From positions 3,905-67,904 of the forward strand of contig JAJDCJ010000008.1 in assembly GCA_029260935.1 (NCBI GenBank): a DNA stretch of 64,000 nt, in the 5' to 3' direction. Source of the stretch: Patescibacteria group bacterium (GTDB taxonomy: Bacteria; Patescibacteriota; Minisyncoccia; Phycocordibacterales; Phycocordibacteraceae). The notes beneath the pieces were generated by a model that was not told where the DNA came from, ran no database searches, and worked only from the letters and a program-made list of their open reading frames with translations. Within the stretch, counting starts at the first letter, position 1. Each line of letters begins with the position of its first letter. Shown one piece after another: positions 1 to 64,000 of this stretch. The position numbers and the translations under genes were made by a program.

Positions 1-2
1 CT

Positions 3-3000
3 GGAGGAAACGATTGGGATATTGTTGCGGGATTACCTGGAGCAAATAATACCAACTTCAGCATTTACGATGTTACTGATGCTGCAACTCGTTTGACTAT
101 AGACACTACTGGCAACGTCGGCATTGGCACTACCAGCCCCGGCACGCTCTTTGCCCTTGGCGACACCGGCGCAAACACCATCAACATTTCCCCAACTGCC
201 ACCTCTACGTTCGGAAGCGGTCTCAACATCCGCACTGGCTGTTTTGCGGTAAATGGAACCTGTGTTGGCGGTGGGGGAGGTAGTGGCACCCCAGGGGGCA
301 CAGACGGACAGGTGCAGTACAACAATGGCAGTGCCTTCGGCGGCGCGTCTGCACTTTTCTATGACGACATAAACAATCTCGTTGGCATTGGTACGACGAG
401 TCCTGGATATAAACTTGAAGTGTATGGCACTGGAACCACAGGTGGCATTTTGATTGACGATAGTAGCACCTCGTCTGCCGCTCCACTACTCGAGGTAAAA
501 GGACGACGTTCGGACGCGAATGTTTCGCAATCATTTTCTGCAGGACTGGCACTGGCAGGTTTACGCACTGACGCAACAGTCGGTAGCGCCAAACATCTCG
601 GAACAGTTTATTTCGGCGGTAACCACACCGATGGTGCCGATACAAATCTTCTCTATAGCGCCTCAATTTCCGGTATTTCTGAAGGGACTTTCAGTAACGG
701 AACAACAATGCCAACAGGGCTCGCGTTTTACACTGGCTCAACCGGCACGGCGCTCGGCACCGCAAACCAAACTTTTGGCACAGAACGTCTCCGTATTACT
801 AACGCCGGCAACGTCGGCATCGGGACGACGAGTCCATTGGATACGTTTGATGTTGCAGGAAACATTGGTCTTACCGGTGCGGTAACGCGCCAGATACTAT
901 TGCGTGGTGGAGCAGCGAGTTCTGTGCTTTCTATTGATTTTCCTGAAACGACAGCAACAGAGACAAACCAATTCCGATTGTTTCGTAGCACCACCCAAGC
1001 CGCCGCTTCTGCTCTCCAAATTTACAAAGGTGACAATACCACAAGTGTTCAGACAAACCTCTCTTCATTTGGAAACTCGTACATCAATGCATTAGCAGGC
1101 AACGTCGGCATCGGGACAACAAGTCCGGCAAATAGTTCAAAACTTGGCGTTGAGGGCAGTTTATATTTCACTCAAGGGTTTAAGTACCACGACACAGGAG
1201 TTGTTTCAGCAAGTATCGGCTCTGCGGCTTCAACGGATATCGGGCTTACATTTGACCACCCTACAACTGATTGGAACATTGGTATTGATAACAGTGATAG
1301 TCAGGCATTCAAAATTGCAAATGGTGCCATTGGGGTTGCCGATAAAGTAACTATCACCACCTCCGGCAACGTCGGCATCGGGACAACAAGTCCGTATAAA
1401 AAGCTCTCGGTTGATGGCGATGGAGTGTTTGCGTCTACCGGACCGGTTGAGCTTATACTCCATGCAGATACAGACAATGTTACGGAAACTGACAACCCGC
1501 GCATTATATTCAAACAAGACGGTACGGCTGTTGTTGGTCGGGTCGGGTACAAATCCGGCACAAACTCTTTGGAAATAATAAATGAATTTACTGACAAGCT
1601 TAGTTTAGGAACAAACAATGTCGACCGCCTTACCATAGACTCCGCCGGCAACGTCGGCATCGGTGATACAACTCCTGGAGTTACATTGGATGTAGAAGGA
1701 AATATACGTTCTCAAGGATCACTAGCAGGTCTTATATTCAACGATAGGTCGGCAGGCGCTGCATGGCAGTGGTATGCCTCAGGTGGTACCGCTAGGTTGT
1801 ACAACGGGTCCGATAAGTTTGCTATCGATTCCTCAGGCAACGTCGGGGTCGGCAATACAGCGCCTAATGCTCTTTTGCATATCGGAGCGAATATCAGCAG
1901 TGAGTTAGGTGTATTGGTAGCAAACCAGCAGACAGCACTCGCCACCACGCTCAATGCCAACCAGCCCGTGGCAACATTTTCAGCCGGTAACACCTTGAAT
2001 GATTTCAAAAATACGCTCTATGTTGTTCGGGATACTGCGGCGGGAACAGATTGGACAACGACCAGGTGGCACGATGCAATAAATGTAGACAACTCCTTCC
2101 TTACGCCGAGGACCGACACAAAAGTATGGTGGGAACGCGACCCGAACAACAACATCCAATCATGGGGCAATGCGGCAAGCACCTACCTCACCATCAACGC
2201 AGGCAAAGTCGGGATTGGCACGGTAAGTCCTTCACAAGCACTCATGGTGTCTGGCATCGCATACGCAACTAGTGGGTTTCGCGGTCCGAGTAATGTGACT
2301 GGTGCAACAGTTAGTGATGTCGTCGCATCAGGTTGTGATTTTGAAGGAAGCATGATAACCAGTGGTGGTATTGTTACTACATTCACCTCTGCTTCCAGCT
2401 GTGCAAGCGGGTTTTCAGACGAGCGACTGAAAACAAACATCACGTCGACAGAAGACGGGTACGGCCTTGATGAAATTCTCCAGTTGCAACCGATAACGTA
2501 CAACTGGCTTGGTTCCAGCTTTAGCACAACAACACAGCTCGGGTTTATTGCCCAGGACATTGAGTTAGTGTTCCCTGAACTTATAACGGATTTCGGTACA
2601 ACCACTATTACGCTTCCTGACGGCGCAACCACTACAATTTCACACACGCTCGGGTTGAAGTATGGTGTGTTGACCGTGCCATTAGTGAAAGCAGTACAGG
2701 AACTGTACGCGATGATGGTTGACGTGAAAGAGCAGGTGCTCGCGCTCGTTGACCGCGTTACTGGTGTTGAAAGCAGGGTGGCGAGCTTGGAAGCCGAGAA
2801 CGCACAGCTTACCGCGCGCCTCTCTTTGATCGAATCCGCCCTCGCTTCCGGTACTCTCACTCCAAATATCTTGACGTCCGACGTCAAGATATCGGACGCT
2901 GACACCGAAGCTCCCGTCATTACCATGAACGGCAACAACCCAGCAACCATTGCAGTGGGCGACACCTACGCCGACCTCGGCGCAAGCGTCACCGACAACA

Positions 3001-3401
3001 TTGATCAAAACATCGGCATCCACACCTTTATTAATGACGGGGAAGTGACCACCGTGACGCTCGACACCAGCACCTCTACCACCTACACCATTACCTACCG
3101 CGCCACCGACCAAGCAGGGAACATTGGAGAGGCAACCCGCACCGTGGTTGTTGGTAGAGAAGAAGCACCACTTCCTGAGACAGTCACAGAACCCACCGCA
3201 ACCACGACACCGTCTATCGTAGAGGAAGCGTCAGCACCCACCACACCACCTGTAGTTGTAGAAACGAGTGAAGAAACACCACATGCGTCATCCACACCTG
3301 AGGCACTACCTGCCCCTGTAACTGCCGTTGAAACACCACCTGTTGTAGAGGAAGAGTCAGCACCCACGACACCGCCTTTGGGGGAGGAAGCAGTTAATTA
3401 G
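3..3401 (+). CDS. Giant repeat-containing surface/tail-fibre-like protein, 5'-partial. The reading frame is open from window position 3; the track shows a TTG at 93. It carries about 9 GNVGIGTTSP repeats, then an S74 intramolecular chaperone autoprocessing domain (SDERLKTNI...YNW...GFIAQDIELVFPEL), a coiled coil, an Ig-like (DUF5011-like) module and a Pro/Thr-rich tail.
   Basis: Long ORF with no stop back to the window start in the same frame. Periodic 'xRLTIDxxGNVGIGTTSP' repeats. The motif S-D-E-R-L-K-T-N-I followed by 'LQPITYNW' and 'GFIAQDIELVFPELI' matches the Peptidase_S74/CIMCD consensus from memory. The C-terminal 'APVITMNGNNPATIAVGDTYADLGASVTD' resembles bacterial Ig-like DUF5011. 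Confidence 0.8.
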   Translation, partial: GGNDWDIVAGLPGANNTNFSIYDVTDAATRLTIDTTGNVGIGTTSPGTLFALGDTGANTINISPTATSTFGSGLNIRTGCFAVNGTCVGGGGGSGTPGGTDGQVQYNNGSAFGGASALFYDDINNLVGIGTTSPGYKLEVYGTGTTGGILIDDSSTSSAAPLLEVKGRRSDANVSQSFSAGLALAGLRTDATVGSAKHLGTVYFGGNHTDGADTNLLYSASISGISEGTFSNGTTMPTGLAFYTGSTGTALGTANQTFGTERLRITNAGNVGIGTTSPLDTFDVAGNIGLTGAVTRQILLRGGAASSVLSIDFPETTATETNQFRLFRSTTQAAASALQIYKGDNTTSVQTNLSSFGNSYINALAGNVGIGTTSPANSSKLGVEGSLYFTQGFKYHDTGVVSASIGSAASTDIGLTFDHPTTDWNIGIDNSDSQAFKIANGAIGVADKVTITTSGNVGIGTTSPYKKLSVDGDGVFASTGPVELILHADTDNVTETDNPRIIFKQDGTAVVGRVGYKSGTNSLEIINEFTDKLSLGTNNVDRLTIDSAGNVGIGDTTPGVTLDVEGNIRSQGSLAGLIFNDRSAGAAWQWYASGGTARLYNGSDKFAIDSSGNVGVGNTAPNALLHIGANISSELGVLVANQQTALATTLNANQPVATFSAGNTLNDFKNTLYVVRDTAAGTDWTTTRWHDAINVDNSFLTPRTDTKVWWERDPNNNIQSWGNAASTYLTINAGKVGIGTVSPSQALMVSGIAYATSGFRGPSNVTGATVSDVVASGCDFEGSMITSGGIVTTFTSASSCASGFSDERLKTNITSTEDGYGLDEILQLQPITYNWLGSSFSTTTQLGFIAQDIELVFPELITDFGTTTITLPDGATTTISHTLGLKYGVLTVPLVKAVQELYAMMVDVKEQVLALVDRVTGVESRVASLEAENAQLTARLSLIESALASGTLTPNILTSDVKISDADTEAPVITMNGNNPATIAVGDTYADLGASVTDNIDQNIGIHTFINDGEVTTVTLDTSTSTTYTITYRATDQAGNIGEATRTVVVGREEAPLPETVTEPTATTTPSIVEEASAPTTPPVVVETSEETPHASSTPEALPAPVTAVETPPVVEEESAPTTPPLGEEAVN
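2865..2891. repeat. REP-A palindromic element (atatcttGACGTCCGACGTCaagatat), in-frame inside ORF1 (encodes ...NILTSDVKISD...)
   Basis: Perfect 27-nt palindrome sharing the 13-nt core GACGTC-S-GACGTC with at least 7 other copies in the window. Confidence 0.8.
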
Positions 3402-3821
3402 CATACAGAACCTGCAGAAAAAACACTGAAAGGTATCAACTAAGAAATCCTCAACGAAAAAACTGTGGAAAACAATTGGGTGTTTAATGATCCTTATTCT
3501 ATCCATTGGTAGATTAAAAATAGTTACTAAAAAACATAAAAACCACTTCGTTTGTTTTTTAGTTGCTCTTTTTAAATTATCTCGGCAAGACGAGATATGT
3601 TTATTCTATTAGGTGTGTCGGTAATATTTTTCTAATAAACTACAGCACCAATGTTTTTTACTTCAGGTGGACAGTGTGCTAATTAGCTTACTCCCAGTAG
3701 GTTTTTTTGAAACTATCAGACTACATTAACTGAAATGAAGTGGAAAAAAGGCAGATAAGACTTTTTAAAAAACCACAAACCTCCGACAAACCTAGTTAAA
3801 ATAAGGGTATGTCGGAGGTTT

Positions 3822-6800
3822 ATGGATTATATATCTGAAAAAAATAAAGAACTAAAAAATGAAGGCACCGACGTTCTTGTCTCATCGTCTGACGCTGCAA
3901 AAGTGCTCGGGTGCACACCAGACCATATTGCCAGACTTTGCCGGAAAGGAGAGTTGCGGTGTGTTCGTATTGAAAAACGATGGAAAGTATACAGAGCTTC
4001 CTTAGATCACTACTCATTATTTGCTCAAGAGCGAGCTGAAGAACTCCAAAGAAAACTTTCTGAAGAAAGAAAACAAGAATACCAACAAAAGAATGGACAT
4101 AGAAAACACAGCACATATCGTCCGACATCACCTTCTTTTTCTTCACATCCATACCATACCAACAAAATTTATTTTATTAGTTTATACACAGTGTTTGTTT
4201 TTACAGCGCTTCCTCTTTCTTTGCTCGCCGCGCAAATTTTTAACTATGAAAGAATAAAAGAATTAGTGCAGGGGAACCCTGCACCACTTTTTGAAGAAAT
4301 AAAAACAGTTACTCACTCGGTACAACAAACTATTGCTTCAGCTACTCGCGCACCACTTGGAAGCGGACAGTATGATTCCTCTTCATATGTTGCACTCGCA
4401 CTCCAACCACAAGCACTATTCAGTGCATTCAGTGATTGGTTGTGGGGCGAACCACAACTATATACACCGCCTGCGCTTGGTGTACCGCGCCGGCAAGAAA
4501 CATCAAATAACACTACGACCAGCATTGAAAGAACCCCCACCACCGTCATCCGCAACGTCACCGAACAGGTCACGGTAACTGGTGTCAGCAACGACACACT
4601 CATCACCAGACTGCAGGAACTTGAAAACAAACTTCGCTCTGAGATTCTGGTGTACTCTGCTCGTTCAGACCGCGGGAGCTCTGGAAACTATCGTGCCATT
4701 TCTCTCACCAATGCCATTCATCAGCTCACCAACACCACTATTACAACCCCAACTGTTTCAGGTGGTTCTTTCACTGACGGATCTTTTTCAGGCACATTCA
4801 GCGGACCTATCTCAGGAGGAACAGGAAGCTTCTCAACACTCACTGCATCAGGTGCAACGACACTTGACTCAACCTTGAGCGCCGCAACCACTACCCTTTC
4901 AGGCGCACTCACGGTTTCCGGTACCGCAACATCCTCTATCGCCGGACAGTTAGGACTTTCGTTTGCCCCAACTGAAGCCCACACGTTTGGCGCATGGGCA
5001 ACGGGTGTGGCAAGCAGTAGTGCGGCAAACGCCTCCCTCTACATCAACCCAAGCACCGCCACCGCAGACAGCAACCTCTTCGGTGTGGCAGTGAATGGCG
5101 CAGTCAAGTTTCTTGTTGATGCCGAGGGTGACATATTCGCAAACTCACTTACCGCATCCGGCGGCGTCACTCTCGCAACCACCACGGCTTCCACCTTTAC
5201 CGTGGAAGGCGACACCACTCTTGGCGATGCTGCCACCGACAATCTCACCATCACCGCCCGTCTCATCTCCGACCTCATTCCCAAGACGGCAAATACGTAC
5301 GACCTCGGTACCACCACCCTCGGCTTCCGCAGTGGTTTCTTCAACACCTCGCTTCTCATTGGCAACACCGCAACCACAACCATTCGTGGTGACCAAGCGA
5401 CCTCAACCTTTGCAAGCGGTATTGAAGCATCTAGGCAAATCACCGCGCCATTCTTTCAGGCAACGAGTACCTCCGCCACCTCAACCTTTGCGGGTGATGT
5501 CACCGTCTCTGGAAAAACCACCCTCGGCACTGCCTCCACTACACAAATCAGTGCCACATACGCCTCATCAACAAATGCATTCTTTGGTTCACTCTCGGTT
5601 GGCTCTCTCACCGGATTCCTCAAAGCAACCGCGGGATCAGTCGCCACCTCACTCATTGACCTGACGTCTGACGTCTCTGGTATACTCGGCACCACCTTCG
5701 GCGGCACCGGCTGGGGCACCATCACCGCAAACACACTCCTTGTGGGAAACGGCACTAACAAATTGGCGACCACCACTGCCGGCACCAACGGACAGGTACT
5801 CGCACTCGTTGGGGGCACGCCAAGCTGGGTGGCAACCACCACGTTCTCAAGCGGGCTCACATACACGGGAGGGAATGTGACAGCGGACCTCGGCACCAGC
5901 GTTGACTTAACGAGTGAAGTCACGGGAACACTCCCGGTGAGCAATGGCGGAACGGGGGCGACGACGTTTACCAACAATCGCCTTCTCACAGGTAACAGCA
6001 CCAGCGCACTCGTTGACGAAGCAAACCTCACCTTTGACGGTTCACTTCTTACTGTTACAGGCAACGCATCCACCACCCAACTTGGCTCAACAGGTTCTTC
6101 ATACTTTGCAACGAGCGGCGGCAACGTCGGTATTGGCACCACAACGCCAAATGCAAAATTGGCCATAAATACCGGTGTTTCCGGACAGCTCGTGCTGTGG
6201 AAGGGTTCGGGTGCACAATCCGGTATCGCATCAGGGCAGGTTGGTGGAGCAAATACGCTGGAATTTACTACAGATGACGCCGCCGGTGGTCAGGCAACGA
6301 GGTTATTACTGAGAGGGACCACCGCCGATGCCGATACTGAATTTTATAGAGGGGCACGAGGTGCGGAAATTCTTACTTTGTTTATAGAGGGGTCAAACGG
6401 GAATGTCGGTATTGGCAGTACCACTCCATTTGCAACGCTTGCAGTCAATCCTATTGCCGGCGACACCAACCAGTTTGTGGTGGGGAGTTCAACCGCAACC
6501 AGTTTTATTATTAACAGTGCCGGCAACGTGGGAGTTGGAGTGACAGACCCGGACAAGACACTTGAAGTGTTTGAAACGGTTGCCGATAGTCAGCTGAAAC
6601 TCTCCTACGACGCCACGCGCTACACCACCTTCCAAGTTACTTCCGTGGGCGACCTGGTGATAGACGCGCAGGGAGGCGATGCGTCGCTTTTGGATGAAAA
6701 CCTCTTTGTGTGTGCCGGCGGTTCCTGCCCTGCCGGCACACCAACGGGCACAGGAAACTTTATAGTTGAGCGTGGTATCGGTGTGGCGTCAGCCACACCG

Positions 6801-7157
6801 ATAACCGGTATTTCGGTGGGTGCCGACAGTGCCATTGTAACGACTGAAAAAAATGTTGCCGACGCCGCTCCTATTACCATTGACTGGGACAACGGCAACC
6901 AACAGCTCATCCGCCTTGCGGCAAGCCGCACCGTGAACTTCTCTAACGTTAAAGCGGGGCAGACACTCCGCTTAACGGTGTGCACGACAGCAAGTTCCCG
7001 ATTGGTCACCTGGGGTTCTACTATTCGCTGGTCGGGTGGCACGGCGCCCACGCAAACGGCAACCGCCAACAAGTGCGATGTGTTCTCGTTCCTTGGTACC
7101 CTTGGTCACACGGGAAGTGCAGTGCTAATTTTCGGCGCGTCAACGCTTAATTTTTAG
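3822..7157 (+). CDS. Giant Thr/Ser/Gly-rich surface protein with an N-terminal HTH (excisionase/HTH_17-like) domain and one TM helix, then about 1000 aa of repetitive extracellular sequence including GNVGIGTTTP-type repeats
   Basis: 1111-aa ORF. The N-terminus 'AAKVLGCTPDHIARLCRKGELRCVRIEKRWKVY' is HTH_17-like. A hydrophobic segment 'IYFISLYTVFVFTALPLSLLAAQIF' follows. Low-complexity T/S/G/A repeats and 'SGGNVGIGTTTPNAKLAIN', 'NGNVGIGSTTPFATLAVN' and 'AGNVGVGVTDPDKTLEV' motifs are shared with ORF1. Confidence 0.75.
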   Translation: MDYISEKNKELKNEGTDVLVSSSDAAKVLGCTPDHIARLCRKGELRCVRIEKRWKVYRASLDHYSLFAQERAEELQRKLSEERKQEYQQKNGHRKHSTYRPTSPSFSSHPYHTNKIYFISLYTVFVFTALPLSLLAAQIFNYERIKELVQGNPAPLFEEIKTVTHSVQQTIASATRAPLGSGQYDSSSYVALALQPQALFSAFSDWLWGEPQLYTPPALGVPRRQETSNNTTTSIERTPTTVIRNVTEQVTVTGVSNDTLITRLQELENKLRSEILVYSARSDRGSSGNYRAISLTNAIHQLTNTTITTPTVSGGSFTDGSFSGTFSGPISGGTGSFSTLTASGATTLDSTLSAATTTLSGALTVSGTATSSIAGQLGLSFAPTEAHTFGAWATGVASSSAANASLYINPSTATADSNLFGVAVNGAVKFLVDAEGDIFANSLTASGGVTLATTTASTFTVEGDTTLGDAATDNLTITARLISDLIPKTANTYDLGTTTLGFRSGFFNTSLLIGNTATTTIRGDQATSTFASGIEASRQITAPFFQATSTSATSTFAGDVTVSGKTTLGTASTTQISATYASSTNAFFGSLSVGSLTGFLKATAGSVATSLIDLTSDVSGILGTTFGGTGWGTITANTLLVGNGTNKLATTTAGTNGQVLALVGGTPSWVATTTFSSGLTYTGGNVTADLGTSVDLTSEVTGTLPVSNGGTGATTFTNNRLLTGNSTSALVDEANLTFDGSLLTVTGNASTTQLGSTGSSYFATSGGNVGIGTTTPNAKLAINTGVSGQLVLWKGSGAQSGIASGQVGGANTLEFTTDDAAGGQATRLLLRGTTADADTEFYRGARGAEILTLFIEGSNGNVGIGSTTPFATLAVNPIAGDTNQFVVGSSTATSFIINSAGNVGVGVTDPDKTLEVFETVADSQLKLSYDATRYTTFQVTSVGDLVIDAQGGDASLLDENLFVCAGGSCPAGTPTGTGNFIVERGIGVASATPITGISVGADSAIVTTEKNVADAAPITIDWDNGNQQLIRLAASRTVNFSNVKAGQTLRLTVCTTASSRLVTWGSTIRWSGGTAPTQTATANKCDVFSFLGTLGHTGSAVLIFGASTLNF

Positions 7158-7209
7158 AGTATGGAATATAGAATATGGAGTATGGAAAGGAGTATAGAAA
7201 ATAAAACAT

Positions 7210-7569
7210 ATGTCAGACACCTATAAACACCTCACCGTTTGGAAAGATTCTGTAACTTTCGCAACTGAAATATATTCAGCTACACGGGAATTTCCACAAA
7301 GCGAGCTTTTTGGACTGACCTCGCAACTGCGGCGTGCAGCCGTTTCAGTTGCTGCAAACCTTGCAGAAGGAGCCGGGAGGAATTCCAAGAAGGATTTTGC
7401 ACGTTTTGTAGATATCGCACTCGGTTCGTTAAATGAAGTGGAAACCCTGCTAAAAATTGCAGAAAACATCGGTTACTTGTCGTCCTCGGTCTATAGTGGG
7501 CTTTTTGATTCAACGCAATCAATCGGGAAGGCTCTTGGTGGTCTTCGTAAATATCTTAAGCACACATAA
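7210..7569 (+). CDS. Four-helix-bundle protein of the 23S rRNA intervening-sequence / Avd-like family
   Basis: 119 aa. 'WKDSVTFATEIYSATREFPQSELFGLTSQLRRAAVSVAANLAEG...FVDIALGSLNEVETLL' matches the TIGR02436/PF05635 pattern from memory. Confidence 0.75.
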   Translation: MSDTYKHLTVWKDSVTFATEIYSATREFPQSELFGLTSQLRRAAVSVAANLAEGAGRNSKKDFARFVDIALGSLNEVETLLKIAENIGYLSSSVYSGLFDSTQSIGKALGGLRKYLKHT

Positions 7570-7573
7570 TTTT

Positions 7574-8761
7574 ATGCCTAAACCACATTCCACATTCCAC
7601 ATTCCGTACTCTCTTCTCCTCATACTCTCCATTCCTCTTTTCTTTGTTGGAGCCGAATTCGCGTGGCAGTGGTACCACGCGAATTCGGCGGGGAACGACC
7701 CACTCCTAAAAGAGCGCATGGTGGTTTCCAGTGAAATTATTGGTAGTGAAGTGCGTTATACATATCTGGGGGAGAAACTACCCGAACTCCTTGTTGAAGG
7801 AGAGGTCGTGCGCTTACGCACAGAAACTTCGTTCAGCAGGGAGGTACACCGCACGAAAGAAGAGGTAACGCGCGAACAGGTTTCCTACCCGCGCCAAGCG
7901 TTCGCCCGCGACGTGCTTGGCGCGTGGTATTACGCGGAACACGCCACCACCACGCGCGAAGCATTTTTGAAAAAAAGCGCTTTCAGATACACCACCACTC
8001 TAGCTAAGTCAGTGTTCTTCTCTGTTGCCTATGCAGTAACCGACACCGTTTTTTCGCACGCCGGTGACGGATATATATCCGGCCTCGGCTTACAGTTTGG
8101 CACGGGGCCTATTAAACAGGCGGCGGCGTGGGGTGCAGCGCATAGTGCGACCAGTGGTGTTGTGAAATCCACTGCCACCACCTTATCAGCTCTTTCTCAA
8201 ATTTCCGATGACCTGGACGTCGTTCAGGCAGATATTGACAGGGTATTCGTTCCGTTTAACACCTCAACAATTTCTTCTTCGGCAGTTATTAGCTCAGCGT
8301 CCTTAAACCTCTATGTTGTTTCAAAGAACAATCAAGATAATGATGGCACTGATTTTGTTACCGTTATTCGGACTGACAACGCCGACTACACCACACTCGT
8401 CAGCGCCGACTACAACAATGCGGGGGCCACATCCAACCCTACTGAAGGCGTTGATACCGGGCAGAGGAAAGACATCACTTCTATTACTACGGGTGCGTAC
8501 TTGGTGTTTACACTGAATACAACGGGAATAGGGTGGATTGCCTTAAGTGGGCAGGCAAGCAACTGTTCCACCGCAACCGGCATTAGCTGTTTTGGGGTGC
8601 GTGAAGGACATGATGTGATTAATAGCCAGGTAGTTGAGAATACCACCAGCTCCGTCACCTTCAGTAGTGCGGAAGCAACTGGCACGTCCCAAGATCCGTT
8701 TCTTTCCGTGACCTACACCGTGCCAAACTTATTCGCGCCGTGGATGTTTGAGCCGTTTTAA
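7574..8761 (+). CDS. Hypothetical secreted/membrane-anchored protein. The track ORF starts at 7457; the likely start is the ATG at 7574, after the upstream gene's stop.
   Basis: Long ORF with an N-terminal hydrophobic segment 'YSLLLILSIPLFFVGA'. No recognisable catalytic motifs. Confidence 0.5.
   Translation: MPKPHSTFHIPYSLLLILSIPLFFVGAEFAWQWYHANSAGNDPLLKERMVVSSEIIGSEVRYTYLGEKLPELLVEGEVVRLRTETSFSREVHRTKEEVTREQVSYPRQAFARDVLGAWYYAEHATTTREAFLKKSAFRYTTTLAKSVFFSVAYAVTDTVFSHAGDGYISGLGLQFGTGPIKQAAAWGAAHSATSGVVKSTATTLSALSQISDDLDVVQADIDRVFVPFNTSTISSSAVISSASLNLYVVSKNNQDNDGTDFVTVIRTDNADYTTLVSADYNNAGATSNPTEGVDTGQRKDITSITTGAYLVFTLNTTGIGWIALSGQASNCSTATGISCFGVREGHDVINSQVVENTTSSVTFSSAEATGTSQDPFLSVTYTVPNLFAPWMFEPF
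7652..7689. repeat. Perfect 15-bp inverted repeat (GCCGAATTCGCGTGG / CCACGCGAATTCGGC) with an 8-nt loop, inside the CDS
   Basis: Seen directly in the sequence. In-frame, encoding 'AEFAWQWYHANSA'. Confidence 0.7.
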
Positions 8762-8887
8762 CTCATGAGAGATTATGTACCATTACGTCTACATCTTACA
8801 AAGTTCAAAAGACCACAAGTGGTATACCGGTGCCACTAAATCGCTTCTTATCTCTAACGGGCTGAAGTCTGTATAATCAACATATAT

Positions 8888-10090
8888 ATGCTCAAAAAAT
8901 TCGCCTCATTCTTTCTCTACAACAACCTTGTGCCGATTATCTTCGGGGTTCTCTTTCTTGGCGCAGGCGCAACATTTGCCGCCTCACCCGAAGCGCGCGA
9001 CGTGGTGTTTAGCGCGCAGGCGGTGGTAGCTTCGGTTGATAATGCATACATCATTTCCGCTGACATCGACGCCTATCCGTTTGACATTCAAATTACAGAC
9101 ATTGCCGAAAGTGACACACACTATTTCATCACCTACACACTGGCAACTATTGATCTTGCAGAAGGGGTATGGCGCGACGTAGTAAAGGCGCGCACGCTTG
9201 AAGTTGAAAAAGCGGTGTTGGCGGGGCGCGACTTGGGTGTGTATGCGGCGCGCCAGCTTTCCGAAACAAGAGATGCCGAACATGCGCGCCTCGTAGAAAC
9301 GCAGAAGATAGAAAAGGACCTAGGCAAGCAACAAAAAATAGTGGCAACGGTGTACGGCGGATTGGTAGGGAGGATGCTTGAACCCAGCGAGGAGGTGTTT
9401 ACAGGATACACACCGGTTGTTTCAGAACCAATTCCTACAGGGGTGGTTGCAGGTGATGGTGGGGGGAGTACAGGTGCGGGCACTGCAGTACCCGCACCTG
9501 ACCCGCGCGCCGCGGAAGCGGCGCGCCTTGCCGCGCTTGAAGCACGCATTTCTTCGCTTGAATCCGCCCTCGCTTCCGGCAGCACCTCTGCCACCCCCAC
9601 TGATGGACGTCGGACGTCCATCAGTGGGGGTGGGGACACCGAAGCTCCCGTCATTACCGTGAACGGCAATAACCCAGCGACCATCAATGTGGGCGACACC
9701 TACGCCGACCTCGGCGCAAGCGTCACCGACAACATTGATCAAAACATCGGCATCCACACCTTTGTTGACGGCAACGAAGTAACTACCGTAGCTTTGGATA
9801 CCAGCACCTCAACCACATACACTATTGTATATAAAGCAACTGACACTTCAGGAAATGTGGGAGAGGCAACACGCACCGTCGTTGTGGGAGGAGCTCAACC
9901 AGGAGCGGAACCACCAACCGTGGTACCTGAAACGCCACCGGCTTCACCTACTGCAACTTCAACACCCGCAACCCCTCCTCCTGAACCTGCCGCAACGTCC
10001 ACCCCTCCGACGAGCCCTCTTCCAGCTGTAGAAACAACTCCACCACCACCCGCAACCATAACCGGCACCACCACGCCAGAATCAATCTAA
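8888..10090 (+). CDS. Secreted protein with a signal peptide, a coiled coil, an Ig-like (DUF5011-like) module and a Pro/Thr-rich tail. The C-terminal cassette is near-identical to that of ORF1.
   Basis: 400 aa. N-terminal hydrophobic 'LVPIIFGVLFLGAGATFA'. The segment 'SLESALASG...DTEAPVITVNGNNPATINVGDTYADLGASVTDNIDQNIGIHTF...EATRTVVVG' shares roughly 90% nucleotide identity with 2830-3160. Confidence 0.75.
   Translation: MLKKFASFFLYNNLVPIIFGVLFLGAGATFAASPEARDVVFSAQAVVASVDNAYIISADIDAYPFDIQITDIAESDTHYFITYTLATIDLAEGVWRDVVKARTLEVEKAVLAGRDLGVYAARQLSETRDAEHARLVETQKIEKDLGKQQKIVATVYGGLVGRMLEPSEEVFTGYTPVVSEPIPTGVVAGDGGGSTGAGTAVPAPDPRAAEAARLAALEARISSLESALASGSTSATPTDGRRTSISGGGDTEAPVITVNGNNPATINVGDTYADLGASVTDNIDQNIGIHTFVDGNEVTTVALDTSTSTTYTIVYKATDTSGNVGEATRTVVVGGAQPGAEPPTVVPETPPASPTATSTPATPPPEPAATSTPPTSPLPAVETTPPPPATITGTTTPESI
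9595..9629. repeat. REP-A palindromic element (ccccactgatgGACGTCGGACGTCcatcagtgggg), in-frame inside CDS 8888-10090
   Basis: Perfect 35-nt palindrome. Same core as the other REP-A copies. Confidence 0.8.
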
Positions 10091-10104
10091 CCAAACTCCT
10101 CCCA

Positions 10105-10129
10105 TTTGCGGACGTCGGACGTCCGCAAA
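10105..10129. repeat. REP-A palindromic element (tttgcgGACGTCGGACGTCcgcaaa)
   Basis: Perfect palindrome. Intergenic, 3' of RAYT1. Confidence 0.8.
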
Positions 10130-10159
10130 CCTCGCATTTCCGCCCTTCTTCACCCCTCA

Positions 10160-10204
10160 CACCCAAATAATTATGGACGTCGGACGTCCATAATTATTTG
10201 GGTG
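10160..10204. repeat. REP-A palindromic element with long arms (cacccaaataattatgGACGTCGGACGTCcataattatttgggtg)
   Basis: Perfect 45-nt palindrome immediately 3' of the RAYT1 stop. Confidence 0.8.
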
Positions 10205-10215
10205 TCTGTTGTTAT

Positions 10216-10899
10216 TTATTCTAAAGTAACTCCCGCAACCTCATCAACACTAAACTCTTTTAATGTCTTTGAAACTGATTTTTTATACCCTCCTTCACCA
10301 CCAAAAAACTCAAGAAAAAACTTTCGGTCAGTTACCAACGGAAAGTTTTTCTCTCCTAAATAATCAAGGTGACTGCTCCAGCGATACGTGTTCAGAAAAT
10401 CCAACGCCTTTTTCGGGTGTGCGATGCACTGTTTTCGCCATTCCGGCACTTTTAAATCAAGCGGATTAAAGTGAATGTAGTAGGGGATATAAAGGAAGTG
10501 CGCATCACGCTCAATCAGCACCTTCTTATATTTGCCTTGCCACAATGCCCCACTCCGGTCATATTTCTCATTAAAATACTTTGAGTAGCCCCCATTGAGT
10601 TTTTTCATAAAAAGCGAAATACCATTTTCTACAACCGGCGATAACAGCAGGTGATAGTGGTTCGGCATCAAACAGAAAAAATGCACCTGCACCAACCTCT
10701 CCCGGCTCCTCTCATGATAAGTCTGCGGACGTCGGACGTCCGCAGACGGCTCTGTTGCGCGCCGTAATTGATAATAGGGAAGTACATTGCGGGTATCATT
10801 GAATTCATATATATCGTGAATGAACCGCAAATAATCTCTCTCATCAAGAAAAGTAGTGCGTTTATCAACACCTCTGTTGAGTACATGAAAGAAATCCAT
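10216..10899 (-). CDS. REP-associated tyrosine transposase (RAYT; IS200/IS605 TnpA-like HuH Y1 transposase). The track ORF extends to 10995 by reading through the 5' REP; the likely start is the ATG at 10899.
   Basis: HuH motif 'LMPNHYHLLLSP'. C-terminal Y...Q region 'YSKYFNEKYDRSGALWQGKY'. Length about 228 aa. Flanked by palindromes. Confidence 0.8.
   Translation of the reverse strand: MDFFHVLNRGVDKRTTFLDERDYLRFIHDIYEFNDTRNVLPYYQLRRATEPSADVRRPQTYHERSRERLVQVHFFCLMPNHYHLLLSPVVENGISLFMKKLNGGYSKYFNEKYDRSGALWQGKYKKVLIERDAHFLYIPYYIHFNPLDLKVPEWRKQCIAHPKKALDFLNTYRWSSHLDYLGEKNFPLVTDRKFFLEFFGGEGGYKKSVSKTLKEFSVDEVAGVTLE
10721..10747. repeat. REP-A palindromic element (gtctgcgGACGTCGGACGTCcgcagac) inserted in-frame inside the RAYT1 coding sequence (encodes ..PSADVRRPQT..)
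   Basis: 27-nt perfect palindrome. Its length is a multiple of 3 and the ORF continues through it. Confidence 0.8.
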
Positions 10900-10925
10900 A
10901 CGGCAAGTATATCTCTCTCTTACAG

Positions 10926-10952
10926 ATCTGCGGACGTCGGACGTCCGCAGAT
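10926..10952. repeat. REP-A palindromic element (atctgcgGACGTCGGACGTCcgcagat), 5' of RAYT1
   Basis: Perfect palindrome. Confidence 0.8.
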
Positions 10953-10994
10953 GGGGATAGTAAATAATAAAGGCAGGCAGGAGAGGGAATTTCA

Positions 10995-12047
10995 ATGCGT
11001 TACAATAAAGGTATGAAAAAGATTAACGTTGCCATAAATGGCTTAGGCAGAATTGGGCGTGCGTTTGTGCGCGCCACACAAAAAAGTGACGCGATTAACA
11101 TTGTCGCTATTAATGATTTATCAGACACGGAAAACCTTGCCTACTTACTACGGCGTGACACGGTATATGGCATGGCGCCTTTTGAGGTGTCGCATACAGA
11201 AAACACACTTCTCATTGCGGGAAAAGAAATTCCTGTGTATGCAGAAAAAGATCCAGCTCAATTGCCGTGGAAACAGCATGATGTTGATGTTGTGGTTGAG
11301 GCAACAGGAAAGTTTACAAAATATGCTACCTCAAAAGCGCACCTTACCGCAGGGGCAAAACGAGTGGTTATCACCGCTCCGGTTAAAGACACTCCGGAAG
11401 ACGCCGGCGTCATTGGTGCAACAGTTTTGATGGGTATAAATCACCACGAACTTAAAACGTGTGATATCAGTTCCAACGCTTCGTGCACTACAAACGCAGG
11501 TGGTCCACTCATTGCGGTTTTAGATGAGGGAATTGGTATTGAAAAGGCACTCCTTAATACTATTCATGGATACACGTCGTCGCAGTCACTGGTTGATGGT
11601 CCATCATCGCGAAAAAATGATCCACGCCGTGGACGAGCTGCCGCACAAAACATTGTGCCTTCAACCACGGGCGCGGCGACTGCAACCACGAAAGCTCTCA
11701 CTCAACTTGATGGACTCTTTGATGGCGTTGCCGTCCGTGTACCTGTGCCTGTCGGCTCACTCATTGACATTACATTTGTTGCCAAACGCGAAACGTCGGT
11801 TGAAGAAGTCAACGCCATTCTCACTAAAGCATCAAAAGACAAACGGTGGGAAGGTATCTTTACCGCAACTGACGAGCCATTAGTTTCAAGTGATATCATC
11901 GGAAACATACACGCTTCTATTGCAGACCTCTCCTACACGCGTGTGGTGGGTGGTACCTTAGTAAAAGTGTTTGCGTGGTACGACAACGAAACAGGATACA
12001 CTAATGCACTTCTTAAGCAGGTGATTGAAACAGGGGGGTATGTCTAA
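10995..12047 (+). CDS. gap: Glyceraldehyde-3-phosphate dehydrogenase (an alternative start ATG at 11013 gives MKKINVAINGLGRIGR)
   Basis: 'INGLGRIGR' NAD-binding motif. Active site 'SNASCTTN'. 'WYDNETGY' C-terminal motif. Confidence 0.9.
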   Translation: MRYNKGMKKINVAINGLGRIGRAFVRATQKSDAINIVAINDLSDTENLAYLLRRDTVYGMAPFEVSHTENTLLIAGKEIPVYAEKDPAQLPWKQHDVDVVVEATGKFTKYATSKAHLTAGAKRVVITAPVKDTPEDAGVIGATVLMGINHHELKTCDISSNASCTTNAGGPLIAVLDEGIGIEKALLNTIHGYTSSQSLVDGPSSRKNDPRRGRAAAQNIVPSTTGAATATTKALTQLDGLFDGVAVRVPVPVGSLIDITFVAKRETSVEEVNAILTKASKDKRWEGIFTATDEPLVSSDIIGNIHASIADLSYTRVVGGTLVKVFAWYDNETGYTNALLKQVIETGGYV

Positions 12048-12489
12048 TCGTATATATCTTGCAAGTGATCATGCAGGTTTTGAACTTAAAGAGTTTATAA
12101 AAGCAAAACTCACCGAAGCAGGGTACCAAGTTGAAGACTGTGGCGCCACGACTTTTGAAAAAACAGATGACTATCCCGATTTTATACAGCACGCCGCAAA
12201 AGGAGTGCAGAAAACTGAAAACAGTCGCGCTATTATTTTCGGACACTCAGGTCAGGGAGAGGCACTTTCCGCCAACCGTTTCAAAGGTGTACGCGCTACC
12301 GTCTACTATGGAGGTTCTGATGAAGCCATTACATTATCCCGTGAACATAACGACGCTAACATCCTTTCCCTTGGCGCCCACTTCCTCACACAAGAAGACG
12401 CATGGAGCGCAGTTTCCCTCTGGCTCAACACACCGTTTTCAAAGGATGAACGCCACATACGACGCATACACAAAATAGATGCGCTATAA
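12040..12489 (+). CDS. rpiB: Ribose-5-phosphate isomerase B
   Basis: 'IYLASDHAGFELKEFIKAKL...CG' is RpiB/LacAB family. Overlaps the gap stop by 8 nt. Confidence 0.85.
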   Translation: MSNRIYLASDHAGFELKEFIKAKLTEAGYQVEDCGATTFEKTDDYPDFIQHAAKGVQKTENSRAIIFGHSGQGEALSANRFKGVRATVYYGGSDEAITLSREHNDANILSLGAHFLTQEDAWSAVSLWLNTPFSKDERHIRRIHKIDAL

Positions 12490-12501
12490 AAATGTAAAAA
12501 C

Positions 12502-13170
12502 ATGACTGAAGCAATTCCTGCAATTATTCCCGAGTCACTTGATGACTTACGCGCAAAACTCACCACACTGAAGCCGTTTGCCTCGTCAGTGCAAATTGAT
12601 ATCACCGACGGTTTGTTTGTGCTCTCACAATCATGGCCAATGCGCACCACTGATAAAAAACCATTTGAAACTTTTGTGCGCGGAAAGGGCCCACTTCCTT
12701 TCTCTGAGGACTTTTCTTTTGAAGCTGATCTGATGGTTCACGCTCCTGAAACTGTTCTCAAAGACTGGGTAAGACTTGGCATCACTCGCGCAGTTTTTCA
12801 TCTGAGGAGCAAACACAATTTTTCTGAAGTTCAAAGTGCAGTGGGGGATACAGTAGAGTTGGGTGTTGCCATTGACCTCAGCGCTCCGTATGAGCGCCTT
12901 GCTTCGTATATTCCCGACATTGATTACGTACAAGTAATGGGAATTAAAACATTGGGCAGACAAGGGGAGCCGTTTGATCCGCGTGCAATTGATTTGGTTA
13001 AAAAAGTACGGCACGATTTTCCTGATGTTATAATTCAAATAGACGGCGGAGTACATATTCACTCCGCCCAGGTCCTCGTTGAATCTGGAGCGAATCGTTT
13101 GGTTGCCGGTTCGTTTATTTTGAAGGCAGAGAAACCACAGGAAGCATTTACATTTTTAGAGGAACTCTAA
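12502..13170 (+). CDS. rpe: Ribulose-phosphate 3-epimerase family protein
   Basis: 'DITDGLFV', 'DLMVHAPE' and 'VMGIKTLGRQGEPFDPRAIDLVKKVR...IQIDGGV' follow the Rpe pattern. Confidence 0.7.
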   Translation: MTEAIPAIIPESLDDLRAKLTTLKPFASSVQIDITDGLFVLSQSWPMRTTDKKPFETFVRGKGPLPFSEDFSFEADLMVHAPETVLKDWVRLGITRAVFHLRSKHNFSEVQSAVGDTVELGVAIDLSAPYERLASYIPDIDYVQVMGIKTLGRQGEPFDPRAIDLVKKVRHDFPDVIIQIDGGVHIHSAQVLVESGANRLVAGSFILKAEKPQEAFTFLEEL

Positions 13171-13173
13171 TAT

Positions 13174-14040
13174 ATGCACACAAGTCTAACCGAAGACACA
13201 CTTACTCTTCTTGAAAAAAAAGCGCGCGACGTGCGCGAGACCCTTATTCGTATGCTGACTGAAGCGGGTAGTGGACACACAGCGGGTTCTTTGGGAATGG
13301 CAGATATTTTTGTGGCGTTGTATTTTCATGTACTTAACCATAATCCGCAAGACCCAGAATGGGAAGACAGGGACCGTTTAGTGCTTTCAAATGGTCATAT
13401 TGTGCCGGTTAGATACGCCACCATGGCGCACGCGGGGTATTTCCCTGTTGAAGAAACAATGACGCTAAGAAAACTTGGCTCACGCCTGCAAGGACACCCT
13501 GAACGCACCAAACTGCCCGGACTTGAAACAACGTCAGGCCCTCTCGGCACAGGTCTTTCACAGGCCTCCGGTATGGCGCTTGCCGCTAAAATGGATAAAA
13601 AGAAGTACCGCGTGTACTGCGCCATGAGTGATGGCGAACACCAGGCAGGTAATGTATGGGAGGCGGCCATGTTTGCAGGCGCCAACAAACTCGGCAACTT
13701 AGTAGGTATTATTGACCGTAACAATATCCAAATTAACGGTATGACCGAAGAGGTGATGCCACTTGAACCACTGCAAGAAAAATACAAATCATTTGGTTGG
13801 CACGTGCTTGAAGTGGATGGCCATAATATAGAAGACATTGTGGACGCCTACGACAAAGCGCGTGCCATTTATGAAAAACCAACACTCATAGTTGCTCACA
13901 CTATTCCCGGAAAAGGCATCCCCGATATTGAGTTTGACTATACCTGGCACGGCAAGTCGCCAACCACAGAGGAGGCAAAGAAGTTTATTGAAGAAGTACG
14001 CAGTATGTGCGGAAAAGTAACCTGTGGCGATAAAGACTAG
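13174..14040 (+). CDS. tkt: Transketolase, N-terminal (TPP-binding) subunit
   Basis: 'GSGHTAGSLGMADIFVALYF', 'GPLGTGLSQASGMALA' and 'SDGEHQAGNVWEA' motifs. Confidence 0.9.
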   Translation: MHTSLTEDTLTLLEKKARDVRETLIRMLTEAGSGHTAGSLGMADIFVALYFHVLNHNPQDPEWEDRDRLVLSNGHIVPVRYATMAHAGYFPVEETMTLRKLGSRLQGHPERTKLPGLETTSGPLGTGLSQASGMALAAKMDKKKYRVYCAMSDGEHQAGNVWEAAMFAGANKLGNLVGIIDRNNIQINGMTEEVMPLEPLQEKYKSFGWHVLEVDGHNIEDIVDAYDKARAIYEKPTLIVAHTIPGKGIPDIEFDYTWHGKSPTTEEAKKFIEEVRSMCGKVTCGDKD

Positions 14041-14045
14041 GAAAT

Positions 14046-15035
14046 ATGTTAAACAAAAACATAAAACTAAATACAAAAATTTTTGATACAGACGTGGAGC
14101 GTGCACCAACACGTGACGGGTTTGGTAATGGTGCAATTGAAGCAGGAGAAAAAGATACCAATGTTGTGGTGCTGTGTGCCGACCTTGCCGACTCAACGCG
14201 CGCGCAGTGGTTTCGGGACAAGTTTCCCGACCGCTACATTGAACTTGGTGTTGCCGAACAAAATATGGCGGCGGTTGCTTCCGGCATGGCTTCAGTTGGG
14301 AAAATCCCTTTCATCACATCCTACGCGGCATTTAACCCAGGGCGCAACTATGAGCAAATTAGAACCACCGTTGCCCTCAATGAAATGCCGGTGAAAGTCT
14401 GTGGAATGCATGCGGGAGTGTCTGTGGGTCCTGACGGCGCGACACATCAAATGTTAGAGGACATTGGCCTCATGCGTATGTTACCGAACATGACTGTGGT
14501 ATATCCGGCTGACGCCGAAGAGGCGCGCAAGGCAACGTATGATTCGGCCTTTAACAAAAAACCAACGTACCTACGGTTTGCTCGAGAAAAAACTCCACTT
14601 ATGACAACGAAAGACACACCATTTACCATAGGAAAGGCATACACCATGTGGGAAGGAAAGGACCCGGAGGTCACAATTATCGGCGTGGGCCCACTACTTC
14701 ACGAGGCGCTAAAAGCAGCGGTCGCTCTTGAAAAAGAAGGTATTGCAGTGAGTGTTATAAACAGTCACACCATTAAACCGCTTGATGAGGAAACTATTTT
14801 GAATGCCATAAAAAAATCGGGTGCCGTGGTGACCGTTGAGGAACACCAAAAAGCAGGTGGTTTTGGGAGCGCGGTTGCTGAACTTCTCTCTCAAAATTAC
14901 CCAGTGCCACAAGAATATATTGCAGTTGACGACCGGTTTGGACAGTCAGGAACACCGAGCGAATTAATTGCCCATTATAAACTTGATGCCACAGCAATTA
15001 TTGACGCGGTAAAAAAAGTAAAAAAAAGAAAATAG
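14046..15035 (+). CDS. tkt: Transketolase, C-terminal (pyrimidine-binding) subunit
   Basis: 'LGVAEQNMAAVASGMA' and 'GPDGATHQMLEDIGLMRMLPNMTVVYPAD'. Confidence 0.9.
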   Translation: MLNKNIKLNTKIFDTDVERAPTRDGFGNGAIEAGEKDTNVVVLCADLADSTRAQWFRDKFPDRYIELGVAEQNMAAVASGMASVGKIPFITSYAAFNPGRNYEQIRTTVALNEMPVKVCGMHAGVSVGPDGATHQMLEDIGLMRMLPNMTVVYPADAEEARKATYDSAFNKKPTYLRFAREKTPLMTTKDTPFTIGKAYTMWEGKDPEVTIIGVGPLLHEALKAAVALEKEGIAVSVINSHTIKPLDEETILNAIKKSGAVVTVEEHQKAGGFGSAVAELLSQNYPVPQEYIAVDDRFGQSGTPSELIAHYKLDATAIIDAVKKVKKRK

Positions 15036-15132
15036 AAAGAGTAATGAACTGTATGACACCAACAGTCTTAACAAACACCATAAAAAATGAAGCAGTTTTG
15101 TTAACTAAAAAAATCTATATTAAAAATTAATC

Positions 15133-16248
15133 ATGAAGGCAAAAGAAAAAATTGAATACATAGCGTCCCTCGCTGGGGTTACTATAAACGGAAAAAATCC
15201 TTGGGACCTGCACGTACAGGATGAGCGTTTTTATGACCGTATTTTAGGAGGTGGAACGCTCGCGCTCGGTGAATCGTATATGGACGGTTGGTGGAGTGTG
15301 GACGATCTCGCAGAATTTTTTAATAAAATCCTTAGTGCGAAGCTAGATGAAAAAATTAGACCATTTTCAATAGCGCTCCACATAGCACGCGCTAAGTTTA
15401 TGAACTTACAATCTCGGTCACGTGCAACACAGGTGGCAGAAGAACATTACGATATCGGCAATGACCTCTATGAGCGTATGCTTGATACAAGAACGATGTC
15501 ATACACATGCGGCGGCTACTATAAAGATGCACATACCCTTGATGATGCTCAAGAAGCAAAAATTGATTTACTCTGTAAAAAAATTGGACTCAAAAAAGGA
15601 GATCATGTGCTTGACATAGGGTGTGGTTTTGGAGGGTTTGCAAAATATGCAGCAGAGAAATATGGTGCACAGGTTACCGGTATTAGTCTTTCTAAAGAAC
15701 AGATTAAGATTGCAAAAGAAAGAACAAAAGATTTACCTGTTGAAATACGTTTTGAAGATTACCGCAATACAAAAGGACTGTTTGATCACGTGGTTTCAAT
15801 TGAGATGATTGAAGCCGTGGGGTATAAGAACTTTCGTGCCTATTTTGAAAAAGCGCATTCAGTTCTTAAAGAGGGAGGTTTTTTTGGTCTGCAGGCGATT
15901 GTTGGTAACAAGAGTGAGGTTACCACTGATCCATGGATTGATAAATATATTTTTCCAAACGGGATGCTCCCGTCAATAAAACAACTTGGAGACTCTATTG
16001 AAGGATTGTTCGTTGCTGAAGATTGGCATAACTTTGGAGTTGACTATGACACAACTCTTCACGCGTGGTTTGATAACTTCAACAAGGGATGGCCGGATAT
16101 AAAAGATAAATACGGAGAACGTTTTTATCGGATGTGGAAGTACTATCTTTTAATGAGCGCCGGGTCATTTCGTTCTCGCAAGAACCAGCTATGGCAGATT
16201 GTGCTCTCAAAAGGTGGTGTGCTTGGGGGCTACCAAAGCGTGCGTTAA
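15133..16248 (+). CDS. cfa: Cyclopropane-fatty-acyl-phospholipid synthase family SAM-dependent methyltransferase
   Basis: 'VLDIGCGFGGFAKYAAEKYGAQVTGISLSKEQ' SAM-binding motif, with CFA-type N- and C-terminal regions. Confidence 0.85.
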   Translation: MKAKEKIEYIASLAGVTINGKNPWDLHVQDERFYDRILGGGTLALGESYMDGWWSVDDLAEFFNKILSAKLDEKIRPFSIALHIARAKFMNLQSRSRATQVAEEHYDIGNDLYERMLDTRTMSYTCGGYYKDAHTLDDAQEAKIDLLCKKIGLKKGDHVLDIGCGFGGFAKYAAEKYGAQVTGISLSKEQIKIAKERTKDLPVEIRFEDYRNTKGLFDHVVSIEMIEAVGYKNFRAYFEKAHSVLKEGGFFGLQAIVGNKSEVTTDPWIDKYIFPNGMLPSIKQLGDSIEGLFVAEDWHNFGVDYDTTLHAWFDNFNKGWPDIKDKYGERFYRMWKYYLLMSAGSFRSRKNQLWQIVLSKGGVLGGYQSVR

Positions 16249-16252
16249 AAAT

Positions 16253-16276
16253 ACCGAGGGCATCCTCGGTTTTGCG
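16253..16276 (+). terminator. Rho-independent terminator after cfa (accgaggGCATcctcggt + TTTG)
   Basis: 7-bp GC-rich stem with a 4-nt loop followed by a T-run, 5 nt after the stop. Confidence 0.55.
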
Positions 16277-16724
16277 AACGGCTATGGATTGGCTATACCA
16301 TGCAAATATGCGGCAGATGAACCTACCACTATTGCTACGAATATAGTAACCGCCATTGATGGAATCAAATGATGCCAACTGCCCACCACATTCTCGGCTT
16401 GGAGTTCTTCTTTTTTGTACCACTGGCGAACATACGGATGAACCACTTCTCCCCATATAACTTTCTCCATCATAGACCCTACCCTATACCAACTGAGGGC
16501 GTCTTGTCAAAAAGGTCTTGTATAAGCTTGAGTTAAAAAGGGTTAACCTGATCAGCCCAAAGTATTCCTCCTACAGATAAAATGGCAACTAACGTCGCTA
16601 AGATTAATACTGTGTTTTGGAATGAGTTATCAATTGCTCTGTCGACGACTCGTGCTCGTTCATTTCCTGTAAAAAGTGATTTTGTCATATTGTGTTTTAT
16701 TTTATGTTTAGGATAGTAAAGACT

Positions 16725-17684
16725 TTACATGAGTTTTGACTCCAGCTCCTCTTTCGTCAAAAGACCCGCCTGCGCGCCGATTTTCTGCACTACATAGGCG
16801 CTGTTGACGGTGCCTCGGAGCATCGCGTCCTTGATGTTCATACCACCTACCACATAGGCAGTGGTTGTGGAAGAGAACGCATCGCCTGCACCGGTGCGCT
16901 CCACCGGTGGCGCCGGGTCGGGGAACATATCGACGTGCACCATCGCTCCATCATCAAGCGCATACGCACCATCGCGCCCGTCAGTGAGTATCGGCATGTT
17001 GGGTCCGAGCGCGTGCATTTCTTTTAACAGTGTCTCTACGTCAGTGCTCTTGGAACCCAAAATGCGCTGATATTCTTCCTTATTGGCAAAAAAGATATTG
17101 GTGTGTTTGTAGATGCGCGCCAGTTTTTCAACGCCGAGTTTCATTTGGAAAGTGCCCGGCTGGAACGCAAGGAAAGTGTCGGGGTGTTTTTCAATGAAGT
17201 CTGCAATTTCATTGTGGTAGTCTTCGGTACCGTCGCCGAGCGAGGAGAGGTAGAGTGCTTTTGTTTTTTCACATCCGAGGGGAAGTGTGTATGGATACTT
17301 TTGATGCTTTACCAGAATAGTGCGCTCGGCATTGTACGAGAGTACAAAGTGGTAGTTGGTAGGAATGCCGTCGTGCATGCGCACGTGGGTTACGTCCAAG
17401 CCCTCTTTGTTAAAGTGATCTATTATTTCTTTTCCAAACCTATCATTGCCAATGTCAGTGACAAGGCCCGTTTTCAACCCAAGACGAAGCGCCGCAACCG
17501 CAGCGTTTGCGCTATTACCCACGCCGGGAATGACCGTGAGGTCTTTGTAGGGAATTTTGTCGCCCCACCGCATTGAAATACTGCAGTTTTTATTATTATC
17601 ATCACAATTCACTGTGGCATCTTGAAGGGTAATAAAGGCATCGGTTACGGTGTCACCGAGCGCTAAAAAGTCTATGTTGTTCAT
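16725..17684 (-). CDS. PfkB-family carbohydrate kinase (ribokinase-like)
   Basis: N-terminal 'LGDTVTDAF'. C-terminal 'DRTGAGDAFSS' PfkB signature. Confidence 0.8.
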   Translation of the reverse strand: MNNIDFLALGDTVTDAFITLQDATVNCDDNNKNCSISMRWGDKIPYKDLTVIPGVGNSANAAVAALRLGLKTGLVTDIGNDRFGKEIIDHFNKEGLDVTHVRMHDGIPTNYHFVLSYNAERTILVKHQKYPYTLPLGCEKTKALYLSSLGDGTEDYHNEIADFIEKHPDTFLAFQPGTFQMKLGVEKLARIYKHTNIFFANKEEYQRILGSKSTDVETLLKEMHALGPNMPILTDGRDGAYALDDGAMVHVDMFPDPAPPVERTGAGDAFSSTTTAYVVGGMNIKDAMLRGTVNSAYVVQKIGAQAGLLTKEELESKLM

Positions 17685-17774
17685 ATATATAAGTAGTGTA
17701 CCACTACAGTTTTAGGTGATACGTAAAGGCGAGTTGATGTGGGCTCAATAGCCCGCAGTGTATACTAGGAGGTA

Positions 17775-19460
17775 ATGAGTTTAGCCGAAGACTTAAAAAA
17801 AGTAGTAAAAGGAGACGTGGTAAATGACGACGCAACACTTGAAACGTATAGCCGTGACGCCAGTTTACTTTTCATGCGACCTGAGATAGTGGTGCGTCCC
17901 ACGGGTGTTGAGGATCTTCAAGCCCTCGTTCGTTTTGTTGCAAAAGAAAAGAAGAAGGGGAGCGATATTTCACTCACGCCGCGCTCGGCGGGAACTGACA
18001 TGGGCGGTGGCCCACTCACCACATCAATTGTGGTTGATATGCTGCCACATTTCAACAGTATTATTGACGTGTCTGAAAAAGAGGATAGGGAACATAACAG
18101 GGCAGGATACGCCGTGGTTGAACCAGGTGTGTTTTATAGAGACTTTGACGCAGAAACGCAAAAAAAAGGTCTTGAACTTCCTTCCTACACCGCCTCACGT
18201 GACCTCAATACTGTGGGTGGTATGGCAAGCAACGACTCGGGGGGTGAGAAAAGTTTGAAATACGGAAAGACATCACAGTACGTTGAAGAGCTTGAAATGG
18301 TGCTCTCGGACGGGGAAGTACACACATTCAAAGCACTCTCAGGGAGCGAACTACAAATAAAACTACAAGAAGATTCTTTTGAAGGGGAAATCTACCGCGC
18401 TATTTCTACTATTGTTGCCGAAAACCGTGACACTATAGAGCATGCAAAACCGCATGTGCAGAAAAACTCATCTGGCTATGCACTGTGGGATATTGGCGAC
18501 GGCGTGTCGGCACTTAATATAGCGCGCCTTGTAGTGGGCTCGCAAGGTACGTTCGGCATCATCACAAAAATAAAATTTTCACTCGTGCGTCCAAAGAAAT
18601 TCTCTTCAATGGCAGTTGTGTTTGTAAACTCTATTGAGGAGTTAGGCGCCCTCATTCCCCGTATACTTTCCCATAAACCTGACAGTTTTGAATCCTATGA
18701 CGACAACACCTTTAAACTGGCGGCACGGTATTTTCCAGAGTTTGCTTTACAAATGAAAACAAATTTGCTCGGTCTTGGACTCGCTTTCCTCCCTGAAGTA
18801 TGGCGGCTCGTAACTTCAGGTGTGCCAAAAATTGTCCTCCTTGTTGAGTTTCAGGAAAATAAACAAGAGGAGTCTTTCAAGAAAGCTCGTGCACTTATTG
18901 AAGATCTTAAACAAAATGAAAGTTCACGTGACATAGGGCTTTTCTTGGCAAAAAATGAAAAAGAAGGAAGGAAATACTGGACTATACGACATGAGAGTTT
19001 TAATTTACTGAGGAAAAAAGTAAGAGGTAAAAGAACAGCACCATTTATTGAAGACTTTGTTGTGGTGCCCGCCGTACTCCCTGAGTTTCTGCCAAAATTA
19101 AATGCAATTCTAAATGAGTATGACCTGACCTATACTATCGCCGGCCATGTGGGCGACGGGAATTTCCATATTATTCCGCTTATTGACCCCATGCGCCCTG
19201 ACGGCGTACAGTTGGTCCGGGAGCTTTCAGAGCGTGTCTATGATCTTATTCTAAAATATGATGGCTCTATTACAGGAGAGCATAATGATGGTTTTATCCG
19301 CACTCCATACATTGAGCGCATGTTTGGAAAAGACATGACCGCACTGTTTGAACAGGCAGAAGCGTCCTTTGATCCGTTGGATATTTTTAACCCAAACAAA
19401 AAAGTTATTCGCGGTGATATTGATCCTCTTGATTATTTAGATCTCAATCCACAAAAATAA
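17775..19460 (+). CDS. FAD-linked oxidase (GlcD/D-lactate dehydrogenase-like FAD-binding oxidoreductase)
   Basis: PCMH-type FAD-binding N-terminal domain 'VRPTGVEDLQALVRFV...RSAGTDMGGGPL', with an FAD-oxidase C-terminal domain. Confidence 0.75.
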   Translation: MSLAEDLKKVVKGDVVNDDATLETYSRDASLLFMRPEIVVRPTGVEDLQALVRFVAKEKKKGSDISLTPRSAGTDMGGGPLTTSIVVDMLPHFNSIIDVSEKEDREHNRAGYAVVEPGVFYRDFDAETQKKGLELPSYTASRDLNTVGGMASNDSGGEKSLKYGKTSQYVEELEMVLSDGEVHTFKALSGSELQIKLQEDSFEGEIYRAISTIVAENRDTIEHAKPHVQKNSSGYALWDIGDGVSALNIARLVVGSQGTFGIITKIKFSLVRPKKFSSMAVVFVNSIEELGALIPRILSHKPDSFESYDDNTFKLAARYFPEFALQMKTNLLGLGLAFLPEVWRLVTSGVPKIVLLVEFQENKQEESFKKARALIEDLKQNESSRDIGLFLAKNEKEGRKYWTIRHESFNLLRKKVRGKRTAPFIEDFVVVPAVLPEFLPKLNAILNEYDLTYTIAGHVGDGNFHIIPLIDPMRPDGVQLVRELSERVYDLILKYDGSITGEHNDGFIRTPYIERMFGKDMTALFEQAEASFDPLDIFNPNKKVIRGDIDPLDYLDLNPQK

Positions 19461-19523
19461 ATTTTATGAAAAAATCGCTGAACCGTTGATTTTCTAGCGA
19501 TCTTCTTATATACTCCTGTGACT

Positions 19524-20201
19524 ATGGAATTATCAGCACAAAAACGCAGTGTGACCGGCAAAGGTGTGCGTGCGCTCAGGCAGGAGGGTAAAATGCCTGC
19601 TGTTATATATGGTACAAAAGAGGAAACCCTCTCAATTCAGGTTGACTCTAAAGATTTTACCAAGGTGCTCAAAGAGGCAGGAGAGTCGTCAGTGATTACA
19701 CTTTCAATTGAGGGCACCAATAAAGATGTCCTTATTCACGACGTTGACCGTGACCCCGTGACCGACATTCCTCGCCATGCTGATTTTTATGCAGTCCAGA
19801 AAGGTCAGAAAGTTGAGGTGTCTGTTCCACTTGAGTTTGTGGGTGAGGCACCTGCAGTTAAAGAACTCGGCGCAAACCTTATAAAGGTGGTGCATGAAAT
19901 TGAGATAGAAGCAGAGGCGGTACACCTCCCTCATCAGCTTGAAGTTGACGTGTCCACGCTGGTCGCACTTGATAGTCACATTACCGCAAAAGAGATTACT
20001 CTCCCTGTTGGTGTTACATTAATTACCGACCCGGAAGAGACCATCGTAAACATTGCAATGCCTGAGGAAGAGAAAGAAGAAGAGGTACCAGAGGGGCCTG
20101 ATATGGAAGCGATTGGAATTTCCGAAGACCGAGGCAAAAAAGATGGTGACACTCCCCTTGAAGGGGAAGCAAAACCTGAGGGGGACACAGACAAAAACTA
20201 A
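19524..20201 (+). CDS. rplY: 50S ribosomal protein L25 / general stress protein Ctc. The track ORF starts at the GTG at 19518; the ATG at 19524 is the likely start.
   Basis: 'SAQKRSVTGKGVRALRQEGKMPAVIYG' L25 N-terminus, with an acidic C-terminal extension. Confidence 0.85.
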   Translation: MELSAQKRSVTGKGVRALRQEGKMPAVIYGTKEETLSIQVDSKDFTKVLKEAGESSVITLSIEGTNKDVLIHDVDRDPVTDIPRHADFYAVQKGQKVEVSVPLEFVGEAPAVKELGANLIKVVHEIEIEAEAVHLPHQLEVDVSTLVALDSHITAKEITLPVGVTLITDPEETIVNIAMPEEEKEEEVPEGPDMEAIGISEDRGKKDGDTPLEGEAKPEGDTDKN

Positions 20202-20361
20202 CAATACCCCCGCCACTGTCCTAGGACTTCCTAGGACACCTACACATTACAGTGTGAAAAAACCGCGCCATGAGGCGCGTTTTTCTGTTTATACACCTCT
20301 CATGTTTTATGCAAGGCGCCCGTTGATATAATGGAGCTGTTACCAAATAACCATATATACT

Positions 20362-20751
20362 ATGGACCTTACTATATTCTTAGCACAATTGTTCGGTATC
20401 TATTCAATTATCGGTGGTCTGGCAGTCATTGCACGCCGTCGCTACTTTATACCAGTGATTGGTGGATTTGCAGAAGAGCGTCTTACGCGTCTGTTTGTTG
20501 CAATTTTAGAACTCCTCGCGGGTCTTGCAATAGTTCTTTCTCATAACGTATGGAGCACCCTTCCTGAAAGTATTATTTCGCTTTTTGGATGGGGGCTCGC
20601 GCTTGAGGGAACCTTCTATCTACTTGCCTCAGATGAGCTGGTTGAGAGTCTGTTCAGGAAACTCAACACGCAACTCTGGTACACCGCAGGGGGGTTACTC
20701 TCCATCATCATTGGTCTTTATCTAACGGCGGTTGGTTTTAGTTTTATTTAA
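20362..20751 (+). CDS. Small multi-pass membrane protein, paralogous to 53795-54181
   Basis: 129 aa, four hydrophobic segments. Clear similarity across its full length to the 128-aa ORF at 53795. Confidence 0.6.
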   Translation: MDLTIFLAQLFGIYSIIGGLAVIARRRYFIPVIGGFAEERLTRLFVAILELLAGLAIVLSHNVWSTLPESIISLFGWGLALEGTFYLLASDELVESLFRKLNTQLWYTAGGLLSIIIGLYLTAVGFSFI

Positions 20752-20788
20752 AACCTCTCGGCTGTTTCAATTGGTATACTACTAAGGC

Positions 20789-22162
20789 ATGAAGCTTTTT
20801 GTAGTAGCTATTCTTTCATTCATATTTTTCGCACCGAACGTTACCTTTGCGGTAGGTGAGGGTGATGTTGCTGCGCGAAGAGCACAGCTTGAGCGCGACT
20901 TAGCAACACTTGAAAGCGAAATCGCAAACCAGAGCGTTTTTCTTGATGAAAAACGAACGGAGCGTGTTTCCTTAGAACGTGATATTGCTATTTTAGACGC
21001 TCAAATTGAGCGCGCGCGCCTTTCAATTCGCGCGCGTGATTTAGGTATTCAAGGCCTCACTTCCGACATTGGTAATAAGTCAAAAACTATTACGTCGCTT
21101 GACGAAAAACTTGCTCGTGAAAAAAACTCTCTTGCTAACATTTTGCGAAAAACAAATGAAATAGATGGCCACACATTCGTTGAATTTATTCTTGCCTCAA
21201 AGGACATTTCTGACTTTTTTTCCGATATTGATGCGTTTACCGCAATTAAAGTATCCCTTCGTAAATCATTTATAGAAATAGATGACACCAAAGCTACGAC
21301 TGCAGACGAGCGAGGTGCACTTGAAGTGAGGCGTACGGACCAGCGAGAACTGCGCACGTTACAAGTTTTGGAAAAACAACAGATTGAAGTGCAGGAGAGA
21401 AAACGTGCAGAAATTTTACGAGTTACTAAGGGGCAAGAAGACGTCTACCAGGAAATTATCAATACTATAGAAAAAAGTGCCGCTGAAATTCGCTCGGAAC
21501 TCTTTACTCTGCGCGACAGTGCCGCCATACCTTTTGGTGAAGCGTTGGCGCTTGCCAACCAGGCTTCCCAAGAAACGGGCGTGCGCCCTGCGCTTATTTT
21601 AGGAGTCCTCAAGCAGGAGACACGTCTTGGTGAGTTTTTGGGTACGGGAACGTATATAAATGACATGCACCCAACACGTGACGTCCCGGTCTTTTTAAAG
21701 ATTACCAAAGTGCTCGGACTTGATCCACGCCAGATGCCTGTTTCAAGACAGCCCAGTTATGGATGGGGCGGCGCCATGGGTCCGGCACAATTTATTCCCT
21801 CAACGTGGGCGTGTTTTGGTGGTTTTGTAAATGCAAGTACGGGGAAATGTGGAAAGGGAACTGACGGCACCTATGCAGGTCCATGGGAGTATGAACCAAA
21901 AAAAGATAGGATTCGCCAGTTGCTCGGCAAGAGTACTCCGGGTAATCCATGGGAAAATCAGGATGCCTTCATGGCGAGCGCTCTTCTGCTTAAAGATAAC
22001 GGCGCTGGCCGTGGCACATTTGCCTCAGAACGTTTGGCGGCACTCCGCTATTTTGCCGGATGGGGCAATGCCAGCAAACCTGCGTTTGCCTTCTATGGTG
22101 ACGGTGTTATGGAACATGCCACATTCTTCCAGAAACAAATTAATATCCTCGGCGGATCGTAA
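20789..22162 (+). CDS. Secreted lytic murein transglycosylase (MltB/Slt-like) with an N-terminal coiled-coil region
   Basis: Signal peptide, long coiled coil, C-terminal 'GAMGPAQFIPSTW' lytic transglycosylase motif. Confidence 0.7.
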   Translation: MKLFVVAILSFIFFAPNVTFAVGEGDVAARRAQLERDLATLESEIANQSVFLDEKRTERVSLERDIAILDAQIERARLSIRARDLGIQGLTSDIGNKSKTITSLDEKLAREKNSLANILRKTNEIDGHTFVEFILASKDISDFFSDIDAFTAIKVSLRKSFIEIDDTKATTADERGALEVRRTDQRELRTLQVLEKQQIEVQERKRAEILRVTKGQEDVYQEIINTIEKSAAEIRSELFTLRDSAAIPFGEALALANQASQETGVRPALILGVLKQETRLGEFLGTGTYINDMHPTRDVPVFLKITKVLGLDPRQMPVSRQPSYGWGGAMGPAQFIPSTWACFGGFVNASTGKCGKGTDGTYAGPWEYEPKKDRIRQLLGKSTPGNPWENQDAFMASALLLKDNGAGRGTFASERLAALRYFAGWGNASKPAFAFYGDGVMEHATFFQKQINILGGS

Positions 22163-22368
22163 TCGCTCACATGAACGAATCAGAACCGCGTATCCAGTCG
22201 TTGGCAAAAGAAAAGAAACGGCATTTCTGTAATGAATGTGATTCACACTGCAACTGGGTTATATGCAAGTGCCTCACACGTAATATTAATCGACACAAAA
22301 TACAAGATTTTTATAAATGCCCATGCCGCGGGTGCGAGAGGCACTAAGAGACACCCCACCTTCTGCCC

Positions 22369-22403
22369 CCCCCATTACGGAAGTCTGACTTCCGTAATGG
22401 GGG
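22369..22403. repeat. REP2 palindromic element (cccccATTACGGAAGTCtGACTTCCGTAATggggg)
   Basis: Perfect 35-nt palindrome, one of 4 copies in the window. Confidence 0.8.
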
Positions 22404-22414
22404 CAAGAACCAAT

Positions 22415-22437
22415 ATATGGACGTCCGACGTCCATAT
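22415..22437. repeat. REP-A palindromic element (atatgGACGTCCGACGTCcatat), 12 nt downstream of a REP2 copy
   Basis: Perfect palindrome with the same core. Confidence 0.8.
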
Positions 22438-22601
22438 TAATCACTATTCGTCATTTGACACCTCACCAAAACATCCCATAGCGACTTCGTAAGTCACTAT
22501 ACACAAGAAAAGAGGAGATGGATGGTAGTAAATGATAGAGAAATGGTTTTAACTCAGCTCAAGATTGCATTTTTTGTTGATTTTGTTATAGTGCTCTTTA
22601 T

Positions 22602-22856
22602 ATGAAAAAAGGGATTCATCCGGACAATTACCGACAGGTGATTTTTGAAGACCAGGGCTCTGGTACGCGCTTTCTCATTGGCTCAACAGTGGTAACCGAA
22701 AAAACAGCGAAGTGGGATGACGGCACAGAGTATCCACTCTACGTGGTTGAAATTAGCTCAGCGTCACACCCTTTCTATACGGGTGTAAAGACCACTATTG
22801 ATAGGGCTGGTCGCGTTGAGAAATTTAAAAACCGCGCTTTAAAAGCAAAAAAATAA
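22602..22856 (+). CDS. rpmE: 50S ribosomal protein L31
   Basis: '[24 protein letters not shown]...HPFYTGV'. Confidence 0.9.
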
Positions 22857-23211
22857 AGCTATGACACAAGAAAACGGAGACGAAAACACATCACTAAAAT
22901 CTCCTGAAGAACTACATCCAGCCCGTGTCCTTTTAATTGCAATTTTGGCAGTCAGCACACTCGGACTTGGTCTTGACACCATCGGCGAAGTGGATTTTGA
23001 GCCAGACCTCTTCGGTCTGTTGAAATAATATGTCTGACTGGCATTCTTTTAAAGAAGAAACTGACTGGGTAGATGATGTTCTAGACACCTTTATAGCTCG
23101 CATCCCTGCCTTTCTTGCAATCACCATTGCATATATCGGTGGTGGTTTCGCTCTTTTGTGTTTCACCCAAGAAGTTATCACTCAGAAATAAAAGAGTTAC
23201 AATAAAAAGCA

Positions 23212-24189
23212 GTGGTTACACTGCTTTTTCTAATGGAGTATATGGAAGAAAAACAACTACAGGAATATAAAGACAATCCAAAGACGGCATTTTTTGCGAG
23301 CGAATACGTACGGGTGCAAAAAGAGCTTGTACGTATTGACGCAATGATTGACAACGACGAGTCTATGCGTGAATTGGCAGAGGAAGAAAGAGACGTGCTT
23401 CAAGTTCAGTTGGACGGGCTCACAGAAAATATGACCGCAATCGTCAAGGAAACAGCTGTTGAAGAGTCAGTCCCCATTGCCGTTATTATGGAAATACGCG
23501 CTGGTGCAGGAGGGGACGAGGCACACATCTTTGCCCATGACCTCCTGACCATGTATGAACGGTTTGCAGAAAAAAATAAATGGGAAGTAAAGCCCATTAA
23601 TGATCTTTCAGTTGAAATAAAAGGAAAGGATGTCTATCAGTCACTTGCATACGAAACTGGTGTTCACAGAGTACAGCGTATTCCAGAAACTGAAAAATCA
23701 GGACGCGTACACACGTCAACCGCCTCCGTTGCCATACTCCCTATTCGCAAGAAAGCAACCATTGAACTCAAGTCCGACGATATCCAAATGGAATTTTCCC
23801 GCTCAGGTGGTGCCGGTGGCCAAAACGTTAATAAGGTGGAAACTGCGGTGCGTGTGGTGCACCTTCCTACCGGTATTGAAGTGCGTAGTGAAGCGGCTCG
23901 AAGTCAGCAAGCAAACCGTGAAAAAGCTCTGCAAATTTTGGAGGCAAAAGTAGAAGCGTTTGTTGAAGAGGAGGCAGCTAAAAAACACGCAGAGGTAAGG
24001 CGGAATCAGATTGGCACAGGGGATAGGAGTGAGAAAATACGTACTTACAACTTCCTCCAGGACAGGGTCACTGATCATCGTATAAAAAAGAACTGGCACA
24101 ATATAGAGGGTATTATGGCAGGTGAAATAGACACCATGCTTAGTGATCTTCACAATGAGGCACAGGCGCTCAAGATGGACAATACTTAA
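23212..24189 (+). CDS. prfA: Peptide chain release factor 1. The start may be one of the downstream in-frame ATGs at 23233 or 23242.
   Basis: GGQ motif '[28 protein letters not shown]'. '[20 protein letters not shown]' C-terminal motif. Confidence 0.85.
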
Positions 24190-24198
24190 TGACCCTCT

Positions 24199-24270
24199 AA
24201 CCCTCAATCTAACCCTCAATCTTTATTATCAGGGTATTTATCTCTACTGAAGGTACCCAACCCTCAATCT
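24199..24270. repeat. Three copies of the 12-mer AACCCTCAATCT, two tandem and one 37 nt downstream, between prfA and RAYT2
   Basis: Direct repeats at 24199-24210, 24211-24222 and 24259-24270. Confidence 0.6.
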
Positions 24271-24287
24271 CTACCTCAGTACTCTAT

Positions 24288-24335
24288 TTGTGCAACACTC
24301 GGTGTTGCACAAACCGAGTGTTGCACAAATTTGTT
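24288..24335. repeat. REP-B palindromic cluster 3' of RAYT2 (ttgtGCAACACTCGGTGTTGCacaa, then a second nested copy GTGTTGCACAAA + ccgagtg stem)
   Basis: 25-nt perfect palindrome followed by a direct repeat of GTGTTGCACAAA and a nested 7-bp stem. Confidence 0.7.
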
Positions 24336-24353
24336 GGCGTCAGTCTTAGAATT

Positions 24354-25007
24354 TTAGTCAATGACAAACGATTCCTTTGCAGGATTTGTTTGTACATATT
24401 CCTTATATGCTTTGGTGTCTTTAAATTGATCCAAGAGTATAGATGTGTCTATGAGCGGGTGAAGTCGAGTGTCTCCCAGGTAGTCGCGATAGCTGGACCA
24501 TGTAAAGGAGTGTTCTTTCCCTCGAACACCTGCAATTTCTCGAGGGTTTTTATGAATGTAGGCCGAGACATGTAGCAACTGCTCATTATTTTCTATATGC
24601 ACAGCTTTAAATGGCCCCTGAAAAAGATGGCCGACATGTTTGTATTTAGTGTTGAAGTACTTAGTATAAGCATTTAAAATACGTTGCATGTAACGCGAGA
24701 TGCCCCCATCTTCCCTCTCACCTACAAGCCAATGTATGTGATTAGGCATAAGTGCAAAGGTAAGTAGTGAAATATATCTTTTTTCTGTAATGACTTTGTA
24801 CGTGTCATCAATAACATTCCAATGTTTGTTAATTCTGAACGAAGTGGCGTGGCGAGAAATATTTTTAAAATCAATTGGAGAAACAAGATGTGTCATCAAA
24901 AATAGGAAGCGGAAGCGATCACTGTCGTCATAGAAAATATCCTGTTTGTTGTTGCCGCGAACCATCAGGTGGTAGTACTCTCCTGGTGCAAAATCAATAT
25001 TCCTCAT
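24354..25007 (-). CDS. Second REP-associated tyrosine transposase (RAYT; IS200/IS605 TnpA-like). The track ORF extends to 25055 through the 5' palindrome; the likely start is the ATG at 25007.
   Basis: HuH motif 'LMPNHIHWLVGE'. 'YYHLMVRGNNKQDIF' N-terminal block. C-terminal 'YIHKNP...WSSYRDY'. Flanked by REP-B palindromes on both sides. Confidence 0.75.
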   Translation of the reverse strand: MRNIDFAPGEYYHLMVRGNNKQDIFYDDSDRFRFLFLMTHLVSPIDFKNISRHATSFRINKHWNVIDDTYKVITEKRYISLLTFALMPNHIHWLVGEREDGGISRYMQRILNAYTKYFNTKYKHVGHLFQGPFKAVHIENNEQLLHVSAYIHKNPREIAGVRGKEHSFTWSSYRDYLGDTRLHPLIDTSILLDQFKDTKAYKEYVQTNPAKESFVID

Positions 25008-25026
25008 ATGTTTAATCCTACCATCG

Positions 25027-25059
25027 TAAAGTGTGCAACACTCGGTGTTGCACACTTTA
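25027..25059. repeat. REP-B palindromic element 5' of RAYT2 (taaagtGTGCAACACTCGGTGTTGCACacttta)
   Basis: Perfect 33-nt palindrome with the same core as 24288-24312. Confidence 0.8.
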
Positions 25060-25113
25060 CCTATATACAGTTGAGGTTTTGATTATGAGGGACGTTGCTT
25101 AAAACGGCTTGCT

Positions 25114-25860
25114 ATGGTACATTTTTCGGACATGTTGGATCAAAAGACAGACGAGAAAAAAAACGGCTTTGTGTCAGCTTTGTTTGAAGTGGGGGCGCAT
25201 TTTGGTTACTCACGCGCACGTCGCCATGCTTCAATGAAAGACGTCATTTTCGGCTCAAAAGGAAAGACCGATATTATTGACCTCAACCAGACGTCTCTCA
25301 TGCTTGAGGAGGCGTTGACATTTGTACGCGCACTTGGCGCATCTAAAAAGAAAATTCTTTTTGTTGGCGGTAAGCCTGAGATCCGCGACCTCGTGCGAGA
25401 AAATGCAGAAACACTCAATATGCACTATGTTGCCGGTCGCTGGATCGGAGGCACTCTCACTAATTTTTCTGAAATTAAAAAGCGTGTTGATCGTCACGCT
25501 GAACTTACTGTAGACCGTGAAGCAGGAACGCTGGCTAAAAAATATACAAAAAAGGAACGAGTATTACTGAACCGCGAAATTGCAAAATTAGAAACATTTT
25601 TCGGTGGGCTCTCAGGTATTGAACGTCTCCCTGATGCGCTCGTTGTCATTGATACACGCGCTGAAAATATTGCAGTGAGTGAGGCAAACAACCTCGGTAT
25701 TCCTGTAATCGGTTTACTCAACTCAGACGGTGACCGCTCACAAATATCACACCCGATAGTTGCAAACGATGCTTCCAGAAAGAGTGTGCTATTTTTCCTT
25801 ACGTCAATTGTTGGTGCATACCGCGAAGGTGCCGAAGGAGCTGTTGAGGCAACTACGTAG
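25114..25860 (+). CDS. rpsB: 30S ribosomal protein S2
   Basis: 'LFEVGAHFGYSRARRHASMKDVIFG' and 'LFVGGKPE' S2 motifs. Confidence 0.9.
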   Translation: MVHFSDMLDQKTDEKKNGFVSALFEVGAHFGYSRARRHASMKDVIFGSKGKTDIIDLNQTSLMLEEALTFVRALGASKKKILFVGGKPEIRDLVRENAETLNMHYVAGRWIGGTLTNFSEIKKRVDRHAELTVDREAGTLAKKYTKKERVLLNREIAKLETFFGGLSGIERLPDALVVIDTRAENIAVSEANNLGIPVIGLLNSDGDRSQISHPIVANDASRKSVLFFLTSIVGAYREGAEGAVEATT

Positions 25861-25874
25861 TGTAATAAAAAAAT

Positions 25875-26456
25875 ATGAGTTCAACTGATGATGTAAAACA
25901 ACTTCGTGATGCTACTGGTATTTCTGTAATGCAGTGTAAAAACGCCCTTGAAGAGGCAGGTGGTGATATTGATAAGGCGCTCCTTATCTTAAAAAAGAAG
26001 GGGAGTGCCATTGCCGAAAAGAAGTCAGGCAGGGACCTCAACGCAGGCACGGTGGCGTCTTACATTCACTCAACCAAAGAAATTGCTTCAATGGTTCTTC
26101 TGCAGTCAGAAACTGACTTTGTCTCAAAAAATGAAGAGTTCATGGGTCTTGCCTACGACATTGCTATGCATGTTGCTGCCACCAACCCTGAGTATATAAG
26201 ACGTGAAGATATTGACGAGGCAAAAATGAATGACATCAAGGGTCTTTTTGAAAAAGAAGTTGCAGATAAACCTGAAAACCTTAGAGACAAAATTCTTTCA
26301 GGTAAAGTTGATGCGTATCTAAAAAATATTGTCCTTCTTGAGCAGGATTTTATCAAAGATCCTGAAAAGAAAATTAAAGATCTTCTTGATGGAGCTGCGC
26401 AGAAGTTTGGTGAACGCGTTGAAGTTGGTCGTTTTACGCGCTTTTCGGTACGCTAG
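25875..26456 (+). CDS. tsf: Elongation factor Ts (short form)
   Basis: 'VKQLRDATGISVMQCKNALEEAGGDIDKALLILKKKG' UBA-like N-terminus. 'ASYIHSTKEIASMVLLQSETDFVSKNEEF'. Confidence 0.9.
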   Translation: MSSTDDVKQLRDATGISVMQCKNALEEAGGDIDKALLILKKKGSAIAEKKSGRDLNAGTVASYIHSTKEIASMVLLQSETDFVSKNEEFMGLAYDIAMHVAATNPEYIRREDIDEAKMNDIKGLFEKEVADKPENLRDKILSGKVDAYLKNIVLLEQDFIKDPEKKIKDLLDGAAQKFGERVEVGRFTRFSVR

Positions 26457-26459
26457 ATT

Positions 26460-26882
26460 ATGGCACTGGGTTTTATACCGTTTGTGGTGGGACTCCTAGG
26501 GCTCGTAGCATACCTCGTGTTTCGTTATATTGAAATACAAAAAGAGATACGTCTGTTTGAAAAAGAACGTACTCGTTTAGACAGTTTTTCAAACCACCTC
26601 TATCGTCTTTTTGTTTTCGGAGACATACCGGTTTCATATCGCATAGCGCTCATTGAGCGAGGAAGGAAGTTTCTTCATGGAATTATTGTAGTGCTCGTGT
26701 CGCGTGTTCGCTCACTGGAACGTATACTTTCTCGCATCAATCACCGTATGCGTGTCACCCATAAAAAAGAGACAGAACTTCGCGACCCTTCGGTTTTTCT
26801 TAAAACAATATCCGAGAGTAAAGAGAAAGAAAAAGTGGAAGGTGAAAAAGGGGATGGCAAAAACACCCCAAGTTCGGTATAG
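26460..26882 (+). CDS. Hypothetical membrane protein
   Basis: 140-aa ORF with an N-terminal TM helix. No recognised domain. Confidence 0.45.
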   Translation: MALGFIPFVVGLLGLVAYLVFRYIEIQKEIRLFEKERTRLDSFSNHLYRLFVFGDIPVSYRIALIERGRKFLHGIIVVLVSRVRSLERILSRINHRMRVTHKKETELRDPSVFLKTISESKEKEKVEGEKGDGKNTPSSV

Positions 26883-26905
26883 TCCATAGTATTCGTCCTT
26901 TGAGA

Positions 26906-26978
26906 GCCGTCTTAGCTCAGTTGGTAGAGCAACGGTTTTGTAAACCGTAGGTCCCCGGTTCAAGCCCGGGAGACGGCT
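26906..26978 (+). tRNA. tRNA-Thr (anticodon UGU); CCA not encoded
   Basis: Cloverleaf folded by hand: acceptor GCCGTCT/AGACGGC, D-arm GCTC/GAGC, anticodon stem ACGGT/ACCGT with loop TTTGTAA, T-arm CCCGG-TTCAAGC-CCGGG. Confidence 0.85.
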
Positions 26979-27003
26979 CTCACAGGAGGAAAACACCCAC
27001 TCT

Positions 27004-28578
27004 ATGAAATCTCCCACAGATATATCTTCTCAGTATCTACATATTGGACGCGCCGGAGACCTTACTGGTGGAGACCGTTTTTTATATCGATTTTTAGAAA
27101 CACTCCCTGCTTTTCTGTCAGTAGGCACGCTTGTCATTTTTATATTACTTTCGTTTATAAAACCGGCGCTCGTTGCCTACTTCACTATTGGCTTTTCTGC
27201 CTACTGGTTGTTTAAGACTGTTTTTCTTACCATCCATTTACGATATAATTTCAAACGGCTTCGGCACAACATGCACGTCAACTGGGGTGAGCGTCTTATA
27301 AATGTACGTCACAAGGAAGTGGTGCACGTGGTAGTGTTTCCTTTCTATAAAGAACCCTATGAGGTACTCCACGCCAGTGTTGAAGCACTTAAACACAGCA
27401 ACTTTAATAAAAAACAAATTGCAGTGGTGCTTGCTTCAGAAGAACGCGCAGGACAAGATGCACAAGACGTTGCTCGGCGTATTGAAAATGAATTTTCAGG
27501 TGTGTTCCTTGACATTATTACCACAGTGCACAGTGCTGACGTTGTTGGTGAAATTGCTGGCAAGGGATCCAACATTGCGTATGCTACAAAGGAGGCAACG
27601 CGTCTGATTGTAGACACGCGCTCACTCCCGTATGAAAAAGTGTTAGTCTCTGCGTTTGACTCAGACACCGTGGCGTACCCTGACTACTTTGCAAGTCTGA
27701 CGTGGCACTTCCTTACCGTTGAGGATCCACTTCATGCATCGTTTCAGCCAGTTCCGCTCTACAACAACAATATTTGGCAATCGCCGACACTTTCGCGTGT
27801 GTTGGCATACTCGTCTACGTTTTGGCAGATGATCCAACAAGAGCGCCCAGAGAGACTCTCTACGTTCTCCTCACACGCCATTCCGCTGTCAGCGCTCGTT
27901 GAGGTAGGGTACTGGCAACGCAATATGGTAAACGAAGATTCTCGTATTTTCTTTAACCTGTTTATGTACTACAACGGCAACTATAAAGTGGTGCCTATTT
28001 CGTATCCGGTTTCAATGGATGCAAACGCCACACCAACATTTCTAGGAACTGTTAAGAACCTTTACCGACAGCACCTTAGGTGGATGTATGGGAGTGCTGA
28101 AAATATTCCCTACCTTCTTTTTCACTTTATAAAAAACCCCAACATCGCACTGATGAAAAAAGTACGTATGGCGTTTGTACATATTGAGGGAGCGTGGTCG
28201 CTTGTTGTGCAGCCAATTATTCTTTTCGCTGTCGGCTGGCTCCCACTTTTAATTGGTGGTGCAGTATTTAATTCAACGGTTCTCAGTTACAATCTTCCCA
28301 TTGTTTCGTCGTGGTTTCTAACATCAGCAATGTTTGGGCTCGTATTCCTTGCTGTGTACGCAACACGCCTTGTTCCTGGAAGGCCAAAAGAGCGCGGACT
28401 GTTCGCCTCTATCCGCATGGTGTTGCAGTGGTTTTTAGTGCCCATCACCATGATTATCTTTAGTTCAATTCCTGGCATTGATGGTCAGCTACGGCTCGCG
28501 TTTAAAAAGTATTTAGGTTTTTGGGTGACACCAAAACAAAGAGAAGCGGAAACACACACTGCGCCTGCGGTACAATAA
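27004..28578 (+). CDS. Membrane-embedded processive family-2 glycosyltransferase (cellulose/chitin-synthase-like)
   Basis: Multiple TM segments. 'FDSDTVAYPDYF' DxD-like motif. 'QHLRW' (QxxRW) motif. Confidence 0.7.
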   Translation: MKSPTDISSQYLHIGRAGDLTGGDRFLYRFLETLPAFLSVGTLVIFILLSFIKPALVAYFTIGFSAYWLFKTVFLTIHLRYNFKRLRHNMHVNWGERLINVRHKEVVHVVVFPFYKEPYEVLHASVEALKHSNFNKKQIAVVLASEERAGQDAQDVARRIENEFSGVFLDIITTVHSADVVGEIAGKGSNIAYATKEATRLIVDTRSLPYEKVLVSAFDSDTVAYPDYFASLTWHFLTVEDPLHASFQPVPLYNNNIWQSPTLSRVLAYSSTFWQMIQQERPERLSTFSSHAIPLSALVEVGYWQRNMVNEDSRIFFNLFMYYNGNYKVVPISYPVSMDANATPTFLGTVKNLYRQHLRWMYGSAENIPYLLFHFIKNPNIALMKKVRMAFVHIEGAWSLVVQPIILFAVGWLPLLIGGAVFNSTVLSYNLPIVSSWFLTSAMFGLVFLAVYATRLVPGRPKERGLFASIRMVLQWFLVPITMIIFSSIPGIDGQLRLAFKKYLGFWVTPKQREAETHTAPAVQ

Positions 28579-28586
28579 TACTATCT

Positions 28587-29474
28587 ATGGAGCCACTTTC
28601 CCTTAAAACGCGCCGTGTGTATGCCACAACATTCTTCGTTTTGTTTTTAATTGTTCTTCCTATTGTTGGTTTGTATGCTTCCGGATATCGTCTCAGTGGA
28701 TTTTCTCTTGTTTCAACAGGGGGTATTTATGTCACCGTCCCCACCTCAGGAGTAACGCTGTCACTGAATGGACAGGAACTAGAGCGCTCTAATATATTTT
28801 CTAAAGCTTTTTTCTTTAACAACTTAACCCCAGGGTCATATGTGATTCAGGCAACGTCCGATGAGTATTATCCATGGTCAAAAAACCTCTTCGTAGAGTC
28901 GGGTTTTGTTTCCGATGTTCCCGTGCCCGCTATTGCTCAGCCATTAGTAGTTCGTGAGCTTGTAGTTGCAACCACCACTGCACAAATAGTACAGGCCAGT
29001 ATAGCAACATCAACCACTCGCGCAATAGAAGAGGAGAGATTTGAGAGTATTGTTGAGATATTTTTGGCAACCACCACCGCACTCGTTAAAGAAAGCGCTG
29101 TTGAAAACAATATACTCTCACTCACTCCCATTGATAAAGCGGGAGGAGTCGCGCTCTTTATTGAAGAAGGAAACCTACTGGTGAGGTGGACACGCAACTC
29201 ACCACCTCCAAGCTTTTTTTGCACCCGTCCTTCGTCATGTAGTCCTTTGTTTGCACTCGCGCGTAGTCGCAGTGAAGTGACCTCTGCTCAATTTTTTGCA
29301 GGAGGTGTGTTGTATCGCATGCTCGGCTCAGGTGTGTATTTTTCTGAAGTTGATATTCGCATACCACGACTCACTATCCCAGTGTTTACCGCCCCTGACG
29401 CCCAATTTAAAGTAATTGATAACTCGCTCATTGTACGTTCACAAGAGAAATACTACGAGATCATCGGGTTTTAA
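28587..29474 (+). CDS. Membrane-anchored hypothetical protein with a PEGA-like domain. The track ORF starts at 28521; the ATG at 28587 is likely.
   Basis: TM 'TTFFVLFLIVLPIVGLYA'. 'GVTLSLNGQELERSN...LTPGSYVIQATSDEYYPWSKNLFVESG' resembles a PEGA domain. Confidence 0.5.
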   Translation: MEPLSLKTRRVYATTFFVLFLIVLPIVGLYASGYRLSGFSLVSTGGIYVTVPTSGVTLSLNGQELERSNIFSKAFFFNNLTPGSYVIQATSDEYYPWSKNLFVESGFVSDVPVPAIAQPLVVRELVVATTTAQIVQASIATSTTRAIEEERFESIVEIFLATTTALVKESAVENNILSLTPIDKAGGVALFIEEGNLLVRWTRNSPPPSFFCTRPSSCSPLFALARSRSEVTSAQFFAGGVLYRMLGSGVYFSEVDIRIPRLTIPVFTAPDAQFKVIDNSLIVRSQEKYYEIIGF

Positions 29475-29483
29475 AAACGGAAA

Positions 29484-30620
29484 CTATCGTATTGTTCCTG
29501 AATAGACGTCCTCGGTAGTTTTTTCCAGTTTTTTGTGGAGTGCATCAACTTCCTCGTTGGTCAGTGTTTTATGTAAGTTTCTATAGGTCACACGAAAGGC
29601 ATAGCTAATCTTGTCTTCCCCGAACCGTTCATCGTTTTCATACTTATCAATAAGCGCAACTTCTTCAACAACATCATCTCCTATGACCTCTCGTGTCGTG
29701 TCAAAATAATCATTTGGAATAAAGTCTTTTTTTACGATAAAAGAAATATCGCGCACAACAGCGGGGTATTTGCTCACTTCTTCGTAGTGGTTACCGAGCA
29801 CCAACTGCTTTTTTACGCGCTCATCCTCTGACCATAGGAGACGAATATCAGGAAGATTCATACTCGCCATAGCCCCACGGTCTAAACCGGAGCCCCATGC
29901 CCAACCGTTGTAGACGTCTGAGTCAACGCCGAGCTTCTCTAGTACGGATGGCTTGACTACACCACTACCTAAAATTTCAAGCCAGTCATCGTCTTTCTTG
30001 ATTTCAATTTCAGTTGAGGGGTGCGTATAGGGAAATGTTTCTTTCACAAACCTAAACTCTACATCGCCGAAAATTGCCTTCACGATTTTTGACTCAACGT
30101 CTTTGAGCGTATCAAGGTCTATTTTTTTAATATCTTTTGGAGCAATGTAGAGCGCATCAATCTGATGAAAGACGTTCATATGCTCTCGGTCTACCTCGTC
30201 CTTACGGTATACCTTACCGTAACTAAAGACGCCCATCGCTTCTTTACGTGCAAGTTTTTCTTTGATAGCTTCCTGTTGGAAATAGTAGTACCACATAGAG
30301 GTGGTCTGTGGGCGCAAAATGTGAGTATCGTCAACGAAGTATGTATCCGATTTCTGACGGGCAGGGTGGTCTTCCTCAAAATCAAAGAAATCAAAAGCGA
30401 TTTCGGTGGATATAATTTCGGGCACATGGATGATGTCAAACGTCTTGAAATCTGGAATTGAAATAATTCGCTCAACCATGTCATACAAAGGACTCTCAGG
30501 TGTTCGCGACAGGTCAGGCATATGGAGGTAGCGTTTAATGCGGACTGCCTCAGTGTCAGTGCGCGCTTCAATTTTTTTGAGCAGTGTGTGCTCTTCTTCC
30601 AGTGGAATTCTAATATCCAT
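29484..30620 (-). CDS. pheS: Single-chain (mitochondrial-type) phenylalanine--tRNA ligase: a PheS-like class II catalytic core fused to a C-terminal FDX-ACB anticodon-binding domain. The track ORF extends to 30704.
   Basis: 'HPARQKSDTYFV...ILRPQTTSMW', motif 2 'YRKDEVDREHMNVFHQID', motif 3 'GWAWGSGLDRGAM'. C-terminal 'SKYPAVVRDISFIVKKD...YAFRVTYRN..TLTNEEVDALHKKLE' matches FDX-ACB. Confidence 0.65.
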   Translation of the reverse strand: MDIRIPLEEEHTLLKKIEARTDTEAVRIKRYLHMPDLSRTPESPLYDMVERIISIPDFKTFDIIHVPEIISTEIAFDFFDFEEDHPARQKSDTYFVDDTHILRPQTTSMWYYYFQQEAIKEKLARKEAMGVFSYGKVYRKDEVDREHMNVFHQIDALYIAPKDIKKIDLDTLKDVESKIVKAIFGDVEFRFVKETFPYTHPSTEIEIKKDDDWLEILGSGVVKPSVLEKLGVDSDVYNGWAWGSGLDRGAMASMNLPDIRLLWSEDERVKKQLVLGNHYEEVSKYPAVVRDISFIVKKDFIPNDYFDTTREVIGDDVVEEVALIDKYENDERFGEDKISYAFRVTYRNLHKTLTNEEVDALHKKLEKTTEDVYSGTIR

Positions 30621-30729
30621 ATTTTTACAGTTTAAGGAAAAACCCCCAGAAACACAAGGTGTTCTCCAATCCACCCACCCAACAATACTATCCAACCTAT
30701 CCACTTATGATCATAGTCAGTGGGAGGGA

Positions 30730-30756
30730 GAAATATGGACACGGCGTGTCCATATT
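30730..30756. repeat. REP-like palindrome, variant core (aaatatGGACACGgCGTGTCCatattt)
   Basis: Perfect 27-nt palindrome, intergenic between pheS-like and gyrB. Same ATATGGAC...GTCCATAT arm style as the REP-A copy at 22415. Confidence 0.7.
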
Positions 30757-30887
30757 TTATCAAAGGGGAAAAGTGAAGGAAAAAGAAGAAACATACCACT
30801 AAAAATTACTGAAAAACCACTGTAGAAAACAGAGATTTTTGCTCTATAGAGTGATATAATAAAGGGGCGCACAGAGCGTTATTTTTT

Positions 30888-33800
30888 ATGCCAAAGAAAA
30901 CCCCTACAAAAGCAGTAAAACCTAATAAAACAGCCACCAAAGCGAAAAAAGGCCCCTCATATGGAGCCGAACAAATTACCGTTCTTGAGGGTCTTGAGCC
31001 GGTACGTAAGCGCCCTGGAATGTACATAGGTACCACAGGTCCTGATGGTCTCCATCACCTCATTTGGGAGGTGTTTGATAACTCGCGTGACGAGGCAATG
31101 GGTGGCTTTGCCGACACTATTGAAGTGGCACTGCTTCCAGGAAATAAAATTCGCATCGTTGATAATGGGCGAGGTATTCCTGTTGATATACATAAACAAA
31201 CAAAAGTTTCAGCACTTGAAACCATCATGACCACACTGCACGCCGGCGGTAAGTTTGGTGGAGACGAGAGTGGATACAAAGTATCCGGAGGACTTCATGG
31301 TGTTGGTGTGTCGGTTGTAAATGCACTTTCAGTGTATACAAAAGTTGAAGTCCACAAAGACGGCGGTCACTACATACAGGAATACAGTCGTGGAAAACCA
31401 AAAGCAAAAGTAAAAAAAATCGGTAGCACAAACTTTGAAGGTACTGTTGTGGTGTTTGAAGCAGACCAGGAGATTTTCAAAGAGATTGTTTTTGACTGGA
31501 ATAAAATAGTTGCCCACCTACGCCAGCAGGCATACTTAGTGAAAGGCACACGTATTGGCATCTATGATGCCCGTGAATACGCTGGAAAAACTGACCTTGA
31601 AGACGGTGTCTATATAAGAGATATGGAGGTAGCAATCCCTTCGCAGACATTTTATTTTGAACAAGGGCTTCGCTCTCTTGTTGCGTTCAATAACCGTTTC
31701 CAAAAACCGATTCATAAAAATATCTTCTATGTTGAAAAAGAAGAAGATGGCGTTACCGTTGAAGTCGCACTTCAATATGCTGACGATATTTCTCCGCGTC
31801 TGATTGGTTTTGCAAACAATATCTATAACTCAGAGGGCGGAACTCATATCACTGGTTTTAAAACAGCACTCACCAGAACCATAAACACCTATGCGCGTAA
31901 AAATAACGTAGTAAAAGAAAGTGATGAAAACTTTACCGGAGACGATGTTCTTGAGGGTATTACTGCAGTTGTGTCGGTGAAAATGCCAGAGGTTCAGTTT
32001 GAGGGGCAGACCAAGGGAAAGTTGGGAAGTGTGGAGGCGCGTGGTGCAGTGGAAACCGTATTCGGCGAGGCATTTTCCGACTTTCTTGAAACACATCCTG
32101 ACGAGGCAAAATCAATTGCATCAAAAACTCTTTTGGCGCTCAAAGCACGCAAAGCAGCAAAGGCCGCTAAAGATTCAGTACTGAGAAAAGGTGCACTTGA
32201 CGGTATGACTCTGCCGGGTAAATTGGCCGACTGCCAAAGCAAAAGCGCTGAAGAGTCCGAGTTGTTTATCGTAGAGGGAGACTCAGCTGGCGGGTGTTTT
32301 GATGGGAACACTAAAGTGGCACTTACAGACGGACGCAACCTCACTTTTAAAGAACTTGTTGTAGAAGATAAAGATGGAAAACAAAATTACTGCTATACCA
32401 TTGATGATGGTGATGTTGGTGTTGCACCAATTCTCAATCCACGTATTACGAAACATAATGCTGAAGTGTTAAAAGTTACACTTGATTCAGGAGAAGAAAT
32501 AATTTGTACTCCCGATCATCGTTTTATGCTTCGTGACCAATCGTATCAACAAGCGCAACAGTTGACCTCGGAAGATTCTCTTATGCCACTTCGTCGTCAA
32601 CTTTCACGACTCGGAAGACGTATCACCATCAAAGGGTATGAATTAGTTTATACACCCGGAGCTCACCAATGGATTTTTACACATCTTCTCGGTGACCGTT
32701 TTAATATGAAACATAATATCTATACAAAAACGGACAATACCGCAGTACACCATAAAGATTTCAATAAACTCAACAATAATCCGGATAACTTGGTGCGCCT
32801 TGATAAACAAGAGCATATACTCCTTCATACACAATCATTACATCGAACACTTCACAGTGAAGCTTCAAAAGAGGCGGCGCGTCGTACACACAAGACACGG
32901 GAGTATCGAGAAAAGATTCGAACCATTATGAGTACGTCACGCATGCGTACACTACTCAGTCTGCGAGCAAAAAAACAATGGGAAAACCTGGAGTATAAAG
33001 AGTTTATGAAGCAGAAATTTTCTGAATTCTATAACACACACCCAGAATATAGGACTGAGAACAATGCAAATTTAAACGCAGCGCAGAAGTTGCATTGGTC
33101 CAAAGCGGAAAACCGCAAAGCTCAGTCAAAACGAGTAACTGAATTTTTCGTCCAAAATCCAGAGGTTCGTAGTGCGCTTTGTGCCGAAGCGCGTACACAG
33201 TGGGATAACGCTGATTTGCGAGCATGGCGCGCTGAAACCACCAAAAAACAATGGACATCAGAATTTCGTGCAAACCGAAAAGTCGCATACAATAAAACAT
33301 ATCTCACCAAAGCACTCAAAGCATTTAACGATATATGGAAAAAAACGAAGAACATCGATGTCGCCGCATACAATCGTATTCGAAAAGAGACTAATGATCG
33401 CTCACTCATTCGTCATGACACTATTTTGAAACGGTTCTTTAACAACGACACTAAGCGCTTTGAAGAAGCAGTTGTTAATTTCAATCACCGAATTAAACAT
33501 ATAGAGAAGGTACATGAGCGAATGGACGTATATGACTTGCAGGTAGCAGGTACTCACAACTTCGCACTTGCCAGTGGCATCTTTGTACACAACTCATCAA
33601 AACAGGGACGTGATCGCCGTACGCAAGCAATTTTACCGCTCCGTGGAAAGATTTTAAACGTAGAGCGTGCACGCCTTGACCGTATGCTTGCGTCAAATGA
33701 AATTAAAGCGCTTGTGGTAGCACTGGGGACTGCAATAGGGGATTTATTTAATCTAGAAAAGCTACGCTACCACAAAGTAATTATCGCGACTGACGCCGAC

Positions 33801-34298
33801 GTTGATGGTGCTCATATCCGTACGCTTCTGCTCACACTCTTTTACCGATACTTTAAAGAAATGATTGAAGGTGGATTTGTATACATTGCGCAACCTCCTC
33901 TATACAAAATTAAAAAAGGGAAAGATGTGACGTACGCGTATACTGATGATGAAAAAGCAGATCTTATCGGCACAGACATTGAAATTACAGAAGAAAACGA
34001 CGACACTGTTTTAGATGAAGATGAGGACGAAAACGATAGAGAAGAAGATGTACAGTCAAAGAAATCAAAACCGAAAACAAAAAAAGTCACGATTCAACGG
34101 TACAAAGGTCTTGGTGAAATGAACCCAGACGAGCTGTGGGAAACCACCATGGACCCAGCACGGCGGATTTTAAAACAAGTAACTATTGAGGACGCACAAG
34201 ACGCCGACCGTGTATTTGATATTTTAATGGGTACCGACGTTCCCGCTCGTAAATCGTTTATTCAAAGTAACGCCAAAACTGCAAAACTAGACATTTAG
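30888..34298 (+). CDS. gyrB: DNA gyrase subunit B, interrupted by a 433-aa intein
   Basis: GHKL ATPase N-terminus, TOPRIM 'EGDSAGG|C...' interrupted by the intein, C-terminal 'QRYKGLGEMNP'. Total 1136 aa versus about 650-700 for a typical GyrB. Confidence 0.9.
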   Translation: MPKKTPTKAVKPNKTATKAKKGPSYGAEQITVLEGLEPVRKRPGMYIGTTGPDGLHHLIWEVFDNSRDEAMGGFADTIEVALLPGNKIRIVDNGRGIPVDIHKQTKVSALETIMTTLHAGGKFGGDESGYKVSGGLHGVGVSVVNALSVYTKVEVHKDGGHYIQEYSRGKPKAKVKKIGSTNFEGTVVVFEADQEIFKEIVFDWNKIVAHLRQQAYLVKGTRIGIYDAREYAGKTDLEDGVYIRDMEVAIPSQTFYFEQGLRSLVAFNNRFQKPIHKNIFYVEKEEDGVTVEVALQYADDISPRLIGFANNIYNSEGGTHITGFKTALTRTINTYARKNNVVKESDENFTGDDVLEGITAVVSVKMPEVQFEGQTKGKLGSVEARGAVETVFGEAFSDFLETHPDEAKSIASKTLLALKARKAAKAAKDSVLRKGALDGMTLPGKLADCQSKSAEESELFIVEGDSAGGCFDGNTKVALTDGRNLTFKELVVEDKDGKQNYCYTIDDGDVGVAPILNPRITKHNAEVLKVTLDSGEEIICTPDHRFMLRDQSYQQAQQLTSEDSLMPLRRQLSRLGRRITIKGYELVYTPGAHQWIFTHLLGDRFNMKHNIYTKTDNTAVHHKDFNKLNNNPDNLVRLDKQEHILLHTQSLHRTLHSEASKEAARRTHKTREYREKIRTIMSTSRMRTLLSLRAKKQWENLEYKEFMKQKFSEFYNTHPEYRTENNANLNAAQKLHWSKAENRKAQSKRVTEFFVQNPEVRSALCAEARTQWDNADLRAWRAETTKKQWTSEFRANRKVAYNKTYLTKALKAFNDIWKKTKNIDVAAYNRIRKETNDRSLIRHDTILKRFFNNDTKRFEEAVVNFNHRIKHIEKVHERMDVYDLQVAGTHNFALASGIFVHNSSKQGRDRRTQAILPLRGKILNVERARLDRMLASNEIKALVVALGTAIGDLFNLEKLRYHKVIIATDADVDGAHIRTLLLTLFYRYFKEMIEGGFVYIAQPPLYKIKKGKDVTYAYTDDEKADLIGTDIEITEENDDTVLDEDEDENDREEDVQSKKSKPKTKKVTIQRYKGLGEMNPDELWETTMDPARRILKQVTIEDAQDADRVFDILMGTDVPARKSFIQSNAKTAKLDI
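32295..33593 (+). mobile_element. GyrB intein with an HNH-type homing endonuclease domain, inserted in the TOPRIM EGDSAGG^S site
   Basis: Block A 'CFDGNTKVAL' directly after GDSAGG. Block B 'ICTPDHRF'. HNH-like 'HHKDFNKLNNNPDNLVRLDKQEHILLH'. Blocks F/G 'VYDLQVAGTHNFALASGIFVHN' followed by +1 Ser and the resumed extein 'SKQGRDRRTQAILPLRGKILNV'. Confidence 0.85.
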
Positions 34299-34322
34299 CA
34301 TCTCAGCGCTTTTCAGCCTTCT

Positions 34323-34802
34323 CTAAAGTCTTCCTTTAAAAATCAGTGTCGCAACAGAAATTATTGTTACAAGTATCGCTGAAAAGAAAAATGCAGGAAG
34401 CGTTGCAATTATACCGAGCGCTATTTTTAAAAAAATACTACCGGGGACTAATACCCCCACAGTTAATGCTCCTAATGCTGTCAGTACATTGGTTGTATTA
34501 AACATCGCACTTAACCCCTCCAGTCCTATTTCTTTTCTAAACACCTCTTCAGCTGTTCGTTTGTCTTCTTCTGTATATGATATACGTGGCGCAGGAGCTT
34601 TCTCTGTTACCGGATAGGGCAACTCCTTTTCAATGGAGAGAGGGTTGATACTCTCAGGAGAAGGTGTATCTTCGCGCTCAGTAGTTACTTGAGCAGCACG
34701 CTCTACGTGTTCATGGCTTGCGGTATTTTCTATAGTTTCTTTTGTATATAGCATAAGATCTTTTTGGAGTCTTGAGGTTGTTTTATCACTGCATAGTAAC
34801 AA
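34323..34802 (-). CDS. Hypothetical membrane protein with C-terminal TM helices
   Basis: 159-aa ORF. The C-terminus is hydrophobic: 'LTALGALTVGVLVPGSIFLKIALGIIATLPAFFFSAILVTII'. Confidence 0.45.
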   Translation of the reverse strand: MLLCSDKTTSRLQKDLMLYTKETIENTASHEHVERAAQVTTEREDTPSPESINPLSIEKELPYPVTEKAPAPRISYTEEDKRTAEEVFRKEIGLEGLSAMFNTTNVLTALGALTVGVLVPGSIFLKIALGIIATLPAFFFSAILVTIISVATLIFKGRL

Positions 34803-34829
34803 AATTGGAGCTCTGTGCCCCGTCGGAGT

Positions 34830-35237
34830 TTAATAGCTATTTTCGCGAATTTTATTTTTTACCCAGCCAACTATGTGTATCAAAGCAAGTGCACCAAGAC
34901 CAACACCTGCGCCTATTATTCCTGTAGTAAAGTACCCAACAAGAAATCCAAGCGCGGCTGTATATGTTATTTCTCTTCCGAATTCAGAACCAATGACTGC
35001 TGCAATAGTTACAAGGAGAAAGTTTTCTCTGGATGGTCCTGCGCTTGCAGTCAAACCTTCAATAGAAAGAGCTTCGCCATCGTTTGTATAGTTTTTAACA
35101 GGGTGGTTGCTTAGTGCCGGGGACTTAAAGGTGTTTTCTATTGGTAGAGATACTGTTTCTGGTGAGTTATGTAGAGTCTCAGCGTGCTGTGCTCTAACGT
35201 TCTCTCCTGTCTCAGGGGTGTATTTTTCTGTACTCAT
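34830..35237 (-). CDS. Hypothetical membrane protein with C-terminal TM helices
   Basis: 135-aa ORF. Same architecture as its neighbour. Confidence 0.45.
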   Translation of the reverse strand: MSTEKYTPETGENVRAQHAETLHNSPETVSLPIENTFKSPALSNHPVKNYTNDGEALSIEGLTASAGPSRENFLLVTIAAVIGSEFGREITYTAALGFLVGYFTTGIIGAGVGLGALALIHIVGWVKNKIRENSY

Positions 35238-35239
35238 AT

Positions 35240-36307
35240 TTATTTAATAGTTTTAATTGTGTAGCGAACAATGTTGTTGTCTTTGTTTAACTCATTGATA
35301 CGACTTGCCGGGTCAATATTGATAACAAACACACCCTCGTCTTCATCTACAAAACTATCAAAGCCAAGAGTGAACTCAATACGATCACCGGGGCCAAGGT
35401 TTTGCTGTGTGGGAGACGAAAAGATATGTGAGGGGAATGTAGGAAGTACCGCGTTAAAGGTAAACTGACCTGAGTTTTTCGTTCCAATGTTTTCAACTGC
35501 AAATCGTATTGCAACTCGGTTTGTGCTGATTGATCTGTTTGGTGTTGAACTTGCCGTAAACACTCCCGTGCTTTTACTCACTACGCCAATCTCAATCACT
35601 CGTGCTGTAAGGTCAACGCGACCATTGGGGTCAGACACACTACCTCCTCCGGGCAGTGTAAAGACTTCAGTTGTTTGAGTGCCCGGTTTTCTCTCAACAG
35701 GGGTCGTGGGAGTGCCGCCACCTGTGACGGGAGTCTCGGGGTCAACAGAAATATCTTCGTTTATAATAGTGAGTGTCATTGAGCCGGAAACGGCTACCTC
35801 TGATGCTCCCTCTGGTATAAAGTCAATAAAGAGCAACGCGTTGGTAGACCTGTTTTCATCTGAAAGAGCAGTCAGGGTAATTGAATTGTCTGCATTAAGG
35901 AAGTTAAACGGTACAGTACAAAATACAGTAGTTTCAGATCCGGACTGGGTAGGGGAGGTAAAAGAAACACCATTCTCACAACTGTAACGGAATGTATAGG
36001 TACCCTCGTCTCTATTTCCTAAGTGCTCCCATGACAATACGAAAGGAGTGCCTGTCTTTACAGTGAGAGAAGGTACTGAGAGCGTAATTGCCTCGCTTAC
36101 AGCGGGAACGAAAATTGAAGTGAGTGATACTACCGCTGCTGCAAGTGAGTTAAATGCCCCGGGAACGCCTCGTGCAAGTGATAGTGAACCCCATATACCA
36201 GCTCCGATTATTGCTACAAAGCCAACGATAGCAAGAGCGCGGGTTGCCACGCGTATGAGTAATTCATTTCTATCGTTATTTTTCATATATAGAACTATAA
36301 TTATCAC
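35240..36307 (-). CDS. Secreted/anchored hypothetical protein with a C-terminal CARDB-like domain
   Basis: N-terminal TM. C-terminal 'DPASRINELNKDNNIVRYT' matches the CARDB consensus end. Confidence 0.5.
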   Translation of the reverse strand: MIIIVLYMKNNDRNELLIRVATRALAIVGFVAIIGAGIWGSLSLARGVPGAFNSLAAAVVSLTSIFVPAVSEAITLSVPSLTVKTGTPFVLSWEHLGNRDEGTYTFRYSCENGVSFTSPTQSGSETTVFCTVPFNFLNADNSITLTALSDENRSTNALLFIDFIPEGASEVAVSGSMTLTIINEDISVDPETPVTGGGTPTTPVERKPGTQTTEVFTLPGGGSVSDPNGRVDLTARVIEIGVVSKSTGVFTASSTPNRSISTNRVAIRFAVENIGTKNSGQFTFNAVLPTFPSHIFSSPTQQNLGPGDRIEFTLGFDSFVDEDEGVFVINIDPASRINELNKDNNIVRYTIKTIK

Positions 36308-36469
36308 ATAATAATTACTTTGTCAAGCCCCTTACGAAACGTTATTTTCTACAAAAAATACAACAAAAGGAGCTCTTGACAAATAGCATTTTGTTGTATA
36401 GAATAATTTCAAATCTCTCGATGCGTCATTCAGTATGTCGCACGCACTCGGATGAGTTTTTAACTAACT

Positions 36470-37108
36470 ATGAATTCCAATACGCATACGCGACACATAA
36501 GTCACGAGTATGTACGATTTTTCGGGTTTTTCTTCCTGATATTTTTTGCAACGGCAGTACTGCTCTATGTTGTTGACTTTGTTCCAGAAGCGCCGAATGA
36601 AGAAGTAGAGAGCACTGCGCAATCTCTTAATGCTTCTTTGGAAGGATCTGTTGCAAGCATTGAAAACCCGACTCGTGTTTCTATCCCTTCAATTGGCGTT
36701 AATACAGTTATTGGTAACCCAGCATCATCTGACATTAACGACCTGGATAACGCTCTTTTGGGTGGCGCTGTGCGATACCCAGGTTCTGCACAACTTGGAG
36801 AAGACGCCCCAATCTTCCTGTTCGGACACCAAAGTTATTTACCTGTGGTGAGGAACAAAGCGTTTAAGGCATTTAACGGGCTACAAAACTTGACTGAAGG
36901 GGACACCATAGATATATTTTCTGACACTACCAAGCACCAATACCGCGTACAAAAAGTTTCTTTGGTTGAAGCTAACGAGGCACTTATCCCGCTTGACGCA
37001 GGAAGCAAGACACTCGTTCTTTCAACGTGTAACTCATTTGGTGACCCCGGTGAGCGGTACCTGGTGACTGCAGAATATGTTGGCCATAAAGAAGGTCATT
37101 CACTATAA
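36470..37108 (+). CDS. Sortase family transpeptidase
   Basis: N-terminal TM. 'PIFLFGH' and the catalytic Cys in a 'TLVLSTC' (TLxTC) motif. Confidence 0.75.
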   Translation: MNSNTHTRHISHEYVRFFGFFFLIFFATAVLLYVVDFVPEAPNEEVESTAQSLNASLEGSVASIENPTRVSIPSIGVNTVIGNPASSDINDLDNALLGGAVRYPGSAQLGEDAPIFLFGHQSYLPVVRNKAFKAFNGLQNLTEGDTIDIFSDTTKHQYRVQKVSLVEANEALIPLDAGSKTLVLSTCNSFGDPGERYLVTAEYVGHKEGHSL

Positions 37109-37116
37109 AATTACAT

Positions 37117-39555
37117 ATGATACACACTAAACAAAAACTGATAGCATTTCTCATTCCTGTCCTACTCTTTTTCGGTGCGTGGATTTCTTTTGATATAGGA
37201 AATATATTTTTTGACTCACATTCCTTTGTGGCGGAGGCAGCAGGTAGTTTTGAAGATGGTACTGGTGGATTTTTTGAACGCATTGATGGCGGAGGAGGAG
37301 GCGGTGGTTTTGGTGGTGGCTGTGGTGGCTGTGGTGGCGGAGGTTTCTTTGGCGGAGGAGGAGGCGGAGGTGGAGGTGGTTTCACTCCCACAGACCCCAT
37401 CCTCCCTCTCTGTTCACTCAACCTGTACAGAAATACAATTTCGTGGACAACACACGACACCGTGAGCGTAACCATTAGTCCGCTCACTAACTCACCATCG
37501 CTTGGTGTTACATTCGCACCTAATGGCTCTCAGACATTTGTACCACCGCTTGGTGTCGGTACCCACTCATACAAATTGTTTGCATTTGGTATACAGGGGT
37601 CCGTAACTTGTCAGGAAACAATTGTGGTTCCTCCACTTCCACCACCTCCACCACCACCTCCAGTTGACGGGCCAACGTGTACATTAGATCTTTCAAAACA
37701 AAACATTGTATGGACTACCACGAATGCGGCAGGTCTTACCTTGGCACCAACCACGGCGTCACCGCTTGTGGGGAATAACCTTACCTTGAGTGGTTCAAAA
37801 GTATTTAATCCAAACCTAGGAACAGGTACCCACACCTATCGTTTGGCAGTGTTGGGACTTAACGGTGATCAGGTAACGTGTGAGGAATCACTCACCGTAC
37901 CGCCCCCACCTCCACCTAACGCACCGTTCTGTGAGTTGAGTGCCACCCCGTCTCTTGTTGATTCAGGAGATACCACAACCCTTCTATGGAATACACAAAA
38001 CGTAACATCTTTGGAGATTGACCAAGATATTGGTTTAGTAGTACCAACCAGTGGAGGGTCAAAAGTAACACCCACTATCACCACCACTACTACCTACACC
38101 GGTACTGCCCTTGCCTCAAACGGAGATACGGCAACGTGTAGTGCGACAGTTACTGTCACACCACCACCTCCGCCCTCGGGACCATCTTGTACACTTTCAG
38201 TAAATAAGGCACACATTAATCCAGGTGAGAGTATAGAAGTTTCGTGGACGTCCAGTAATGTAACGAGTGGTTTTGTTGATCATAATGTCGGTACCACATC
38301 TCCAGTTTCCTCAGGGTTCATAACTATCTTCCCATCGGACGACACAGAGTACACAGGAACATTCACTGGTCCCAATGGCGACGCTGTATGTTCTGCAACG
38401 GTTACCATTCAAAAAAGTGTCTGTACAGGAAACTGTGGCGGCGGTATCAATCCTCCAACAGTTGTATTGTTTGACACTCCTAATGAACAGCCACTTGCCT
38501 TTGTCTCACTTTCGCAAATTCCCTACACAGGTTTTGAGGCAGGAGTATTACTCACGTTTGCATTCTGGTTCGCCGTTGTGCTGTGGAGTATTGCAATGAC
38601 CTATATCTTTGTTGGGAAAACGAGCATTCGTTACTTAGCGAGTCATATACTTGGTCTTGATACACTCATCCACACGCGTTTTAACGCCCGGAGAAACACT
38701 CTGTCTTCAGACAATGGCCAGCACAAGCATCTTGAGTTAGGTTTGGAAGGATACGAAGAAAATGACGAGGCGCATGCATCAGTTGAGAGTGAGTATTTGT
38801 CCTCTGTCGCTCCAGCGCCTACTCAACCTATAGAACATATTTCTGCAGTAGACGAACTGGTTTCTAGTTTGTCTACCTCTACGGCACCAGCGCCACTACA
38901 CACTGAAGAGTCAGTAAGTAGCAGGCAAGCGCACGACGGCATCCCTGACCTTATGGACGTGCTTGAGTCTCGCGCAAACGCAGCAGGAGTACTTGTCTCA
39001 GGTGACACGTTCCATACGGTCGCAGAACTTTCAAACGAGCGTTCAGAGGTATTAAAATTGTTTGGGGATATTCTAAATGAGGCAGTTAAAACCCTTCCTC
39101 GCCAAGACGGGTGGATACACCTTTCTTTACCTACGCTAGAAACAATAGTGTCCAGTCTTACATTGTCAATAGGCACTGCGACACCAAAACCACTTACCCC
39201 ATTCACATCAAAATCTAGAATTATTACTGATTCGGCTGCAGAGAGAATTGTTCAAGCGATAGTAACCGGCAGTCGTGACGAGGCATTTTCTTTGGTAAAG
39301 CAACTTGAGGAAAGTAATGTCAGCGCAACGAAAGTGATTGCCGACATCGCAACGCTATGCGACCAACTTTACAAAGCACGAAAAGACAACACATCGCTTG
39401 AAAATGTTCTCCTTTTGGAGAAGGCAGGCGAAGTGCCTCTTGAGCGCCTCCATGCAGTTGCAGTCTTCTTCTCAGAAGCACTCAGCACTACCTATGCACT
39501 TCCATACACAGGGGTAAAGATAGCACTCGCCCAGGCGTTTGATAACCACACATAA
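37117..39555 (+). CDS. Cell-surface protein with a Gly-rich segment and four or more Ig-like Cys-containing repeats separated by poly-Pro linkers. It carries an internal IPYTG + TM + basic sorting-signal-like segment (aa 468-505), about 300 further residues, and a LPYTG near the C-terminus.
   Basis: 812 aa. Signal peptide. 'GGGGGGFGGGCGGCGGGGFFGGGGGGGGGG'. Repeats 'PPPPPP..C.L...W.T.N......G..Y.......G....C...TV'. 'IPYTGFEAGVLLTFAFWFAVVLWSIAMTYIFVGK'. It immediately follows the sortase gene. Confidence 0.65.
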   Translation: MIHTKQKLIAFLIPVLLFFGAWISFDIGNIFFDSHSFVAEAAGSFEDGTGGFFERIDGGGGGGGFGGGCGGCGGGGFFGGGGGGGGGGFTPTDPILPLCSLNLYRNTISWTTHDTVSVTISPLTNSPSLGVTFAPNGSQTFVPPLGVGTHSYKLFAFGIQGSVTCQETIVVPPLPPPPPPPPVDGPTCTLDLSKQNIVWTTTNAAGLTLAPTTASPLVGNNLTLSGSKVFNPNLGTGTHTYRLAVLGLNGDQVTCEESLTVPPPPPPNAPFCELSATPSLVDSGDTTTLLWNTQNVTSLEIDQDIGLVVPTSGGSKVTPTITTTTTYTGTALASNGDTATCSATVTVTPPPPPSGPSCTLSVNKAHINPGESIEVSWTSSNVTSGFVDHNVGTTSPVSSGFITIFPSDDTEYTGTFTGPNGDAVCSATVTIQKSVCTGNCGGGINPPTVVLFDTPNEQPLAFVSLSQIPYTGFEAGVLLTFAFWFAVVLWSIAMTYIFVGKTSIRYLASHILGLDTLIHTRFNARRNTLSSDNGQHKHLELGLEGYEENDEAHASVESEYLSSVAPAPTQPIEHISAVDELVSSLSTSTAPAPLHTEESVSSRQAHDGIPDLMDVLESRANAAGVLVSGDTFHTVAELSNERSEVLKLFGDILNEAVKTLPRQDGWIHLSLPTLETIVSSLTLSIGTATPKPLTPFTSKSRIITDSAAERIVQAIVTGSRDEAFSLVKQLEESNVSATKVIADIATLCDQLYKARKDNTSLENVLLLEKAGEVPLERLHAVAVFFSEALSTTYALPYTGVKIALAQAFDNHT

Positions 39556-39565
39556 TTAAAAATAT

Positions 39566-39931
39566 ATGTCACTAGAAAAAAGAAATACACCAGAAAGAAA
39601 TCTACGTACAGGAGTTGAAACGTCTCCTAAGCGCGAGCAGATCACACTCCCCAGATTAGATGCGTCTCCTGTCCACACTACCGCCTTACATGAACCAACC
39701 ACTTCACTTGCAACACACTGGAGAACTCAGCGCCGTAATCCTAAAGCTGGCGAAACCCCATTTAGCAAATCTCCTTTTACTCCAGGTTGGAAAGTAATAG
39801 GAGCTTCGCTCATGACCATTAGTGCTTTCTTGTTAGTGTTTACTTCAGGCCCTGCAGGCCCTGCCGCTTTAGGTTTTATTGTGGGACTCAGTGTAATTTT
39901 TGCAGACCTGTTTGGATGGACTCCAAAATAA
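39566..39931 (+). CDS. Hypothetical small membrane protein
   Basis: 121-aa ORF with a C-terminal TM 'ISAFLLVFTSGPAGPAALGFIVGLSVIF'. Confidence 0.45.
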   Translation: MSLEKRNTPERNLRTGVETSPKREQITLPRLDASPVHTTALHEPTTSLATHWRTQRRNPKAGETPFSKSPFTPGWKVIGASLMTISAFLLVFTSGPAGPAALGFIVGLSVIFADLFGWTPK

Positions 39932-39955
39932 TAAAAACAAAATAATAAAAACTTA

Positions 39956-39994
39956 CCCCCCCATTACGGAAGTCTGACTTCCGTAATGGGGGGG
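39956..39994. repeat. REP2 palindromic element (7-C/G arms), followed at 40009-40022 by a REP-A core
   Basis: Perfect palindrome ccccccc-ATTACGGAAGTCtGACTTCCGTAAT-ggggggg. Confidence 0.8.
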
Positions 39995-40008
39995 GTTGGG
40001 TCAATGAA

Positions 40009-40022
40009 GGACGTCCGACGTC
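40009..40022. repeat. REP-A core (GGACGTCCGACGTC) with imperfect arms
   Basis: Exact core match; arms tgaag...cttca with a bulge. Confidence 0.6.
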
Positions 40023-40114
40023 GCTATTTACTTCATATACCCTGCTTCAAACAGAGCCCTTGACAAAATACAGTATAGGAGTATACTAGTAGAGTAATAA
40101 TTAAATATAAATAT

Positions 40115-40402
40115 ATGTCACAACCATTTACACGAGAGAATTATTCTGACCGAGGAGTCAACGCATTTTTTGTCCGAACAGCAGTAGGCGCCGTAGTTCC
40201 AGCTGTCGTAGGAGGAGCAGTGGTAGCCGAGAATACGTTTGATTTTTTTGATGAGTTAGATTTTTCAGCAGGAGAGATCTTTGGATTGTCGGTTATTGCA
40301 GCAGTAGTGGGTATGTTTGTAGGAAGTCTCTTAGGCCTTAAACGACAAGATAAGATATATGATGCGGCAGGCACGTATCCTAGTGAAAGTGAGTCTAACT
40401 AG
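40115..40402 (+). CDS. Hypothetical small membrane protein
   Basis: 95-aa ORF with two hydrophobic segments. Confidence 0.45.
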   Translation: MSQPFTRENYSDRGVNAFFVRTAVGAVVPAVVGGAVVAENTFDFFDELDFSAGEIFGLSVIAAVVGMFVGSLLGLKRQDKIYDAAGTYPSESESN

Positions 40403-40420
40403 AGAGTCTCGTTGCTCAAC

Positions 40421-40450
40421 AAAAAAACCACCCTCTCGGTGGTTTTTTTG
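40421..40450. terminator. Bidirectional rho-independent terminator (aaaaaaaCCACCctctcGGTGGttttttt) between convergent genes
   Basis: GC-rich stem flanked by an A-run and a T-run. Confidence 0.7.
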
Positions 40451-40469
40451 TTTTAAGTAAGAAGCGCAC

Positions 40470-42221
40470 CTAATCAAGAGCTCTCTCTTTTATCTTTTTA
40501 AGAAGGGTTTCAAGTATCTTCTCTAGCTTTTGAGCGCCTTCGCTACCCCCACGCCCCTCAACAGTCACCGTGTTTGACTCAACTTCTTTGTCGCCAATGA
40601 CAAAGAAGTAGGGAACTTTTTCAAGCTTTGCTTGGCGTATGCGTTTGCCAAGTGATTCGTCGCTGGCATCAAGTTCAACGCGAATTTTTTCGTCTTTAAG
40701 TTTTTGGGCAACTTCTTTAGCATATTCAACGTGTTTTTCAGAAACTGGTAATACTTTGACTTGAATAGGCGAAAGCCAGAGAGGATAGGCCCCGTTAAAA
40801 TGTTCAATTAAAAGTGCCAAAAACCGCTCATACGAGCCGAGGATAGCGCGGTGAATCATAACTGGTGTTTTCTTTGATCCGTCGCTGTCGGTGTACTCAA
40901 GTTCAAATCGTGCCGGCATAGCAAAGTCTATTTGAACAGTTGCAAGTTGTCGTTCACGACCAAGCGCATCGGTAAACATAAAGTCAAGTTTTGGTCCATA
41001 CAGTGCCGCTTCGCCCTCCATGCGTCGTGCGTCAAGTTTCATGTCGTCTGATACTTGCTTCAGCAAAACTTCTGCCTTTTCCCAGTCTTCATCAGTTCCT
41101 ATATATTTTTCAGGAGTATGAGGGTCTCGCACAGAAAGCGACACCCAGTGGTTTCCCCACATACCAAGCGCAGAATAGAACTCTTTTATAATATTCACGA
41201 TGTTTTTTGCTTCATCCGCTACTTGATTGATGCGGCAGAAGACGTGGCCATCGTCAACGGTAATGGCACGTACGCGGGTAAGACCTCCAATTTCTCCCGG
41301 CTGTTCGTCCCGATACTGCATCGTACTTTCCATAAAGCGAATGGGGAGGTCGCGGTAGCTTCTCGGTTCGCTTGCATAAATTTGCGTATGATGCGGGCAA
41401 TTCACTGGTTTTAGAACGAACTCATCATATTTACTTTGTACCGTGAGTAGCTCGTCACCGAATTTTTCAGCGTGCCCAGATATTTCATAGAGTCGGCGTT
41501 TTGCCATGTGGGGTATGGTGACAGGTTGCATGCCATAACGCTTGCTAATCTCGAGTAGTGCTTCATATAGGGCGCCTCTGAGCGCTGTGCCCTTTGGTGT
41601 AAAGAGTGGCAGGCCGGCGCCAACAAGTTCTGAAAATGTCCACAGTCCCTGTTCTTTACCTATTTTTCTATGGTCGCGTTCTTTCATTTCTTCGCGCATA
41701 TGCTCGTACTCCTCTAACTCTTCTTTAGTATCAAACGCGAGTCCGTAAATACGGGTGAGCATGGTGTTGTGCTCATCGCCACGCCAATAGGCGCCAGCTA
41801 TACGGTCAAGTTTGAATGAGTCAGGAGCAATGTCTTTTGCAGGGCTTTCACTATGTCCACCACGACACAGGTCGGTGAAGGTTCCTGCCGTATAGAGTGT
41901 GGTATCTTCACCACGCTCGTTGATTTCATCAATTAACTCAATCTTATATTCATTTCCTTTAAACGCTTCTTTTGCTTCCTCCAGAGTTACTTTTGTGCCC
42001 TCCATCGCGTGCCAGCTTTTTAGCATTGAACGCATCTCTTTTTGAATTTTTTTCAAATCCTCCTCAGTTGGTTTCTCGCCTCCTCCAAAATCAAAATCAT
42101 AATAAAAGCCATTTTCAACAGCCGGACCAATAGTCGTCTTGGCGTGAGGGAAATACTTTAAAACAGCGGCTGCCAGCAGGTGGGCAAGAGTATGGCGTTT
42201 TTGATCAACTGAATGTTCCAT
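40470..42221 (-). CDS. thrS: Threonine--tRNA ligase, N-terminally truncated form lacking the TGS domain
   Basis: 'HTLAHLLAAAV' editing-domain HxxxH. Class II motifs 'FRNEDIDATH...', 'RVRAITVDDGHVFC' and 'GPKLDFMFTDALGRERQLATVQIDFAMPARF'. Anticodon-binding C-terminus. 583 aa. Confidence 0.9.
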   Translation of the reverse strand: MEHSVDQKRHTLAHLLAAAVLKYFPHAKTTIGPAVENGFYYDFDFGGGEKPTEEDLKKIQKEMRSMLKSWHAMEGTKVTLEEAKEAFKGNEYKIELIDEINERGEDTTLYTAGTFTDLCRGGHSESPAKDIAPDSFKLDRIAGAYWRGDEHNTMLTRIYGLAFDTKEELEEYEHMREEMKERDHRKIGKEQGLWTFSELVGAGLPLFTPKGTALRGALYEALLEISKRYGMQPVTIPHMAKRRLYEISGHAEKFGDELLTVQSKYDEFVLKPVNCPHHTQIYASEPRSYRDLPIRFMESTMQYRDEQPGEIGGLTRVRAITVDDGHVFCRINQVADEAKNIVNIIKEFYSALGMWGNHWVSLSVRDPHTPEKYIGTDEDWEKAEVLLKQVSDDMKLDARRMEGEAALYGPKLDFMFTDALGRERQLATVQIDFAMPARFELEYTDSDGSKKTPVMIHRAILGSYERFLALLIEHFNGAYPLWLSPIQVKVLPVSEKHVEYAKEVAQKLKDEKIRVELDASDESLGKRIRQAKLEKVPYFFVIGDKEVESNTVTVEGRGGSEGAQKLEKILETLLKKIKERALD

Positions 42222-42279
42222 AATATATAAAATAATAGCACAACCACCTTATATAGTGATATCTTCTCAGTACCCGACC

Positions 42280-42316
42280 CCCCCCATTACGGAAGTCTGA
42301 CTTCCGTAATGGGGGG
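42280..42316. repeat. REP2 palindromic element, followed at 42331-42344 by a degenerate REP-A core (GGACGCCCAACGTC)
   Basis: Perfect palindrome with 6-C/G arms. The downstream 29 nt match the sequence following the 39956 copy. Confidence 0.8.
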
Positions 42317-42664
42317 TAAGAGTCAATGAAGGACGCCCAACGTCACTATGTTTGGAATAACAAGAAATACTGAAAACAGTGTTGGGTTAAAAAACACTCA
42401 GGATTATTCAGGATATGATATAGAGAAGATATGATTATTCCTTCTTTTAGGGAAAAGAGGGCTGGGAAAGAGTCTGATAAAAATTATACTGACCTTACGG
42501 TACTCTCAGCTCTTTCTATTTCGCTCATAACTTCATATGAAGATTTTGAAGACTGGGAAATTGAACGAAGGAACATCTGTTCTGATCAATGTGACAACGC
42601 TGGTTTTCGGACATTCAGTATGGATTGGCTCTTATGTGTCATTCGCTGTATGAGGGGGAATTAA

Positions 42665-45600
42665 TTACAACTTCTTAACTTTGTCAATAAGTATAGACTG
42701 TTCATCATTTCGTTTTGATACTTTCCCTTTAATTAAAACACAGGTACCTGCAACCAGTGCATCTTTTGAGTCTTGGTAGACTTTCGGGAATGCCACGGTT
42801 TCAATTGCATCATTCCTGTCACAAATAGTGAAAAATCCCATACGGTCTCCTTTTTTGGTAATAATAGTTTTTGCCTGCTCAACCACCCCGCCGATAATTA
42901 CAGGGAAACCATTGCGGTCCTCGTCAAGCGCCGCTCGTATAGAATCTTTGTATTTCTCAAATGTCTCAGGGTGTTGGTCAATTGGGTGACCGGACACGTA
43001 AATGCCTAACAGTTCTTTTTCCCACGCGAGTTTATCGCTCAGCGGGGTCGTATCTTCTTGCGAAATATCAAGCTGTGGCGTGTGTGCCTCAAGGGTAAAC
43101 AATGCATTTTGGTTTTCAGGCACGTCACTTTTTCTTGTTTGTAATGCAAGTATTTCGTCAATGCGCTCAAACATTTCTTTTCTGTCGCCAAACGAGTCAA
43201 GAGCTCCTGCTTTTATGAGTGCTTCAATTCCTCTTCGGTTAAGCACCTGCGCTGGCACACGTGAAGCCAAGTCTCCAATACCACTAAAAATATTTTCCTT
43301 CCTTTTTTCAATAATTGAATGTGCGCCACCTTCACCAAAGTTTTTAATTGAATTGAGCCCAAAGCGAATAGTATTGTCGTCAATAACAGTAAACGTCCAC
43401 TCAGATTGATTGACATCAGGAGGAAGCACGGTAATACCTAATCGGACACATTCGGCAACGTGAATGGCTATTTTATCAACATTGCCGGCGTCGGCCGTCA
43501 TTAAAGATGCCATGTAGTCGGCGGGGAAGTGTGTTTTCATATAGGCAGTCTGATATGCCACTTTTCCATAACTTGCCGCGTGCGCCTTATTAAAACCGTA
43601 CGCAGCAAACGGCTCAATCAACGCCCAAATATTTTTTGCCCGTTCTTCGGAAATGTTTCCGTGCTCAACACATCCGGAAATAAACTTCTCTTTCTGCGCC
43701 TCCATTTCAGCAGGGATTTTCTTACCCATGGCCTTCCTTAGATTGTCCGCCTCAAGCCATGAGTAGCCTGCAATTTCAATGGCAATCAATAGCACGTCGT
43801 CCTGGTACGTGATGATACCGTATGAACGCTCTAAAATTTTCTCCATGCGCGGGTCAAGATACGTAACCAACTCAGGATTTTTTTTCCGTGCAATGTAAGC
43901 AGGGATTGATTCCATAGGTCCCGGCCGATACAGCGCTACCATAGCGTTAATATCATCAATTGAAGATGGTTCAAGCTCTTTCAAATAGCGTGTCATTCCA
44001 CCACCACTCAGCTGGAACACTCCTTCGGTATCACCATGCCCAAGCGCTTCAAATACTTTTTTATCATCAAAGGAAATGGTATCTATATCAACCTCAATAT
44101 TTTTTCGTGCGCGTACCCGTGTGACAACACCTTCAAGAATTGAAAGAATAGTAAGCCCCAAGAAATCAAATTTCAAAAGCCCGGCATCTTCAACGGCGTG
44201 CATATTGTACTGCGTAATAACTGCCTCTCCGTGTGGGTCGTACTGCACGGGTACAAAGTCGGTAACAGGCGACGGTGCGATAACAATACCGGCGGCATGA
44301 ACTGAAATATGGCGTGCATTTCCCTCAACGCGTTTGGCGGTGTTTATAATAGTTTCAACATCCTCATCTTCTTGATAGAGCACACGGAGCTCCTCCTCCA
44401 TTTCAAGTGCCTTGTCAATAGTCATGGGGAAGCCTTGGCTGCCAAAAGGAATAAGCTTGGCAATGCGGTCGCCCACGCCATATCCATAGCCAAGACTGCG
44501 CGCAACATCGCGCACGGCAGCACGCGCCATCATGGTGCCGAAGGTTCCAATTTGTGCTACTTGTTCTGTGCCGTATTTTTTCTTTGCATACTCCAATACT
44601 TCTTCGCGACGTATGTCAGCAAAGTCCATGTCAATATCAGGTGCTTTTGGTCGCTCCGGGTTAAGAAAACGCTCAAAGGGTAGTTTGTACGCAATCGGGT
44701 CTATGCTGGTAATACCGACAAGAAAGGACACGAGGGAGCCGGCCGCGCTTCCTCGTGTTGTTGCCACAATCCCACTTTCTTTTGCAAACCGCAGTAAGTC
44801 AGACACTACGAGAAAGTACGGCGCAAATCCTTTGTCGTTAATAATTGAAAGTTCATACTTGATACGTGTCTCTACTTCTTTTGTTTTCTTCATCCCATGC
44901 GCACTCAAACCTTCCTCGGTTATTTTGCTGAGCTCTTGCTCGTAGGTAGTGCCTGCAGGAATAGGAAGATTAGGGAACAACCACGAGCCAAGTGACAAGG
45001 TAATTGAAATACGAGAAACAATAGCGTCTATGTTTTGGAGTGCGTCAGGGTATTCTCGGTAGCGCTCTTCAAACTGTTGCGGGCTTATAAATGTGCGGTC
45101 ATTACCGTCTCTGTGTGCGCTCGGGTCTGCAATTTTTCGCACCACATCACGCGCGTCGCAGTCTTCTTCTTTTAAATAGTACACACCGTCGCCGGCGACC
45201 AAAGGTAATCCCATCTCGCGCGCGCGTGTGGCGTGTGTATGTATATCGTCCCGCGTGCCATTCCACCCAAGGCGTGCAAACACCTGATCTTTGCCGAAAA
45301 TTGAAACCAGTGTTTTTGCCAGTGAGGCACCACCTGAGACAATAGCGCTTTCAGGAACAAGGACAATGAGGTTTTCTTTGTAGGCGCTCAGATGTTCCTC
45401 AGTTGCTCGCACATTTCCTTTTTCTTCAAGCTGTGCAGCTGACACTAGTTTTATAAGGTTGTGATACCCGTTCGTGTTTTCGGCAAGTACAATAATATGT
45501 GCACGCGTATCGGCAACCATGACATCAAGGTCAACACCAAGTAGTGGTTTTATTTCAGCCTTCTCACACGCCTTGTAAAATTCAATGGCGCCGTACATGT

Positions 45601-45736
45601 TATTGCGGTCAGTAACGGCAAGCGCCTCCATGCCATAGTTTTTTGCTTTACTAATCAGGTCGCCAATCTGAGGGAGGCCGTCAAGTAAGCTATAGTGTGA
45701 GTGAATAGAGAGATGAACAACAGACATACTAGCCAT
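42665..45736 (-). CDS. dnaE: DNA polymerase III alpha subunit
   Basis: PHP domain N-terminus 'VHLSIHSHYSLLDG'. Pol III alpha core motifs. 1023 aa. Confidence 0.9.
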   Translation of the reverse strand: MASMSVVHLSIHSHYSLLDGLPQIGDLISKAKNYGMEALAVTDRNNMYGAIEFYKACEKAEIKPLLGVDLDVMVADTRAHIIVLAENTNGYHNLIKLVSAAQLEEKGNVRATEEHLSAYKENLIVLVPESAIVSGGASLAKTLVSIFGKDQVFARLGWNGTRDDIHTHATRAREMGLPLVAGDGVYYLKEEDCDARDVVRKIADPSAHRDGNDRTFISPQQFEERYREYPDALQNIDAIVSRISITLSLGSWLFPNLPIPAGTTYEQELSKITEEGLSAHGMKKTKEVETRIKYELSIINDKGFAPYFLVVSDLLRFAKESGIVATTRGSAAGSLVSFLVGITSIDPIAYKLPFERFLNPERPKAPDIDMDFADIRREEVLEYAKKKYGTEQVAQIGTFGTMMARAAVRDVARSLGYGYGVGDRIAKLIPFGSQGFPMTIDKALEMEEELRVLYQEDEDVETIINTAKRVEGNARHISVHAAGIVIAPSPVTDFVPVQYDPHGEAVITQYNMHAVEDAGLLKFDFLGLTILSILEGVVTRVRARKNIEVDIDTISFDDKKVFEALGHGDTEGVFQLSGGGMTRYLKELEPSSIDDINAMVALYRPGPMESIPAYIARKKNPELVTYLDPRMEKILERSYGIITYQDDVLLIAIEIAGYSWLEADNLRKAMGKKIPAEMEAQKEKFISGCVEHGNISEERAKNIWALIEPFAAYGFNKAHAASYGKVAYQTAYMKTHFPADYMASLMTADAGNVDKIAIHVAECVRLGITVLPPDVNQSEWTFTVIDDNTIRFGLNSIKNFGEGGAHSIIEKRKENIFSGIGDLASRVPAQVLNRRGIEALIKAGALDSFGDRKEMFERIDEILALQTRKSDVPENQNALFTLEAHTPQLDISQEDTTPLSDKLAWEKELLGIYVSGHPIDQHPETFEKYKDSIRAALDEDRNGFPVIIGGVVEQAKTIITKKGDRMGFFTICDRNDAIETVAFPKVYQDSKDALVAGTCVLIKGKVSKRNDEQSILIDKVKKL

Positions 45737-46324
45737 TATATAGTAGGAGTGGATGAAGCGGGAAGGGGACCACTTGCGGGCCCCGTTACAGTTGCTGCCG
45801 TTGCCTTTCTTGTTCCCTTTGAGTACGCCCTTTTTAAGGATGTGCGCGACTCAAAAAAACTCAGCGCAAAAAAACGTGAATACTTTGAGGGGCTCGTACG
45901 GGAGTTAGAAAAACAAGGTATGGTGCGTGCCTGTATGCACTCTTCTCCTGAAGGGTATATTGACCAACATGGTATTGTCCGTGCCACCCAATCCGCACTT
46001 GAAAAAGCACTTGTACGTTTGAATCTCCCTCCCGAACAGTGCCATGTGTATCTGGACGGTTCCCTCAAGGCACCTGCAGTGTTTGAAAAACAAGAGACTA
46101 TTATAAAAGGGGATGAAACTGTACTTCCTATTACACTAGCCGGTATCATGGCAAAGACAACTCGCGACGCCTATATGCATACAGTATCAAAGCAGTATCC
46201 CGCATATAGTTTTGAAACTCACAAAGGGTACGGGACAAAGAAACACTACGAGGCACTTGAACAACACGGAATGTGCCCACTCCACCGCAGGACTTTTATA
46301 GACTTGACAAAGCATATAAAGTAG
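45701..46324 (+). CDS. rnhB: Ribonuclease HII
   Basis: 'IVGVDEAGRGPLAGPVTVAAV' and 'DSKKLS'. The start overlaps the dnaE start on the opposite strand. Confidence 0.85.
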   Translation: MNREMNNRHTSHYIVGVDEAGRGPLAGPVTVAAVAFLVPFEYALFKDVRDSKKLSAKKREYFEGLVRELEKQGMVRACMHSSPEGYIDQHGIVRATQSALEKALVRLNLPPEQCHVYLDGSLKAPAVFEKQETIIKGDETVLPITLAGIMAKTTRDAYMHTVSKQYPAYSFETHKGYGTKKHYEALEQHGMCPLHRRTFIDLTKHIK

Positions 46325-46573
46325 TTTAAGATATTTTTCATATGGTACAAAAACCCGGAAATGAATCCTGTAATCGCTTTTATTCAGATAATAAATATGC
46401 ACTGAATGCTTCTCTCGTTTTCTCTGTAGCTCTCGCAGTCATAGCTCTTTTATCAGGCGACCTCAACATGGAGCGTATTGACCCTACGTGGCTTGACCGC
46501 AACTAAGGTACGATTTTATTTATTTAAAAATACGGTACTATAGACAAACGAACAGTATTTTAACTCTAACTAT

Positions 46574-46948
46574 ATGAATGATATACAACAGACAGATGGA
46601 GGTTCAGTTGACCCAAACATGGCGGCAAAAGTGATGGCGCTCTTTGGAAAAATAGACGGAACCCTTAATGAACTTAATATAGACACGCGTGACAAAAAGC
46701 AGGTTCAGCAGAATCTTATGGAGGCAATAGCCGCTGATTTATTGGTACGCTTGGGCAGTAAAATGGATGACGAAGGCAAGGAGAAACTTGCTGAATTGAG
46801 TAAAAACAAGGGTGAACCCAACCTTGCAGAAATCTCTGGCTTCTTCCGTGAGTCATTTTCACAAGAAGAACTTCTTGAAGATTTATCCCTTGCAATTGAG
46901 AGCGTTCTCTCTGATTTTGTCGCCGAAATGACTACGGGAGCGTCATAA
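46574..46948 (+). CDS. Hypothetical protein
   Basis: 124-aa ORF, helical/acidic. No recognised domain. Confidence 0.4.
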   Translation: MNDIQQTDGGSVDPNMAAKVMALFGKIDGTLNELNIDTRDKKQVQQNLMEAIAADLLVRLGSKMDDEGKEKLAELSKNKGEPNLAEISGFFRESFSQEELLEDLSLAIESVLSDFVAEMTTGAS

Positions 46949-46987
46949 ACTTGCAATGTAGCCGTTTTAATGTAAGATTTCTTTCAT

Positions 46988-47284
46988 ATGGTAGTTAGAA
47001 TGCGCCACACGCGATCGCATACAAAAAATCGCCGAAGTCACCACGCTTTGGATGGTGAGCGCGTGTCAGTATCAAAAGATAGTAATACTGTGCATCCTCG
47101 CCACAAGGCACTCCTTGACGGCACCCCGTACCGCGGCCGCTCGGTTATGGACAAAACAGCGCGCACCAAAAAAGGACATGTAGAGAAAACCGAAGCCAAG
47201 GCAGATGCAAAAGTCATAAAAAAAACAAAAGACGACGTGAAGGCGGAAAAAGACACAACTATAGACGAGCAAAAGAAAACATAG
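46988..47284 (+). CDS. rpmF: 50S ribosomal protein L32 with a Lys-rich C-terminal extension
   Basis: 'RHTRSHTKNRRSHHALDGERVSVSKDSNTVHPRHKALLDGTPYRGRSV' fits the L32 pattern. Confidence 0.7.
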   Translation: MVVRMRHTRSHTKNRRSHHALDGERVSVSKDSNTVHPRHKALLDGTPYRGRSVMDKTARTKKGHVEKTEAKADAKVIKKTKDDVKAEKDTTIDEQKKT

Positions 47285-47498
47285 CATGAGCGAGAAGCCC
47301 CCAAAGAAAGAATGGAATGTGGGGCACGCGGTTCTGGCAATTGTTTTTTATCTCTGTTTGGCAGCCACCCTTCTTTTCGGTAAAAACGACAAAACAAAAG
47401 AAAGTTAAAACACTCAGCCGAAGGGTCGGGTGTTTTTTTCTGTGGACTGCGAGGTGGCTCCCTTTATTCTTCGCGGTATACTAGGCACAGTTCTTTAT

Positions 47499-48377
47499 AT
47501 GGCATCACGACATCTTTCACGTATGAGTGCGCTTCAAGCGCTTTTCGCAGCCGATGTGTTTGGCGACCTATCGCTCAAGCACACGCTTTTAATGCTAGAG
47601 AACAACAGCTCGTCTCTTGAAAAACAAGATGAAGACACCTCATTTACCGTAGTACTCCTTAAGGGAATTATTGCAAAACGTGACGAGTTGGATGCTGTTA
47701 TAAAAAAAGCCGCACCTCAATGGCCACTTGAAAAGATCGCCACCATTGATAGAAACATTCTCCGCATCGGACTCTACGAGCTTTTATTCGGGGGCGAACT
47801 AGCAGTACCTCCAAAAGTTGCACTCAATGAATCAATTGAACTTGCCAAATCTTTCGGTGGCGACTCCAGCTCGCGTTTTGTAAACGGTGTGTTGGGTGGC
47901 GTGTATCGCGACCTCGGAAGTCCACGAAAAGACGAAGCACCCAAAAAAGAAGAAAAAGAATACTTAGCGGGAATTATGGTGTGTGCCTCTTACGGGGGCG
48001 AGCTTTATGTTGCTCTCGTTAAAGATCCATTTGATACATGGACACTCCCGAAAACTCACTATACGGAAGGTGAATTGTCAGACACAGCCGCCATGCGTGT
48101 CGCACGCGAGGAATTGGGGCTTGAAGATGTAGTACTCCAGGCGCCATTGTCAGAGCATGAATATGATGCCCATGAACCAAAAGCTGGAGTAGTAAGAAAA
48201 AAAGTCGGCTACTTCCTTGCATGCTCAAAAAAGACCCCACTCTCCAAACAAAAAGGGAAACATGTGCTTGATGCACAGTGGTTTAACGTTGATGCGTTGG
48301 ATGAAATTACCATGTATGACGACTTGCGCAATAGCGTGCAATCAGGTATTCTCGTGGCACAAAGTACGTGTATATGA
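47499..48377 (+). CDS. nusB: NusB-NUDIX fusion protein: an antitermination factor NusB domain plus a C-terminal NUDIX hydrolase domain. The track ORF starts at 47430; the ATG at 47499 gives MASRHLSRMSALQALF.
   Basis: NusB 'RNILRIGLYELLFG...PKVALNESIELAKSFGGDSSSRFVNGVLGGVYRD'. Nudix box 'GELSDTAAMRVAREELGLE'. Confidence 0.7.
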   Translation: MASRHLSRMSALQALFAADVFGDLSLKHTLLMLENNSSSLEKQDEDTSFTVVLLKGIIAKRDELDAVIKKAAPQWPLEKIATIDRNILRIGLYELLFGGELAVPPKVALNESIELAKSFGGDSSSRFVNGVLGGVYRDLGSPRKDEAPKKEEKEYLAGIMVCASYGGELYVALVKDPFDTWTLPKTHYTEGELSDTAAMRVAREELGLEDVVLQAPLSEHEYDAHEPKAGVVRKKVGYFLACSKKTPLSKQKGKHVLDAQWFNVDALDEITMYDDLRNSVQSGILVAQSTCI

Positions 48378-49072
48378 CCCATGATAAAAAACCAGCATTC
48401 AGGGCTTTTTTAAAGCGAGCAGGGATTTCGTTTACTGACGAGACCCTTTTGAAGACAGCGTTTACCCACCGCTCATACCTGAACGAATCACACATTGAAG
48501 GTGAGCATAACGAGCGTCTTGAATTCTTGGGGGATGCGGTGCTAGAGCTTGTGGTAACTGATTACTTATTTAGAACATACCCAGACATTCCGGAGGGACA
48601 GTTGACTGCATATCGCGCGGCCCTCGTTAACTCAACAATGCTCGGGGATATTGCAGAAGAGCTTGGTATGAACGAATGTCTTTTTCTCTCAAAAGGTGAA
48701 GCAAAAGACACGGGGCGCGCGCGCTCGTCAATTTTGGCCGATACATTTGAAGCAGTCGTCGGTGCGCTGTACATGGATCAAGGGTACGAAGCATCCGATA
48801 GGTTTATTACACAGTATGTTTTGTCCCGCACAGAGAACATGATTGAAAGTGGTGCGTGGAGGGATGCAAAAAGTGCATTTCAAGAATATGCACAAGCAAC
48901 ACATGGTTTCACCCCACGATATGAAGTAGTGCGTGCCGAAGGACCCGACCACGACAAGCATTTTGTAGTTTCAGTGTTGGTGGGCGAGGAAGTAATGGGC
49001 GAAGGTGAGGGAAGCTCAAAACAACACGCAGAGCAAAACGCCGCCGAAATCGCCCTCGCCGCCAAAAAATAA
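48368..49072 (+). CDS. rnc: Ribonuclease III
   Basis: 'HRSYLNESHIEGEHNERLEFLGDAVLELVVTDYLF' RNase III signature, with a dsRBD C-terminus. Confidence 0.9.
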   Translation: MYMTHDKKPAFRAFLKRAGISFTDETLLKTAFTHRSYLNESHIEGEHNERLEFLGDAVLELVVTDYLFRTYPDIPEGQLTAYRAALVNSTMLGDIAEELGMNECLFLSKGEAKDTGRARSSILADTFEAVVGALYMDQGYEASDRFITQYVLSRTENMIESGAWRDAKSAFQEYAQATHGFTPRYEVVRAEGPDHDKHFVVSVLVGEEVMGEGEGSSKQHAEQNAAEIALAAKK

Positions 49073-49132
49073 GCAGTCGCTGTGCGGTATCCTCCCTAAA
49101 TAGGGCTGTTTTTCTGTTACACTAAAAAGACA

Positions 49133-49399
49133 ATGCCGAATTCAGTTATTTTTAATGAAGAAGAACCGTTGGGCACACTGGTTGCACCTACACCACAAAA
49201 AGCCGGGCTGACACGCTCTATAATGCGTGCTGGTTTTGCAGGATCAATGGGGGATGCCAGTATATTACTTGCCGTGGGGGCAGCCGTCATGATAGGCATT
49301 AGTTTTTTTATTCTTGCCTCTGCCATACAGGAGCCACCACAGCTAGGAAACGACGTCCTTCGTAGTGATGAAGTAGTTCCTGACTACGTCCCACGGTAA
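49133..49399 (+). CDS. Hypothetical small membrane protein
   Basis: 88-aa ORF with TM 'ILLAVGAAVMIGISFFILASAI'. Confidence 0.35.
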   Translation: MPNSVIFNEEEPLGTLVAPTPQKAGLTRSIMRAGFAGSMGDASILLAVGAAVMIGISFFILASAIQEPPQLGNDVLRSDEVVPDYVPR

Positions 49400-49411
49400 T
49401 ATATCGTTGCT

Positions 49412-49927
49412 ATGCCTCACGTAAAAACACAGTATACAATACGCGGGTTTACACTCATTGAACTCATCGTGGTCATTGCAATTATTGGCATGCTTTCAAG
49501 TGTGGTACTCGCACTTCTTTCAAGTGCCCAAAAAGACGCAAAAGACAAACGAAGAATTTCGGACATGAAGCAATTACAGAATGCGCTTGAGTTGTACCAC
49601 GTTGACCGCAGAGAGTATCCAAAAGAATCAGAAGGTGCAAATGGCAACATTACAACGAATGCAACGTTTAAAGCACTCCTCAAACCCTACCTTCGCGGAA
49701 CCCCAACCGACCCAATAGACAGTGGTGCATTTTCCTATTATTACGACGGTGCGCACCTGTGTGGTGGAAAGTTGTACGTGGTTATTTTCGCACGCCAAAT
49801 GGAAGACCCAAGTAATGCCAACTACGATCAGTTTCTTAACAGTACGTGCCTCGGTGCAGTAGACGGTGAAGGGCGTGGTGGCGGAGTGGAGTCGTATAAT
49901 ATTCGGGTGGGCCCGAGTAGTGGATAG
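49412..49927 (+). CDS. Type IV pilin / pseudopilin (prepilin-type N-terminal cleavage/methylation domain)
   Basis: 'RGFTLIELIVVIAIIGMLSSVVLALL' class III signal peptide. Confidence 0.8.
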   Translation: MPHVKTQYTIRGFTLIELIVVIAIIGMLSSVVLALLSSAQKDAKDKRRISDMKQLQNALELYHVDRREYPKESEGANGNITTNATFKALLKPYLRGTPTDPIDSGAFSYYYDGAHLCGGKLYVVIFARQMEDPSNANYDQFLNSTCLGAVDGEGRGGGVESYNIRVGPSSG

Positions 49928-49957
49928 TCAATTTTCGTATCGTACAATACAAGCACT

Positions 49958-52129
49958 ATGCATCTTAGTAAATTAGAAGTTTCTGGGTTCAAATCATTTG
50001 CCAAAAAAACGGCATTTTATTTTGGAGCGCCGGTGGTCGGTATTGTGGGTCCGAACGGGTCGGGAAAATCAAACGTAGCAGAGGCAATTCGGTTTGTTTT
50101 GGGTGAGCAGTCAATGAAATCAATGCGTGGCAAACGTGGTGAGGACCTCATCTGGAACGGATCAAACACTGTGCCACGCGCAAACAGAGCGAGCGCTATA
50201 CTGACCTTTAACAACACATCACGTTTTTTAGATGTTGATTTTGATGAGGTAAGTATAGAACGTGTCGTTAATCGCGATGGCACGAATGAGTACCGCCTCA
50301 ATGGGAGCATAGTGCGCCTTAAAGATATTGTGGCGCTTCTTGCAGGCGCCAACATTGGTCAAACCGGACACCATATTATCTCCCAAGGTGAAGCTGATAA
50401 AATCCTATCGGCATCTCCTCGGGAGCGCCGTGAAATGCTAGAAGATGCACTAGGGCTTAAAGTATTTCAATACAAAAAAGATGAAAGCGTACGTAAGCTT
50501 GAAAAGACAGAAGAGAACATGCGCCACGTTGAGGCGTTGAGAAAAGAAGTACAACCACATCTACGTTTTTTAAAACGACAAGTAGATAAGATACAAAAAA
50601 CAGAAACACTGCGGAATGAAGCACAATCTCGTTTTCAAACGTATTTTCAAAAAGAAGATGCCTATATTCGCCACACAAAAGAAACGCTGACACGTAAAAA
50701 AGAAACCCTTGACGCTCAGATACAGGAAGTGAGTGTGAGTATCAAAGATGCACGGGCAACACTGTCGCAGTCAAGTAATTCGTCTGATACTGAGCGTATC
50801 GTCTCTTTGTCCGAGAATGTAGAGCAGGTGCGTGAGCAAAGAAGGGTAGCACTTCAGGAAGGTGCACGCATTGAAGGACAGTTGGAGGCGCTTGAACATA
50901 TAGCTCCGGAGGAAACACTCCCGCGTGCAGAGTTAGAGCGCTTTCTTCAAGAACAGGAACGTGCGTTTGGTGAAAACCACACCTCACTTGAAAGTGCAGT
51001 GCAATTTACCAAAACACTCTTTACTTCATTGAGGCAACTCCTGCGTGGACCCAGTGCCGACACCTCAAAAATAAACGAGCTTAAAAAACTCAAACAAGAA
51101 AAAGACGAAAAGGAAAAACAGTTGGCACTTAAAGAGCGTGAGCACACTGAACAACTAGATGCCATTAGAGGAGAGTTGGAGGAGAGTAGGACCACTGAGC
51201 GTGAAAAAGAGCGCGCACTGTTTGGACTCACCGCCAAAGAGCGCGAACTGAGGCATGCGCTTGATTTAATTCAAACTCACGTGCGTACTCTTCTTCTTGA
51301 GGAAGAAGAGTATACACGCGAACTTAGTGAGGTTGGCACACTTATCGGACACGCGGCAATTTCTTTTGGGAAAAGCGAATACACAGAAACACCACGCGAC
51401 GGTCAACGCTCAGAAAAAAACGACCTCCAGAAAATTAAAATACGTTTAGAGGAAGCAGGTGCTTCAGGAGGGGCTGAGGTGCTCACGGAATATAAAGAGG
51501 TGAGTGAAAGAGAGACATTTCTTGAAAAAGAAATACACGACCTCACTCTTTCCTCGGAGAGTCTACGCTCACTCACGGCCGACCTTGATTCGGAATTAAG
51601 CTCGCGTTTTAAAGTAGGTATGCTCTCAATCAATAAAGCATTTTCAGAGTTCTTTTCAATTATGTTTGACGGTGGCTCCGCTTCCTTGGTGTTTGTAAAA
51701 GAGCCACCACGCAGAATAAGAAACGTACTGGACGAAGATGACAACGGTGTGCCGGACGATAGGGAGCGTATGGTTGAGGGCATTGACGTGTCACTTTCAA
51801 TACCACGCAAGCGCATCAAAAGTTTAGTGATGCTCTCAGGAGGGGAACGCGCACTTACGTCAATTGCGCTTATTTTTGCAATGAGCTCAGTAAACCCGCC
51901 GCCATTTCTCGTGCTTGATGAAACTGATGCCGCACTTGACGAGGCAAACAGTAGGCGCTACGGCGATATGATTAAGTCACTTTCTGAAAAATCACAACTT
52001 GTATTGATTACACATAACCGCGAAACTATGAGTCGCGCACACATTCTCTATGGCGTCACCATGGGGGGCGATGGAGTATCCAAAACACTTTCAATAAAAC
52101 TTGAAGACGCAGTCCAAGTAGCCAAGTAA
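49958..52129 (+). CDS. smc: SMC-family chromosome segregation ATPase (short, 723 aa)
   Basis: Walker A 'GPNGSGKSNVAEAIRFVLGEQS', long coiled coils, signature 'LSGGERALTSIALIFAM', Walker B 'FLVLDETDAALD'. Confidence 0.8.
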   Translation: MHLSKLEVSGFKSFAKKTAFYFGAPVVGIVGPNGSGKSNVAEAIRFVLGEQSMKSMRGKRGEDLIWNGSNTVPRANRASAILTFNNTSRFLDVDFDEVSIERVVNRDGTNEYRLNGSIVRLKDIVALLAGANIGQTGHHIISQGEADKILSASPRERREMLEDALGLKVFQYKKDESVRKLEKTEENMRHVEALRKEVQPHLRFLKRQVDKIQKTETLRNEAQSRFQTYFQKEDAYIRHTKETLTRKKETLDAQIQEVSVSIKDARATLSQSSNSSDTERIVSLSENVEQVREQRRVALQEGARIEGQLEALEHIAPEETLPRAELERFLQEQERAFGENHTSLESAVQFTKTLFTSLRQLLRGPSADTSKINELKKLKQEKDEKEKQLALKEREHTEQLDAIRGELEESRTTEREKERALFGLTAKERELRHALDLIQTHVRTLLLEEEEYTRELSEVGTLIGHAAISFGKSEYTETPRDGQRSEKNDLQKIKIRLEEAGASGGAEVLTEYKEVSERETFLEKEIHDLTLSSESLRSLTADLDSELSSRFKVGMLSINKAFSEFFSIMFDGGSASLVFVKEPPRRIRNVLDEDDNGVPDDRERMVEGIDVSLSIPRKRIKSLVMLSGGERALTSIALIFAMSSVNPPPFLVLDETDAALDEANSRRYGDMIKSLSEKSQLVLITHNRETMSRAHILYGVTMGGDGVSKTLSIKLEDAVQVAK

Positions 52130-52170
52130 GGCATGAGGGAATAAGGTGCCCGGTACTAAGGAATAAGGTG

Positions 52171-52310
52171 CGAGGCGCTAGGTGACAGAAAAATTAGGAC
52201 ATCCGATGTCCTAATATGACAAGGCGAGGCGCTAGGTAACAGGTGACACACATAAGAAAAATTAGGACATCCGATGTCCTAATATACCAGAGGCCCGGGC
52301 CTCTGGTATA
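52171..52310. repeat. Intergenic repeat block: a two-unit tandem repeat (gcgaggcgctaggtRacag...aaaaATTAGGACATCcGATGTCCTAATat), each unit with a 23-nt palindrome, followed by a 28-nt perfect palindrome TATACCAGAGGCCCGGGCCTCTGGTATA
   Basis: Palindromes at 52193-52215, 52261-52283 and 52283-52310. Direct repeats at about 52171-52190 and 52223-52243. Confidence 0.75.
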
Positions 52311-52377
52311 TTGCTATTAAAACTAAACCCTCAACTCTAAAACAAACCTCAAAAAAAGAGTCTGTATAATAGGGTGT

Positions 52378-53670
52378 ATGAACGACGAAAACAAGCATCC
52401 ATTTAAAGAGTTTCTTGCATACGTGGCACGCGCCCAAGCACTATTAGGTCTTTCAGACGCCGATGTAGGCTCCCTGCTTGAAGCAAATGCCATCATTAGA
52501 AAAGACCTTTCTGTGTCGCGTGGCGGTAAGCCGACAAAACTGCCGGCATACCGTATTCAATTTTCAAATGCTCGTGGCCCCTACAAAGGCGGTATTCGTT
52601 TTCATCCGGACGTTGATGAAGAGGAAATAAAGGCGCTTGCCGCAATGATGGCAGTGAAAAGCGCTGTAATTAAGATTCCATTCGGTGGGGCAAAGGGTGG
52701 GGTCCAGTTTAATCCCAAGGACTATTCAAAAGATGAAGTGCATATGGTGGCACGCGAGTTTGTGCAGGCGTTTTATGAGTACATGGGTCCTAACAAAGAC
52801 ATACCTGCTCCTGACATTTCAACTGACGCAAAAATTATGGGAGTTATGGTGGATGCATATGAAGGTGTGGCGCAGGAAAGCGCTCCAGCTTCTTTTACCG
52901 GTAAGCCAATTTCGCTTGGCGGTATTGATGGGCGTGATACTGCAACGGCGCTTGGTGGCATTATGGTGTTGGAATCCTATGTGAAAGAGGTCGGTTTAAA
53001 ATCAGAGAACCTAAGAGTTGCAATTCATGGTTTTGGTAATGTAGGCGCCCACGCCGCGGTTTTGTTGCACGACCGCGGCTACCTCGTGGTGGGGCTTGCC
53101 GACACAAAGGGCTCGGTTATGGCAAGCCATGGACACAGCCTTGATCCAAATGAGTTTGTGCGTGTCAAAAAAGAAACCGGCTCTATCGGAAAAATGTATT
53201 GCACTGAAAAGGGGTGTGATGAGAAAAAAATGCACGAAGACCATGTGACAGTGGGAGAATCAACTGATGTACTCACCATGCGGGCTGACATTATAGTGCC
53301 GGCAGCTGTCGGAGGCGTTATCACCACATCAGTTGCCAAGAAAATGAAAGCAAAAATTGTTCTTGAACTGGCAAACGGCCCTACCGTGGCCTCGGCTGAT
53401 GAAATTCTTGAAAGTAACAACGTAACGGTTATTCCTGATGTTTTGGCAAACGCTGGCGGAGTGTCGGTGTCATACTTTGAATGGCTCTCAGGAAGAACAG
53501 GGGAGCAGTTTACCCGTGCTATGGTAGCTGACCGTCTTTCCACATTGATGGAGTCAGCGTGGAAAGACATCTCTCGTTTTTCAATGCAGAAAAAGGTATC
53601 TTTACGTACCGCTGCCTACGCACTTGGTATGGAGCGTATTTTACAAGCGGAACGTGACCGTGGGCGTTAA
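52378..53670 (+). CDS. gdhA: Glu/Leu/Phe/Val-family (glutamate) dehydrogenase
   Basis: 'GPYKGGIRFHPDVDEEEIKALAAMMAVKSAVIKIPFGGAKGG' and the Rossmann motif 'AIHGFGNVGAHAA'. Confidence 0.9.
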   Translation: MNDENKHPFKEFLAYVARAQALLGLSDADVGSLLEANAIIRKDLSVSRGGKPTKLPAYRIQFSNARGPYKGGIRFHPDVDEEEIKALAAMMAVKSAVIKIPFGGAKGGVQFNPKDYSKDEVHMVAREFVQAFYEYMGPNKDIPAPDISTDAKIMGVMVDAYEGVAQESAPASFTGKPISLGGIDGRDTATALGGIMVLESYVKEVGLKSENLRVAIHGFGNVGAHAAVLLHDRGYLVVGLADTKGSVMASHGHSLDPNEFVRVKKETGSIGKMYCTEKGCDEKKMHEDHVTVGESTDVLTMRADIIVPAAVGGVITTSVAKKMKAKIVLELANGPTVASADEILESNNVTVIPDVLANAGGVSVSYFEWLSGRTGEQFTRAMVADRLSTLMESAWKDISRFSMQKKVSLRTAAYALGMERILQAERDRGR

Positions 53671-53794
53671 AATACCCCCCCTCGTAGAGGGGTTTCTAGA
53701 TATATGTTGCTAATCCCCATACTGTCTACACCAGACGTTGATGTTGTGTTTAAAGGGGTACACTAAAAGTGGTTACTAATAATTAATAGATTAT

Positions 53795-54181
53795 ATGGAT
53801 ATTTCATTGTTCCTCGCTCAAGCATTCGGAATATATTTCGTCGTGATGGGTCTCGTCATGTTCAGACGCAATACCATTAGTATGATAATTTCTTCTTTCG
53901 CCGAAAATCGTGCACTGAAGTTTTTCGCAGGTGTTTTTATACTCATACTTGGTATTATTCTCGTGCTTGTGCATAACATCTGGGAAGGACCAGCGTGGCA
54001 GGTGGTTATCACAGTGTTTGCATGGCTTACGTTCATTAAAGGTATTTTCTATCTTCTTGTGCCACAAAATATCTACATGGGGTTGGTTCGCGCACTCAAC
54101 AAATCAAATGTATTCCTTGTAGGAGGTATTGTTGCTGTAGTAATAGGAGTATGGCTTGCCTCAATCGGCTTTGGCTACTAG
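53795..54181 (+). CDS. Small multi-pass membrane protein, paralog of 20362-20751
   Basis: 128 aa. Alignable over its whole length with the 20362 ORF. Confidence 0.6.
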   Translation: MDISLFLAQAFGIYFVVMGLVMFRRNTISMIISSFAENRALKFFAGVFILILGIILVLVHNIWEGPAWQVVITVFAWLTFIKGIFYLLVPQNIYMGLVRALNKSNVFLVGGIVAVVIGVWLASIGFGY

Positions 54182-54210
54182 TTCCGTTTCCCTCAACATG
54201 TTTCTGAAAA

Positions 54211-54242
54211 CACCGGCGCGTCTAAAGAGCGCCGGTGTTTTC
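54211..54242 (+). terminator. Rho-independent terminator (ACACCGGCGC-gtctaaaga-GCGCCGGTGT + TTTT)
   Basis: 10-bp GC-rich stem with a T-run, 30 nt after the stop. Confidence 0.7.
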
Positions 54243-54331
54243 TATCCTTTCTCCAAAATGTTTTCTATTCTTTTCTTCTCACAAAACTGCCAACTCTAAA
54301 AACTATCAAGAGCAGTCTTGTGAATGTGAAA

Positions 54332-54380
54332 GAAACCCCTCCCATTACGGAAGTCTGACTTCCGTAATGGGAGGGGTTTC
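54332..54380. repeat. REP2 palindromic element with extended arms (gaaacccctccc-ATTACGGAAGTCtGACTTCCGTAAT-gggaggggtttc)
   Basis: Perfect 49-nt palindrome between convergent genes. Confidence 0.8.
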
Positions 54381-54555
54381 TCAGCGTTTTATTTCACTGT
54401 GATTTCCACAGTTTTTTCGCTAGGAGTGTCACGCCTTCTCTTTCTTTGTAGCAAAACTTGATATATCAAGTTTTGCTTTAATGTTATTTACTGGAGGCAC
54501 TGGTCGTGAATAAACAAGGTTAAGTTAGAGTAAAAAACATCTATACAAGTAGTTT

Positions 54556-56478
54556 TTATTTAATAAGTCGAAAATCAATAGTTCGCTCGTCTAGATTCAC
54601 TTTCTCAACGGTAAAAGACACGGGGTCGCCAAGACGAATAGTCGCGCCAGTGCGACTACCCACTGCCGCAAACTTTTTTCTATCGTGTACGTATGTGTCG
54701 TCAGTTAAGGTTGCAAGGCGCACCATGCCGTCAGCGTCGCTTTCTGTGTCTCGGATAAAAATACCCCAATCGGTAATGCCGGACACCACACCTTCTCGTT
54801 TCTCTCCGATGTGTTTTGCAAAATACTCAACTTGTTTGAACTTAACGCTAGCGCGCTCCGCCTCAACCGCAAGTGCTTCGCGTGCGCTTGCGTGGAGCGA
54901 GCGCTGTTCCTGTTCCTCAGGCGTTACTTCAAGTTCCTCTCCAAGCAAAAGTTTGCATATGGTGCGGTGCACAATTAAATCCGGGTAGCGTCGTATTGGG
55001 GACGTGAAGTGGGTATAGAAGGGAAACGCCAGCCCGAAATGCCCGATATTTTTTGTCGTGTAAATGGCCTTTGCCATAGTGCGAATAGTTGCCGTACGAA
55101 TCAGGTTCTCCTCAGGGGTGTCTTTTATGGTGTCAAACAACTCGTTTAAATCCTTCACCGAAACACCTTGTTTATTAAGCGAGAGCGAATGGCCAATAGC
55201 GCGCAAAAACGAAATAAGCTCGTCCAAACGCTCTTCTTTTGGTTTATCGTGGACACGGTATACAAACAGCTGACTTTTTTTGCCCAGTTTTTGCGAGCCA
55301 TAGGTGGCAACTTCTCGGTTTGCCAAAAGCATCAACTCCTCAATCAATTGATGGCTCTCCGTATGTATAATTTTTTCAAATCCAACCACCTGCTTGTGTG
55401 CATCAAGAGTTGGACGTATCTCGTCAACGTCAAACATAATAGCGCCGTTCTTTTTTCTCCCCGTGCGTAAGGTAGATGCCAGTTTCCACAAAAACGATAA
55501 TTCGTCATTAAACTGTTCCTTAGGATCTTTGAGTATACGGTCAGCATCCTCGTAGGTGAGGCGTTTGTCTGAGTTAATGACTCCACGTGTAAAGCGTCTA
55601 TCCGCCACTTCGTTTTTCTCGTTTATAGTAAATACCGCAGAAAAGGTAAGGCGGTCTTCATTTGGGCGCAAACTACAGAGGTCTTCTGAAAGTTGCGGTG
55701 GCAACATAGGAATAGTGCGGTCAACCAAGTACACGCTTGTTGCCCGCTTATACGCCTCGTCGTCAAGTGCGGTGTTAGGACGCACAAAAAAAGAAACATC
55801 TGCAATATGTACACCAACTTCATATGTACCCTCCTCAGTTTTTTTCAAAGAAATAGCGTCATCAAAATCCTTTGCGTCCTTCGGGTCAATAGTCAGCGTG
55901 AGTGTGTCTCTGAAATCTTCCCGGCTTTTCAAGTCTTCATTAGTCCACCTACTCTCATACAAAGACTGTGCTTCATCAATAACTACTTTAGGGAAGTCGC
56001 TGTCAAACCCACGAGCAACCACAATTGCCTTCATTTCAGTTTCATGCTTGCCGGCCACGCCCAGCACACTATCAACTTCCACAGTCTCTTTCAAATGCTC
56101 CCACGAAGTTACTTTGGCGACCACCTTATCGCCCACTACGCCTCCTAAGGCCCCTTCAACACGGAAGTCAAAATACACACGCGTATCATCAGGTTTAAGG
56201 TAGGTGCCGTCTCTTTTTTTCACCAACTCACCTACAAATTGTTCCGTTTTTCGCTCAAGGACCTTAACCACACGCCCCATTTTTTTGCCATATTTTCTCT
56301 CGCGTGTAATTTCAATAAGGTCGCCTGAAAGCGCTCCACCAAGCCATTCTGCAGGTATTTCAATATCGTCAGTGTTTTCCTGAAGTAAAAATCCCTTTCC
56401 ACTTTTGGTCACTGAAACAATACCCGATAGCTTACCCTGCAACACCTGATGTGATTTTTTCCTATGCCCTTTCTCCAT
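54556..56478 (-). CDS. rnr: Ribonuclease R / VacB-family 3'-5' exoribonuclease
   Basis: Cold-shock N-terminal domains, RNB domain motifs 'DFDDAIS...' and 'HFGLAFPFYTHFTSPIRRYPDLIVHR', C-terminal S1 domain. Confidence 0.9.
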   Translation of the reverse strand: MEKGHRKKSHQVLQGKLSGIVSVTKSGKGFLLQENTDDIEIPAEWLGGALSGDLIEITRERKYGKKMGRVVKVLERKTEQFVGELVKKRDGTYLKPDDTRVYFDFRVEGALGGVVGDKVVAKVTSWEHLKETVEVDSVLGVAGKHETEMKAIVVARGFDSDFPKVVIDEAQSLYESRWTNEDLKSREDFRDTLTLTIDPKDAKDFDDAISLKKTEEGTYEVGVHIADVSFFVRPNTALDDEAYKRATSVYLVDRTIPMLPPQLSEDLCSLRPNEDRLTFSAVFTINEKNEVADRRFTRGVINSDKRLTYEDADRILKDPKEQFNDELSFLWKLASTLRTGRKKNGAIMFDVDEIRPTLDAHKQVVGFEKIIHTESHQLIEELMLLANREVATYGSQKLGKKSQLFVYRVHDKPKEERLDELISFLRAIGHSLSLNKQGVSVKDLNELFDTIKDTPEENLIRTATIRTMAKAIYTTKNIGHFGLAFPFYTHFTSPIRRYPDLIVHRTICKLLLGEELEVTPEEQEQRSLHASAREALAVEAERASVKFKQVEYFAKHIGEKREGVVSGITDWGIFIRDTESDADGMVRLATLTDDTYVHDRKKFAAVGSRTGATIRLGDPVSFTVEKVNLDERTIDFRLIK

Positions 56479-56577
56479 GGGGGCACTATATCATCTATCG
56501 TCAATAAAGAGAGTTATGTCCTTGTCACAGCCCTTCTGCAATTGACCTTTCCCCCTTTGTTTGCTACAGTTTCCCAC

Positions 56578-57024
56578 ATGTTAAAGATTCGTTTCCAAAG
56601 AACCGGTCGCAAAAATGACCCTGCCTACAAGATAGTAGTTACTGAACACACCAGTGCCCCTCAGGCGGGTAAAAATGTTGCCGTAGTTGGCTCATACCAT
56701 CCTAAAACAAAACACACCGTTATTGACGCAGAGGTGGTTAAAAAGTGGCTTGGTCATGGAGCACAGGCTTCGGGAACGGTCCATAATCTCCTGGTTTCAA
56801 AGGGTATTGTTGAAGGGAAAAAAGTGAATGTTCTCTCAAAGAAAACTCCAATCGTACAAGAAGAAAAAACGGAAGAGGTAGCTGAACAAAAGGAAGAAGA
56901 AGTGCCTGTAGAAGCTCCGTCTGAAGCGGAAAAACCAGCACAAGAACCAGAACCAGTCCCTGAGGCAGACACAGCAGGAGAGTCTGCAGAAACAGAGCCC
57001 GCACCGGAAAAAACTGACGCATAA
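56578..57024 (+). CDS. rpsP: 30S ribosomal protein S16 with an acidic/Pro-rich C-terminal extension. The track ORF starts at 56464.
   Basis: 'MLKIRFQRTGRKNDPAYKIVVTEHTSAPQAGKNVAVVGSYHPK'. Confidence 0.85.
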   Translation: MLKIRFQRTGRKNDPAYKIVVTEHTSAPQAGKNVAVVGSYHPKTKHTVIDAEVVKKWLGHGAQASGTVHNLLVSKGIVEGKKVNVLSKKTPIVQEEKTEEVAEQKEEEVPVEAPSEAEKPAQEPEPVPEADTAGESAETEPAPEKTDA

Positions 57025-57146
57025 CCCACGCCAACACTCTTGGCTTTTGTTTTATATAAACGTATTGAAAATTATTACAGTACGGTGCATACTGAAAGAG
57101 AGCCGCAACGACGGCACTCCTTAAAAAGTAAAACAGAAAGTCAGTT

Positions 57147-57473
57147 ATGAATGATCAAGAATTTTTAGAATACGTAGTAAAAGGACTAGTAGATAACCCG
57201 GATGACGTACAGGTACATCGTCAGGTAGATGAAATGGGTGTACTTCTTACATTGGATGTAAGTCCAAATGATATGGGGAAGGTAATTGGTCGCTCAGGAA
57301 ACACTGCAAAAGCAATTCGCATTCTTCTTCGTGTCGTTGGTATGAAAAATAACGCTCGCGTTAACTTGAAGATCAATGAACCCGAGGGAAGTCAAATGGG
57401 TGGCGCGGTGGATGCTCCACAGCAATCAGCATCAAGAAGCGTTGATGAAGCTCTTGAGGACCTAAAACTCTAA
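57147..57473 (+). CDS. KH-domain RNA-binding protein (YlqC/KhpA-like)
   Basis: 'VIGRSGNTAKAIRILLRVVG' KH GXXG motif. Conserved position between rpsP and trmD. Confidence 0.8.
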   Translation: MNDQEFLEYVVKGLVDNPDDVQVHRQVDEMGVLLTLDVSPNDMGKVIGRSGNTAKAIRILLRVVGMKNNARVNLKINEPEGSQMGGAVDAPQQSASRSVDEALEDLKL

Positions 57474-57495
57474 TCAAACAAAGAAATTCAGAATT

Positions 57496-57536
57496 AAAAC
57501 GTCAAAACCCCCTACCTAAGGGGGTTTTGACGTTTT
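57496..57536. terminator. Very stable hairpin (AAAACGTCAAAACCCCCT-acct-AAGGGGGTTTTGACGTTTT): bidirectional terminator/attenuator between the KH gene and trmD
   Basis: About 18-bp perfect stem with A/T-run arms. It overlaps the start of the upstream-extended trmD ORF. Confidence 0.55.
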
Positions 57537-57553
57537 ACTGTATATACTGCATT

Positions 57554-58204
57554 ATGAACATCATGCACTTTCACGTTATAACACTCTTTCCAGAAGCGTT
57601 TGAATCCTACATCCACGCGTCAATTGTTGGACGCGCTATTCGTGATAAAAAAATAAAAATATCGTTTTATAACCCTCGCGATTTTGCAAAAAACAAACAC
57701 CGCCGTGTTGACCAAAAACCCTATGGTGGTGGCCCCGGCATGGTGATGGAGGCAGAAAGCGTGTTGCGCGCCACCGAAAAGGCAATCGGGAAAAAGAAAG
57801 ATGTTGAGGTTATTTTCTTTGATACCGGAGGCACAGAGTTTACCAACACTTCTGCACGTAAGATTGTCAAAAAAAATAAACACGTCGTGTTTATATGTGG
57901 CCATTATGAAGGTATAGATGCACGGGTACAGAAAATACTCAAAGCTAAAAAAGTTTCAATAGGAAATTACACGCTCACCGGTGGCGAACTTCCGGCGTTG
58001 GTAGTGATTGACGCAGTATCAAGACAAATAAAAGGCGTGCTTGGAAATTATGATTCACTTGAAGACGACCGCATTTCAAGCTCTGAAGTCTATACCCGAC
58101 CCGAAACACTGGTATGGAAAGGGAAGAGGCATACCGTGCCAAAAGTGCTCTTGTCTGGCAACCACGCCGAAATAGAAAAGTGGAAACAAAACAAAGCCCC
58201 CTAA
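57554..58204 (+). CDS. trmD: tRNA (guanine37-N1)-methyltransferase
   Basis: 'MHFHVITLFPEAFESY...KPYGGGPGMVM' and 'ICGHYEGIDARV'. Confidence 0.9.
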   Translation: MNIMHFHVITLFPEAFESYIHASIVGRAIRDKKIKISFYNPRDFAKNKHRRVDQKPYGGGPGMVMEAESVLRATEKAIGKKKDVEVIFFDTGGTEFTNTSARKIVKKNKHVVFICGHYEGIDARVQKILKAKKVSIGNYTLTGGELPALVVIDAVSRQIKGVLGNYDSLEDDRISSSEVYTRPETLVWKGKRHTVPKVLLSGNHAEIEKWKQNKAP

Positions 58205-58306
58205 CATGTGTGTGAATCTCGAGATTCGCACACAGTGGTCCCTCTACCACCCCTTCCGGAGCGAAGCCACTATCCACAGGGTTGGGTTGACAGACCCACA
58301 AAAAGC

Positions 58307-58335
58307 TTGACGCTCAAACGTCAATAGCGTAGTAT
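58307..58335 (+). promoter_or_regulatory. Candidate sigma70-type promoter upstream of rpoB (TTGACG-17 nt-TAGTAT); the -35 sits within a TTGACG...CGTCAA inverted repeat
   Basis: Hexamer spacing match only; about 135 nt upstream of the rpoB ATG. Confidence 0.3.
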
Positions 58336-58470
58336 GGTCCGTACACACTGTTTTGATTGAGTTTTGGCTGATACCCCGCTTTGAATACATTATTCGCTCA
58401 TACGTTAGGTAAATAATCTAAGGGACGCAAAAGCCCAGGAGAAGGGGTTGTCTGCGTTTTATATTGCATT

Positions 58471-61400
58471 ATGGGACACACCCTCAAACAAAAGCGCTTT
58501 AAACGCTATCGGGACGCTCGCGTTTCGATGCCTGACCTTGTCGGGCCGCAAGTTGCCAGTTTTAAAACTTTCCTGACTGAAGGTTTTCCAGAGCTCCTCA
58601 AGGAGTTTTCTCCGGTCACTGATTATTCAAAGAAAAAATTTGAACTTGAGTTTGTCGGGTTTGAAATAGGTGAACCGAAAGTAGACGAGTATCAGGCAAA
58701 GGAAAATAAAATGTCCTACGACGCGCCTATTAAGGCTACCGTCAAGTTGGTTAACAAGCAGTTAGGTACTAAAAAGGAACAGTCAGTCTTCCTTGCCGAT
58801 ATGCCCATGATGACCAACCACGGCACCTTTATCATAAATGGTGTTGAGCGAATTATCGTACCCCAACTGGCACGAAGTTTCGGCGTCTTTTTCACTTTAA
58901 ACGAGGTAAAAGGGAAGCCACGTTTTGGTGCAAAGATAATCCCTGCGCGTGGCGCGTGGATTGAGCTTGAGTCAGACATTGACGGGGCTATTTATGTAAA
59001 AATTGACAGAAAAAGAAAATTTCCAATCACCACACTTCTCCGTGTCCTCGGAGCAACCTTTGACCGTGACATGCTTACGTTGTTTGAGCGTATCGGGCAC
59101 GGCAAAGCAGCAATACAGGCGACTCTTGAAAAAGACCCAGCAACAACTCCTGAGGAGGCATTTATTGAAATATACAAACGTCTTCGTGATGGTGACTTGG
59201 CAACAAAAGACACCGCACGCGATTACGTGATGGGACTTCTCTCACCTGAGCGCTATGACCTTTCGCATCCTGGACGACACCGCTTTAACCAGCGTTTCTC
59301 AATGCCGATGGACGACAAGACTCTAGAGCGTCGCACACTGTCGCTTGATGATATGGTCGCCATCGTGGGCCATATTATTGAACTGAATAATACTCCAGAC
59401 GCCGAAGCTGATGACATTGACAACCTCGGTTTTCGCCGCGTACGTCAGGTAGGTGAACTGCTTGAAACTCGTGTCCGTGTTGGTCTCTCTCGCATGAAGC
59501 GAAATATCCAAGACCGCATGTCAACAATTGATGCTGAAACATCACTGCCAATGCAAATCGTAAACCCACGACCACTGGCAGCTGCTATTAAAGAATTCTT
59601 TACCGCAAACTCACTTTCGCAACTTGCAAAACAACAGAATATTCTTGAAGAACTTGAAGAGCTCCGTACTGTCTCAGCACTTGGCCCCGGTGGTCTCACC
59701 CGAGAGCGTGCTGGTTTTGAAGTGCGCGACGTGCACACCAGCCACTACGGAAGACTCTGTCCTATCCAGACACCCGAAGGTCCAAATATTGGGTTGATTT
59801 TACGTTTGAGTGCGTACGCCCGCATTAACAGCTTCGGTATTATTGAAACGCCCTATGCAAAAGTTGTAGACGGTGTCGTCACCGATGACATTGTGTACCT
59901 TAATGCATTTGAAGAAGAGGATGTACCTATCGCCCACGCCGCAATTCCCGTGAGTGAAAAAGGCACACTAAAAGACGAGCTTATTGAAGTGCGTTTTAAA
60001 GGCGAGCCAGTGCTCTTGCCGAGAAATGAAGTGAAATATATAGACATCGCCACTAACCAAATGTTTTCAATTGCAACGTCAATGATCCCGTTTGTTGAAA
60101 GTGATGACGCCAACCGAGCACTCATGGGCTCAAACATGCAGAAGCAAGCAACACCCTGCATCGTTCCTGAAGTACCTCTCGTTGCAACTGGTATTGAGGA
60201 AATTGCTGCGCGCGACACCGGACGGCTTATCTATGCCAATGAGTCAGGCGAAGTGGTCTCAGTTGATGCAAAACACATCACTGTAAAAAACACAAAAGGA
60301 AAATCTGAAAATTATACACTCCAGCCATTTACCATGACCAATGAGTTTTCTGCGTTCTACCATCGCCCCGCAGTGGCGCTCGGACAGAAAGTAAAGAAAG
60401 GAGATCTGCTTGCCGACTCATCTTCAACTGACAACGGGCAGTTAGCAATCGGGCAGAATGTACGTGTAGCGTTTATGAGTTGGGCAGGTGCCAACTTTGA
60501 AGATGCCATCATTATTTCAGAACGTCTTGTGCGTAACAGTAAGTTCTCAACCATCCACATGGACGAGTTTGAAGTTGCCGTACGTGACACCAAACTTGGC
60601 CCGGAAATGACCACTCCTGATATTCCAAACGTGTCTGAGATGCGACTCCGCAACTTAGACGAAGAGGGTGTCGTGCGCATCGGTGCTGAGGTACGACCAG
60701 GTGATATTCTTGTCGGAAAAGTTACTCCAAAAGGCGAAACACAGCTGACTCCTGAGGAACGTCTCCTCCGTTCAATTTTTGGCGACAAAGCGAAAGATGT
60801 AAAAGATACCTCGCTCCGTATGGAAGGAGGAAAACGCGGTCGTGTCGTAGGAGTAAAAGTATTCTCACGAGAGAATGGCGACTCGCTTGAGTCAGGAACT
60901 ATTAAGAAAATTTATATTACGGTAGCTCAAGTACGTAATGTCTCAGTTGGTGACAAACTTGCCGGACGCCACGGAAACAAAGGAGTTATCTCCCGCGTTC
61001 TTCCAATTGAAGATATGCCGTATACAGAAGACGGTGAGCCAATTGACGTTATTCTTACTCCACTCGGAGTGCCAAGTCGTATGAACCTCGGTCAGATTCT
61101 TGAGGTTCACTTAGGGCTTGCCGCACATACCCTTGGATACCAGGCAATTGTGCCGCCATTTGCGAGCGCTACTGAAGAGGAAATTAGGGCAGAATTAACT
61201 GAAGCAAACCTTAACCCGGACGGCACTATGGAGCTCTACGATGGTAGAACAGGAGAAAAATTTGATCAAAAAGTCACCGTTGGGTACATGTACGTATTGA
61301 AATTGCACCACATGGTGGAAGATAAGATCCACATGCGCTCTATTGGTCCGTACTCACTTATTACTCAGCAACCGCTCGGTGGTAAAGCACAAAACGGAGG

Positions 61401-61680
61401 ACAGCGTTTTGGAGAAATGGAAGTATGGGCGCTCTTGGGCTATGGCGCGGCATACACACTGCGAGAAATGCTCACTATTAAATCAGACGATATTCAAGGT
61501 CGGTCGGCTGCATTTGACGCGATAGTAAAGGGGAGAGACATTGAACACTCAAACACTCCAGCGTCGTTCAACGTGCTAGTAAATCAGTTGCGCGGACTTT
61601 GTCTGGATGTCGTTTTGGGCAAAGAAGAGGGGAGCGATGACAACTCTACATCACACATCACGCGAAAAAGTACTCGGTAG
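58471..61680 (+). CDS. rpoB: DNA-directed RNA polymerase beta subunit
   Basis: 'GPGGLTRERAGFEVRDVHTSHYGRLCPIQTPEGPNIGLI' and 'RHGNKGVISRVLP'; 1069 aa. Confidence 0.95.
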   Translation: MGHTLKQKRFKRYRDARVSMPDLVGPQVASFKTFLTEGFPELLKEFSPVTDYSKKKFELEFVGFEIGEPKVDEYQAKENKMSYDAPIKATVKLVNKQLGTKKEQSVFLADMPMMTNHGTFIINGVERIIVPQLARSFGVFFTLNEVKGKPRFGAKIIPARGAWIELESDIDGAIYVKIDRKRKFPITTLLRVLGATFDRDMLTLFERIGHGKAAIQATLEKDPATTPEEAFIEIYKRLRDGDLATKDTARDYVMGLLSPERYDLSHPGRHRFNQRFSMPMDDKTLERRTLSLDDMVAIVGHIIELNNTPDAEADDIDNLGFRRVRQVGELLETRVRVGLSRMKRNIQDRMSTIDAETSLPMQIVNPRPLAAAIKEFFTANSLSQLAKQQNILEELEELRTVSALGPGGLTRERAGFEVRDVHTSHYGRLCPIQTPEGPNIGLILRLSAYARINSFGIIETPYAKVVDGVVTDDIVYLNAFEEEDVPIAHAAIPVSEKGTLKDELIEVRFKGEPVLLPRNEVKYIDIATNQMFSIATSMIPFVESDDANRALMGSNMQKQATPCIVPEVPLVATGIEEIAARDTGRLIYANESGEVVSVDAKHITVKNTKGKSENYTLQPFTMTNEFSAFYHRPAVALGQKVKKGDLLADSSSTDNGQLAIGQNVRVAFMSWAGANFEDAIIISERLVRNSKFSTIHMDEFEVAVRDTKLGPEMTTPDIPNVSEMRLRNLDEEGVVRIGAEVRPGDILVGKVTPKGETQLTPEERLLRSIFGDKAKDVKDTSLRMEGGKRGRVVGVKVFSRENGDSLESGTIKKIYITVAQVRNVSVGDKLAGRHGNKGVISRVLPIEDMPYTEDGEPIDVILTPLGVPSRMNLGQILEVHLGLAAHTLGYQAIVPPFASATEEEIRAELTEANLNPDGTMELYDGRTGEKFDQKVTVGYMYVLKLHHMVEDKIHMRSIGPYSLITQQPLGGKAQNGGQRFGEMEVWALLGYGAAYTLREMLTIKSDDIQGRSAAFDAIVKGRDIEHSNTPASFNVLVNQLRGLCLDVVLGKEEGSDDNSTSHITRKSTR

Positions 61681-61709
61681 TTTATTACAGTAATAATTAA
61701 AAGGGATAT

Positions 61710-64000
61710 ATGGAACAAAAAAGAGGAACAACACCAAACACAGCAGACTTTGACTTCATGCTACTGAAGCTTGCGAGTCCTGAGAGTATTTTGGAGTGGT
61801 CATGGGGTGAGGTGAGAAAACCCGAAACAATAAACTACCGTACACAACGTTCAGAAAAAGACGGACTCTTTGACGAGCGTATCTTTGGTCCTGAAAAAGA
61901 CTTTGAGTGTTACTGTGGTAAATACAAAGGTATTCGCTTCCGTGGCATTTTATGTGAAAAATGTGGAGTTGAAGTAACACGCGCAATCGTACGACGTGAG
62001 CGCATGGCGCACATTGAATTGGTCAGCCCTGTTGCTCACATTTGGTTCTTGCGCAGTGTCCCTAGTCGCATCGCCATGATGCTTGGTGTTACCGCAACTG
62101 ACGCAGAAAAAGTCGTCTACTTTGCCGGGTACATTGTAACGAAAGTGAACGAAACCGAACGTGCGCGCCTCATTGGTGAGCTTGAAAGTGAATACAAATC
62201 AAAACTCAAAACAATCACGAATGAAAAAGCTCAGACTGAACTCAAAAGTCTCATGCTTGCGGCAAAAAGTGATATTGAAAGCGTACACGAAGGGAAGGTG
62301 TTGGATGAAATAGACTACCATCGTTTCTCGGTAAAATACGGGAGCTTCTTTGAAGCAGGTATCGGCGCTGAGGCAATTTATAATATCTTTAAGAAACTTA
62401 ACCTTGAGACACTTATTAAAAAACTTGAGGAACGTCTTGAGACAGCCGGAGCCGCCGAGCGTGAAAAAGTGAACAAGCGTCTTGCGCTCGCCCGATCAAT
62501 GAATACTGCAAACATTCGCCCTGAGTGGATGTTCTTGACGCGCATTCCCGTTATTCCACCGGCGTTGCGCCCTATGGTGGCCCTTGAAAGTGGACGTCAT
62601 GCAACATCGGACGTTAACGATCTCTACCGAAGAGTAATCAACCGAAACAATCGTCTCTTGAAACTACGCGACATTTTCGCCCCTGAAGTTATTTTGAGGA
62701 ACGAGAAGCGTATTTTACAGGAAGCCGTTGATGCACTTTTGGACAATTCTATTCGTCGCGGAGGAAGCGCCTACTCACCAGGAAGCGCCGCACAAAAACG
62801 TCCTCTTAAATCACTCGCCGACTACCTTAAAGGAAAGCAGGGTTACTTCCGTTCAAACCTTCTGGGTAAGCGTGTTGACTACTCTGGTCGTTCAGTGATT
62901 GTGGTTGGCCCAAGTCTTGCACTGGACCAGTGTGGACTACCAAAACACATGGCACTTGAACTCTTCCGTCCTTTTGTCCTTTCAAAACTTATTGATCGCG
63001 AACTCGCGCATAACATTCGTGGTGCAGGTCGTCTTATTGAAGAAAGCATCCCTGAAGTGTGGGCAATTCTTGAAGAGGTTATCAAAGGTCGCTACGTGTT
63101 ACTCAACCGTGCACCAACGCTTCACCGACAGGGTATCCAGGCGTTCCGCCCGGTTCTGATTGAAGGAAATGCTATTCAACTACACCCATTAGTAACACCA
63201 GCGTTCAACGCCGACTTTGACGGAGACCAGATGGCCGTTCATGTGCCACTTTCAGACGAAGCACAGCTTGAAGCAAAAACTATTATTTCAGCACACCGCA
63301 ATATCCTGAAGCCAGGTAGTGGTGACCCTGTTGTTGCAACCAGTCACGACATCGCGCTCGGTGTATATTGGATGACGCGAGAAATTGAAGGGGCACAAGG
63401 AGAAGGAAAGTACTTCCACTCACCAAACGCCGCTGGTCTTGCATACGACTTCGCAGACGTATCACTTCAGGCAAAGGTATGGATACAAGCGTCTGCTGAC
63501 TCACCACGCTACGCTGCATTTAATGGTGAGCGTTTTGAAACAACTGTTGGACGTATCCTCTTTAACTCAATTCTGCCAAAGGATTACCCGTACATTAATA
63601 AAGAAATTAAAAAAGGAACACTGGCAAAAGTCATTGACGACCTCATCAAGAAATATGGCATTGATGATATGCCGAGCATTCTTGATAAAATAAAAAACTT
63701 TGGATTTGATTTTGCTACAAAGTCAGGAATTAGCTGGAGTATTGCAGACCTCGTTATTCCTAAAGAAAAAACAAGCATTGTTGAAAAGGCCAGTGGCGAA
63801 GTACGACACATTCAAGAACAGTATCAGCAAGGACTCCTCACTAAAGAAGAAAGAACACGTCTCTCAATTGAGCTTTGGCTTAAAGCCAAAGGAGACCTTG
63901 AAGACCTTGTTATGCCGTCAATTGATCCGCTGTCGTCCGTTGCCACTATGGTCAATTCAGGAGCTCGTGGTTCAACAGGAAACCTTGTGCAGATGACCGG
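61710..64000 (+). CDS. rpoC: DNA-directed RNA polymerase beta' subunit, 3'-partial (runs off the window end; absent from the ORF track because there is no stop)
   Basis: Zn-finger 'CYCGKYKGIRFRGILCEKCGVEV', 'NADFDGDQMAVHVPLS' catalytic loop. Confidence 0.95.
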   Translation, partial: MEQKRGTTPNTADFDFMLLKLASPESILEWSWGEVRKPETINYRTQRSEKDGLFDERIFGPEKDFECYCGKYKGIRFRGILCEKCGVEVTRAIVRRERMAHIELVSPVAHIWFLRSVPSRIAMMLGVTATDAEKVVYFAGYIVTKVNETERARLIGELESEYKSKLKTITNEKAQTELKSLMLAAKSDIESVHEGKVLDEIDYHRFSVKYGSFFEAGIGAEAIYNIFKKLNLETLIKKLEERLETAGAAEREKVNKRLALARSMNTANIRPEWMFLTRIPVIPPALRPMVALESGRHATSDVNDLYRRVINRNNRLLKLRDIFAPEVILRNEKRILQEAVDALLDNSIRRGGSAYSPGSAAQKRPLKSLADYLKGKQGYFRSNLLGKRVDYSGRSVIVVGPSLALDQCGLPKHMALELFRPFVLSKLIDRELAHNIRGAGRLIEESIPEVWAILEEVIKGRYVLLNRAPTLHRQGIQAFRPVLIEGNAIQLHPLVTPAFNADFDGDQMAVHVPLSDEAQLEAKTIISAHRNILKPGSGDPVVATSHDIALGVYWMTREIEGAQGEGKYFHSPNAAGLAYDFADVSLQAKVWIQASADSPRYAAFNGERFETTVGRILFNSILPKDYPYINKEIKKGTLAKVIDDLIKKYGIDDMPSILDKIKNFGFDFATKSGISWSIADLVIPKEKTSIVEKASGEVRHIQEQYQQGLLTKEERTRLSIELWLKAKGDLEDLVMPSIDPLSSVATMVNSGARGSTGNLVQMT

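Follow-up and report, generated by a model that had tools for sequence, protein, structure and literature searches.

The closest described systems are the REP/RAYT elements, or REPtrons, of Proteobacteria (Nunvar 2010; Bertels & Rainey 2011; Ton-Hoang 2012; 4ER8), in which many short palindromes flank a single Y1/HUH transposase gene and most copies lie just downstream of genes. Palindromic repeats are also found in frame within coding genes, housekeeping genes included, where they are tolerated as extra peptide (Ogata 2000; Di Nocera 2013, PMC3733652). Examples are the Rickettsia palindromic elements, of which RPE-1 measures 100-150 bp, and the intragenic GTAG/CGTC REPs, those with the CGTC tag carrying it unpaired and having no dedicated transposase (PMC3733652). 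That survey does not cover Patescibacteria, and we found no paper linking REP/RAYT systems with the candidate phyla radiation. A further comparison is gene conversion between paralogous surface modules, which leaves local near-identity, synonymous sites included, in a diverged background.

We analysed a 64-kb stretch of Patescibacteria DNA (the window), in which the sequence GACGTCSGACGTC is present in 8 copies against 0.01 expected. All eight copies are centred in perfect odd palindromes whose arms measure 6-23 nt, and the shared core is GACGTC-S-GACGTC. Unit lengths in the window range from 23 to 47 nt, with 27 nt (nine codons) being typical, and the core contains a stop codon in none of the frames. 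These are short palindromes in many dispersed copies, most of them just downstream of genes, as in a REPtron. Five of the eight copies lie within 0.6 kb of a RAYT-like gene, and same-core palindromes flank that gene, as the sequence-only reading of this DNA had observed (Table 1). REP density is highest around the RAYT gene. The REP upstream of RAYT and the copy inside the gene are identical over the 12 innermost nt in each arm (TCTGCGGACGTC). One further match, GACGTCTGACGTC at 5663-5675, was rejected as a REP; it is armless, sits in the recurring DLTS(D/E)V motif of the protein encoded at 3822-7157, and is treated as a coincidence of coding.

Table 1 Features of the REP/RAYT locus and of the two surface-protein genes in the window.
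Feature	Position	Strand	Details
ORF1	3-3401	+	Open from window start; giant NVGIGTT-repeat surface protein
20-nt block GAATCCGCCCTCGCTTCCGG	2832-2851	+	Identical to 9560-9579; coil end, start of high-identity tract
In-frame REP of ORF1, ATATCTTGACGTC-c-GACGTCAAGATAT	2866-2892	+	27 nt, arms 13 nt; peptide NILTSDVKI
Ig-like (Bact_surface_Ig-like) module of ORF1	2901-3152	+	Codons 1-45 (2901-3035) apparently recently homogenised with 9635-9769
8888-10090 gene	8888-10090	+	400-aa membrane-anchored surface protein, conserved Patescibacteria family
In-frame REP of 8888-10090 gene, CCACCCCCACTGATGGACGTC-g-GACGTCCATCAGTGGGGGTGG	9591-9633	+	Arms 21 nt; codes aa 235-249 (ATPTDGRRTSISGGG)
Ig-like module of 8888-10090 gene	9635-9886	+	86% aa identity to ORF1 module
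Intergenic REP, TTTGCGGACGTC-g-GACGTCCGCAAA	10105-10129	.	Between convergent 8888-10090 gene and RAYT
Intergenic REP	10159-10205	.	Arms 23 nt; 11 nt past RAYT stop codon
RAYT-like Y1/HUH transposase gene	10216-10899	-	227 aa; HUH = NHYH, Tyr motif YYIHFNP
In-frame REP inside RAYT gene, GTCTGCGGACGTC-S-GACGTCCGCAGAC	10721-10747	-	Codes P51-T60 (PSADVRRPQT)
REP upstream of RAYT	10926-10952	.	26 nt from RAYT start codon
Distant intergenic REP, ATATGGACGTC-c-GACGTCCATAT	22415-22437	.	12 nt past a family-B palindrome
Distant intergenic REP	40010-40022	.	Core only, arms 6 nt; after a family-B palindrome

Several traits set this family apart from the REPtron. The palindromes are perfect around one central base, and no unpaired 5' tetranucleotide tag (GTAG or CGTC) was found in the flanks of any window copy; CGTC occurs within the stem only, unlike in the CGTC-tagged REPs, and the family has its cognate RAYT. 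Only the hairpin tip (13-15 nt) is conserved; the outer arms vary with genome and copy. About one third of the copies lie inside ORFs and in frame (3/8 in the window and 3/10 in a relative, L130), so the elements are not exclusively extragenic. The unit of ~27 nt is also far from the size of RPE-1. Neither a conserved target motif in the flanks nor a chimeric (imperfect) REP was seen.

The RAYT gene, 126 nt downstream of the 8888-10090 gene, encodes a protein that matches PF01797 (Y1_Tnp) at 40.5 bits (cut-off 23). Across 60 homologues its motifs LMPNHYH and YYIHFNP do not vary. Against the equivalog model NCBIfam NF047646 (REP_Tyr_transpos) it reaches 43 bits, below the 80-bit cut-off, a further difference from the REPtron enzymes. 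A phmmer search of PDB returned only ISDra2 (E = 0.08). The AF2 model (pLDDT 87.7) found 4ER8 as its best Foldseek match (E = 1.8e-5, TM 0.64 on the target), with ISDra2 and then IS608 TnpA ranking next. The protein is accordingly modelled with the TnpA-REP fold, and this match to E. coli TnpA-REP is common ground with the REPtron. The window holds one RAYT copy of this clade; a second Y1 gene (24354-25055) is 29% identical to it and has palindromes of its own.

Unlike in the REPtron, the gene for the enzyme itself contains one in-frame REP, a copy that the sequence-only reading had not recorded. Its peptide, P51-T60, forms a disordered loop ahead of the HUH strand in the model. Across a clade the element has stayed a hairpin, with 99 of the closest 118 among 4160 relatives carrying it, and base-pair covariation is visible in the protein itself, as V-R versus I-C (Fisher test, relatedness ignored). 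Detection of palindromes from protein alone has a high false-positive rate in linkers rich in Ser/Thr/Ala/Gly/Pro/Leu, where one 29-residue peptide, for example, gave 2 false hits, and was used only with matched controls at the fixed RAYT site. Among more distant relatives of the RAYT it gives a weak signal (25/132 versus 15 and 8 in controls). The internal REP could be an inseparable master copy or an autoregulatory site.

REP copies with arms of 10-16 nt are present, among the matches listed, in many other Patescibacteria MAGs; true copies were told from chance matches by arm length, the latter having arms of 7-8 nt in high-GC genomes. Same-core palindromes flank the RAYT homologue in all nine other loci with a whole RAYT gene (L021, L030, L053, L083, L106, L119, L128, L129 and L130); a tenth locus, L116, ends within the gene. 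The core of L128 shows covariation (GACATC/GATGTC). By this linkage the palindromes form a genuine REP-like family associated with the RAYT-like gene beside them, and the REP/RAYT pair is widespread in Patescibacteria. Assembly artefact was rejected as an explanation, since the core with RAYT linkage recurs in NCBI, ENA, JGI and Logan MAGs. Elsewhere, in-frame copies occur in genes for LeuRS, Tgt, TrmD, an RsmI-like methyltransferase and a PIF1 helicase. The sequence-only reading had called in-frame REPs unusual; the Rickettsia RPEs and the intragenic GTAG/CGTC REPs (PMC3733652) are earlier examples of them. L130 is syntenic with the window, with GAPDH-RpiB-Rpe-Tkt beside RAYT, which fits vertical descent of the transposase.

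Two of the in-frame REPs lie in surface-protein genes. ORF1 comprises a Peptidase_S74 domain (PF13884, aa 775-831), a coil, a linker, an Ig-like domain (PF16403, aa 943-1020) and a PT-rich tail; the 8888-10090 protein has a TM segment, a conserved domain of ~170 aa, a linker, an Ig-like domain and a PT tail. The palindromes were rightly placed in frame in both genes by the sequence-only reading, but their extents needed mending (2866-2892 and 9591-9633). Both sit just upstream of the Ig domain, with predicted RNA hairpins of -17.2 kcal/mol in ORF1 and -43.9 kcal/mol in the 8888-10090 gene. In the AF2 model of the 8888-10090 protein, aa 231-247 have pLDDT <50 and overlap the REP peptide, with a helix (206-230) before this stretch and the Ig domain (255-333, pLDDT >90) after it. 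In both genes the REPs fall in a predicted disordered linker, with a coiled-coil helix on one side and the C-terminal Ig-like domain on the other.

The two elements are unlike each other in arms, frame (TSDV versus GRRTS), centre base and exact position, while their flanks agree fully, synonymous positions included; the history of the REP segment is therefore separate from that of the surrounding cassette. An intergenic REP at 13607-13641 in L130 has the same arms as the ORF1 copy. Complementarity extends outside the 27-nt unit (CCACCCCC/GGGGGTGG; ACACCCAAAT/ATTTGGGTGT), and downstream of the ORF1 REP there is remnant similarity, TCGGACGCT versus TCGGACATT, that hints at an older occupant.

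The sequence-only reading had described a shared cassette of ~330 nt at ~90% identity. The shared module stands, as do its identical segments (GAATCCGCCCTCGCTTCCGG, GACACCGAAGCTCCCGTCATTACC and a 77-nt block), but the identity does not: blastn gave 78% over 348 nt (2814-3154 versus 9542-9888), with ~92% only in 2901-3035, ~70% in 3036-3157 and ~59% in the REP-bearing linkers (49 versus 55 nt). Four-fold sites are identical at 19/20 positions in codons 1-45 of the Ig module and at 9/21 in codons 46-84; this near-identity over the first 45 codons, with divergence after them, therefore indicates recent local gene conversion. The Ig modules are mutual best matches among 5.8 billion proteins. For the ORF1 C-terminus, the 8888-10090 protein is the best match of the 5.8e9 searched (73% identity), the next-best having 70% identity over 24% coverage. 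The coil ARISSLESALASG is typical of S74 proteins and is without counterpart in orthologues of the 8888-10090 gene. On this conversion signature the two modules, 6.7 kb apart, appear to have been partly homogenised, in the manner of known paralogous surface modules. In those terms the locus differs in having one tract, no silent cassette array and no sign of programmed switching; tblastn and blastn searches of the window with the cassette found only the two expressed copies and no donor array. A bAvd-like gene at 7210-7569 prompted a DGR (TR/VR) reading of the 330-nt repeat, which was rejected because the 45 mismatches fall across all bases and both copies are coding domains.

The REPs had been placed at the junction of the shared region; instead they lie 34-39 nt inside its high-identity 5' edge, and the recent tract spans -34 to +143 nt around the REP, with the REP inside and not at the edges. 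According to the sequence-only reading, the REP link would be coincidental if the identity did not begin and end near the REP copies in other paralogues. The identity tract of these two genes neither starts nor ends at the REPs, and by that reasoning the link fails.

Homologues bear on the same question. Orthologues of the 8888-10090 gene (37-46% identity) and many S74+Ig proteins all carry PF16403. Both gene families are thus natively Ig-ended in other Patescibacteria, and a mobile cassette is therefore unnecessary for the architecture. In the ORF1-like gene of L130 a REP does abut the Ig domain, which leaves some room for the proposed REP link. Elsewhere a REP-derived peptide was found in 0 of 155 homologues, and seven loci read as DNA, among L121-L126 and L131-L134, had no REP-like palindrome where linker and Ig domain meet. 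A metagenome scan with the cassette protein for close strains that could serve as empty-site controls gave a nearest match of 62%, and no contig with an exact match to the 8888-10090 protein was found. Mobilisation or switching of the C-terminal cassette by REP/RAYT, as had been proposed, is not borne out, given native Ig domains without REPs elsewhere and a separate REP history.

We consider it most probable, at roughly 60%, that the REPs are tolerated RAYT-family passengers in linkers and that the shared cassette has a separate cause, gene conversion. The palindromes would be copies of the REP family of the adjacent transposase, and because of its unit length and stop-free core a REP inside a gene would survive wherever the protein tolerates about nine extra residues. 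The recent conversion tract would cover ~2832-3035 and would have copied the S74-type coil end into the 8888-10090 gene. The site that the REP occupies ahead of the Ig domain is probably older than the split from L130 and would have travelled with the cassette, its occupant being replaced or altered much faster than the flanks. Three points sit awkwardly with this account. Three Ig-adjacent REPs in two genomes (0-8 nt from the start of the Ig module) exceed the expectation from random insertion; we explain them, without proof, by common descent and conversion. The tract brackets the REP, as expected had a REP lesion started it. A REP riding with conversion should also match in both genes, and it does not, which calls for an extra step, be it replacement, another insertion or the escape of heterologous sequence from conversion. 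Template-switch mutagenesis at quasipalindromes is a known process (Ripley; Lovett laboratory). It would explain perfect palindromes despite divergent arms, and arms reaching into the flanks, and we offer it as a lead only.

Independent, site-preferring insertions in ORF1, the 8888-10090 gene and the L130 gene, by local preference and linker tolerance, would suit three copies with unlike arms, frames and centre bases and with offsets of 1-5 nt, and an ORF1 copy equal to a variant circulating elsewhere; the outside complementarity suggests landing in the tip of pre-existing hairpins. The flanks nevertheless have no common target motif, the position and architecture of ORF1 and the L130 gene suggest orthology, so that one old insertion is more economical, and the remnant similarity hints at an older occupant; we regard repeated insertion as unlikely. 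Somewhat more doubtful still is REP-stimulated homogenisation, in which a RAYT nick or hairpin-stalled replication would lead to repair or template switching with the paralogous module as donor, and to C-terminal exchange. The REP does lie inside the youngest identity tract near its 5' end, three genes of two genomes have a REP right beside the Ig module, and the adjacent RAYT marks the peak of REP density. Yet the tract edges are away from the REP, the REPs themselves are unhomogenised with no chimeras seen, both families have the Ig domain natively without REPs in other lineages, and there is a single conversion event to judge by.

That the hairpins are selected gene features rather than selfish elements, as mRNA structures pausing translation between domains or as a peptide motif, might be read from their strong predicted folds (-17 to -44 kcal/mol) and their position exactly at a domain boundary. 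This we find very improbable: they are absent from all other homologues, the same element is intergenic and in unrelated housekeeping genes, and the peptide changes with the frame. A more speculative proposal, which we rate as a long shot, is that the in-frame REPs are working RAYT cis-elements, combining an internal master copy or autoregulation with RAYT-started conversion at surface-gene domain boundaries. If true, it would mean REP-guided remodelling of the cell surface in Patescibacteria.

Work on REP/RAYT has so far been almost confined to Proteobacteria. REP-driven cassette switching is a tempting mechanism here but an unsupported one, and the preferred reading puts in its place two ordinary processes that overlap, paralogue conversion and tolerated insertion. 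One REP family is common to many Patescibacteria lineages, and its length and stop-free core fit the coding sequence of very gene-dense genomes. Annotators who meet odd short peptides in CPR proteins, DVGRP, GRRTS and TSDV among them, should be aware that these derive from repeats. A direct handle on RAYT-REP co-evolution comes from a RAYT gene whose own reading frame contains its target, with covariation of the stem.

The in-frame palindromes that the sequence-only reading had placed in two surface-protein genes, ORF1 (3-3401, forward strand, open from the window start) and the gene at 8888-10090 (forward strand; the 8888 gene), were borne out at both places. Shuffled sequences predict 0.01 occurrences of the motif GACGTCSGACGTC in 64 kb; the window has 8, and all eight are centres of perfect odd-length palindromes with arms of 6 to 23 nt. 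In the window and at three loci from other assemblies (L128-L130), every copy of the repeat (REP; core GACGTC-S-GACGTC in the window) is perfect around a single central base. The outer arms vary from copy to copy, some reaching 21-25 nt by taking in flank-specific sequence. None of the reading frames of the core contains a stop codon, and units are most often 27 nt long, or 9 codons.

Coordinates of palindromes and Y1-type genes in the window
Feature	Position	Strand	Sequence or product
In-frame REP of ORF1	2866-2892	+	ATATCTTGACGTC-c-GACGTCAAGATAT; peptide NILTSDVKI
In-frame REP of the 8888 gene	9591-9633	+	arms 21 nt; peptide ATPTDGRRTSISGGG
RAYT	10216-10899	-	227 aa; Y1_Tnp domain, HUH motif LMPNHYH, tyrosine motif YYIHFNP
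RAYT-internal in-frame REP	10721-10747	-	encodes P51-T60 (PSADVRRPQT)
Same-core REP upstream of RAYT start	10926-10952		
Same-core REPs past RAYT stop	10159-10205, 10105-10129		
Second Y1-transposase-like gene	24354-25055	-	
Palindrome on both sides of second Y1 gene	24287-24313, 25026-25060		GTGCAACAC-tcg-GTGTTGCAC
Second palindrome family	22369-22403, 39956-39994, 42280-42316, 54331-54381		CCCCCATTACGGAAGTC-t-GACTTCCGTAATGGGGG
Palindrome, two copies	52193-52215, 52261-52283		ATTAGGACATC-c-GATGTCCTAAT
Palindrome	30731-30757		AAATATGGACACG-g-CGTGTCCATATTT

Five of the eight copies lie within 0.6 kb of the Y1/HUH transposase-like gene RAYT, one of them 26 nt upstream of its start and two past its stop. 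For the RAYT model (pLDDT 87.7) the top structural match is 4ER8, a complex of E. coli RAYT with REP, and the ISDra2 and IS608 transposases rank below it; against the NCBIfam RAYT equivalog the protein scores 43 bits, below the 80-bit cut-off. Same-core palindromes also flank RAYT homologues at nine loci from other assemblies (L021, L030, L053, L083, L106, L119, L128, L129 and L130), and a further locus, L116, contains only the first 38 residues of the RAYT gene with one palindrome nearby. REP arms are genome-specific across these loci, and the L128 RAYT is flanked instead by GACATC-S-GATGTC palindromes, a compensated variant of the core. Among the matches listed in a one-genome-per-species scan, many Patescibacteria MAGs have the core within longer arms of 10-16 nt; core matches in high-GC genomes had only the 7-8 nt arms of the search pattern itself and were taken as chance. 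The palindromes form a REP family linked to the adjacent Y1 transposase. As in known REP/RAYT systems, palindromes flanking a Y1 transposase are the defining arrangement, but here they are perfect whereas classical REPs are imperfect, they have no unpaired GTAG or CGTC tag, and their conserved part is the hairpin tip. No report of REP/RAYT systems in CPR bacteria was found in the literature searched.

RAYT also carries a REP within its own reading frame, in a segment modelled as a disordered loop that follows helix 20-32 and precedes the HUH strand (70-77). Perfect palindromes occupy the same site in the RAYT genes of six other loci (L030 6292-6312, L106 5998-6022, L119 7299-7321, L128 10168-10206, L129 10159-10185 and L130 10175-10205), each with the same genome-specific arms as its flanking copies, and three more retain remnants (RDVRRF, SVGRPTS and YGRRTS in L053, L021 and L083, respectively). 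The core is read in two frames across these loci, as DV(G/R)RP or GR(P/Q/R)TS. This site reads D[VI]x[RC] in 99 of the 118 closest among 4160 RAYT relatives, with the variable residues paired as V-R (68), I-C (21), I-R (8) and V-C (2) (Fisher test, 5e-13, ignoring phylogeny). V-R corresponds to GACGTC/GACGTC and I-C to GACATC/GATGTC, a compensated base pair, and the middle residue, Gly (GGA) or Arg (CGA), corresponds to the free G/C centre of the palindrome. By back-translation, 81% of the close-relative proteins could be encoded at the site by a perfect palindrome whose arms are 11 nt or longer, compared with 23% after exchange of the outer right flank between homologues, and the back-translated DNA equalled the real DNA in all three cases checked. 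The signal at protein level is weak for relatives further away (25/132 versus 8-15 in controls). The constraint therefore acts on the nucleic acid and not on the peptide. It could reflect either function or repeated homogenisation by neighbouring copies; the internal REP may be an autoregulatory site, or a master copy inseparable from its enzyme.

The REP insertions in the two surface-protein genes had been called unusual for staying in frame. The point is fair, although such insertions are not new: intragenic in-frame REPs are known from Rickettsia and several other bacteria (PMC3733652). They also occur in several housekeeping genes of other Patescibacteria MAGs, with same-core in-frame doublets in leucyl-tRNA synthetase at the start of the editing domain (L004 ~600-650) and in tRNA-guanine transglycosylase near the zinc-site region (L001 ~7750-7790), and same-core in-frame REPs in TrmD, an RsmI-like methyltransferase and a PIF1-like helicase (L008 1523, L009 4505 and L091 4156, respectively).

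The ORF1 product is a giant repeat protein whose Peptidase_S74 (endosialidase-chaperone) domain and coiled-coil end are joined by a linker to a Bact_surface_Ig-like domain (PF16403), followed by a PT-rich tail. In the 400-residue 8888 protein, an N-terminal membrane helix and a conserved domain precede the linker, which again leads to a PF16403 Ig-like domain and a PT-rich tail. Database matches and the neighbouring genes (GAPDH, RpiB, Rpe and a split transketolase) place the window in Patescibacteria (CPR). In the AlphaFold model of the 8888 protein, pLDDT is below 50 at residues 231-247, between a helix (206-230) and a confident Ig domain (255-333); this stretch overlaps the REP-encoded residues 235-249, and the inserted peptide is therefore predicted to lie within a disordered interdomain linker. 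A 119-aa 23S-rRNA-IVP/bAvd-like four-helix-bundle protein is encoded at 7210-7569, between two large surface-protein genes.

The two genes do share a cassette, as the sequence-only reading had observed, but its identity of about 90% was overstated: blastn gives 78% for 2814-3154 versus 9542-9888. Identity is very uneven, at 20/20 for 2832-2851, ~59% in the palindrome-bearing linker (49 versus 55 nt), ~92% for 2901-3035 including a 77-nt identical run, ~70% for 3036-3157 and ~46% in the Pro/Thr-rich tails. The mismatch pattern is not DGR-like, which speaks against a DGR reading. Among 5.8 billion proteins the two Ig modules are mutual best matches (73% identity), the next match reaching 70% over a quarter of the query. 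Their four-fold degenerate sites are identical at 19/20 positions in codons 1-45 and at 9/21 in codons 46-84, a contrast that points to a recent, short gene-conversion tract (~2832-3035) superimposed on an earlier duplication or conversion. Orthologues of the 8888 protein lack its coil end ARISSLESALASG, a sequence typical of S74 proteins, which suggests an ORF1-type gene as donor.

Shuffling of such cassettes by REP/RAYT, with the REPs at the cassette junction, had been proposed; it is not supported and is unlikely. The TM-domain-linker-Ig-tail layout recurs in 8888-gene orthologues of 37-46% identity, and Peptidase_S74 is combined with PF16403 in many Patescibacteria proteins; both architectures are native. 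The core-encoded peptide was found in 0 of 155 retrieved homologues, and the loci read as DNA outside this lineage (L121-L126 and L131-L134) have no REP-like palindrome ahead of the Ig domain. The conversion signature is local, and the tract encloses the REPs: its 5' edge is 34-39 nt away and its 3' edge ~143 nt, so that neither boundary falls at a REP. These four lines of evidence say that the cassette has no need of the REP.

The two linker REPs have a history separate from that of their flanks. The flanks are identical over 20 and 24 nt; the REPs differ in their outer arms, in their coding-strand centre base (C in ORF1, G in the 8888 gene), in reading frame (TSDV versus GRRTS) and in position (shifted 5 nt on the upstream side and 1 nt on the downstream side). 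Read from the sequence, removal of the 27-nt unit leaves both frames open (GTLTP/TDADTE and GSTSATP/GGGDTE). The ORF1 arms (ATATCTT-GACGTC) are exactly those of an intergenic REP at 13607-13641 of L130 (CCCAATATCTTGACGTC-g-GACGTCAAGATATTGGG); the ORF1 REP is therefore a copy of a circulating variant and did not grow in place. L130 is a contig from another assembly with a RAYT 69-70% identical to that of the window in the same GAPDH-RpiB-Rpe-Tkt neighbourhood. An ORF1-type gene of more than 2500 codons follows several kb past the L130 RAYT and is encoded, as in the window, on the strand opposite to it; its product closes with an Ig-like domain and then a PT-rich tail. In this gene a REP (L130 16417-16443, AATGTCCGACGTC-g-GACGTCGGACATT), with the peptide QNVRRPTSDI, lies directly against the first residue of the Ig domain. 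Three genes in two genomes thus have a REP 0-8 nt before the start of their Ig module. One old insertion in an ORF1-type gene would account for this, the site being inherited by both lineages and moved into the 8888 gene with the coil-linker-Ig segment, and the REP there later swapped for another; independent insertions with a site preference are one alternative. Turnover of the occupant matches the behaviour of REPs at other positions orthologous between the window and L130 (one upstream of RAYT, one inside and two downstream), where arms differ between the genomes yet each palindrome is perfect. A lesion at the REP could alternatively have started the conversion tract, which does bracket it. 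As a separate observation, the peptide YLDVGRQDM of one RAYT homologue (P0309) back-translates to the arm variant of ORF1 and L130 13607-13641.

Other palindromes occur in the window. The second Y1-transposase-like gene, 29% identical to the first and without an internal copy of its flanking palindrome, appears to be another REPtron, with a repeat of its own. The core of the CCCCCATTACGGAAGTC-t-GACTTCCGTAATGGGGG family, GAAGTC-N-GACTTC, is a compensated variant of GACGTC-N-GACGTC, and a GACGTC-type core follows 12-16 nt later at three sites (22415, 40010 and 42332, the last degenerate), forming a composite repeat downstream of genes. The ATTAGGACATC-c-GATGTCCTAAT core is that found flanking and inside 'DIGCP'-type RAYT genes elsewhere (L128); the 64-kb window has no RAYT of this type. 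In the 3822-7157 gene (1111 aa; N-terminal HTH_17, then a membrane segment and fibre-like repeats), GACGTCTGACGTC without arms at 5663-5675 falls within a recurring DLTS(D/E)V motif and is probably coincidental. GC-rich coding palindromes at 9505-9526 and at L130 12204-12232 are not REPs; they encode Ala/Arg-rich or Gly-run/Pro-run sequence, arise because GGN and CCN codons are complementary, and are a source of false positives in intragenic palindrome searches.

We propose that RAYT spreads a 27-nt hairpin, mainly locally, that copies would persist in ORFs only in permissive loops, and that the linker site may be ancestral while its REP occupant turns over. More speculatively, intrastrand template switching at quasipalindromes might produce both the uniformly perfect palindromes and the occasional extension of arms into flanks. 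The most unexpected result is a RAYT with its own REP in frame, for which no report was found in the literature searched. The system is of a known kind and new here as a Patescibacteria REP/RAYT whose repeats are compatible with coding, even within the reading frame of RAYT itself.

Follow-up and report, generated by a model that had tools for sequence, protein, structure and literature searches.

An internal S74 chaperone domain with an Ig-like extension in a candidate giant surface fibre of CPR bacteria

We analysed a 64,000-nucleotide stretch of DNA (the window) from an ultra-small CPR bacterium of the Paceibacteria that is Adlerbacteria-like, and found that the gene at its left edge (3..3401; + strand, as are all features given below in the form 3..3401) encodes a tail-fibre-like shaft, a bona fide S74 domain with a Ser775-Lys780 dyad, and then an Ig domain and a Ser/Thr/Pro-type tail. 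In the reading that we favour and hold to be fairly probable, 3..3401 is the C-terminal part of a giant CPR cell-surface fibre, chromosomal and not of phage, that carries its Ig and tail module on a cleavable pro-piece.

Architecture of the fibre gene

The frame of the fibre gene is open from nt 3 and runs for more than 1132 codons plus a stop. As the ORF is open to the left edge of the window, which cuts its 5' end, the fibre protein lacks its N-terminus and exceeds 1132 aa, a point on which we amend the initial annotation. Residue numbers here refer to the annotated ORF 93..3401 (1102 aa). The gene matches the PHROG tail-fibre families phrog_9942 (E 9e-46), phrog_18345, 1980 and 5481, and no hydrophobic, TM-like windows occur across the visible 1132 aa; an NCBIfam search of four locus proteins gave no useful name for any. 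The shaft (110..2238) is built of seven to eight modules of direct-repeat family D1/D3, each beginning (T/I)xxxGNVGIGTTSPxxxL, with motif starts at nt 110, 806, 1097, 1364, 1646, 1835 and 2201. The GNVGIGTTSP motifs had been described as beta-helix-like repeats, a description that we abandon: they are spaced 63-232 aa apart and identify modules some 90 aa long instead of beta-helix turns.

The shaft is followed by an S74 intramolecular chaperone or auto-processing domain (aa 775-918, 2415..2846), an identity on which Pfam, profile comparison with solved structures and the predicted fold all agree. Nucleotides 2400-2441 read CASGF and then SDERLKTNI, which begins at nt 2415. At this position PF13884 (Peptidase_S74) matches aa 775-831 over model positions 1-57 of 58 (E 2.2e-14), scoring 53.9 bits where the gathering cut-off is 22 bits; this Pfam-covered core occupies 2415-2585. 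The catalytic dyad of S775 (nt 2415-2417) and K780 (nt 2430-2432) lies in the S-D-x-x-x-K motif S775-D-E-R-L-K780, and the putative scissile bond lies between F774 and S775, before nt 2415. Neither Ser nor Lys varies in alignments A1 and A4. A monomer model from AF2 (mean pLDDT 84.5) has a beta-rich core and a 62-residue helix at pLDDT 85-95, and falls to pLDDT 44-54, a low confidence, over the 40 residues preceding S775, at the junction of shaft and chaperone. The chaperone part of the model matches the MyRF ICA (7dc3; E 3e-6, TM 0.65-0.69, rmsd 2.5 A across 117 columns) and the endoNF chaperone (3gw6), the top Foldseek matches in the PDB, and it was the only part of the model matched in the viral structure library BFVD. 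Single-sequence phmmer did not pick up the S74 relatives in the PDB; a domain profile built from alignment A4 recovered them, matching 6f45, 8jov, 7dc3, 8hqz and 3gud and aligning SDxRxK with A587 (S587A) and K592 of MyRF.

The 62-residue C-terminal helix (nt 2661-2846) is a trimeric coiled coil in relatives. Canonical terminal S74 proteins end in this same helix in alignment A4, and the PDB chains 6f45, 8jov and 8hqz stop 2-3 residues past the profile match. The chaperone therefore comprises aa 775-918 and the true extension is 184 aa. The initial annotation had counted the coiled coil among about 250 aa of extra C-terminal modules; such modules do exist, as a linker, an Ig domain and a tail, but a chaperone of this type normally finishes in the coiled coil, and the size falls accordingly. 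The internal placement of S74 itself is borne out, with 328 aa following S775 and 184 aa following the chaperone helix, and a cut before S775 would give a fragment of 328 aa, close to the 330 aa first proposed.

The extension starts with a 24-aa linker, SGTLTPNILTSDVKISDADTEA... (2847..2918), with pLDDT of about 53 near model residues 190-200. It continues with an Ig-like beta-sandwich (aa 943-1020, 2919..3152), predicted at pLDDT 88-97, in which the DUF5011-type module of the initial annotation is recovered as PF16403, Bact_surface_Ig-like, formerly DUF5011 (E 1.5e-12, 47.8 bits against a cut-off of 27). The domain is a clear member of these surface Ig-like domains, with a fold like those of Big_3 (2kpn), SraP and SlpX-type Ig domains in Foldseek, and differs from them in being placed after an auto-processing domain. 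The protein ends in an 82-aa tail (3153..3398) rich in Pro, Thr, Glu and Ala (P16, T15, E16, A10, V10), as originally noted for Pro and Thr. This tail contains a 45-nt internal repeat (3207-3251 and 3333-3377) and the motifs TATTTP, ASAPTTPP (twice) and HASSTP, the motif being enriched among family tails. A scan of the 82 aa found no hydrophobic segment and no LPXTG motif.

A family of extended S74 proteins

The S74-Ig-tail order is not peculiar to one gene; it is the usual arrangement in a large CPR family. At least 137 protein clusters (<50% mutual identity) carry 222-580 aa after the catalytic Ser, and this recurrence of the domain order in independent clusters led us to reject an assembly or fusion artefact. 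Across 138 clusters (<50% identity; median Ser-to-end distance 272 aa) with 146 S74 domains, 145/146 retain Ser and 144/146 Lys, from which we conclude that cleavage is probably retained in the extended family. The Ser-to-stop distance has a median of 100 aa on viral (IMG/VR) contigs (5-95% range 87-124, n=98), is about 100-170 aa in Bacteroidota, Bdellovibrionota and Proteobacteria, and is 200-547 aa in 15/20 CPR loci. The search of GTDB for related loci used the narrower alignment A3, and the best 80 loci were kept. These comparisons show that the internal S74 position is real and lineage-biased, and the locus falls in a large, unannotated giant-fibre family that occurs mainly in Paceibacteria.

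Relatives reach 7,700 aa. The N-termini of full-length relatives consist either of an HTH_17-like domain with one TM helix or of a signal peptide with a P/S-rich region. A custom HMM run on fetched family sequences found the HTH-TM head in 13 long representatives; a homologue search with this head gave no match, among proteins that in an earlier listing reached no more than 643 aa and so probably excluded long fibres. One relative (locus L046) has a sandwich after S74 that weakly resembles an H-type lectin (18.8 bits, below the cut-off).

The initial annotation had the whole C-terminal cassette shared with the gene at 8888..10090, which encodes an N-terminal TM, a conserved beta-meander plus helix domain, a coiled coil (9535-9579, ending LESALASG), an Ig domain (9653-9886) and a P/T tail. 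Strict homology is confined to the Ig core (72/84 aa identical, 86%) and a 15-codon piece at the end of the coiled coil; the tails have only about 50% nt identity. The Ig module as a whole has 73% aa identity over 114 aa, and the two genes are 82% identical at the nt level over 259 nt (2901-3159 against 9635-9893). With dN/dS of 0.22 at dS 0.55 between the two copies, the Ig domain is under purifying selection. In the AF2 model of 8888..10090 the Ig domain alone finds PDB matches, and its N-terminal domain has no Pfam or PDB match. Alignment A5 places the gene in a conserved CPR family in which small TM-anchored proteins bear the Ig-tail cassette, suggesting that the cassette is generic and also sits C-terminally on unrelated exported proteins.

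Between the two genes lies a second fibre gene (3822..7157) with an HTH_17 head (aa 20-64; Pfam 32.8 bits), TM-like windows placing a TM at about aa 116-142, GNVGIGTTTP motifs in its shaft and a tip of about 200 aa; it has no S74 domain. HTH_17 heads of this kind also sit on S74 fibres elsewhere. The gene at 7210-7569 is Avd/23S-IVS-like. A DGR was considered on account of this Avd-like gene and rejected, with no TR/VR-type repeat in 1-10200 and no reverse transcriptase among the window ORFs scanned.

Processing, distal module and genomic setting

We propose that the fibre, once exported, stays anchored in the membrane through its N-terminus, an anchoring that we infer from relatives only, since the N-terminus lies outside the window. 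The S74 domain and its coiled coil would align three chains and seed the folding of their trimeric shaft, as happens in phage fibres, the MAT fibres of Bdellovibrio and MyRF. After trimerisation the S775/K780 dyad would cut the F774-S775 bond, leaving a membrane-anchored mature fibre with a newly exposed distal tip and a separate 328-aa trimeric fragment made of the chaperone, the coiled coil, three Ig domains and three tails. The weakest step concerns the extension, which as a best guess would be a generic CPR surface module placed on the pro-piece, and would serve the stage before cleavage or the cap stage (display, solubility, contact with envelope or ligand), instead of forming the permanent tip of the fibre. 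We know of no later role for the phage chaperone once it is released, and conserved cargo on a pro-piece is thus left unexplained by that precedent.

The S74 domain could instead be only a nucleus for trimerisation and folding that stays in the chain, or tightly bound after cleavage, so that the coiled coil acts as a stalk and the three Ig domains and their tails as a permanent distal, ligand-binding tip. We regard this as unlikely. Post-S74 modules typical of adhesins, namely the Ig-like domain and the sub-threshold H-lectin-like sandwich, together with purifying selection on the Ig domain (dN/dS 0.22), suit a tip that is retained no less well than a pro-piece that is discarded; in the paralogue at 8888..10090, too, a coiled coil ending LESALASG precedes the Ig domain, and the NS74 fibres of Bdellovibrio carry beta-sandwich tips at their ends (PMC10769870). 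Chaperoning, however, does not need the dyad: MyRF loses cleavage with S587A or K592A, and its S587A form nevertheless folded and gave crystals (PMC8326128). Even so, about 99% of the 146 domains, from diverged clusters with long extensions, retain Ser and Lys. The wild-type motif has moreover cleaved in every S74 protein tested so far (PMC10769870, PMC8326128, PMC4690869). Conservation of both the Ig domain and the dyad would also suit a scheme in which the released fragment is the product, a secreted Ig-bearing factor made trimeric by the 62-residue helix, and the fibre is its scaffold for export and assembly. This we judge improbable, as relatives of up to 7,700 aa would be a costly scaffold for a 328-aa product and small TM-anchored proteins, for which cleavage is unnecessary, also bear the Ig-tail cassette.

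Least probable of all, to the point that we largely discount it, is that the gene encodes the tail fibre of a CPR prophage, either integrated or degraded. In its favour are the PHROG tail-fibre matches, the fact that S74 is best known from phages, and the source contig of 81.7 kb, of which up to 17.7 kb lie upstream of the window. The 60 kb downstream are nevertheless housekeeping (gap, rpe, split tkt, L25, RF, PheRS, gyrB, dnaE, SMC, rpoB) and hold no phage structural or packaging genes, and no neighbouring gene matched a phage structural family in PHROG. An Adlerbacteria genome has its fibre gene in the same chromosomal slot between gatB and gap, in the order obg-gatB-[HTH-TM-fibre-S74-Ig]-[Y1 transposase-like]-gap-tkt with obg-gatB directly upstream (GAPDH 61% identical, Y1 gene 37%), and a complete 788-aa homologue with a signal peptide in Giovannonibacteria adjoins dnaK/dnaJ. 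S74 was joined to an Ig domain in none of the best 80 IMG/VR matches, and virion proteins do not need the TM heads or signal peptides of the relatives. We therefore rejected the prophage explanation. The episymbiotic attachment role that the initial annotation put forward is a tentative one. The 'domesticated', non-phage setting that it suggested is upheld by the housekeeping genes and the Adlerbacteria slot, and as far as the window shows, the gene combines a PF13884 match with a position outside any intact prophage module.

The anchored fibre with a cleavable pro-piece remains our preferred reading. A more elaborate version of it, which we offer as speculation and consider very unlikely as a whole, would make the family a two-part contact device, in which a giant fibre anchored in the membrane by one TM helix has a cytoplasmic HTH_17 DNA-binding head and the extracellular S74 domain both trimerises and acts as a breakpoint that sheds or uncaps an Ig- or lectin-bearing distal module. 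[quoted passage not shown]

Relation to known S74 systems

The family joins a phage-derived self-processing domain to generic surface modules, with a cytoplasmic HTH head as well in its full-length members, and its definition is useful for annotating thousands of 'hypothetical' CPR proteins. What we found on host recognition in CPR/Patescibacteria concerns type IV pili in Saccharibacteria. Cell-encoded S74 fibres that act as adhesins have already been described in Bdellovibrio (PMC10769870); the CPR family differs in its internal S74 domain followed by Ig and tail. If the S74 domain cleaves, each gene would yield two extracellular products, conserved cargo on a 'disposable' chaperone would need explaining, and MyRF would be joined by a second natural case of a protein that an internal S74 divides into two lasting parts.

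The chaperones of phage proteins (K1F endosialidase 3gw6, T5 pb1 8hqz/4uw8, GA-1 neck appendage 3gud, LTF 6f45) are homologous to the CPR domain and share its motif and core-plus-helix layout; that of T5 pb1 is 133 residues (PMC4690869). The phage S74 domain ends the polypeptide about 100-155 aa past Ser, whereas the CPR fibre runs 328 aa past S775, and phage S74 proteins are virion components, as the CPR fibre is not.

The closest known relatives are the MAT fibres of Bdellovibrio and MyRF. The S74 subgroup of the mosaic adhesive trimers (MATs) of Bdellovibrio bacteriovorus, for example Bd3182, likewise consists of cell-encoded, non-phage, long tail-fibre-like surface proteins described as adhesins (PMC10769870). 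Both kinds of fibre have S74 with the SDxxxK motif, at S782 of which Bd3182 cleaves itself (PMC10769870). Both producers also live through contact with other cells, and both have several fibre genes with different ends, this locus pairing one S74-type with one non-S74 fibre. [quoted passage not shown] For the MAT capping-loop motif V-G-G/N-pi-x-x-P-x-x-x-L there are 0 exact matches in the fibre 3..3401, which carries a one-residue-longer variant, VG[IV]GxxxPxxxL; the pattern VG[IV]G...P...[LFVI] matches it 7 times and the gene at 3822..7157 3 times. The envelopes differ as well, the CPR host being monoderm-like and Bdellovibrio diderm.

MyRF (myelin regulatory factor) provides the best structural match in its ICA (7dc3), shares the Ser-Lys dyad, and is the only case of an internal S74/ICA domain to have been studied well, with a C-terminal coiled coil that drives trimerisation (PMC3742443, PMC8326128). 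Because the ICA domain of MyRF is internal, cleavage yields two functional polypeptides: a TM helix follows the ICA, and the cut releases, on the cytoplasmic side, a DNA-binding trimer formed by the N-terminal part. The CPR fibre, unlike MyRF, has no TM after S74; its domain is predicted to be extracellular, with an Ig domain and a low-complexity tail downstream.

Domain order and fold of the fibre C-terminus

On the plus strand, the reading frame of the fibre extends uninterrupted from the window's first bases to a stop codon at 3399-3401, and because it runs off the window edge the protein is N-terminally cut and longer than the 1132 residues visible. We number residues from a TTG at nt 93 (1102 aa). 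Pfam places Peptidase_S74 (PF13884) at aa 775-831 (E = 2.2e-14, 53.9 bits, cut-off 22) and Bact_surface_Ig-like (PF16403, formerly DUF5011) at aa 943-1020 (E = 1.5e-12), both on the plus strand, with a sub-threshold coiled-coil-type match between them. The initial annotation put the start of the S74 motif at 2415, and this is exact: Ser775, which opens SDERLKTNI directly after CASGF, is encoded by nt 2415-2417. Pro, Thr, Glu, Ala and Val are abundant in the final 82 residues, which contain one internal 45-nt repeat. The succession of S74, Ig domain and tail is genuine and far above chance expectation.

We modeled aa 735-1026 with AlphaFold2 using an input alignment of 48 relatives and obtained a mean pLDDT of 84.5, with values of 85-95 in the S74 core and in a helix of 62 residues (aa 857-918), and of 88-97 in a beta-sandwich (aa 942-1020). 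The top Foldseek match in the PDB was the ICA domain of MyRF (7dc3; E = 3e-6, target TM 0.65-0.69, rmsd 2.5 A, 117 columns), and the endosialidase intramolecular chaperone 3gw6 was also among the matches. The sandwich resembles the bacterial Ig-like domains Big_3 (2kpn), SraP and SlpX. In a viral structure library, the S74 part of the model alone was matched.

A profile of 22 sequences (A4) recovered the phage chaperones 6f45, 8jov, 8hqz (T5 pb1) and 3gud together with MyRF 7dc3, and reached to 2-3 residues from the chain end in 6f45, 8jov and 8hqz. It aligns the SDxRxK of the fibre onto MyRF residues 587 and 592; S587/K592 is the indispensable Ser-Lys dyad of MyRF, with S911/K916 as the endoNF equivalents (PMC8326128). 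Canonical S74 proteins of bacteria and phages terminate in a coiled-coil helix, which in A4 aligns with VESRVASLEAENAQLTARLSLIESALASG of the fibre, so this coiled coil is the ordinary C-terminal part of the chaperone rather than the extra module for which it had been taken. The chaperone spans aa 775-918 (nt 2415-2846, plus strand), and its 144 aa fall inside the known size range (133 residues in T5 pb1; PMC4690869). The true extension is thus 184 aa: 24 aa of linker, then the Ig domain, then the tail.

An Ig module behind S74 in CPR proteins

The paralogous gene at 8888-10090 (plus strand) is 73% identical to the fibre over 114 aa. The cassette that the initial annotation regarded as common to both genes holds for the coiled-coil end (LESALASG; 2807-2851 versus 9535-9579, 80% DNA identity) and the Ig domain (2901-3159 versus 9635-9893, 82%), all on the plus strand, but not for the tails, which share only about 50% nucleotide identity. 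Codon comparison of the two Ig cores (72/84 identical, dS 0.55, dN 0.12, dN/dS 0.22) indicates that the copies are old and that both are maintained by selection. The two tails are alike in composition and short motifs, without alignable sequence. The Ser/Thr/Pro tails (3153-3398 and 9887-10087 of the window, and those of homologous proteins P0003-P0090) have a motif in common: across 71 family tails, [ADT][AST][ST]TP occurs 50 times compared to 7.9 +/- 2.6 in shuffles, and endings such as ...ATSTSQ, ...ATSTTP and ...TSTPQT are frequent. Possible roles of this recurrent motif are O-glycosylation (as a sequon), sorting or processing.

The paralogue (400 aa) is a member of a separate conserved CPR family with the order N-terminal TM, beta-meander plus helix domain, variable linker, short helix, Ig and tail; its beta-meander plus helix domain had neither a Pfam nor a PDB match. 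As this family carries the Ig-plus-tail unit too, the unit serves exported CPR proteins as a generic C-terminal module, and in the fibre family it has been placed behind the chaperone.

A first homology search yielded at least 25 proteins with both PF13884 and PF16403, from Kaiserbacteria, Paceibacterota, Parcubacteria and Patescibacteria where the source is named, and S74 precedes Ig in all 20 of those placed in the alignment of relatives A1. Searching 1.84 billion cluster representatives exhaustively with a profile returned 9,484 proteins at E <= 1e-30, and most of the best 150, which are 350-7,700 aa long, show one unbroken match that starts in the S74 region, takes in the Ig domain and ends at the C-terminus. 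An S74 domain was found in 138 of the 147 sequences examined from these 150, with a median of 272 aa from the serine to the end (5-95% range 241-417). Of 146 aligned S74 domains, 145 keep the catalytic Ser and 144 the Lys. The conservation of two residues that are dispensable for folding, among representatives with <50% identity to one another, argues that proteolysis has been kept in this family though the domain is internal.

The connection between the two domains varies. Most members have a conserved NLIAWLGNAxNGIxDLFA ... ELCVGxTCVTxxQ stretch with two near-invariant cysteines between chaperone and Ig (A1 columns ~700-830; P0003, P0008, P0012 and others); in the window fibre and the Giovannonibacteria homologue this stretch is absent and the coiled coil leads directly to the Ig domain. 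Some other family members have a GITIYDxxTGxPYC module after S74. Other CPR and Saccharibacteria fibres (loci L046, L013, L059 and L067; protein P0062) continue from S74 into a beta-sandwich (...TVTILAGNTVAQV...DVSFDYFLVQ), which in L046 resembles H-type lectins weakly and below threshold (18.8 bits, cut-off 24). In L067 the S74 domain and this sandwich are joined by two Ig domains, and 547 aa lie beyond the Ser.

We measured the Ser-to-stop distance across the fetched loci with an HMM built from the family. It has a median of 100 aa in IMG/VR viral contigs (5-95% range 87-124, one outlier; n=98 S74 domains), is about 100-170 aa in GTDB Bacteroidota, Bdellovibrionota, Proteobacteria and others, and lies between 200 and 547 aa in 15 of the 20 complete cases from CPR genomes; the window fibre has 328. 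Among the best 80 viral matches, S74 never runs on into the Ig domain. Genome matches with this arrangement came from Adlerbacteria (L001, L003, L006, L008) and Giovannonibacteria (L002), and two more from MAGs that bear the labels Alphaproteobacteria (L004) and Tepidisphaeraceae (L007) but have sequences resembling the CPR ones. Separately, a Saprospiraceae MAG (Bacteroidota; L076:3265-4692) encodes an S74 protein with 211 aa beyond the Ser, the final ~80 of which resemble a T9SS C-terminal sorting domain; a module would then have come to lie behind S74 by a further lineage-specific route.

Chromosomal setting and predicted topology

Downstream of the fibre lie a second fibre gene without S74 (3822-7157, plus strand) and, standing among surface-protein genes, an Avd/23S-IVS-like four-helix-bundle gene (7210-7569, plus strand; PF05635, '23S rRNA-intervening sequence protein', E = 6.5e-37; bAvd-like). 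Nothing points to a diversity-generating retroelement, as no TR/VR-type repeat was found in 1-10200 and no reverse transcriptase among the scanned window ORFs. Two TM proteins follow the Avd-like gene. At 7574-8761 (plus strand) is a TM-anchored 395-aa protein of unassigned function (weak DNRLRE-domain match, 22.4 bits, cut-off 34), for which ATG 7574 is the likelier start because a TTG-started ORF (7457-8761) overlaps the preceding gene. An IS200/Y1-transposase-like gene on the minus strand separates the TM-protein genes from GAPDH, ribulose-phosphate epimerase, a split transketolase, ribosomal protein L25 and a release factor, with PheRS, gyrB, dnaE, SMC and rpoB further downstream.

Transketolase (13174-15035, plus strand) is divided into two adjacent genes, one for the N-terminal TPP-binding part and one for the Pyr and C-terminal parts. 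The gyrB gene (30888-34298, plus strand) is interrupted by an intein (PF14890, aa 478-902) between its GyrB and Toprim domains. At 29484-30704 (minus strand), a 405-aa protein joins a PheRS alpha-type core to a C-terminal FDX-ACB domain, as in monomeric PheRS of the mitochondrial type.

The Adlerbacteria locus L006 has the order obg, gatB, small HTH-TM gene, 1784-aa HTH-TM-fibre-S74-Ig gene, Y1-like gene (opposite strand), GAPDH and transketolase. Comparing window 1-16000 with L006 1-15000, GAPDH is 61% and the Y1 gene 37% identical, and similarity of the fibres is confined to the S74-Ig part (31%) and short shaft motifs; the side of the slot where L006 has obg and gatB falls beyond the window edge. 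A fast-evolving surface protein thus occupies a conserved chromosomal slot. The Y1 gene has kept its place, which suggests a domesticated (RAYT-like) gene rather than an active IS element. In Giovannonibacteria (L002), a complete 788-aa homologue with a classical signal peptide lies beside dnaK and dnaJ.

The visible 1132 residues contain no LPXTG and no hydrophobic segment, and the latter implies that the fibre lacks a C-terminal membrane anchor. Complete relatives begin either with a signal peptide or signal anchor (L002, L037, L077, L022, L059) or with an HTH_17-like domain and a single TM helix (L006:5453-10807, L019:364-8148, L020:5888-10756). The second fibre gene of the window has this HTH_17-TM head as well (32.8 bits, above cut-off). 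A custom HMM of the head matched further genes in L003, L006 and L023, and the head stands at the extreme N-terminus of 13 long representatives (1,600-7,200 aa). With an HTH_17/excisionase-like DNA-binding domain ahead of a single TM helix, such proteins are predicted to have their HTH in the cytoplasm, tethered to a fibre outside the cell. Based on these heads, the N-terminus of the window fibre is likely at the membrane and its C-terminus distal, the same orientation as in Bdellovibrio MAT fibres and phage fibres.

Predicted processing and comparison with known systems

With domain identity, fold, dyad, domain order and non-phage context established for the fibre, the behavior of phage fibres, Bdellovibrio MAT fibres and MyRF suggests how it would mature. 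S74 and the coiled coil would align three chains in register and nucleate the trimeric shaft, after which the dyad would cleave just before S775. The predicted outcome is a mature fibre held by the membrane and a separate 328-aa fragment, trimeric via the helix and bearing three Ig domains and three tails. We regard this overall picture, cleavage included, as moderately probable.

Dyad conservation favors real cleavage, and purifying selection on the Ig domain together with the adhesin-like modules found after S74 favors a lasting role of the extension. We consider unlikely a version in which the chaperone remains attached and the Ig domains are the permanent tip of the fibre. Shedding of the C-terminal fragment as the main product is more doubtful again. 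In PHROGs, the fibre protein alone matches tail-fibre families. The initial annotation had named membership in a prophage structural module as grounds for abandoning its adhesin reading; none is visible downstream within the window, where housekeeping genes stand instead. As far as can be seen within the window (the source contig, an NCBI record of 81,729 bp, continues up to 17.7 kb upstream), the fibre lies outside any prophage, and we hold the prophage reading to be very improbable.

Full-text literature yielded no description of S74 domains in CPR/Patescibacteria or of an S74-Ig architecture. The main interest of the finding is the family-level observation; specialists familiar with MAT and MyRF work would find it unsurprising. 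Among known systems, the MAT superfamily of Bdellovibrio bacteriovorus comes closest to the fibre; it comprises 21 chromosomal trimeric fibre adhesins, 13 ending in S74 with SDxxxK and 8 with other tips, and self-cleavage of one of its members, Bd3182, was demonstrated at S782 (PMC10769870). The window locus similarly pairs one S74-type fibre with an adjacent non-S74 fibre, whereas MAT S74 members stop at S74 and have an N-terminal domain unlike that of CPR fibres; the exact MAT capping-loop motif was not found in the window fibre. Closest in logic is MyRF, because cleavage by its internal ICA domain yields two parts that both last (PMC3742443, PMC8326128); a TM helix follows that domain, whereas none follows S74 in the fibre.

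What the first reader, a model, noticed from the sequence alone, without database searches (positions are those of the whole stretch)
3822..4260. Excisionase-type HTH domain fused via a single TM helix to a 1000-aa extracellular repeat protein
The first 60 aa or so of the ORF at 3822-7157 look like an HTH_17/MerR-excisionase DNA-binding domain. A hydrophobic helix follows at aa 116-140, then a huge Thr/Ser/Gly-rich repeat region. This would be a membrane-tethered DNA-binding protein with a giant extracellular part, which is odd topologically. It could be a membrane-anchored regulator sensing the surface, or a mis-called start.
Basis: inference. Interest (0 to 1): 0.55.

Follow-up and report, generated by a model that had tools for sequence, protein, structure and literature searches.

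The report
Membrane-anchored DNA-binding head on surface fibre
The gene is real: a small DNA-binding domain inside the cell is joined by one membrane helix to a phage-tail-fibre-like surface fibre, and it belongs to a large, conserved, apparently undescribed family in the ultrasmall Patescibacteria (CPR).

Summary
ORF 3822-7157 (1111 aa) has a Pfam HTH_17 domain (aa 20-64, above the curated cut-off) and a single hydrophobic helix (aa 116-141). A Thr/Gly/Ser/Ala-rich ectodomain follows, whose C-terminal beta-sandwich matches phage tail-fibre tips. It is not a tandem-repeat protein.

The start is not mis-called, and the fusion is not an artefact. The same HTH-linker-TM head sits on 14 of 44 homologous giant proteins. 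A profile of the head finds 6605 protein clusters (E<=1e-10). Of the top 150, 140 have a predicted TM helix. Ectodomains range from about 45 to over 5300 aa. All named hits are Patescibacteria.

In related loci the canonical order is gatB, then a small 2xHTH-TM gene, then a giant HTH-TM gene (36/36 and 40/41 loci). These genes share conserved promoter motifs, and the window's upstream region aligns to them.

The topology is ordinary type II (N-in/C-out; positive-inside p=3e-21).

Function is inferred, not shown. It is most likely a membrane-tethered, sequence-specific DNA-binding head that regulates or tethers its own locus while anchoring a host-binding fibre.

I found no literature or curated family for this architecture.

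The parts
3578..3597 (+). Palindrome TATCTCGGcaagaCGAGATA in the upstream intergenic region. It is also a weak terminator-like hairpin for the upstream gene.
   Evidence: One search lists it as terminator-like. One search shows it is the only CCGAGATA-type site in an intergenic part of the window. In related loci CCGAGAT is enriched 8.5-fold in the 120 nt upstream of HTH-TM genes, often as CCGAGATAcgTATCTCGG.
3772..3802 (+). Diverged copy of the family promoter: ACCACA (3772-3777), CCTCCGACAA (3780-3789), CCTAGTTAAAAT (3791-3802) with a -10-like TAAAAT at 3797-3802.
   Evidence: In alignment A4 it aligns to the consensus ATATCCACAGGATATCCGGAATAnCTAGTAAAAT found upstream of giant HTH-TM genes. 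The simple sigma-70 scan did not call a promoter here.
3777..3821 (+). Perfect 12-nt inverted repeat, AAACCTCCGACA (3777-3788) and TGTCGGAGGTTT (3810-3821). It flanks the -10-like box, contains the SD-like GGAGG (3814-3818) and abuts the ATG.
   Evidence: Both arms are exact, and the only other near match in the window has one mismatch, against 0.37 expected by chance. As RNA the region 3760-3840 folds at -28.4 kcal/mol, z = -5.97, with 0 of 200 shuffles as good. No Rfam family matches.
3822..7157 (+). Whole gene: HTH - linker - TM - fibre protein, 1111 aa. The stop codon is at 7155-7157.
   Evidence: The identical protein (P0001) is in the NCBI-derived collection, on an 81.7-kb contig.
3879..4013 (+). 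Excisionase/MerR-type winged HTH (aa 20-64), predicted cytoplasmic.
   Evidence: Pfam HTH_17 above its cut-off. AF2 fold and Foldseek matches.
4014..4166 (+). Charged post-HTH helix carrying the giant-type motif LSEERKQEY (aa 79-87), then a Ser/Pro/His-rich linker running up to the TM helix.
   Evidence: Helix aa 58-91 in the model. The motif is conserved in A1 and in the independent giant-type profile, consensus LAEERAEEY.
4167..4244 (+). Single TM helix (aa 116-141), a signal-anchor.
   Evidence: Hydropathy. Family-wide positive-inside bias.
4494..4736 (+). Juxtamembrane 'neck' module (aa 225-305, includes LITRLQELENKLRSEI). It is also found in homologues that start with a plain signal peptide.
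   Evidence: BLASTP coverage map.
4938..6011 (+). Thr/Gly/Ser-rich shaft built of mosaic modules (aa 373-480 and aa 567-730 are the best conserved).
   Evidence: Module aa 373-477 is 61-62% identical to P0020 and P0026. Module aa 567-712 is 63% identical to P0010.
6120..6776 (+). Distal shaft with three GNVG[IV]G(T/S)T(T/D)P motifs and a conserved Cys-x4-Cys knob (VCAGGSCP).
   Evidence: The same motif recurs six times in the upstream tail-fibre-like gene (repeat family D2).
6843..7154 (+). C-terminal beta-sandwich tip (aa 1008-1111) with a phage tail-fibre tip fold.
   Evidence: In the AF2 model this part has pLDDT about 67-88. Foldseek against viral models gives 232 hits at E <= 1e-3, best 7e-12. 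Several align over about 105 residues at rmsd 2-3 A and carry names such as 'tail fiber protein' or 'phage tail fibre C-terminal domain'. The best PDB match is the phage Pa223 capsid spike at 1.2e-4.

Best explanation
This is a genuine single-pass, N-in/C-out surface protein of a Patescibacteria (CPR) bacterium.

How it is built:
- Translation starts at ATG 3822.
- The first about 115 residues stay in the cytoplasm. They comprise an excisionase/MerR-type winged HTH, a charged helix and a short linker.
- Residues 116-141 act as an uncleaved signal-anchor.
- The remaining about 970 residues are exported by Sec. They form a phage-tail-fibre-like fibre whose exchangeable beta-sandwich tip binds a receptor on a partner or host cell.

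The head is not an accident of this gene. It is the 'giant-type' version of a lineage-wide HTH(x1-3)-linker-TM module. The canonical arrangement is gatB, then a small 2xHTH-TM gene, then a giant HTH-TM-fibre gene.

The mechanism I commit to: the tethered HTH binds specific DNA at the membrane, namely the conserved motifs in the promoters of the HTH-TM genes themselves. In this gene the candidate site is the region 3772-3821, with its 12-nt inverted repeat around the -10 box. Fibre production would then be autoregulated by a membrane-bound factor, and the locus would be held at the membrane.

What is shown: the architecture, the topology statistics, the family, the synteny, the promoter conservation and the tip fold.

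What is inferred: DNA binding, autoregulation, export route, fibre oligomerisation and host binding.
For: Architecture.

Recurrence of the fusion:
- 14 of 44 ectodomain homologues carry HTH-linker-TM. Most of the others start with a plain hydrophobic signal.
- 11 of 12 aligned heads hit HTH_17.

Family size and shape:
- The exhaustive profile search found 15077, 6605 and 438 clusters at E <= 1e-3, 1e-10 and 1e-30.
- In the top 150, 140 have a TM helix. The median length is 329 aa and the median tail after the TM helix is 48 aa, but tails reach 5321 aa.

Topology: K+R in the 15 aa before the TM helix averages 3.47, against 1.33 after it (n = 150, p = 3e-21).

Taxonomy: all hits that carry an organism name are Patescibacteria.

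Synteny:
- gatB lies directly upstream of the small gene in 36/36 loci.
- A second, mostly giant, HTH ORF lies downstream in 40/41 loci.
- The same order holds in L001-L003 and L005-L008.

Membership of the window protein: the independent giant-type profile gives 66.7 bits, E = 1e-21, on aa 19-103.

Cis elements:
- The WATCCMCA box is enriched 23-fold, sits at a fixed distance and is present in 62/79 small-gene upstream regions and 47/57 giant-gene upstream regions.
- The composite promoter pattern is almost exclusive to HTH-TM gene starts.
- The window's upstream region aligns to the giant-gene promoter.

DNA-binding signature: basic and aromatic residues are conserved over 323 domains (R41 98%, W54 96%, basic wing).

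Tip fold.
Against: No experiment shows DNA binding for any member.

The window's HTH departs from the family consensus at five well-conserved positions (Y31C, Y35H, G37A, G51E, Y55K). It may therefore bind weakly or differently.

The window copy is not in the canonical context. It has no gatB and no small HTH-TM gene within 64 kb. Its box is degenerate (ACCACA, 3 mismatches to TTATCCACA).

The conserved box resembles a DnaA box, so another protein, not the HTH, may bind it.

A test for covariation between box variant (CCACA or CCCCA) and recognition-helix residues found nothing convincing.

Most family members have only about 48 aa outside the membrane. The head's function therefore cannot in general depend on a large ectodomain.
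Confidence: 0.5

Rival explanations
1. Nucleoid-membrane tether. The HTH heads mainly hold chromosomal DNA at the membrane, in the manner of RacA or of transertion. This would organise or segregate the nucleoid in an ultrasmall cell. The fibre simply uses the same anchor, and regulation is secondary or absent.
For: - Most members are small, with two tandem HTH domains, long acidic linkers and a tiny outside tail.
- The position next to the housekeeping gene gatB is near-universal.
- RacA and the internally duplicated dsDNA binder TraN are among the closest solved relatives.
Against: Motifs that are specific, fixed in position and almost exclusive to the promoters of the HTH-TM genes point to sequence-specific control of these genes rather than generic tethering. 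No chromosome-wide site pattern was tested.
Confidence: 0.2
2. Contact sensor, in the ToxR/CadC manner. Engagement or tension of the fibre on a host cell is passed through the TM helix, or through oligomerisation, and changes DNA binding by the head. Attachment would then reprogramme transcription.
For: - The layout is the same as in ToxR-like receptors.
- The tip is of the receptor-binding type.
- The TM sequence is conserved in part of the family (FGTYALVDP), which suggests specific TM contacts.
- The box also lies upstream of secA, a pilin gene and a Trp-repressor-like gene in some loci, hinting at a surface regulon.
Against: Nothing here tests signal transmission. The partner small proteins and most of the family lack a sensing-sized ectodomain. 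Homologous fibres work with plain signal peptides.
Confidence: 0.15
3. Non-DNA role. The HTH is a folded cytoplasmic plug or a protein-protein module, as the RodZ HTH is for MreB. It would fix type II orientation, cluster fibres or dock them to a cytoskeletal or secretion partner.
For: - The window's HTH has lost several consensus residues.
- The fibre homologues tolerate swapping the head for a signal peptide.
- RodZ is a precedent (my own knowledge).
Against: The family keeps the basic recognition-helix and wing signature of DNA-binding HTH_17/Xis/BldC domains. A short positive tail would be enough for topology. No HTH_XRE/RodZ-type match was found.
Confidence: 0.12
4. Artefact. The start is mis-called, or an assembly or annotation error has fused a small excisionase gene to a tail-fibre gene. 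Alternatively, this is a prophage tail fibre with its excisionase.
For: HTH_17 domains are typical of excisionases. Tail-fibre-like genes flank the ORF. GC content is higher in 1-10 kb than in the rest of the window.
Against: - The same fusion occurs in many independent assemblies.
- There is no internal ATG and no stop codon.
- The TM helix lies between the two parts.
- The promoter is conserved upstream of the HTH.
- No integrase or other phage genes lie nearby. The neighbours are surface proteins, a 23S-IVS protein, a Y1 transposase and GAPDH.
- The GC shift follows the Thr/Gly/Ala-rich composition.
Confidence: 0.02

Closest known systems
ToxR-like transmembrane transcription regulators (ToxR, CadC, TcpP, PsaE)
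   Same: N-terminal cytoplasmic DNA-binding domain, one TM helix and a C-terminal domain outside the membrane. Input and output sit in one protein (PMC5430869).
   Different: Their DNA-binding domain is an OmpR/PhoB-type winged helix, not HTH_17/MerR-type. Their outside domain is a small sensor, not a roughly 1000-aa phage-fibre-like stalk. They are proteobacterial. Signalling is untested here.
RodZ (HTH_XRE - TM - periplasmic domain)
   Same: Same bitopic layout, with an N-terminal cytoplasmic HTH. It shows that the topology is ordinary (my own knowledge).
   Different: The RodZ HTH is XRE-type and binds MreB, not DNA. No XRE or DUF4115 match was found here.
Excisionase / BldC / MerR N-domain winged HTH (Pukovnik Xis 4j2n, RdfS 8dgl, BldC 6ama)
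   Same: Same fold and the same Pfam family, HTH_17. These proteins bind DNA, often as head-to-tail multimers (my own knowledge).
   Different: They are small and soluble, with no TM helix. No integrase partner is present here. The MerR effector domain is absent.
RacA (B. subtilis chromosome anchor, 5i44) and TraN (pIP501 T4SS dsDNA-binding protein, 4p0y/6g1t)
   Same: RacA has a MerR-like wHTH followed by a long helix, and it links DNA to the membrane-proximal pole. TraN has two tandem excisionase-like HTH domains, like the small 2xHTH partner, and is the best PDB sequence match (E = 0.013). Both are structural matches.
   Different: Both are soluble, and RacA reaches the membrane through DivIVA (my own knowledge). 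The matches are weak. No T4SS genes lie nearby.
Phage tail fibres and the 'tail fiber domain-containing' giant surface proteins of Patescibacteria
   Same: GNVGIGT motifs, a mosaic shaft and an exchangeable tip with a tail-fibre tip fold. The neighbouring gene 1-3401 has the Peptidase_S74 chaperone domain and tail-fibre PHROGs.
   Different: This protein is chromosomal and membrane-anchored, has no S74 domain, and carries a cytoplasmic DNA-binding head that no phage fibre has.

Membership tests
Pfam HTH_17 (PF12728) | Score at or above the curated gathering cut-off (27 bits). | tested here: met
   32.8 bits on the full protein and 36.8 bits on aa 1-146, matching aa 20-64.
Pfam HTH_17 (PF12728) | Winged helix-turn-helix fold of the excisionase/MerR type. 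| tested here: met
   AF2 model with pLDDT 79 and strand-H-H-strand-strand order. The top Foldseek hits are Xis, RdfS, RacA, BldC and MerR-family proteins at rmsd 1.3-2 A, though E-values are only about 0.05.
TIGR01764 excisionase-family DNA-binding domain | Score at or above the curated cut-off (28.8 bits). | tested here: not met
   22.6 and 26.2 bits.
Excisionase (recombination directionality factor) | A small soluble protein encoded next to an integrase in a mobile element. | tested here: not met
   The protein is 1111 aa with a TM helix. The neighbours scanned (1-3401, 7210-7569, 7457-8761, 8888-10090, 10216-10995) include no integrase.
MerR-family regulators | A MerR/MerR_1 HTH profile plus a C-terminal effector-binding domain. 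| tested here: not met
   The window protein has no PF00376 or PF13411 hit. There is a long helix after the HTH but no effector domain. Two homologous giants, P0020 and P0026, do carry MerR-type heads.
ToxR-like transmembrane regulators | Cytoplasmic N-terminal DNA-binding domain, single TM helix and outside C-terminal domain. | tested here: met
   Topology is by prediction only.
ToxR-like transmembrane regulators | The DNA-binding domain is of the OmpR/PhoB (Trans_reg_C) type. | tested here: not met
   Only HTH_17 was found.
ToxR-like transmembrane regulators | The outside domain senses a signal that controls transcription. | not testable with these tools
   This needs genetics or biochemistry.
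RodZ | XRE-type HTH (HTH_25) and a C-terminal DUF4115. | tested here: not met
   No such Pfam hits.
Phage tail fibre with S74 intramolecular chaperone | A C-terminal Peptidase_S74 domain. | tested here: not met
   Absent in 3822-7157. Present in the upstream gene and in the homologues P0025 and P0038.
Phage tail fibre (fold level) | A tip domain with the tail-fibre C-terminal beta-sandwich fold. | tested here: met
   232 viral models at E <= 1e-3, best 7e-12. The model is confident only for aa 1008-1111.
Patescibacteria HTH-TM family, giant type (defined here) | An N-terminal head that matches a profile built from other giant-type heads, including the L-x-EER-x-EY helix. | tested here: met
   66.7 bits, E = 1e-21, aa 19-103. 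The window sequence was not in that profile.
Patescibacteria HTH-TM family, giant type (defined here) | A single TM helix 75-250 aa from the start, followed by a large ectodomain. | tested here: met
   TM helix at aa 116-141, then 970 aa. The same holds in 13 homologues.
Patescibacteria HTH-TM family, giant type (defined here) | The conserved promoter: box, TATCCGGAAT, CTAGTAAAAT. | tested here: inconclusive
   The window aligns to it and keeps CTAG-TAAAAT and TCCG, but the box is degenerate.
Patescibacteria HTH-TM family, giant type (defined here) | Position downstream of gatB and a small HTH-TM gene. | tested here: not met
   The window has no gatB and no second HTH-TM ORF. The upstream gene runs off the window, so what lies beyond is unknown.

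The most novel reading that the evidence does not exclude
The small 2xHTH-TM protein and the giant HTH-TM-fibre protein together form a minimal, Patescibacteria-wide transmembrane signalling system. A phage-like receptor-binding fibre reports contact with the host cell directly to a membrane-tethered DNA-binding head. The head then controls a surface regulon marked by the WATCCMCA/TATCCGGAAT promoter motifs: the fibre, its partner, and possibly secA and pilin genes.
Probability: 0.15. Interest if true: 0.85.

Novelty: new variant of a known kind. Interest (0 to 1): 0.68.

Why it matters
Patescibacteria make up a large share of bacterial diversity. They live attached to other cells and have very few recognisable regulators. 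How they sense and hold their hosts is largely unknown.

This work found a nearly universal, syntenic gene pair: gatB, then a small 2xHTH-TM gene, then a giant HTH-TM-fibre gene. The pair has its own conserved promoter motifs. It joins a DNA-binding domain to a phage-like receptor-binding fibre through one membrane helix. That gives a concrete, testable candidate for coupling the cell surface to the chromosome in these organisms.

It also supplies a profile and cis-motifs with which thousands of 'hypothetical' or 'helix-turn-helix domain-containing' CPR proteins could be re-annotated.

I found no curated Pfam or NCBIfam family beyond HTH_17. I found no paper describing the architecture in five full-text searches and two paper look-ups.

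Tried and rejected
- Diversity-generating retroelement. The downstream gene 7210-7569 is a 23S-IVS/Avd-like four-helix protein. However, there is no template/variable-repeat pair and no reverse transcriptase nearby. Rejected.
- Signal-peptidase cleavage after the TM helix. This was prompted by an S26 gene lying between two giants in L005. There is no consistent AxA-type site across members. What is conserved in one clade is an FGTYALVDP motif at the end of the TM helix. Not supported.
- Covariation between box variant and recognition-helix residues. Nothing convincing was found. Inconclusive.
- Codon-usage frame test on 3822-4166. Frame 1 scores best, but only marginally. The housekeeping-trained model fails on the Thr/Gly-rich part. 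Uninformative.
- Rfam match for the upstream hairpin. Only sub-threshold generic hairpin hits.
- Word-indexed search with aa 1-300 alone. No hits. This was a sensitivity limit, later overcome with profiles.
- Searches that could not be run or gave little. The search for related loci with A1 failed because no stretch was conserved enough. P0001 is not on record for contig look-up. The afdb50 library was unavailable. PDB sequence search with the full protein found nothing.
- The genome-contig scan returned only one relative, L006, from an unnamed 'uncultured bacterium'. The window's exact taxon was therefore not established beyond its Patescibacteria relatives.
Full report
**Observation.** The window contains an ATG-started ORF at 3822-7157 (+) encoding 1111 aa.
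- Pfam HTH_17 matches aa 20-64 above the curated cut-off: 32.8 bits on the whole protein and 36.8 bits on aa 1-146, against 27. The narrower TIGR01764 'excise' model falls just short at 22.6 and 26.2 bits against 28.8.
- An AlphaFold2 model of aa 1-93, built on 12 aligned heads, has mean pLDDT 79. It shows a strand, two helices and a two-stranded wing, then a long helix over aa 58-91.
- The nearest solved folds are Pukovnik Xis, RdfS, RacA, TraN, BldC and MerR-family N-domains. They align over about 50 residues at rmsd 1.3-2 A with probability near 1, but the E-values are weak, as expected for so small a domain.
- Hydropathy gives one clear TM segment, aa 116-141.
- The region aa 301-800 is 21% Thr, 14% Gly, 13% Ser and 11% Ala.
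- It is not a true repeat protein. BLASTP finds no internal self-match and TRF finds no tandem repeat in the DNA. Only three GNVG[IV]G motifs recur.

**Is the start right?** Yes, on four grounds.
- There is no in-frame ATG within the first 400 codons. The alternative GTG/TTG codons lie inside the HTH (codons 28 and 45) or inside or just after the TM helix (codons 124, 134 and 149).
- The fusion is recurrent. Of 44 homologues of the full protein, 14 begin with an HTH_17- or MerR-type domain, a charged linker and a TM helix at aa 74-175. Eleven of the 12 aligned HTH_17-type heads hit Pfam HTH_17 on their own.
- A profile built only from 53 giant-type heads recovered from metagenomes, without the window sequence, matches aa 19-103. 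The score is 66.7 bits, E = 1e-21, and the match includes the post-HTH motif L-x-EER-x-EY.
- The DNA just upstream of 3822 aligns with the conserved promoter of these genes (see the promoter section below).

The mis-called-start and assembly-artefact readings can be set aside.

**Topology.** The segment before the TM helix is rich in Lys and Arg. Across 150 family members, the 15 residues before the TM helix hold 3.47 K+R on average, against 1.33 after it. The count before exceeds the count after in 123 members, and the reverse holds in 15 (Wilcoxon p = 3e-21). With no N-terminal signal peptide, this predicts an ordinary type II orientation: head inside, C-terminal part outside. The layout is known from ToxR/CadC-type receptors (PMC5430869, seen) and from RodZ (my own knowledge). 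So 'topologically odd' is not justified.

**The ectodomain.** It is a mosaic. Different stretches match different giant proteins in different orders: aa 225-574 is 77% identical to P0002, aa 373-477 is 61-62% identical to P0020 and P0026, aa 567-712 is 63% identical to P0010, and aa 852-1111 is 50% identical to the C-terminus of P0003.
- A conserved Cys-x4-Cys knob is followed in different proteins by different tips.
- The tip here (aa 1008-1111) is modelled as a beta-sandwich with pLDDT about 67-88.
- That tip matches 232 predicted viral structures at E <= 1e-3, best 7e-12. Several align over about 105 residues at rmsd 2-3 A and are named tail-fibre proteins or tail-fibre C-terminal domains. 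The best PDB match is a phage capsid spike.
- The gene upstream (1-3401) runs off the window. It carries Peptidase_S74, an Ig-like domain and tail-fibre PHROGs.

The exported part is therefore best read as a phage-fibre-like, receptor-binding surface fibre. That it forms trimers or binds a host cell is inference.

**The head defines a large family.** An exhaustive profile search with the 12 heads found 15077 cluster representatives at E <= 1e-3, 6605 at E <= 1e-10 and 438 at E <= 1e-30.
- Among the best 150, 140 have a predicted TM helix and 135 have exactly one.
- The median length is 329 aa. The TM helix starts near residue 242 and only about 48 residues follow it.
- Most have two tandem HTH domains. 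The same set also holds proteins of 1155, 1699, 1974, 4310 and 5533 aa.
- Every hit that carries an organism name is a Patescibacteria lineage (Parcubacteria, Yanofskybacteria, Azambacteria, Gribaldobacteria, Doudnabacteria, Uhrbacteria, Zambryskibacteria or 'Patescibacteria group'). They are annotated only as hypothetical, 'helix-turn-helix domain-containing' or 'excisionase family DNA binding protein'.
- Pfam and NCBIfam have nothing for the small proteins beyond HTH_17.
- Over 323 aligned domains the signature is GKxYISxKRAAxxxGYxQDYIGQLARxGKIxA(R/K)(R/K)VGxxWYV, with R41 at 98%, W54 at 96%, and D34 and Y35 at 93%. This is the basic recognition-helix and wing pattern of DNA-binding HTH_17 domains.
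- The window protein is a divergent member, with Y31C, Y35H, G37A, G51E and Y55K.

**Synteny.** In seven loci found through ectodomain homologues, gatB precedes the giant gene. In five of these a small HTH-TM gene lies between them.

A metagenome scan with the small-protein head returned 80 further loci.
- gatB lies directly upstream of the small gene in 36 of 36 loci with enough sequence.
- A second HTH-bearing ORF follows on the same strand in 40 of 41. Thirty-six of these run off the end of the locus, with up to 1678 aa already read.
- Where enough was read, these ORFs have a TM helix at a median of residue 174.

The canonical unit is thus gatB, a small 2xHTH-TM gene and a giant HTH-TM gene. 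The window copy is outside this context. It has no gatB and no second HTH-TM ORF in 64 kb. It may be a second copy, as in L005, where two giant HTH genes flank a signal-peptidase gene. The canonical genes could also lie beyond the window edge. Like the window, L008 has a 23S-IVS-protein gene right after the giant gene.

**Promoter motifs.** A box WATCCMCA, usually TAATCCACA and so one mismatch from the DnaA-box consensus TTATCCACA, lies upstream of the HTH-TM genes.
- It is present upstream of 62 of 79 small genes. It is always in gene orientation and sits at a fixed 60-65 nt, or 51-53 nt, from the ATG.
- Its density there is 6.75 per kb, against 0.29 per kb elsewhere in the loci.
- CCGAGAT is enriched 8.5-fold. 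It often forms the palindrome CCGAGATAcgTATCTCGG just before a (GG)TATACT box that sits 7-8 nt from the ATG.
- A composite pattern (box, spacer, -10, start codon) occurs 69 times in all loci. Fifty-nine of these are small-gene starts, and the remaining ten include further small- and giant-gene starts.
- Giant genes share the consensus ATATCCACAGGATATCCGGAATAnCTAGTAAAATnATAGnTAAnTCG. The box is present upstream of 47 of 57.

The window reads ACCACA-aa-CCTCCGACAA-a-CCTAGTTAAAAT-aa-GGGTATGTCGG and aligns to this consensus. This places a -10-like TAAAAT at 3797-3802.

Two further features stand out in the window.
- A perfect 12-nt inverted repeat (3777-3788 and 3810-3821) brackets that box, covers the GGAGG and abuts the ATG. 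As RNA it would fold at -28.4 kcal/mol, z = -6.
- A CCGAGATA-type palindrome lies at 3578-3597.

Motifs this specific to the genes of a DNA-binding protein family are the usual signature of autoregulation. I could not show which protein binds them. A covariation test was negative, and DnaA is an obvious alternative.

**Mechanism and rivals.** My best reading (about 0.5) is a membrane-tethered, sequence-specific DNA-binding head that controls and holds its own locus while anchoring a host-binding fibre. The rivals are:
- a mainly structural nucleoid-membrane tether (0.2), favoured by the tandem heads, the long linkers, the tiny outside tails and the housekeeping synteny;
- a ToxR-like contact sensor (0.15);
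- a non-DNA, RodZ-like or purely topogenic role (0.12);
- an artefact or prophage reading (0.02).

**Novelty.** The principle of a TM-tethered HTH is known. This head type, this ectodomain, the conserved partner gene, the synteny and the promoter motifs appear not to be described. Five full-text searches and two paper look-ups found nothing. I rate it a new variant of a known kind, of real interest for CPR biology.

Noticed in passing
Loci L001-L088, upstream of HTH-TM genes; window 58270: A DnaA-box-like motif (TTATCCACA/TAATCCACA, sometimes TTATCCCCACA) sits at a fixed distance upstream of nearly all small and giant HTH-TM genes. It also lies about 315-321 nt upstream of secA in L001 and L006, 59 nt upstream of a pilin gene (L004:655) and 82 nt upstream of a Trp-repressor-like gene (L002:3570). 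In the window, CTATCCACA lies 201 nt upstream of rpoB.
   Followed up: partly
L009-L088, 120 nt upstream of small HTH-TM genes; window 3578-3597: CCGAGAT words and the palindrome CCGAGATAcgTATCTCGG are enriched 8.5-fold just before the -10 box. The window has the related palindrome TATCTCGGcaagaCGAGATA upstream of the gene.
   Followed up: partly
Window, starts of many genes (e.g. 8888, 17775, 20789, 37117, 49412, 49958, 52378): Many genes have a TATAAT/TATACT-like box 7-12 nt before the ATG and no Shine-Dalgarno sequence. This suggests mostly leaderless or very short-leader mRNAs in this genome. The small HTH-TM genes in other loci show the same pattern.
   Followed up: no
Window 10101-10137, 10714-10760, 10924-10965, around ORF 10216-10995 (-): An IS200-like Y1 transposase gene is flanked by, and contains, three copies of a palindromic element (TGCGGACGTCGGACGTCCGCA), like a REP/RAYT pair. 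Y1_Tnp genes also sit beside the HTH-TM pair in L001 and L008.
   Followed up: no
Window 1-3401 (+) and 8888-10090 (+): The upstream gene runs off the window start. It is tail-fibre-like, with six GNVGIG motifs, Peptidase_S74 and an Ig-like domain. It shares a 259-nt stretch at 82% identity (2901-3159 and 9635-9893) with the Ig-like surface protein gene at 8888-10090.
   Followed up: partly
Window 7210-7569 (+): A 23S rRNA intervening-sequence protein (a four-helix bundle, weakly Avd-like) lies directly after the giant gene, as in L008. No DGR repeat or reverse transcriptase was seen.
   Followed up: partly
Window 30888-34298 (+): GyrB is interrupted by an intein (Intein_splicing, aa 478-902).
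   Followed up: no
L001 13478-20831; L003 8001-10532 and 10629-14651; P0010: Several giant fibre homologues or their neighbours carry Hint/intein-splicing domain hits (PF14890, PF01079). This suggests intein-like autoprocessing modules inside surface giants.
   Followed up: no
L005 909-12295: Two giant HTH-headed tail-fibre genes flank a signal peptidase I (S26) gene. A 79-aa MerR/HTH_17 gene lies on the opposite strand between gatB and the first giant.
   Followed up: partly
Proteins P0003, P0012, P0049, P0051, P0053, P0075, P0095: The TM helix itself is conserved in sequence in one clade (…FGTYALVDP…), in both small and giant proteins. This hints at specific TM-TM contacts rather than a passive anchor.
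   Followed up: no
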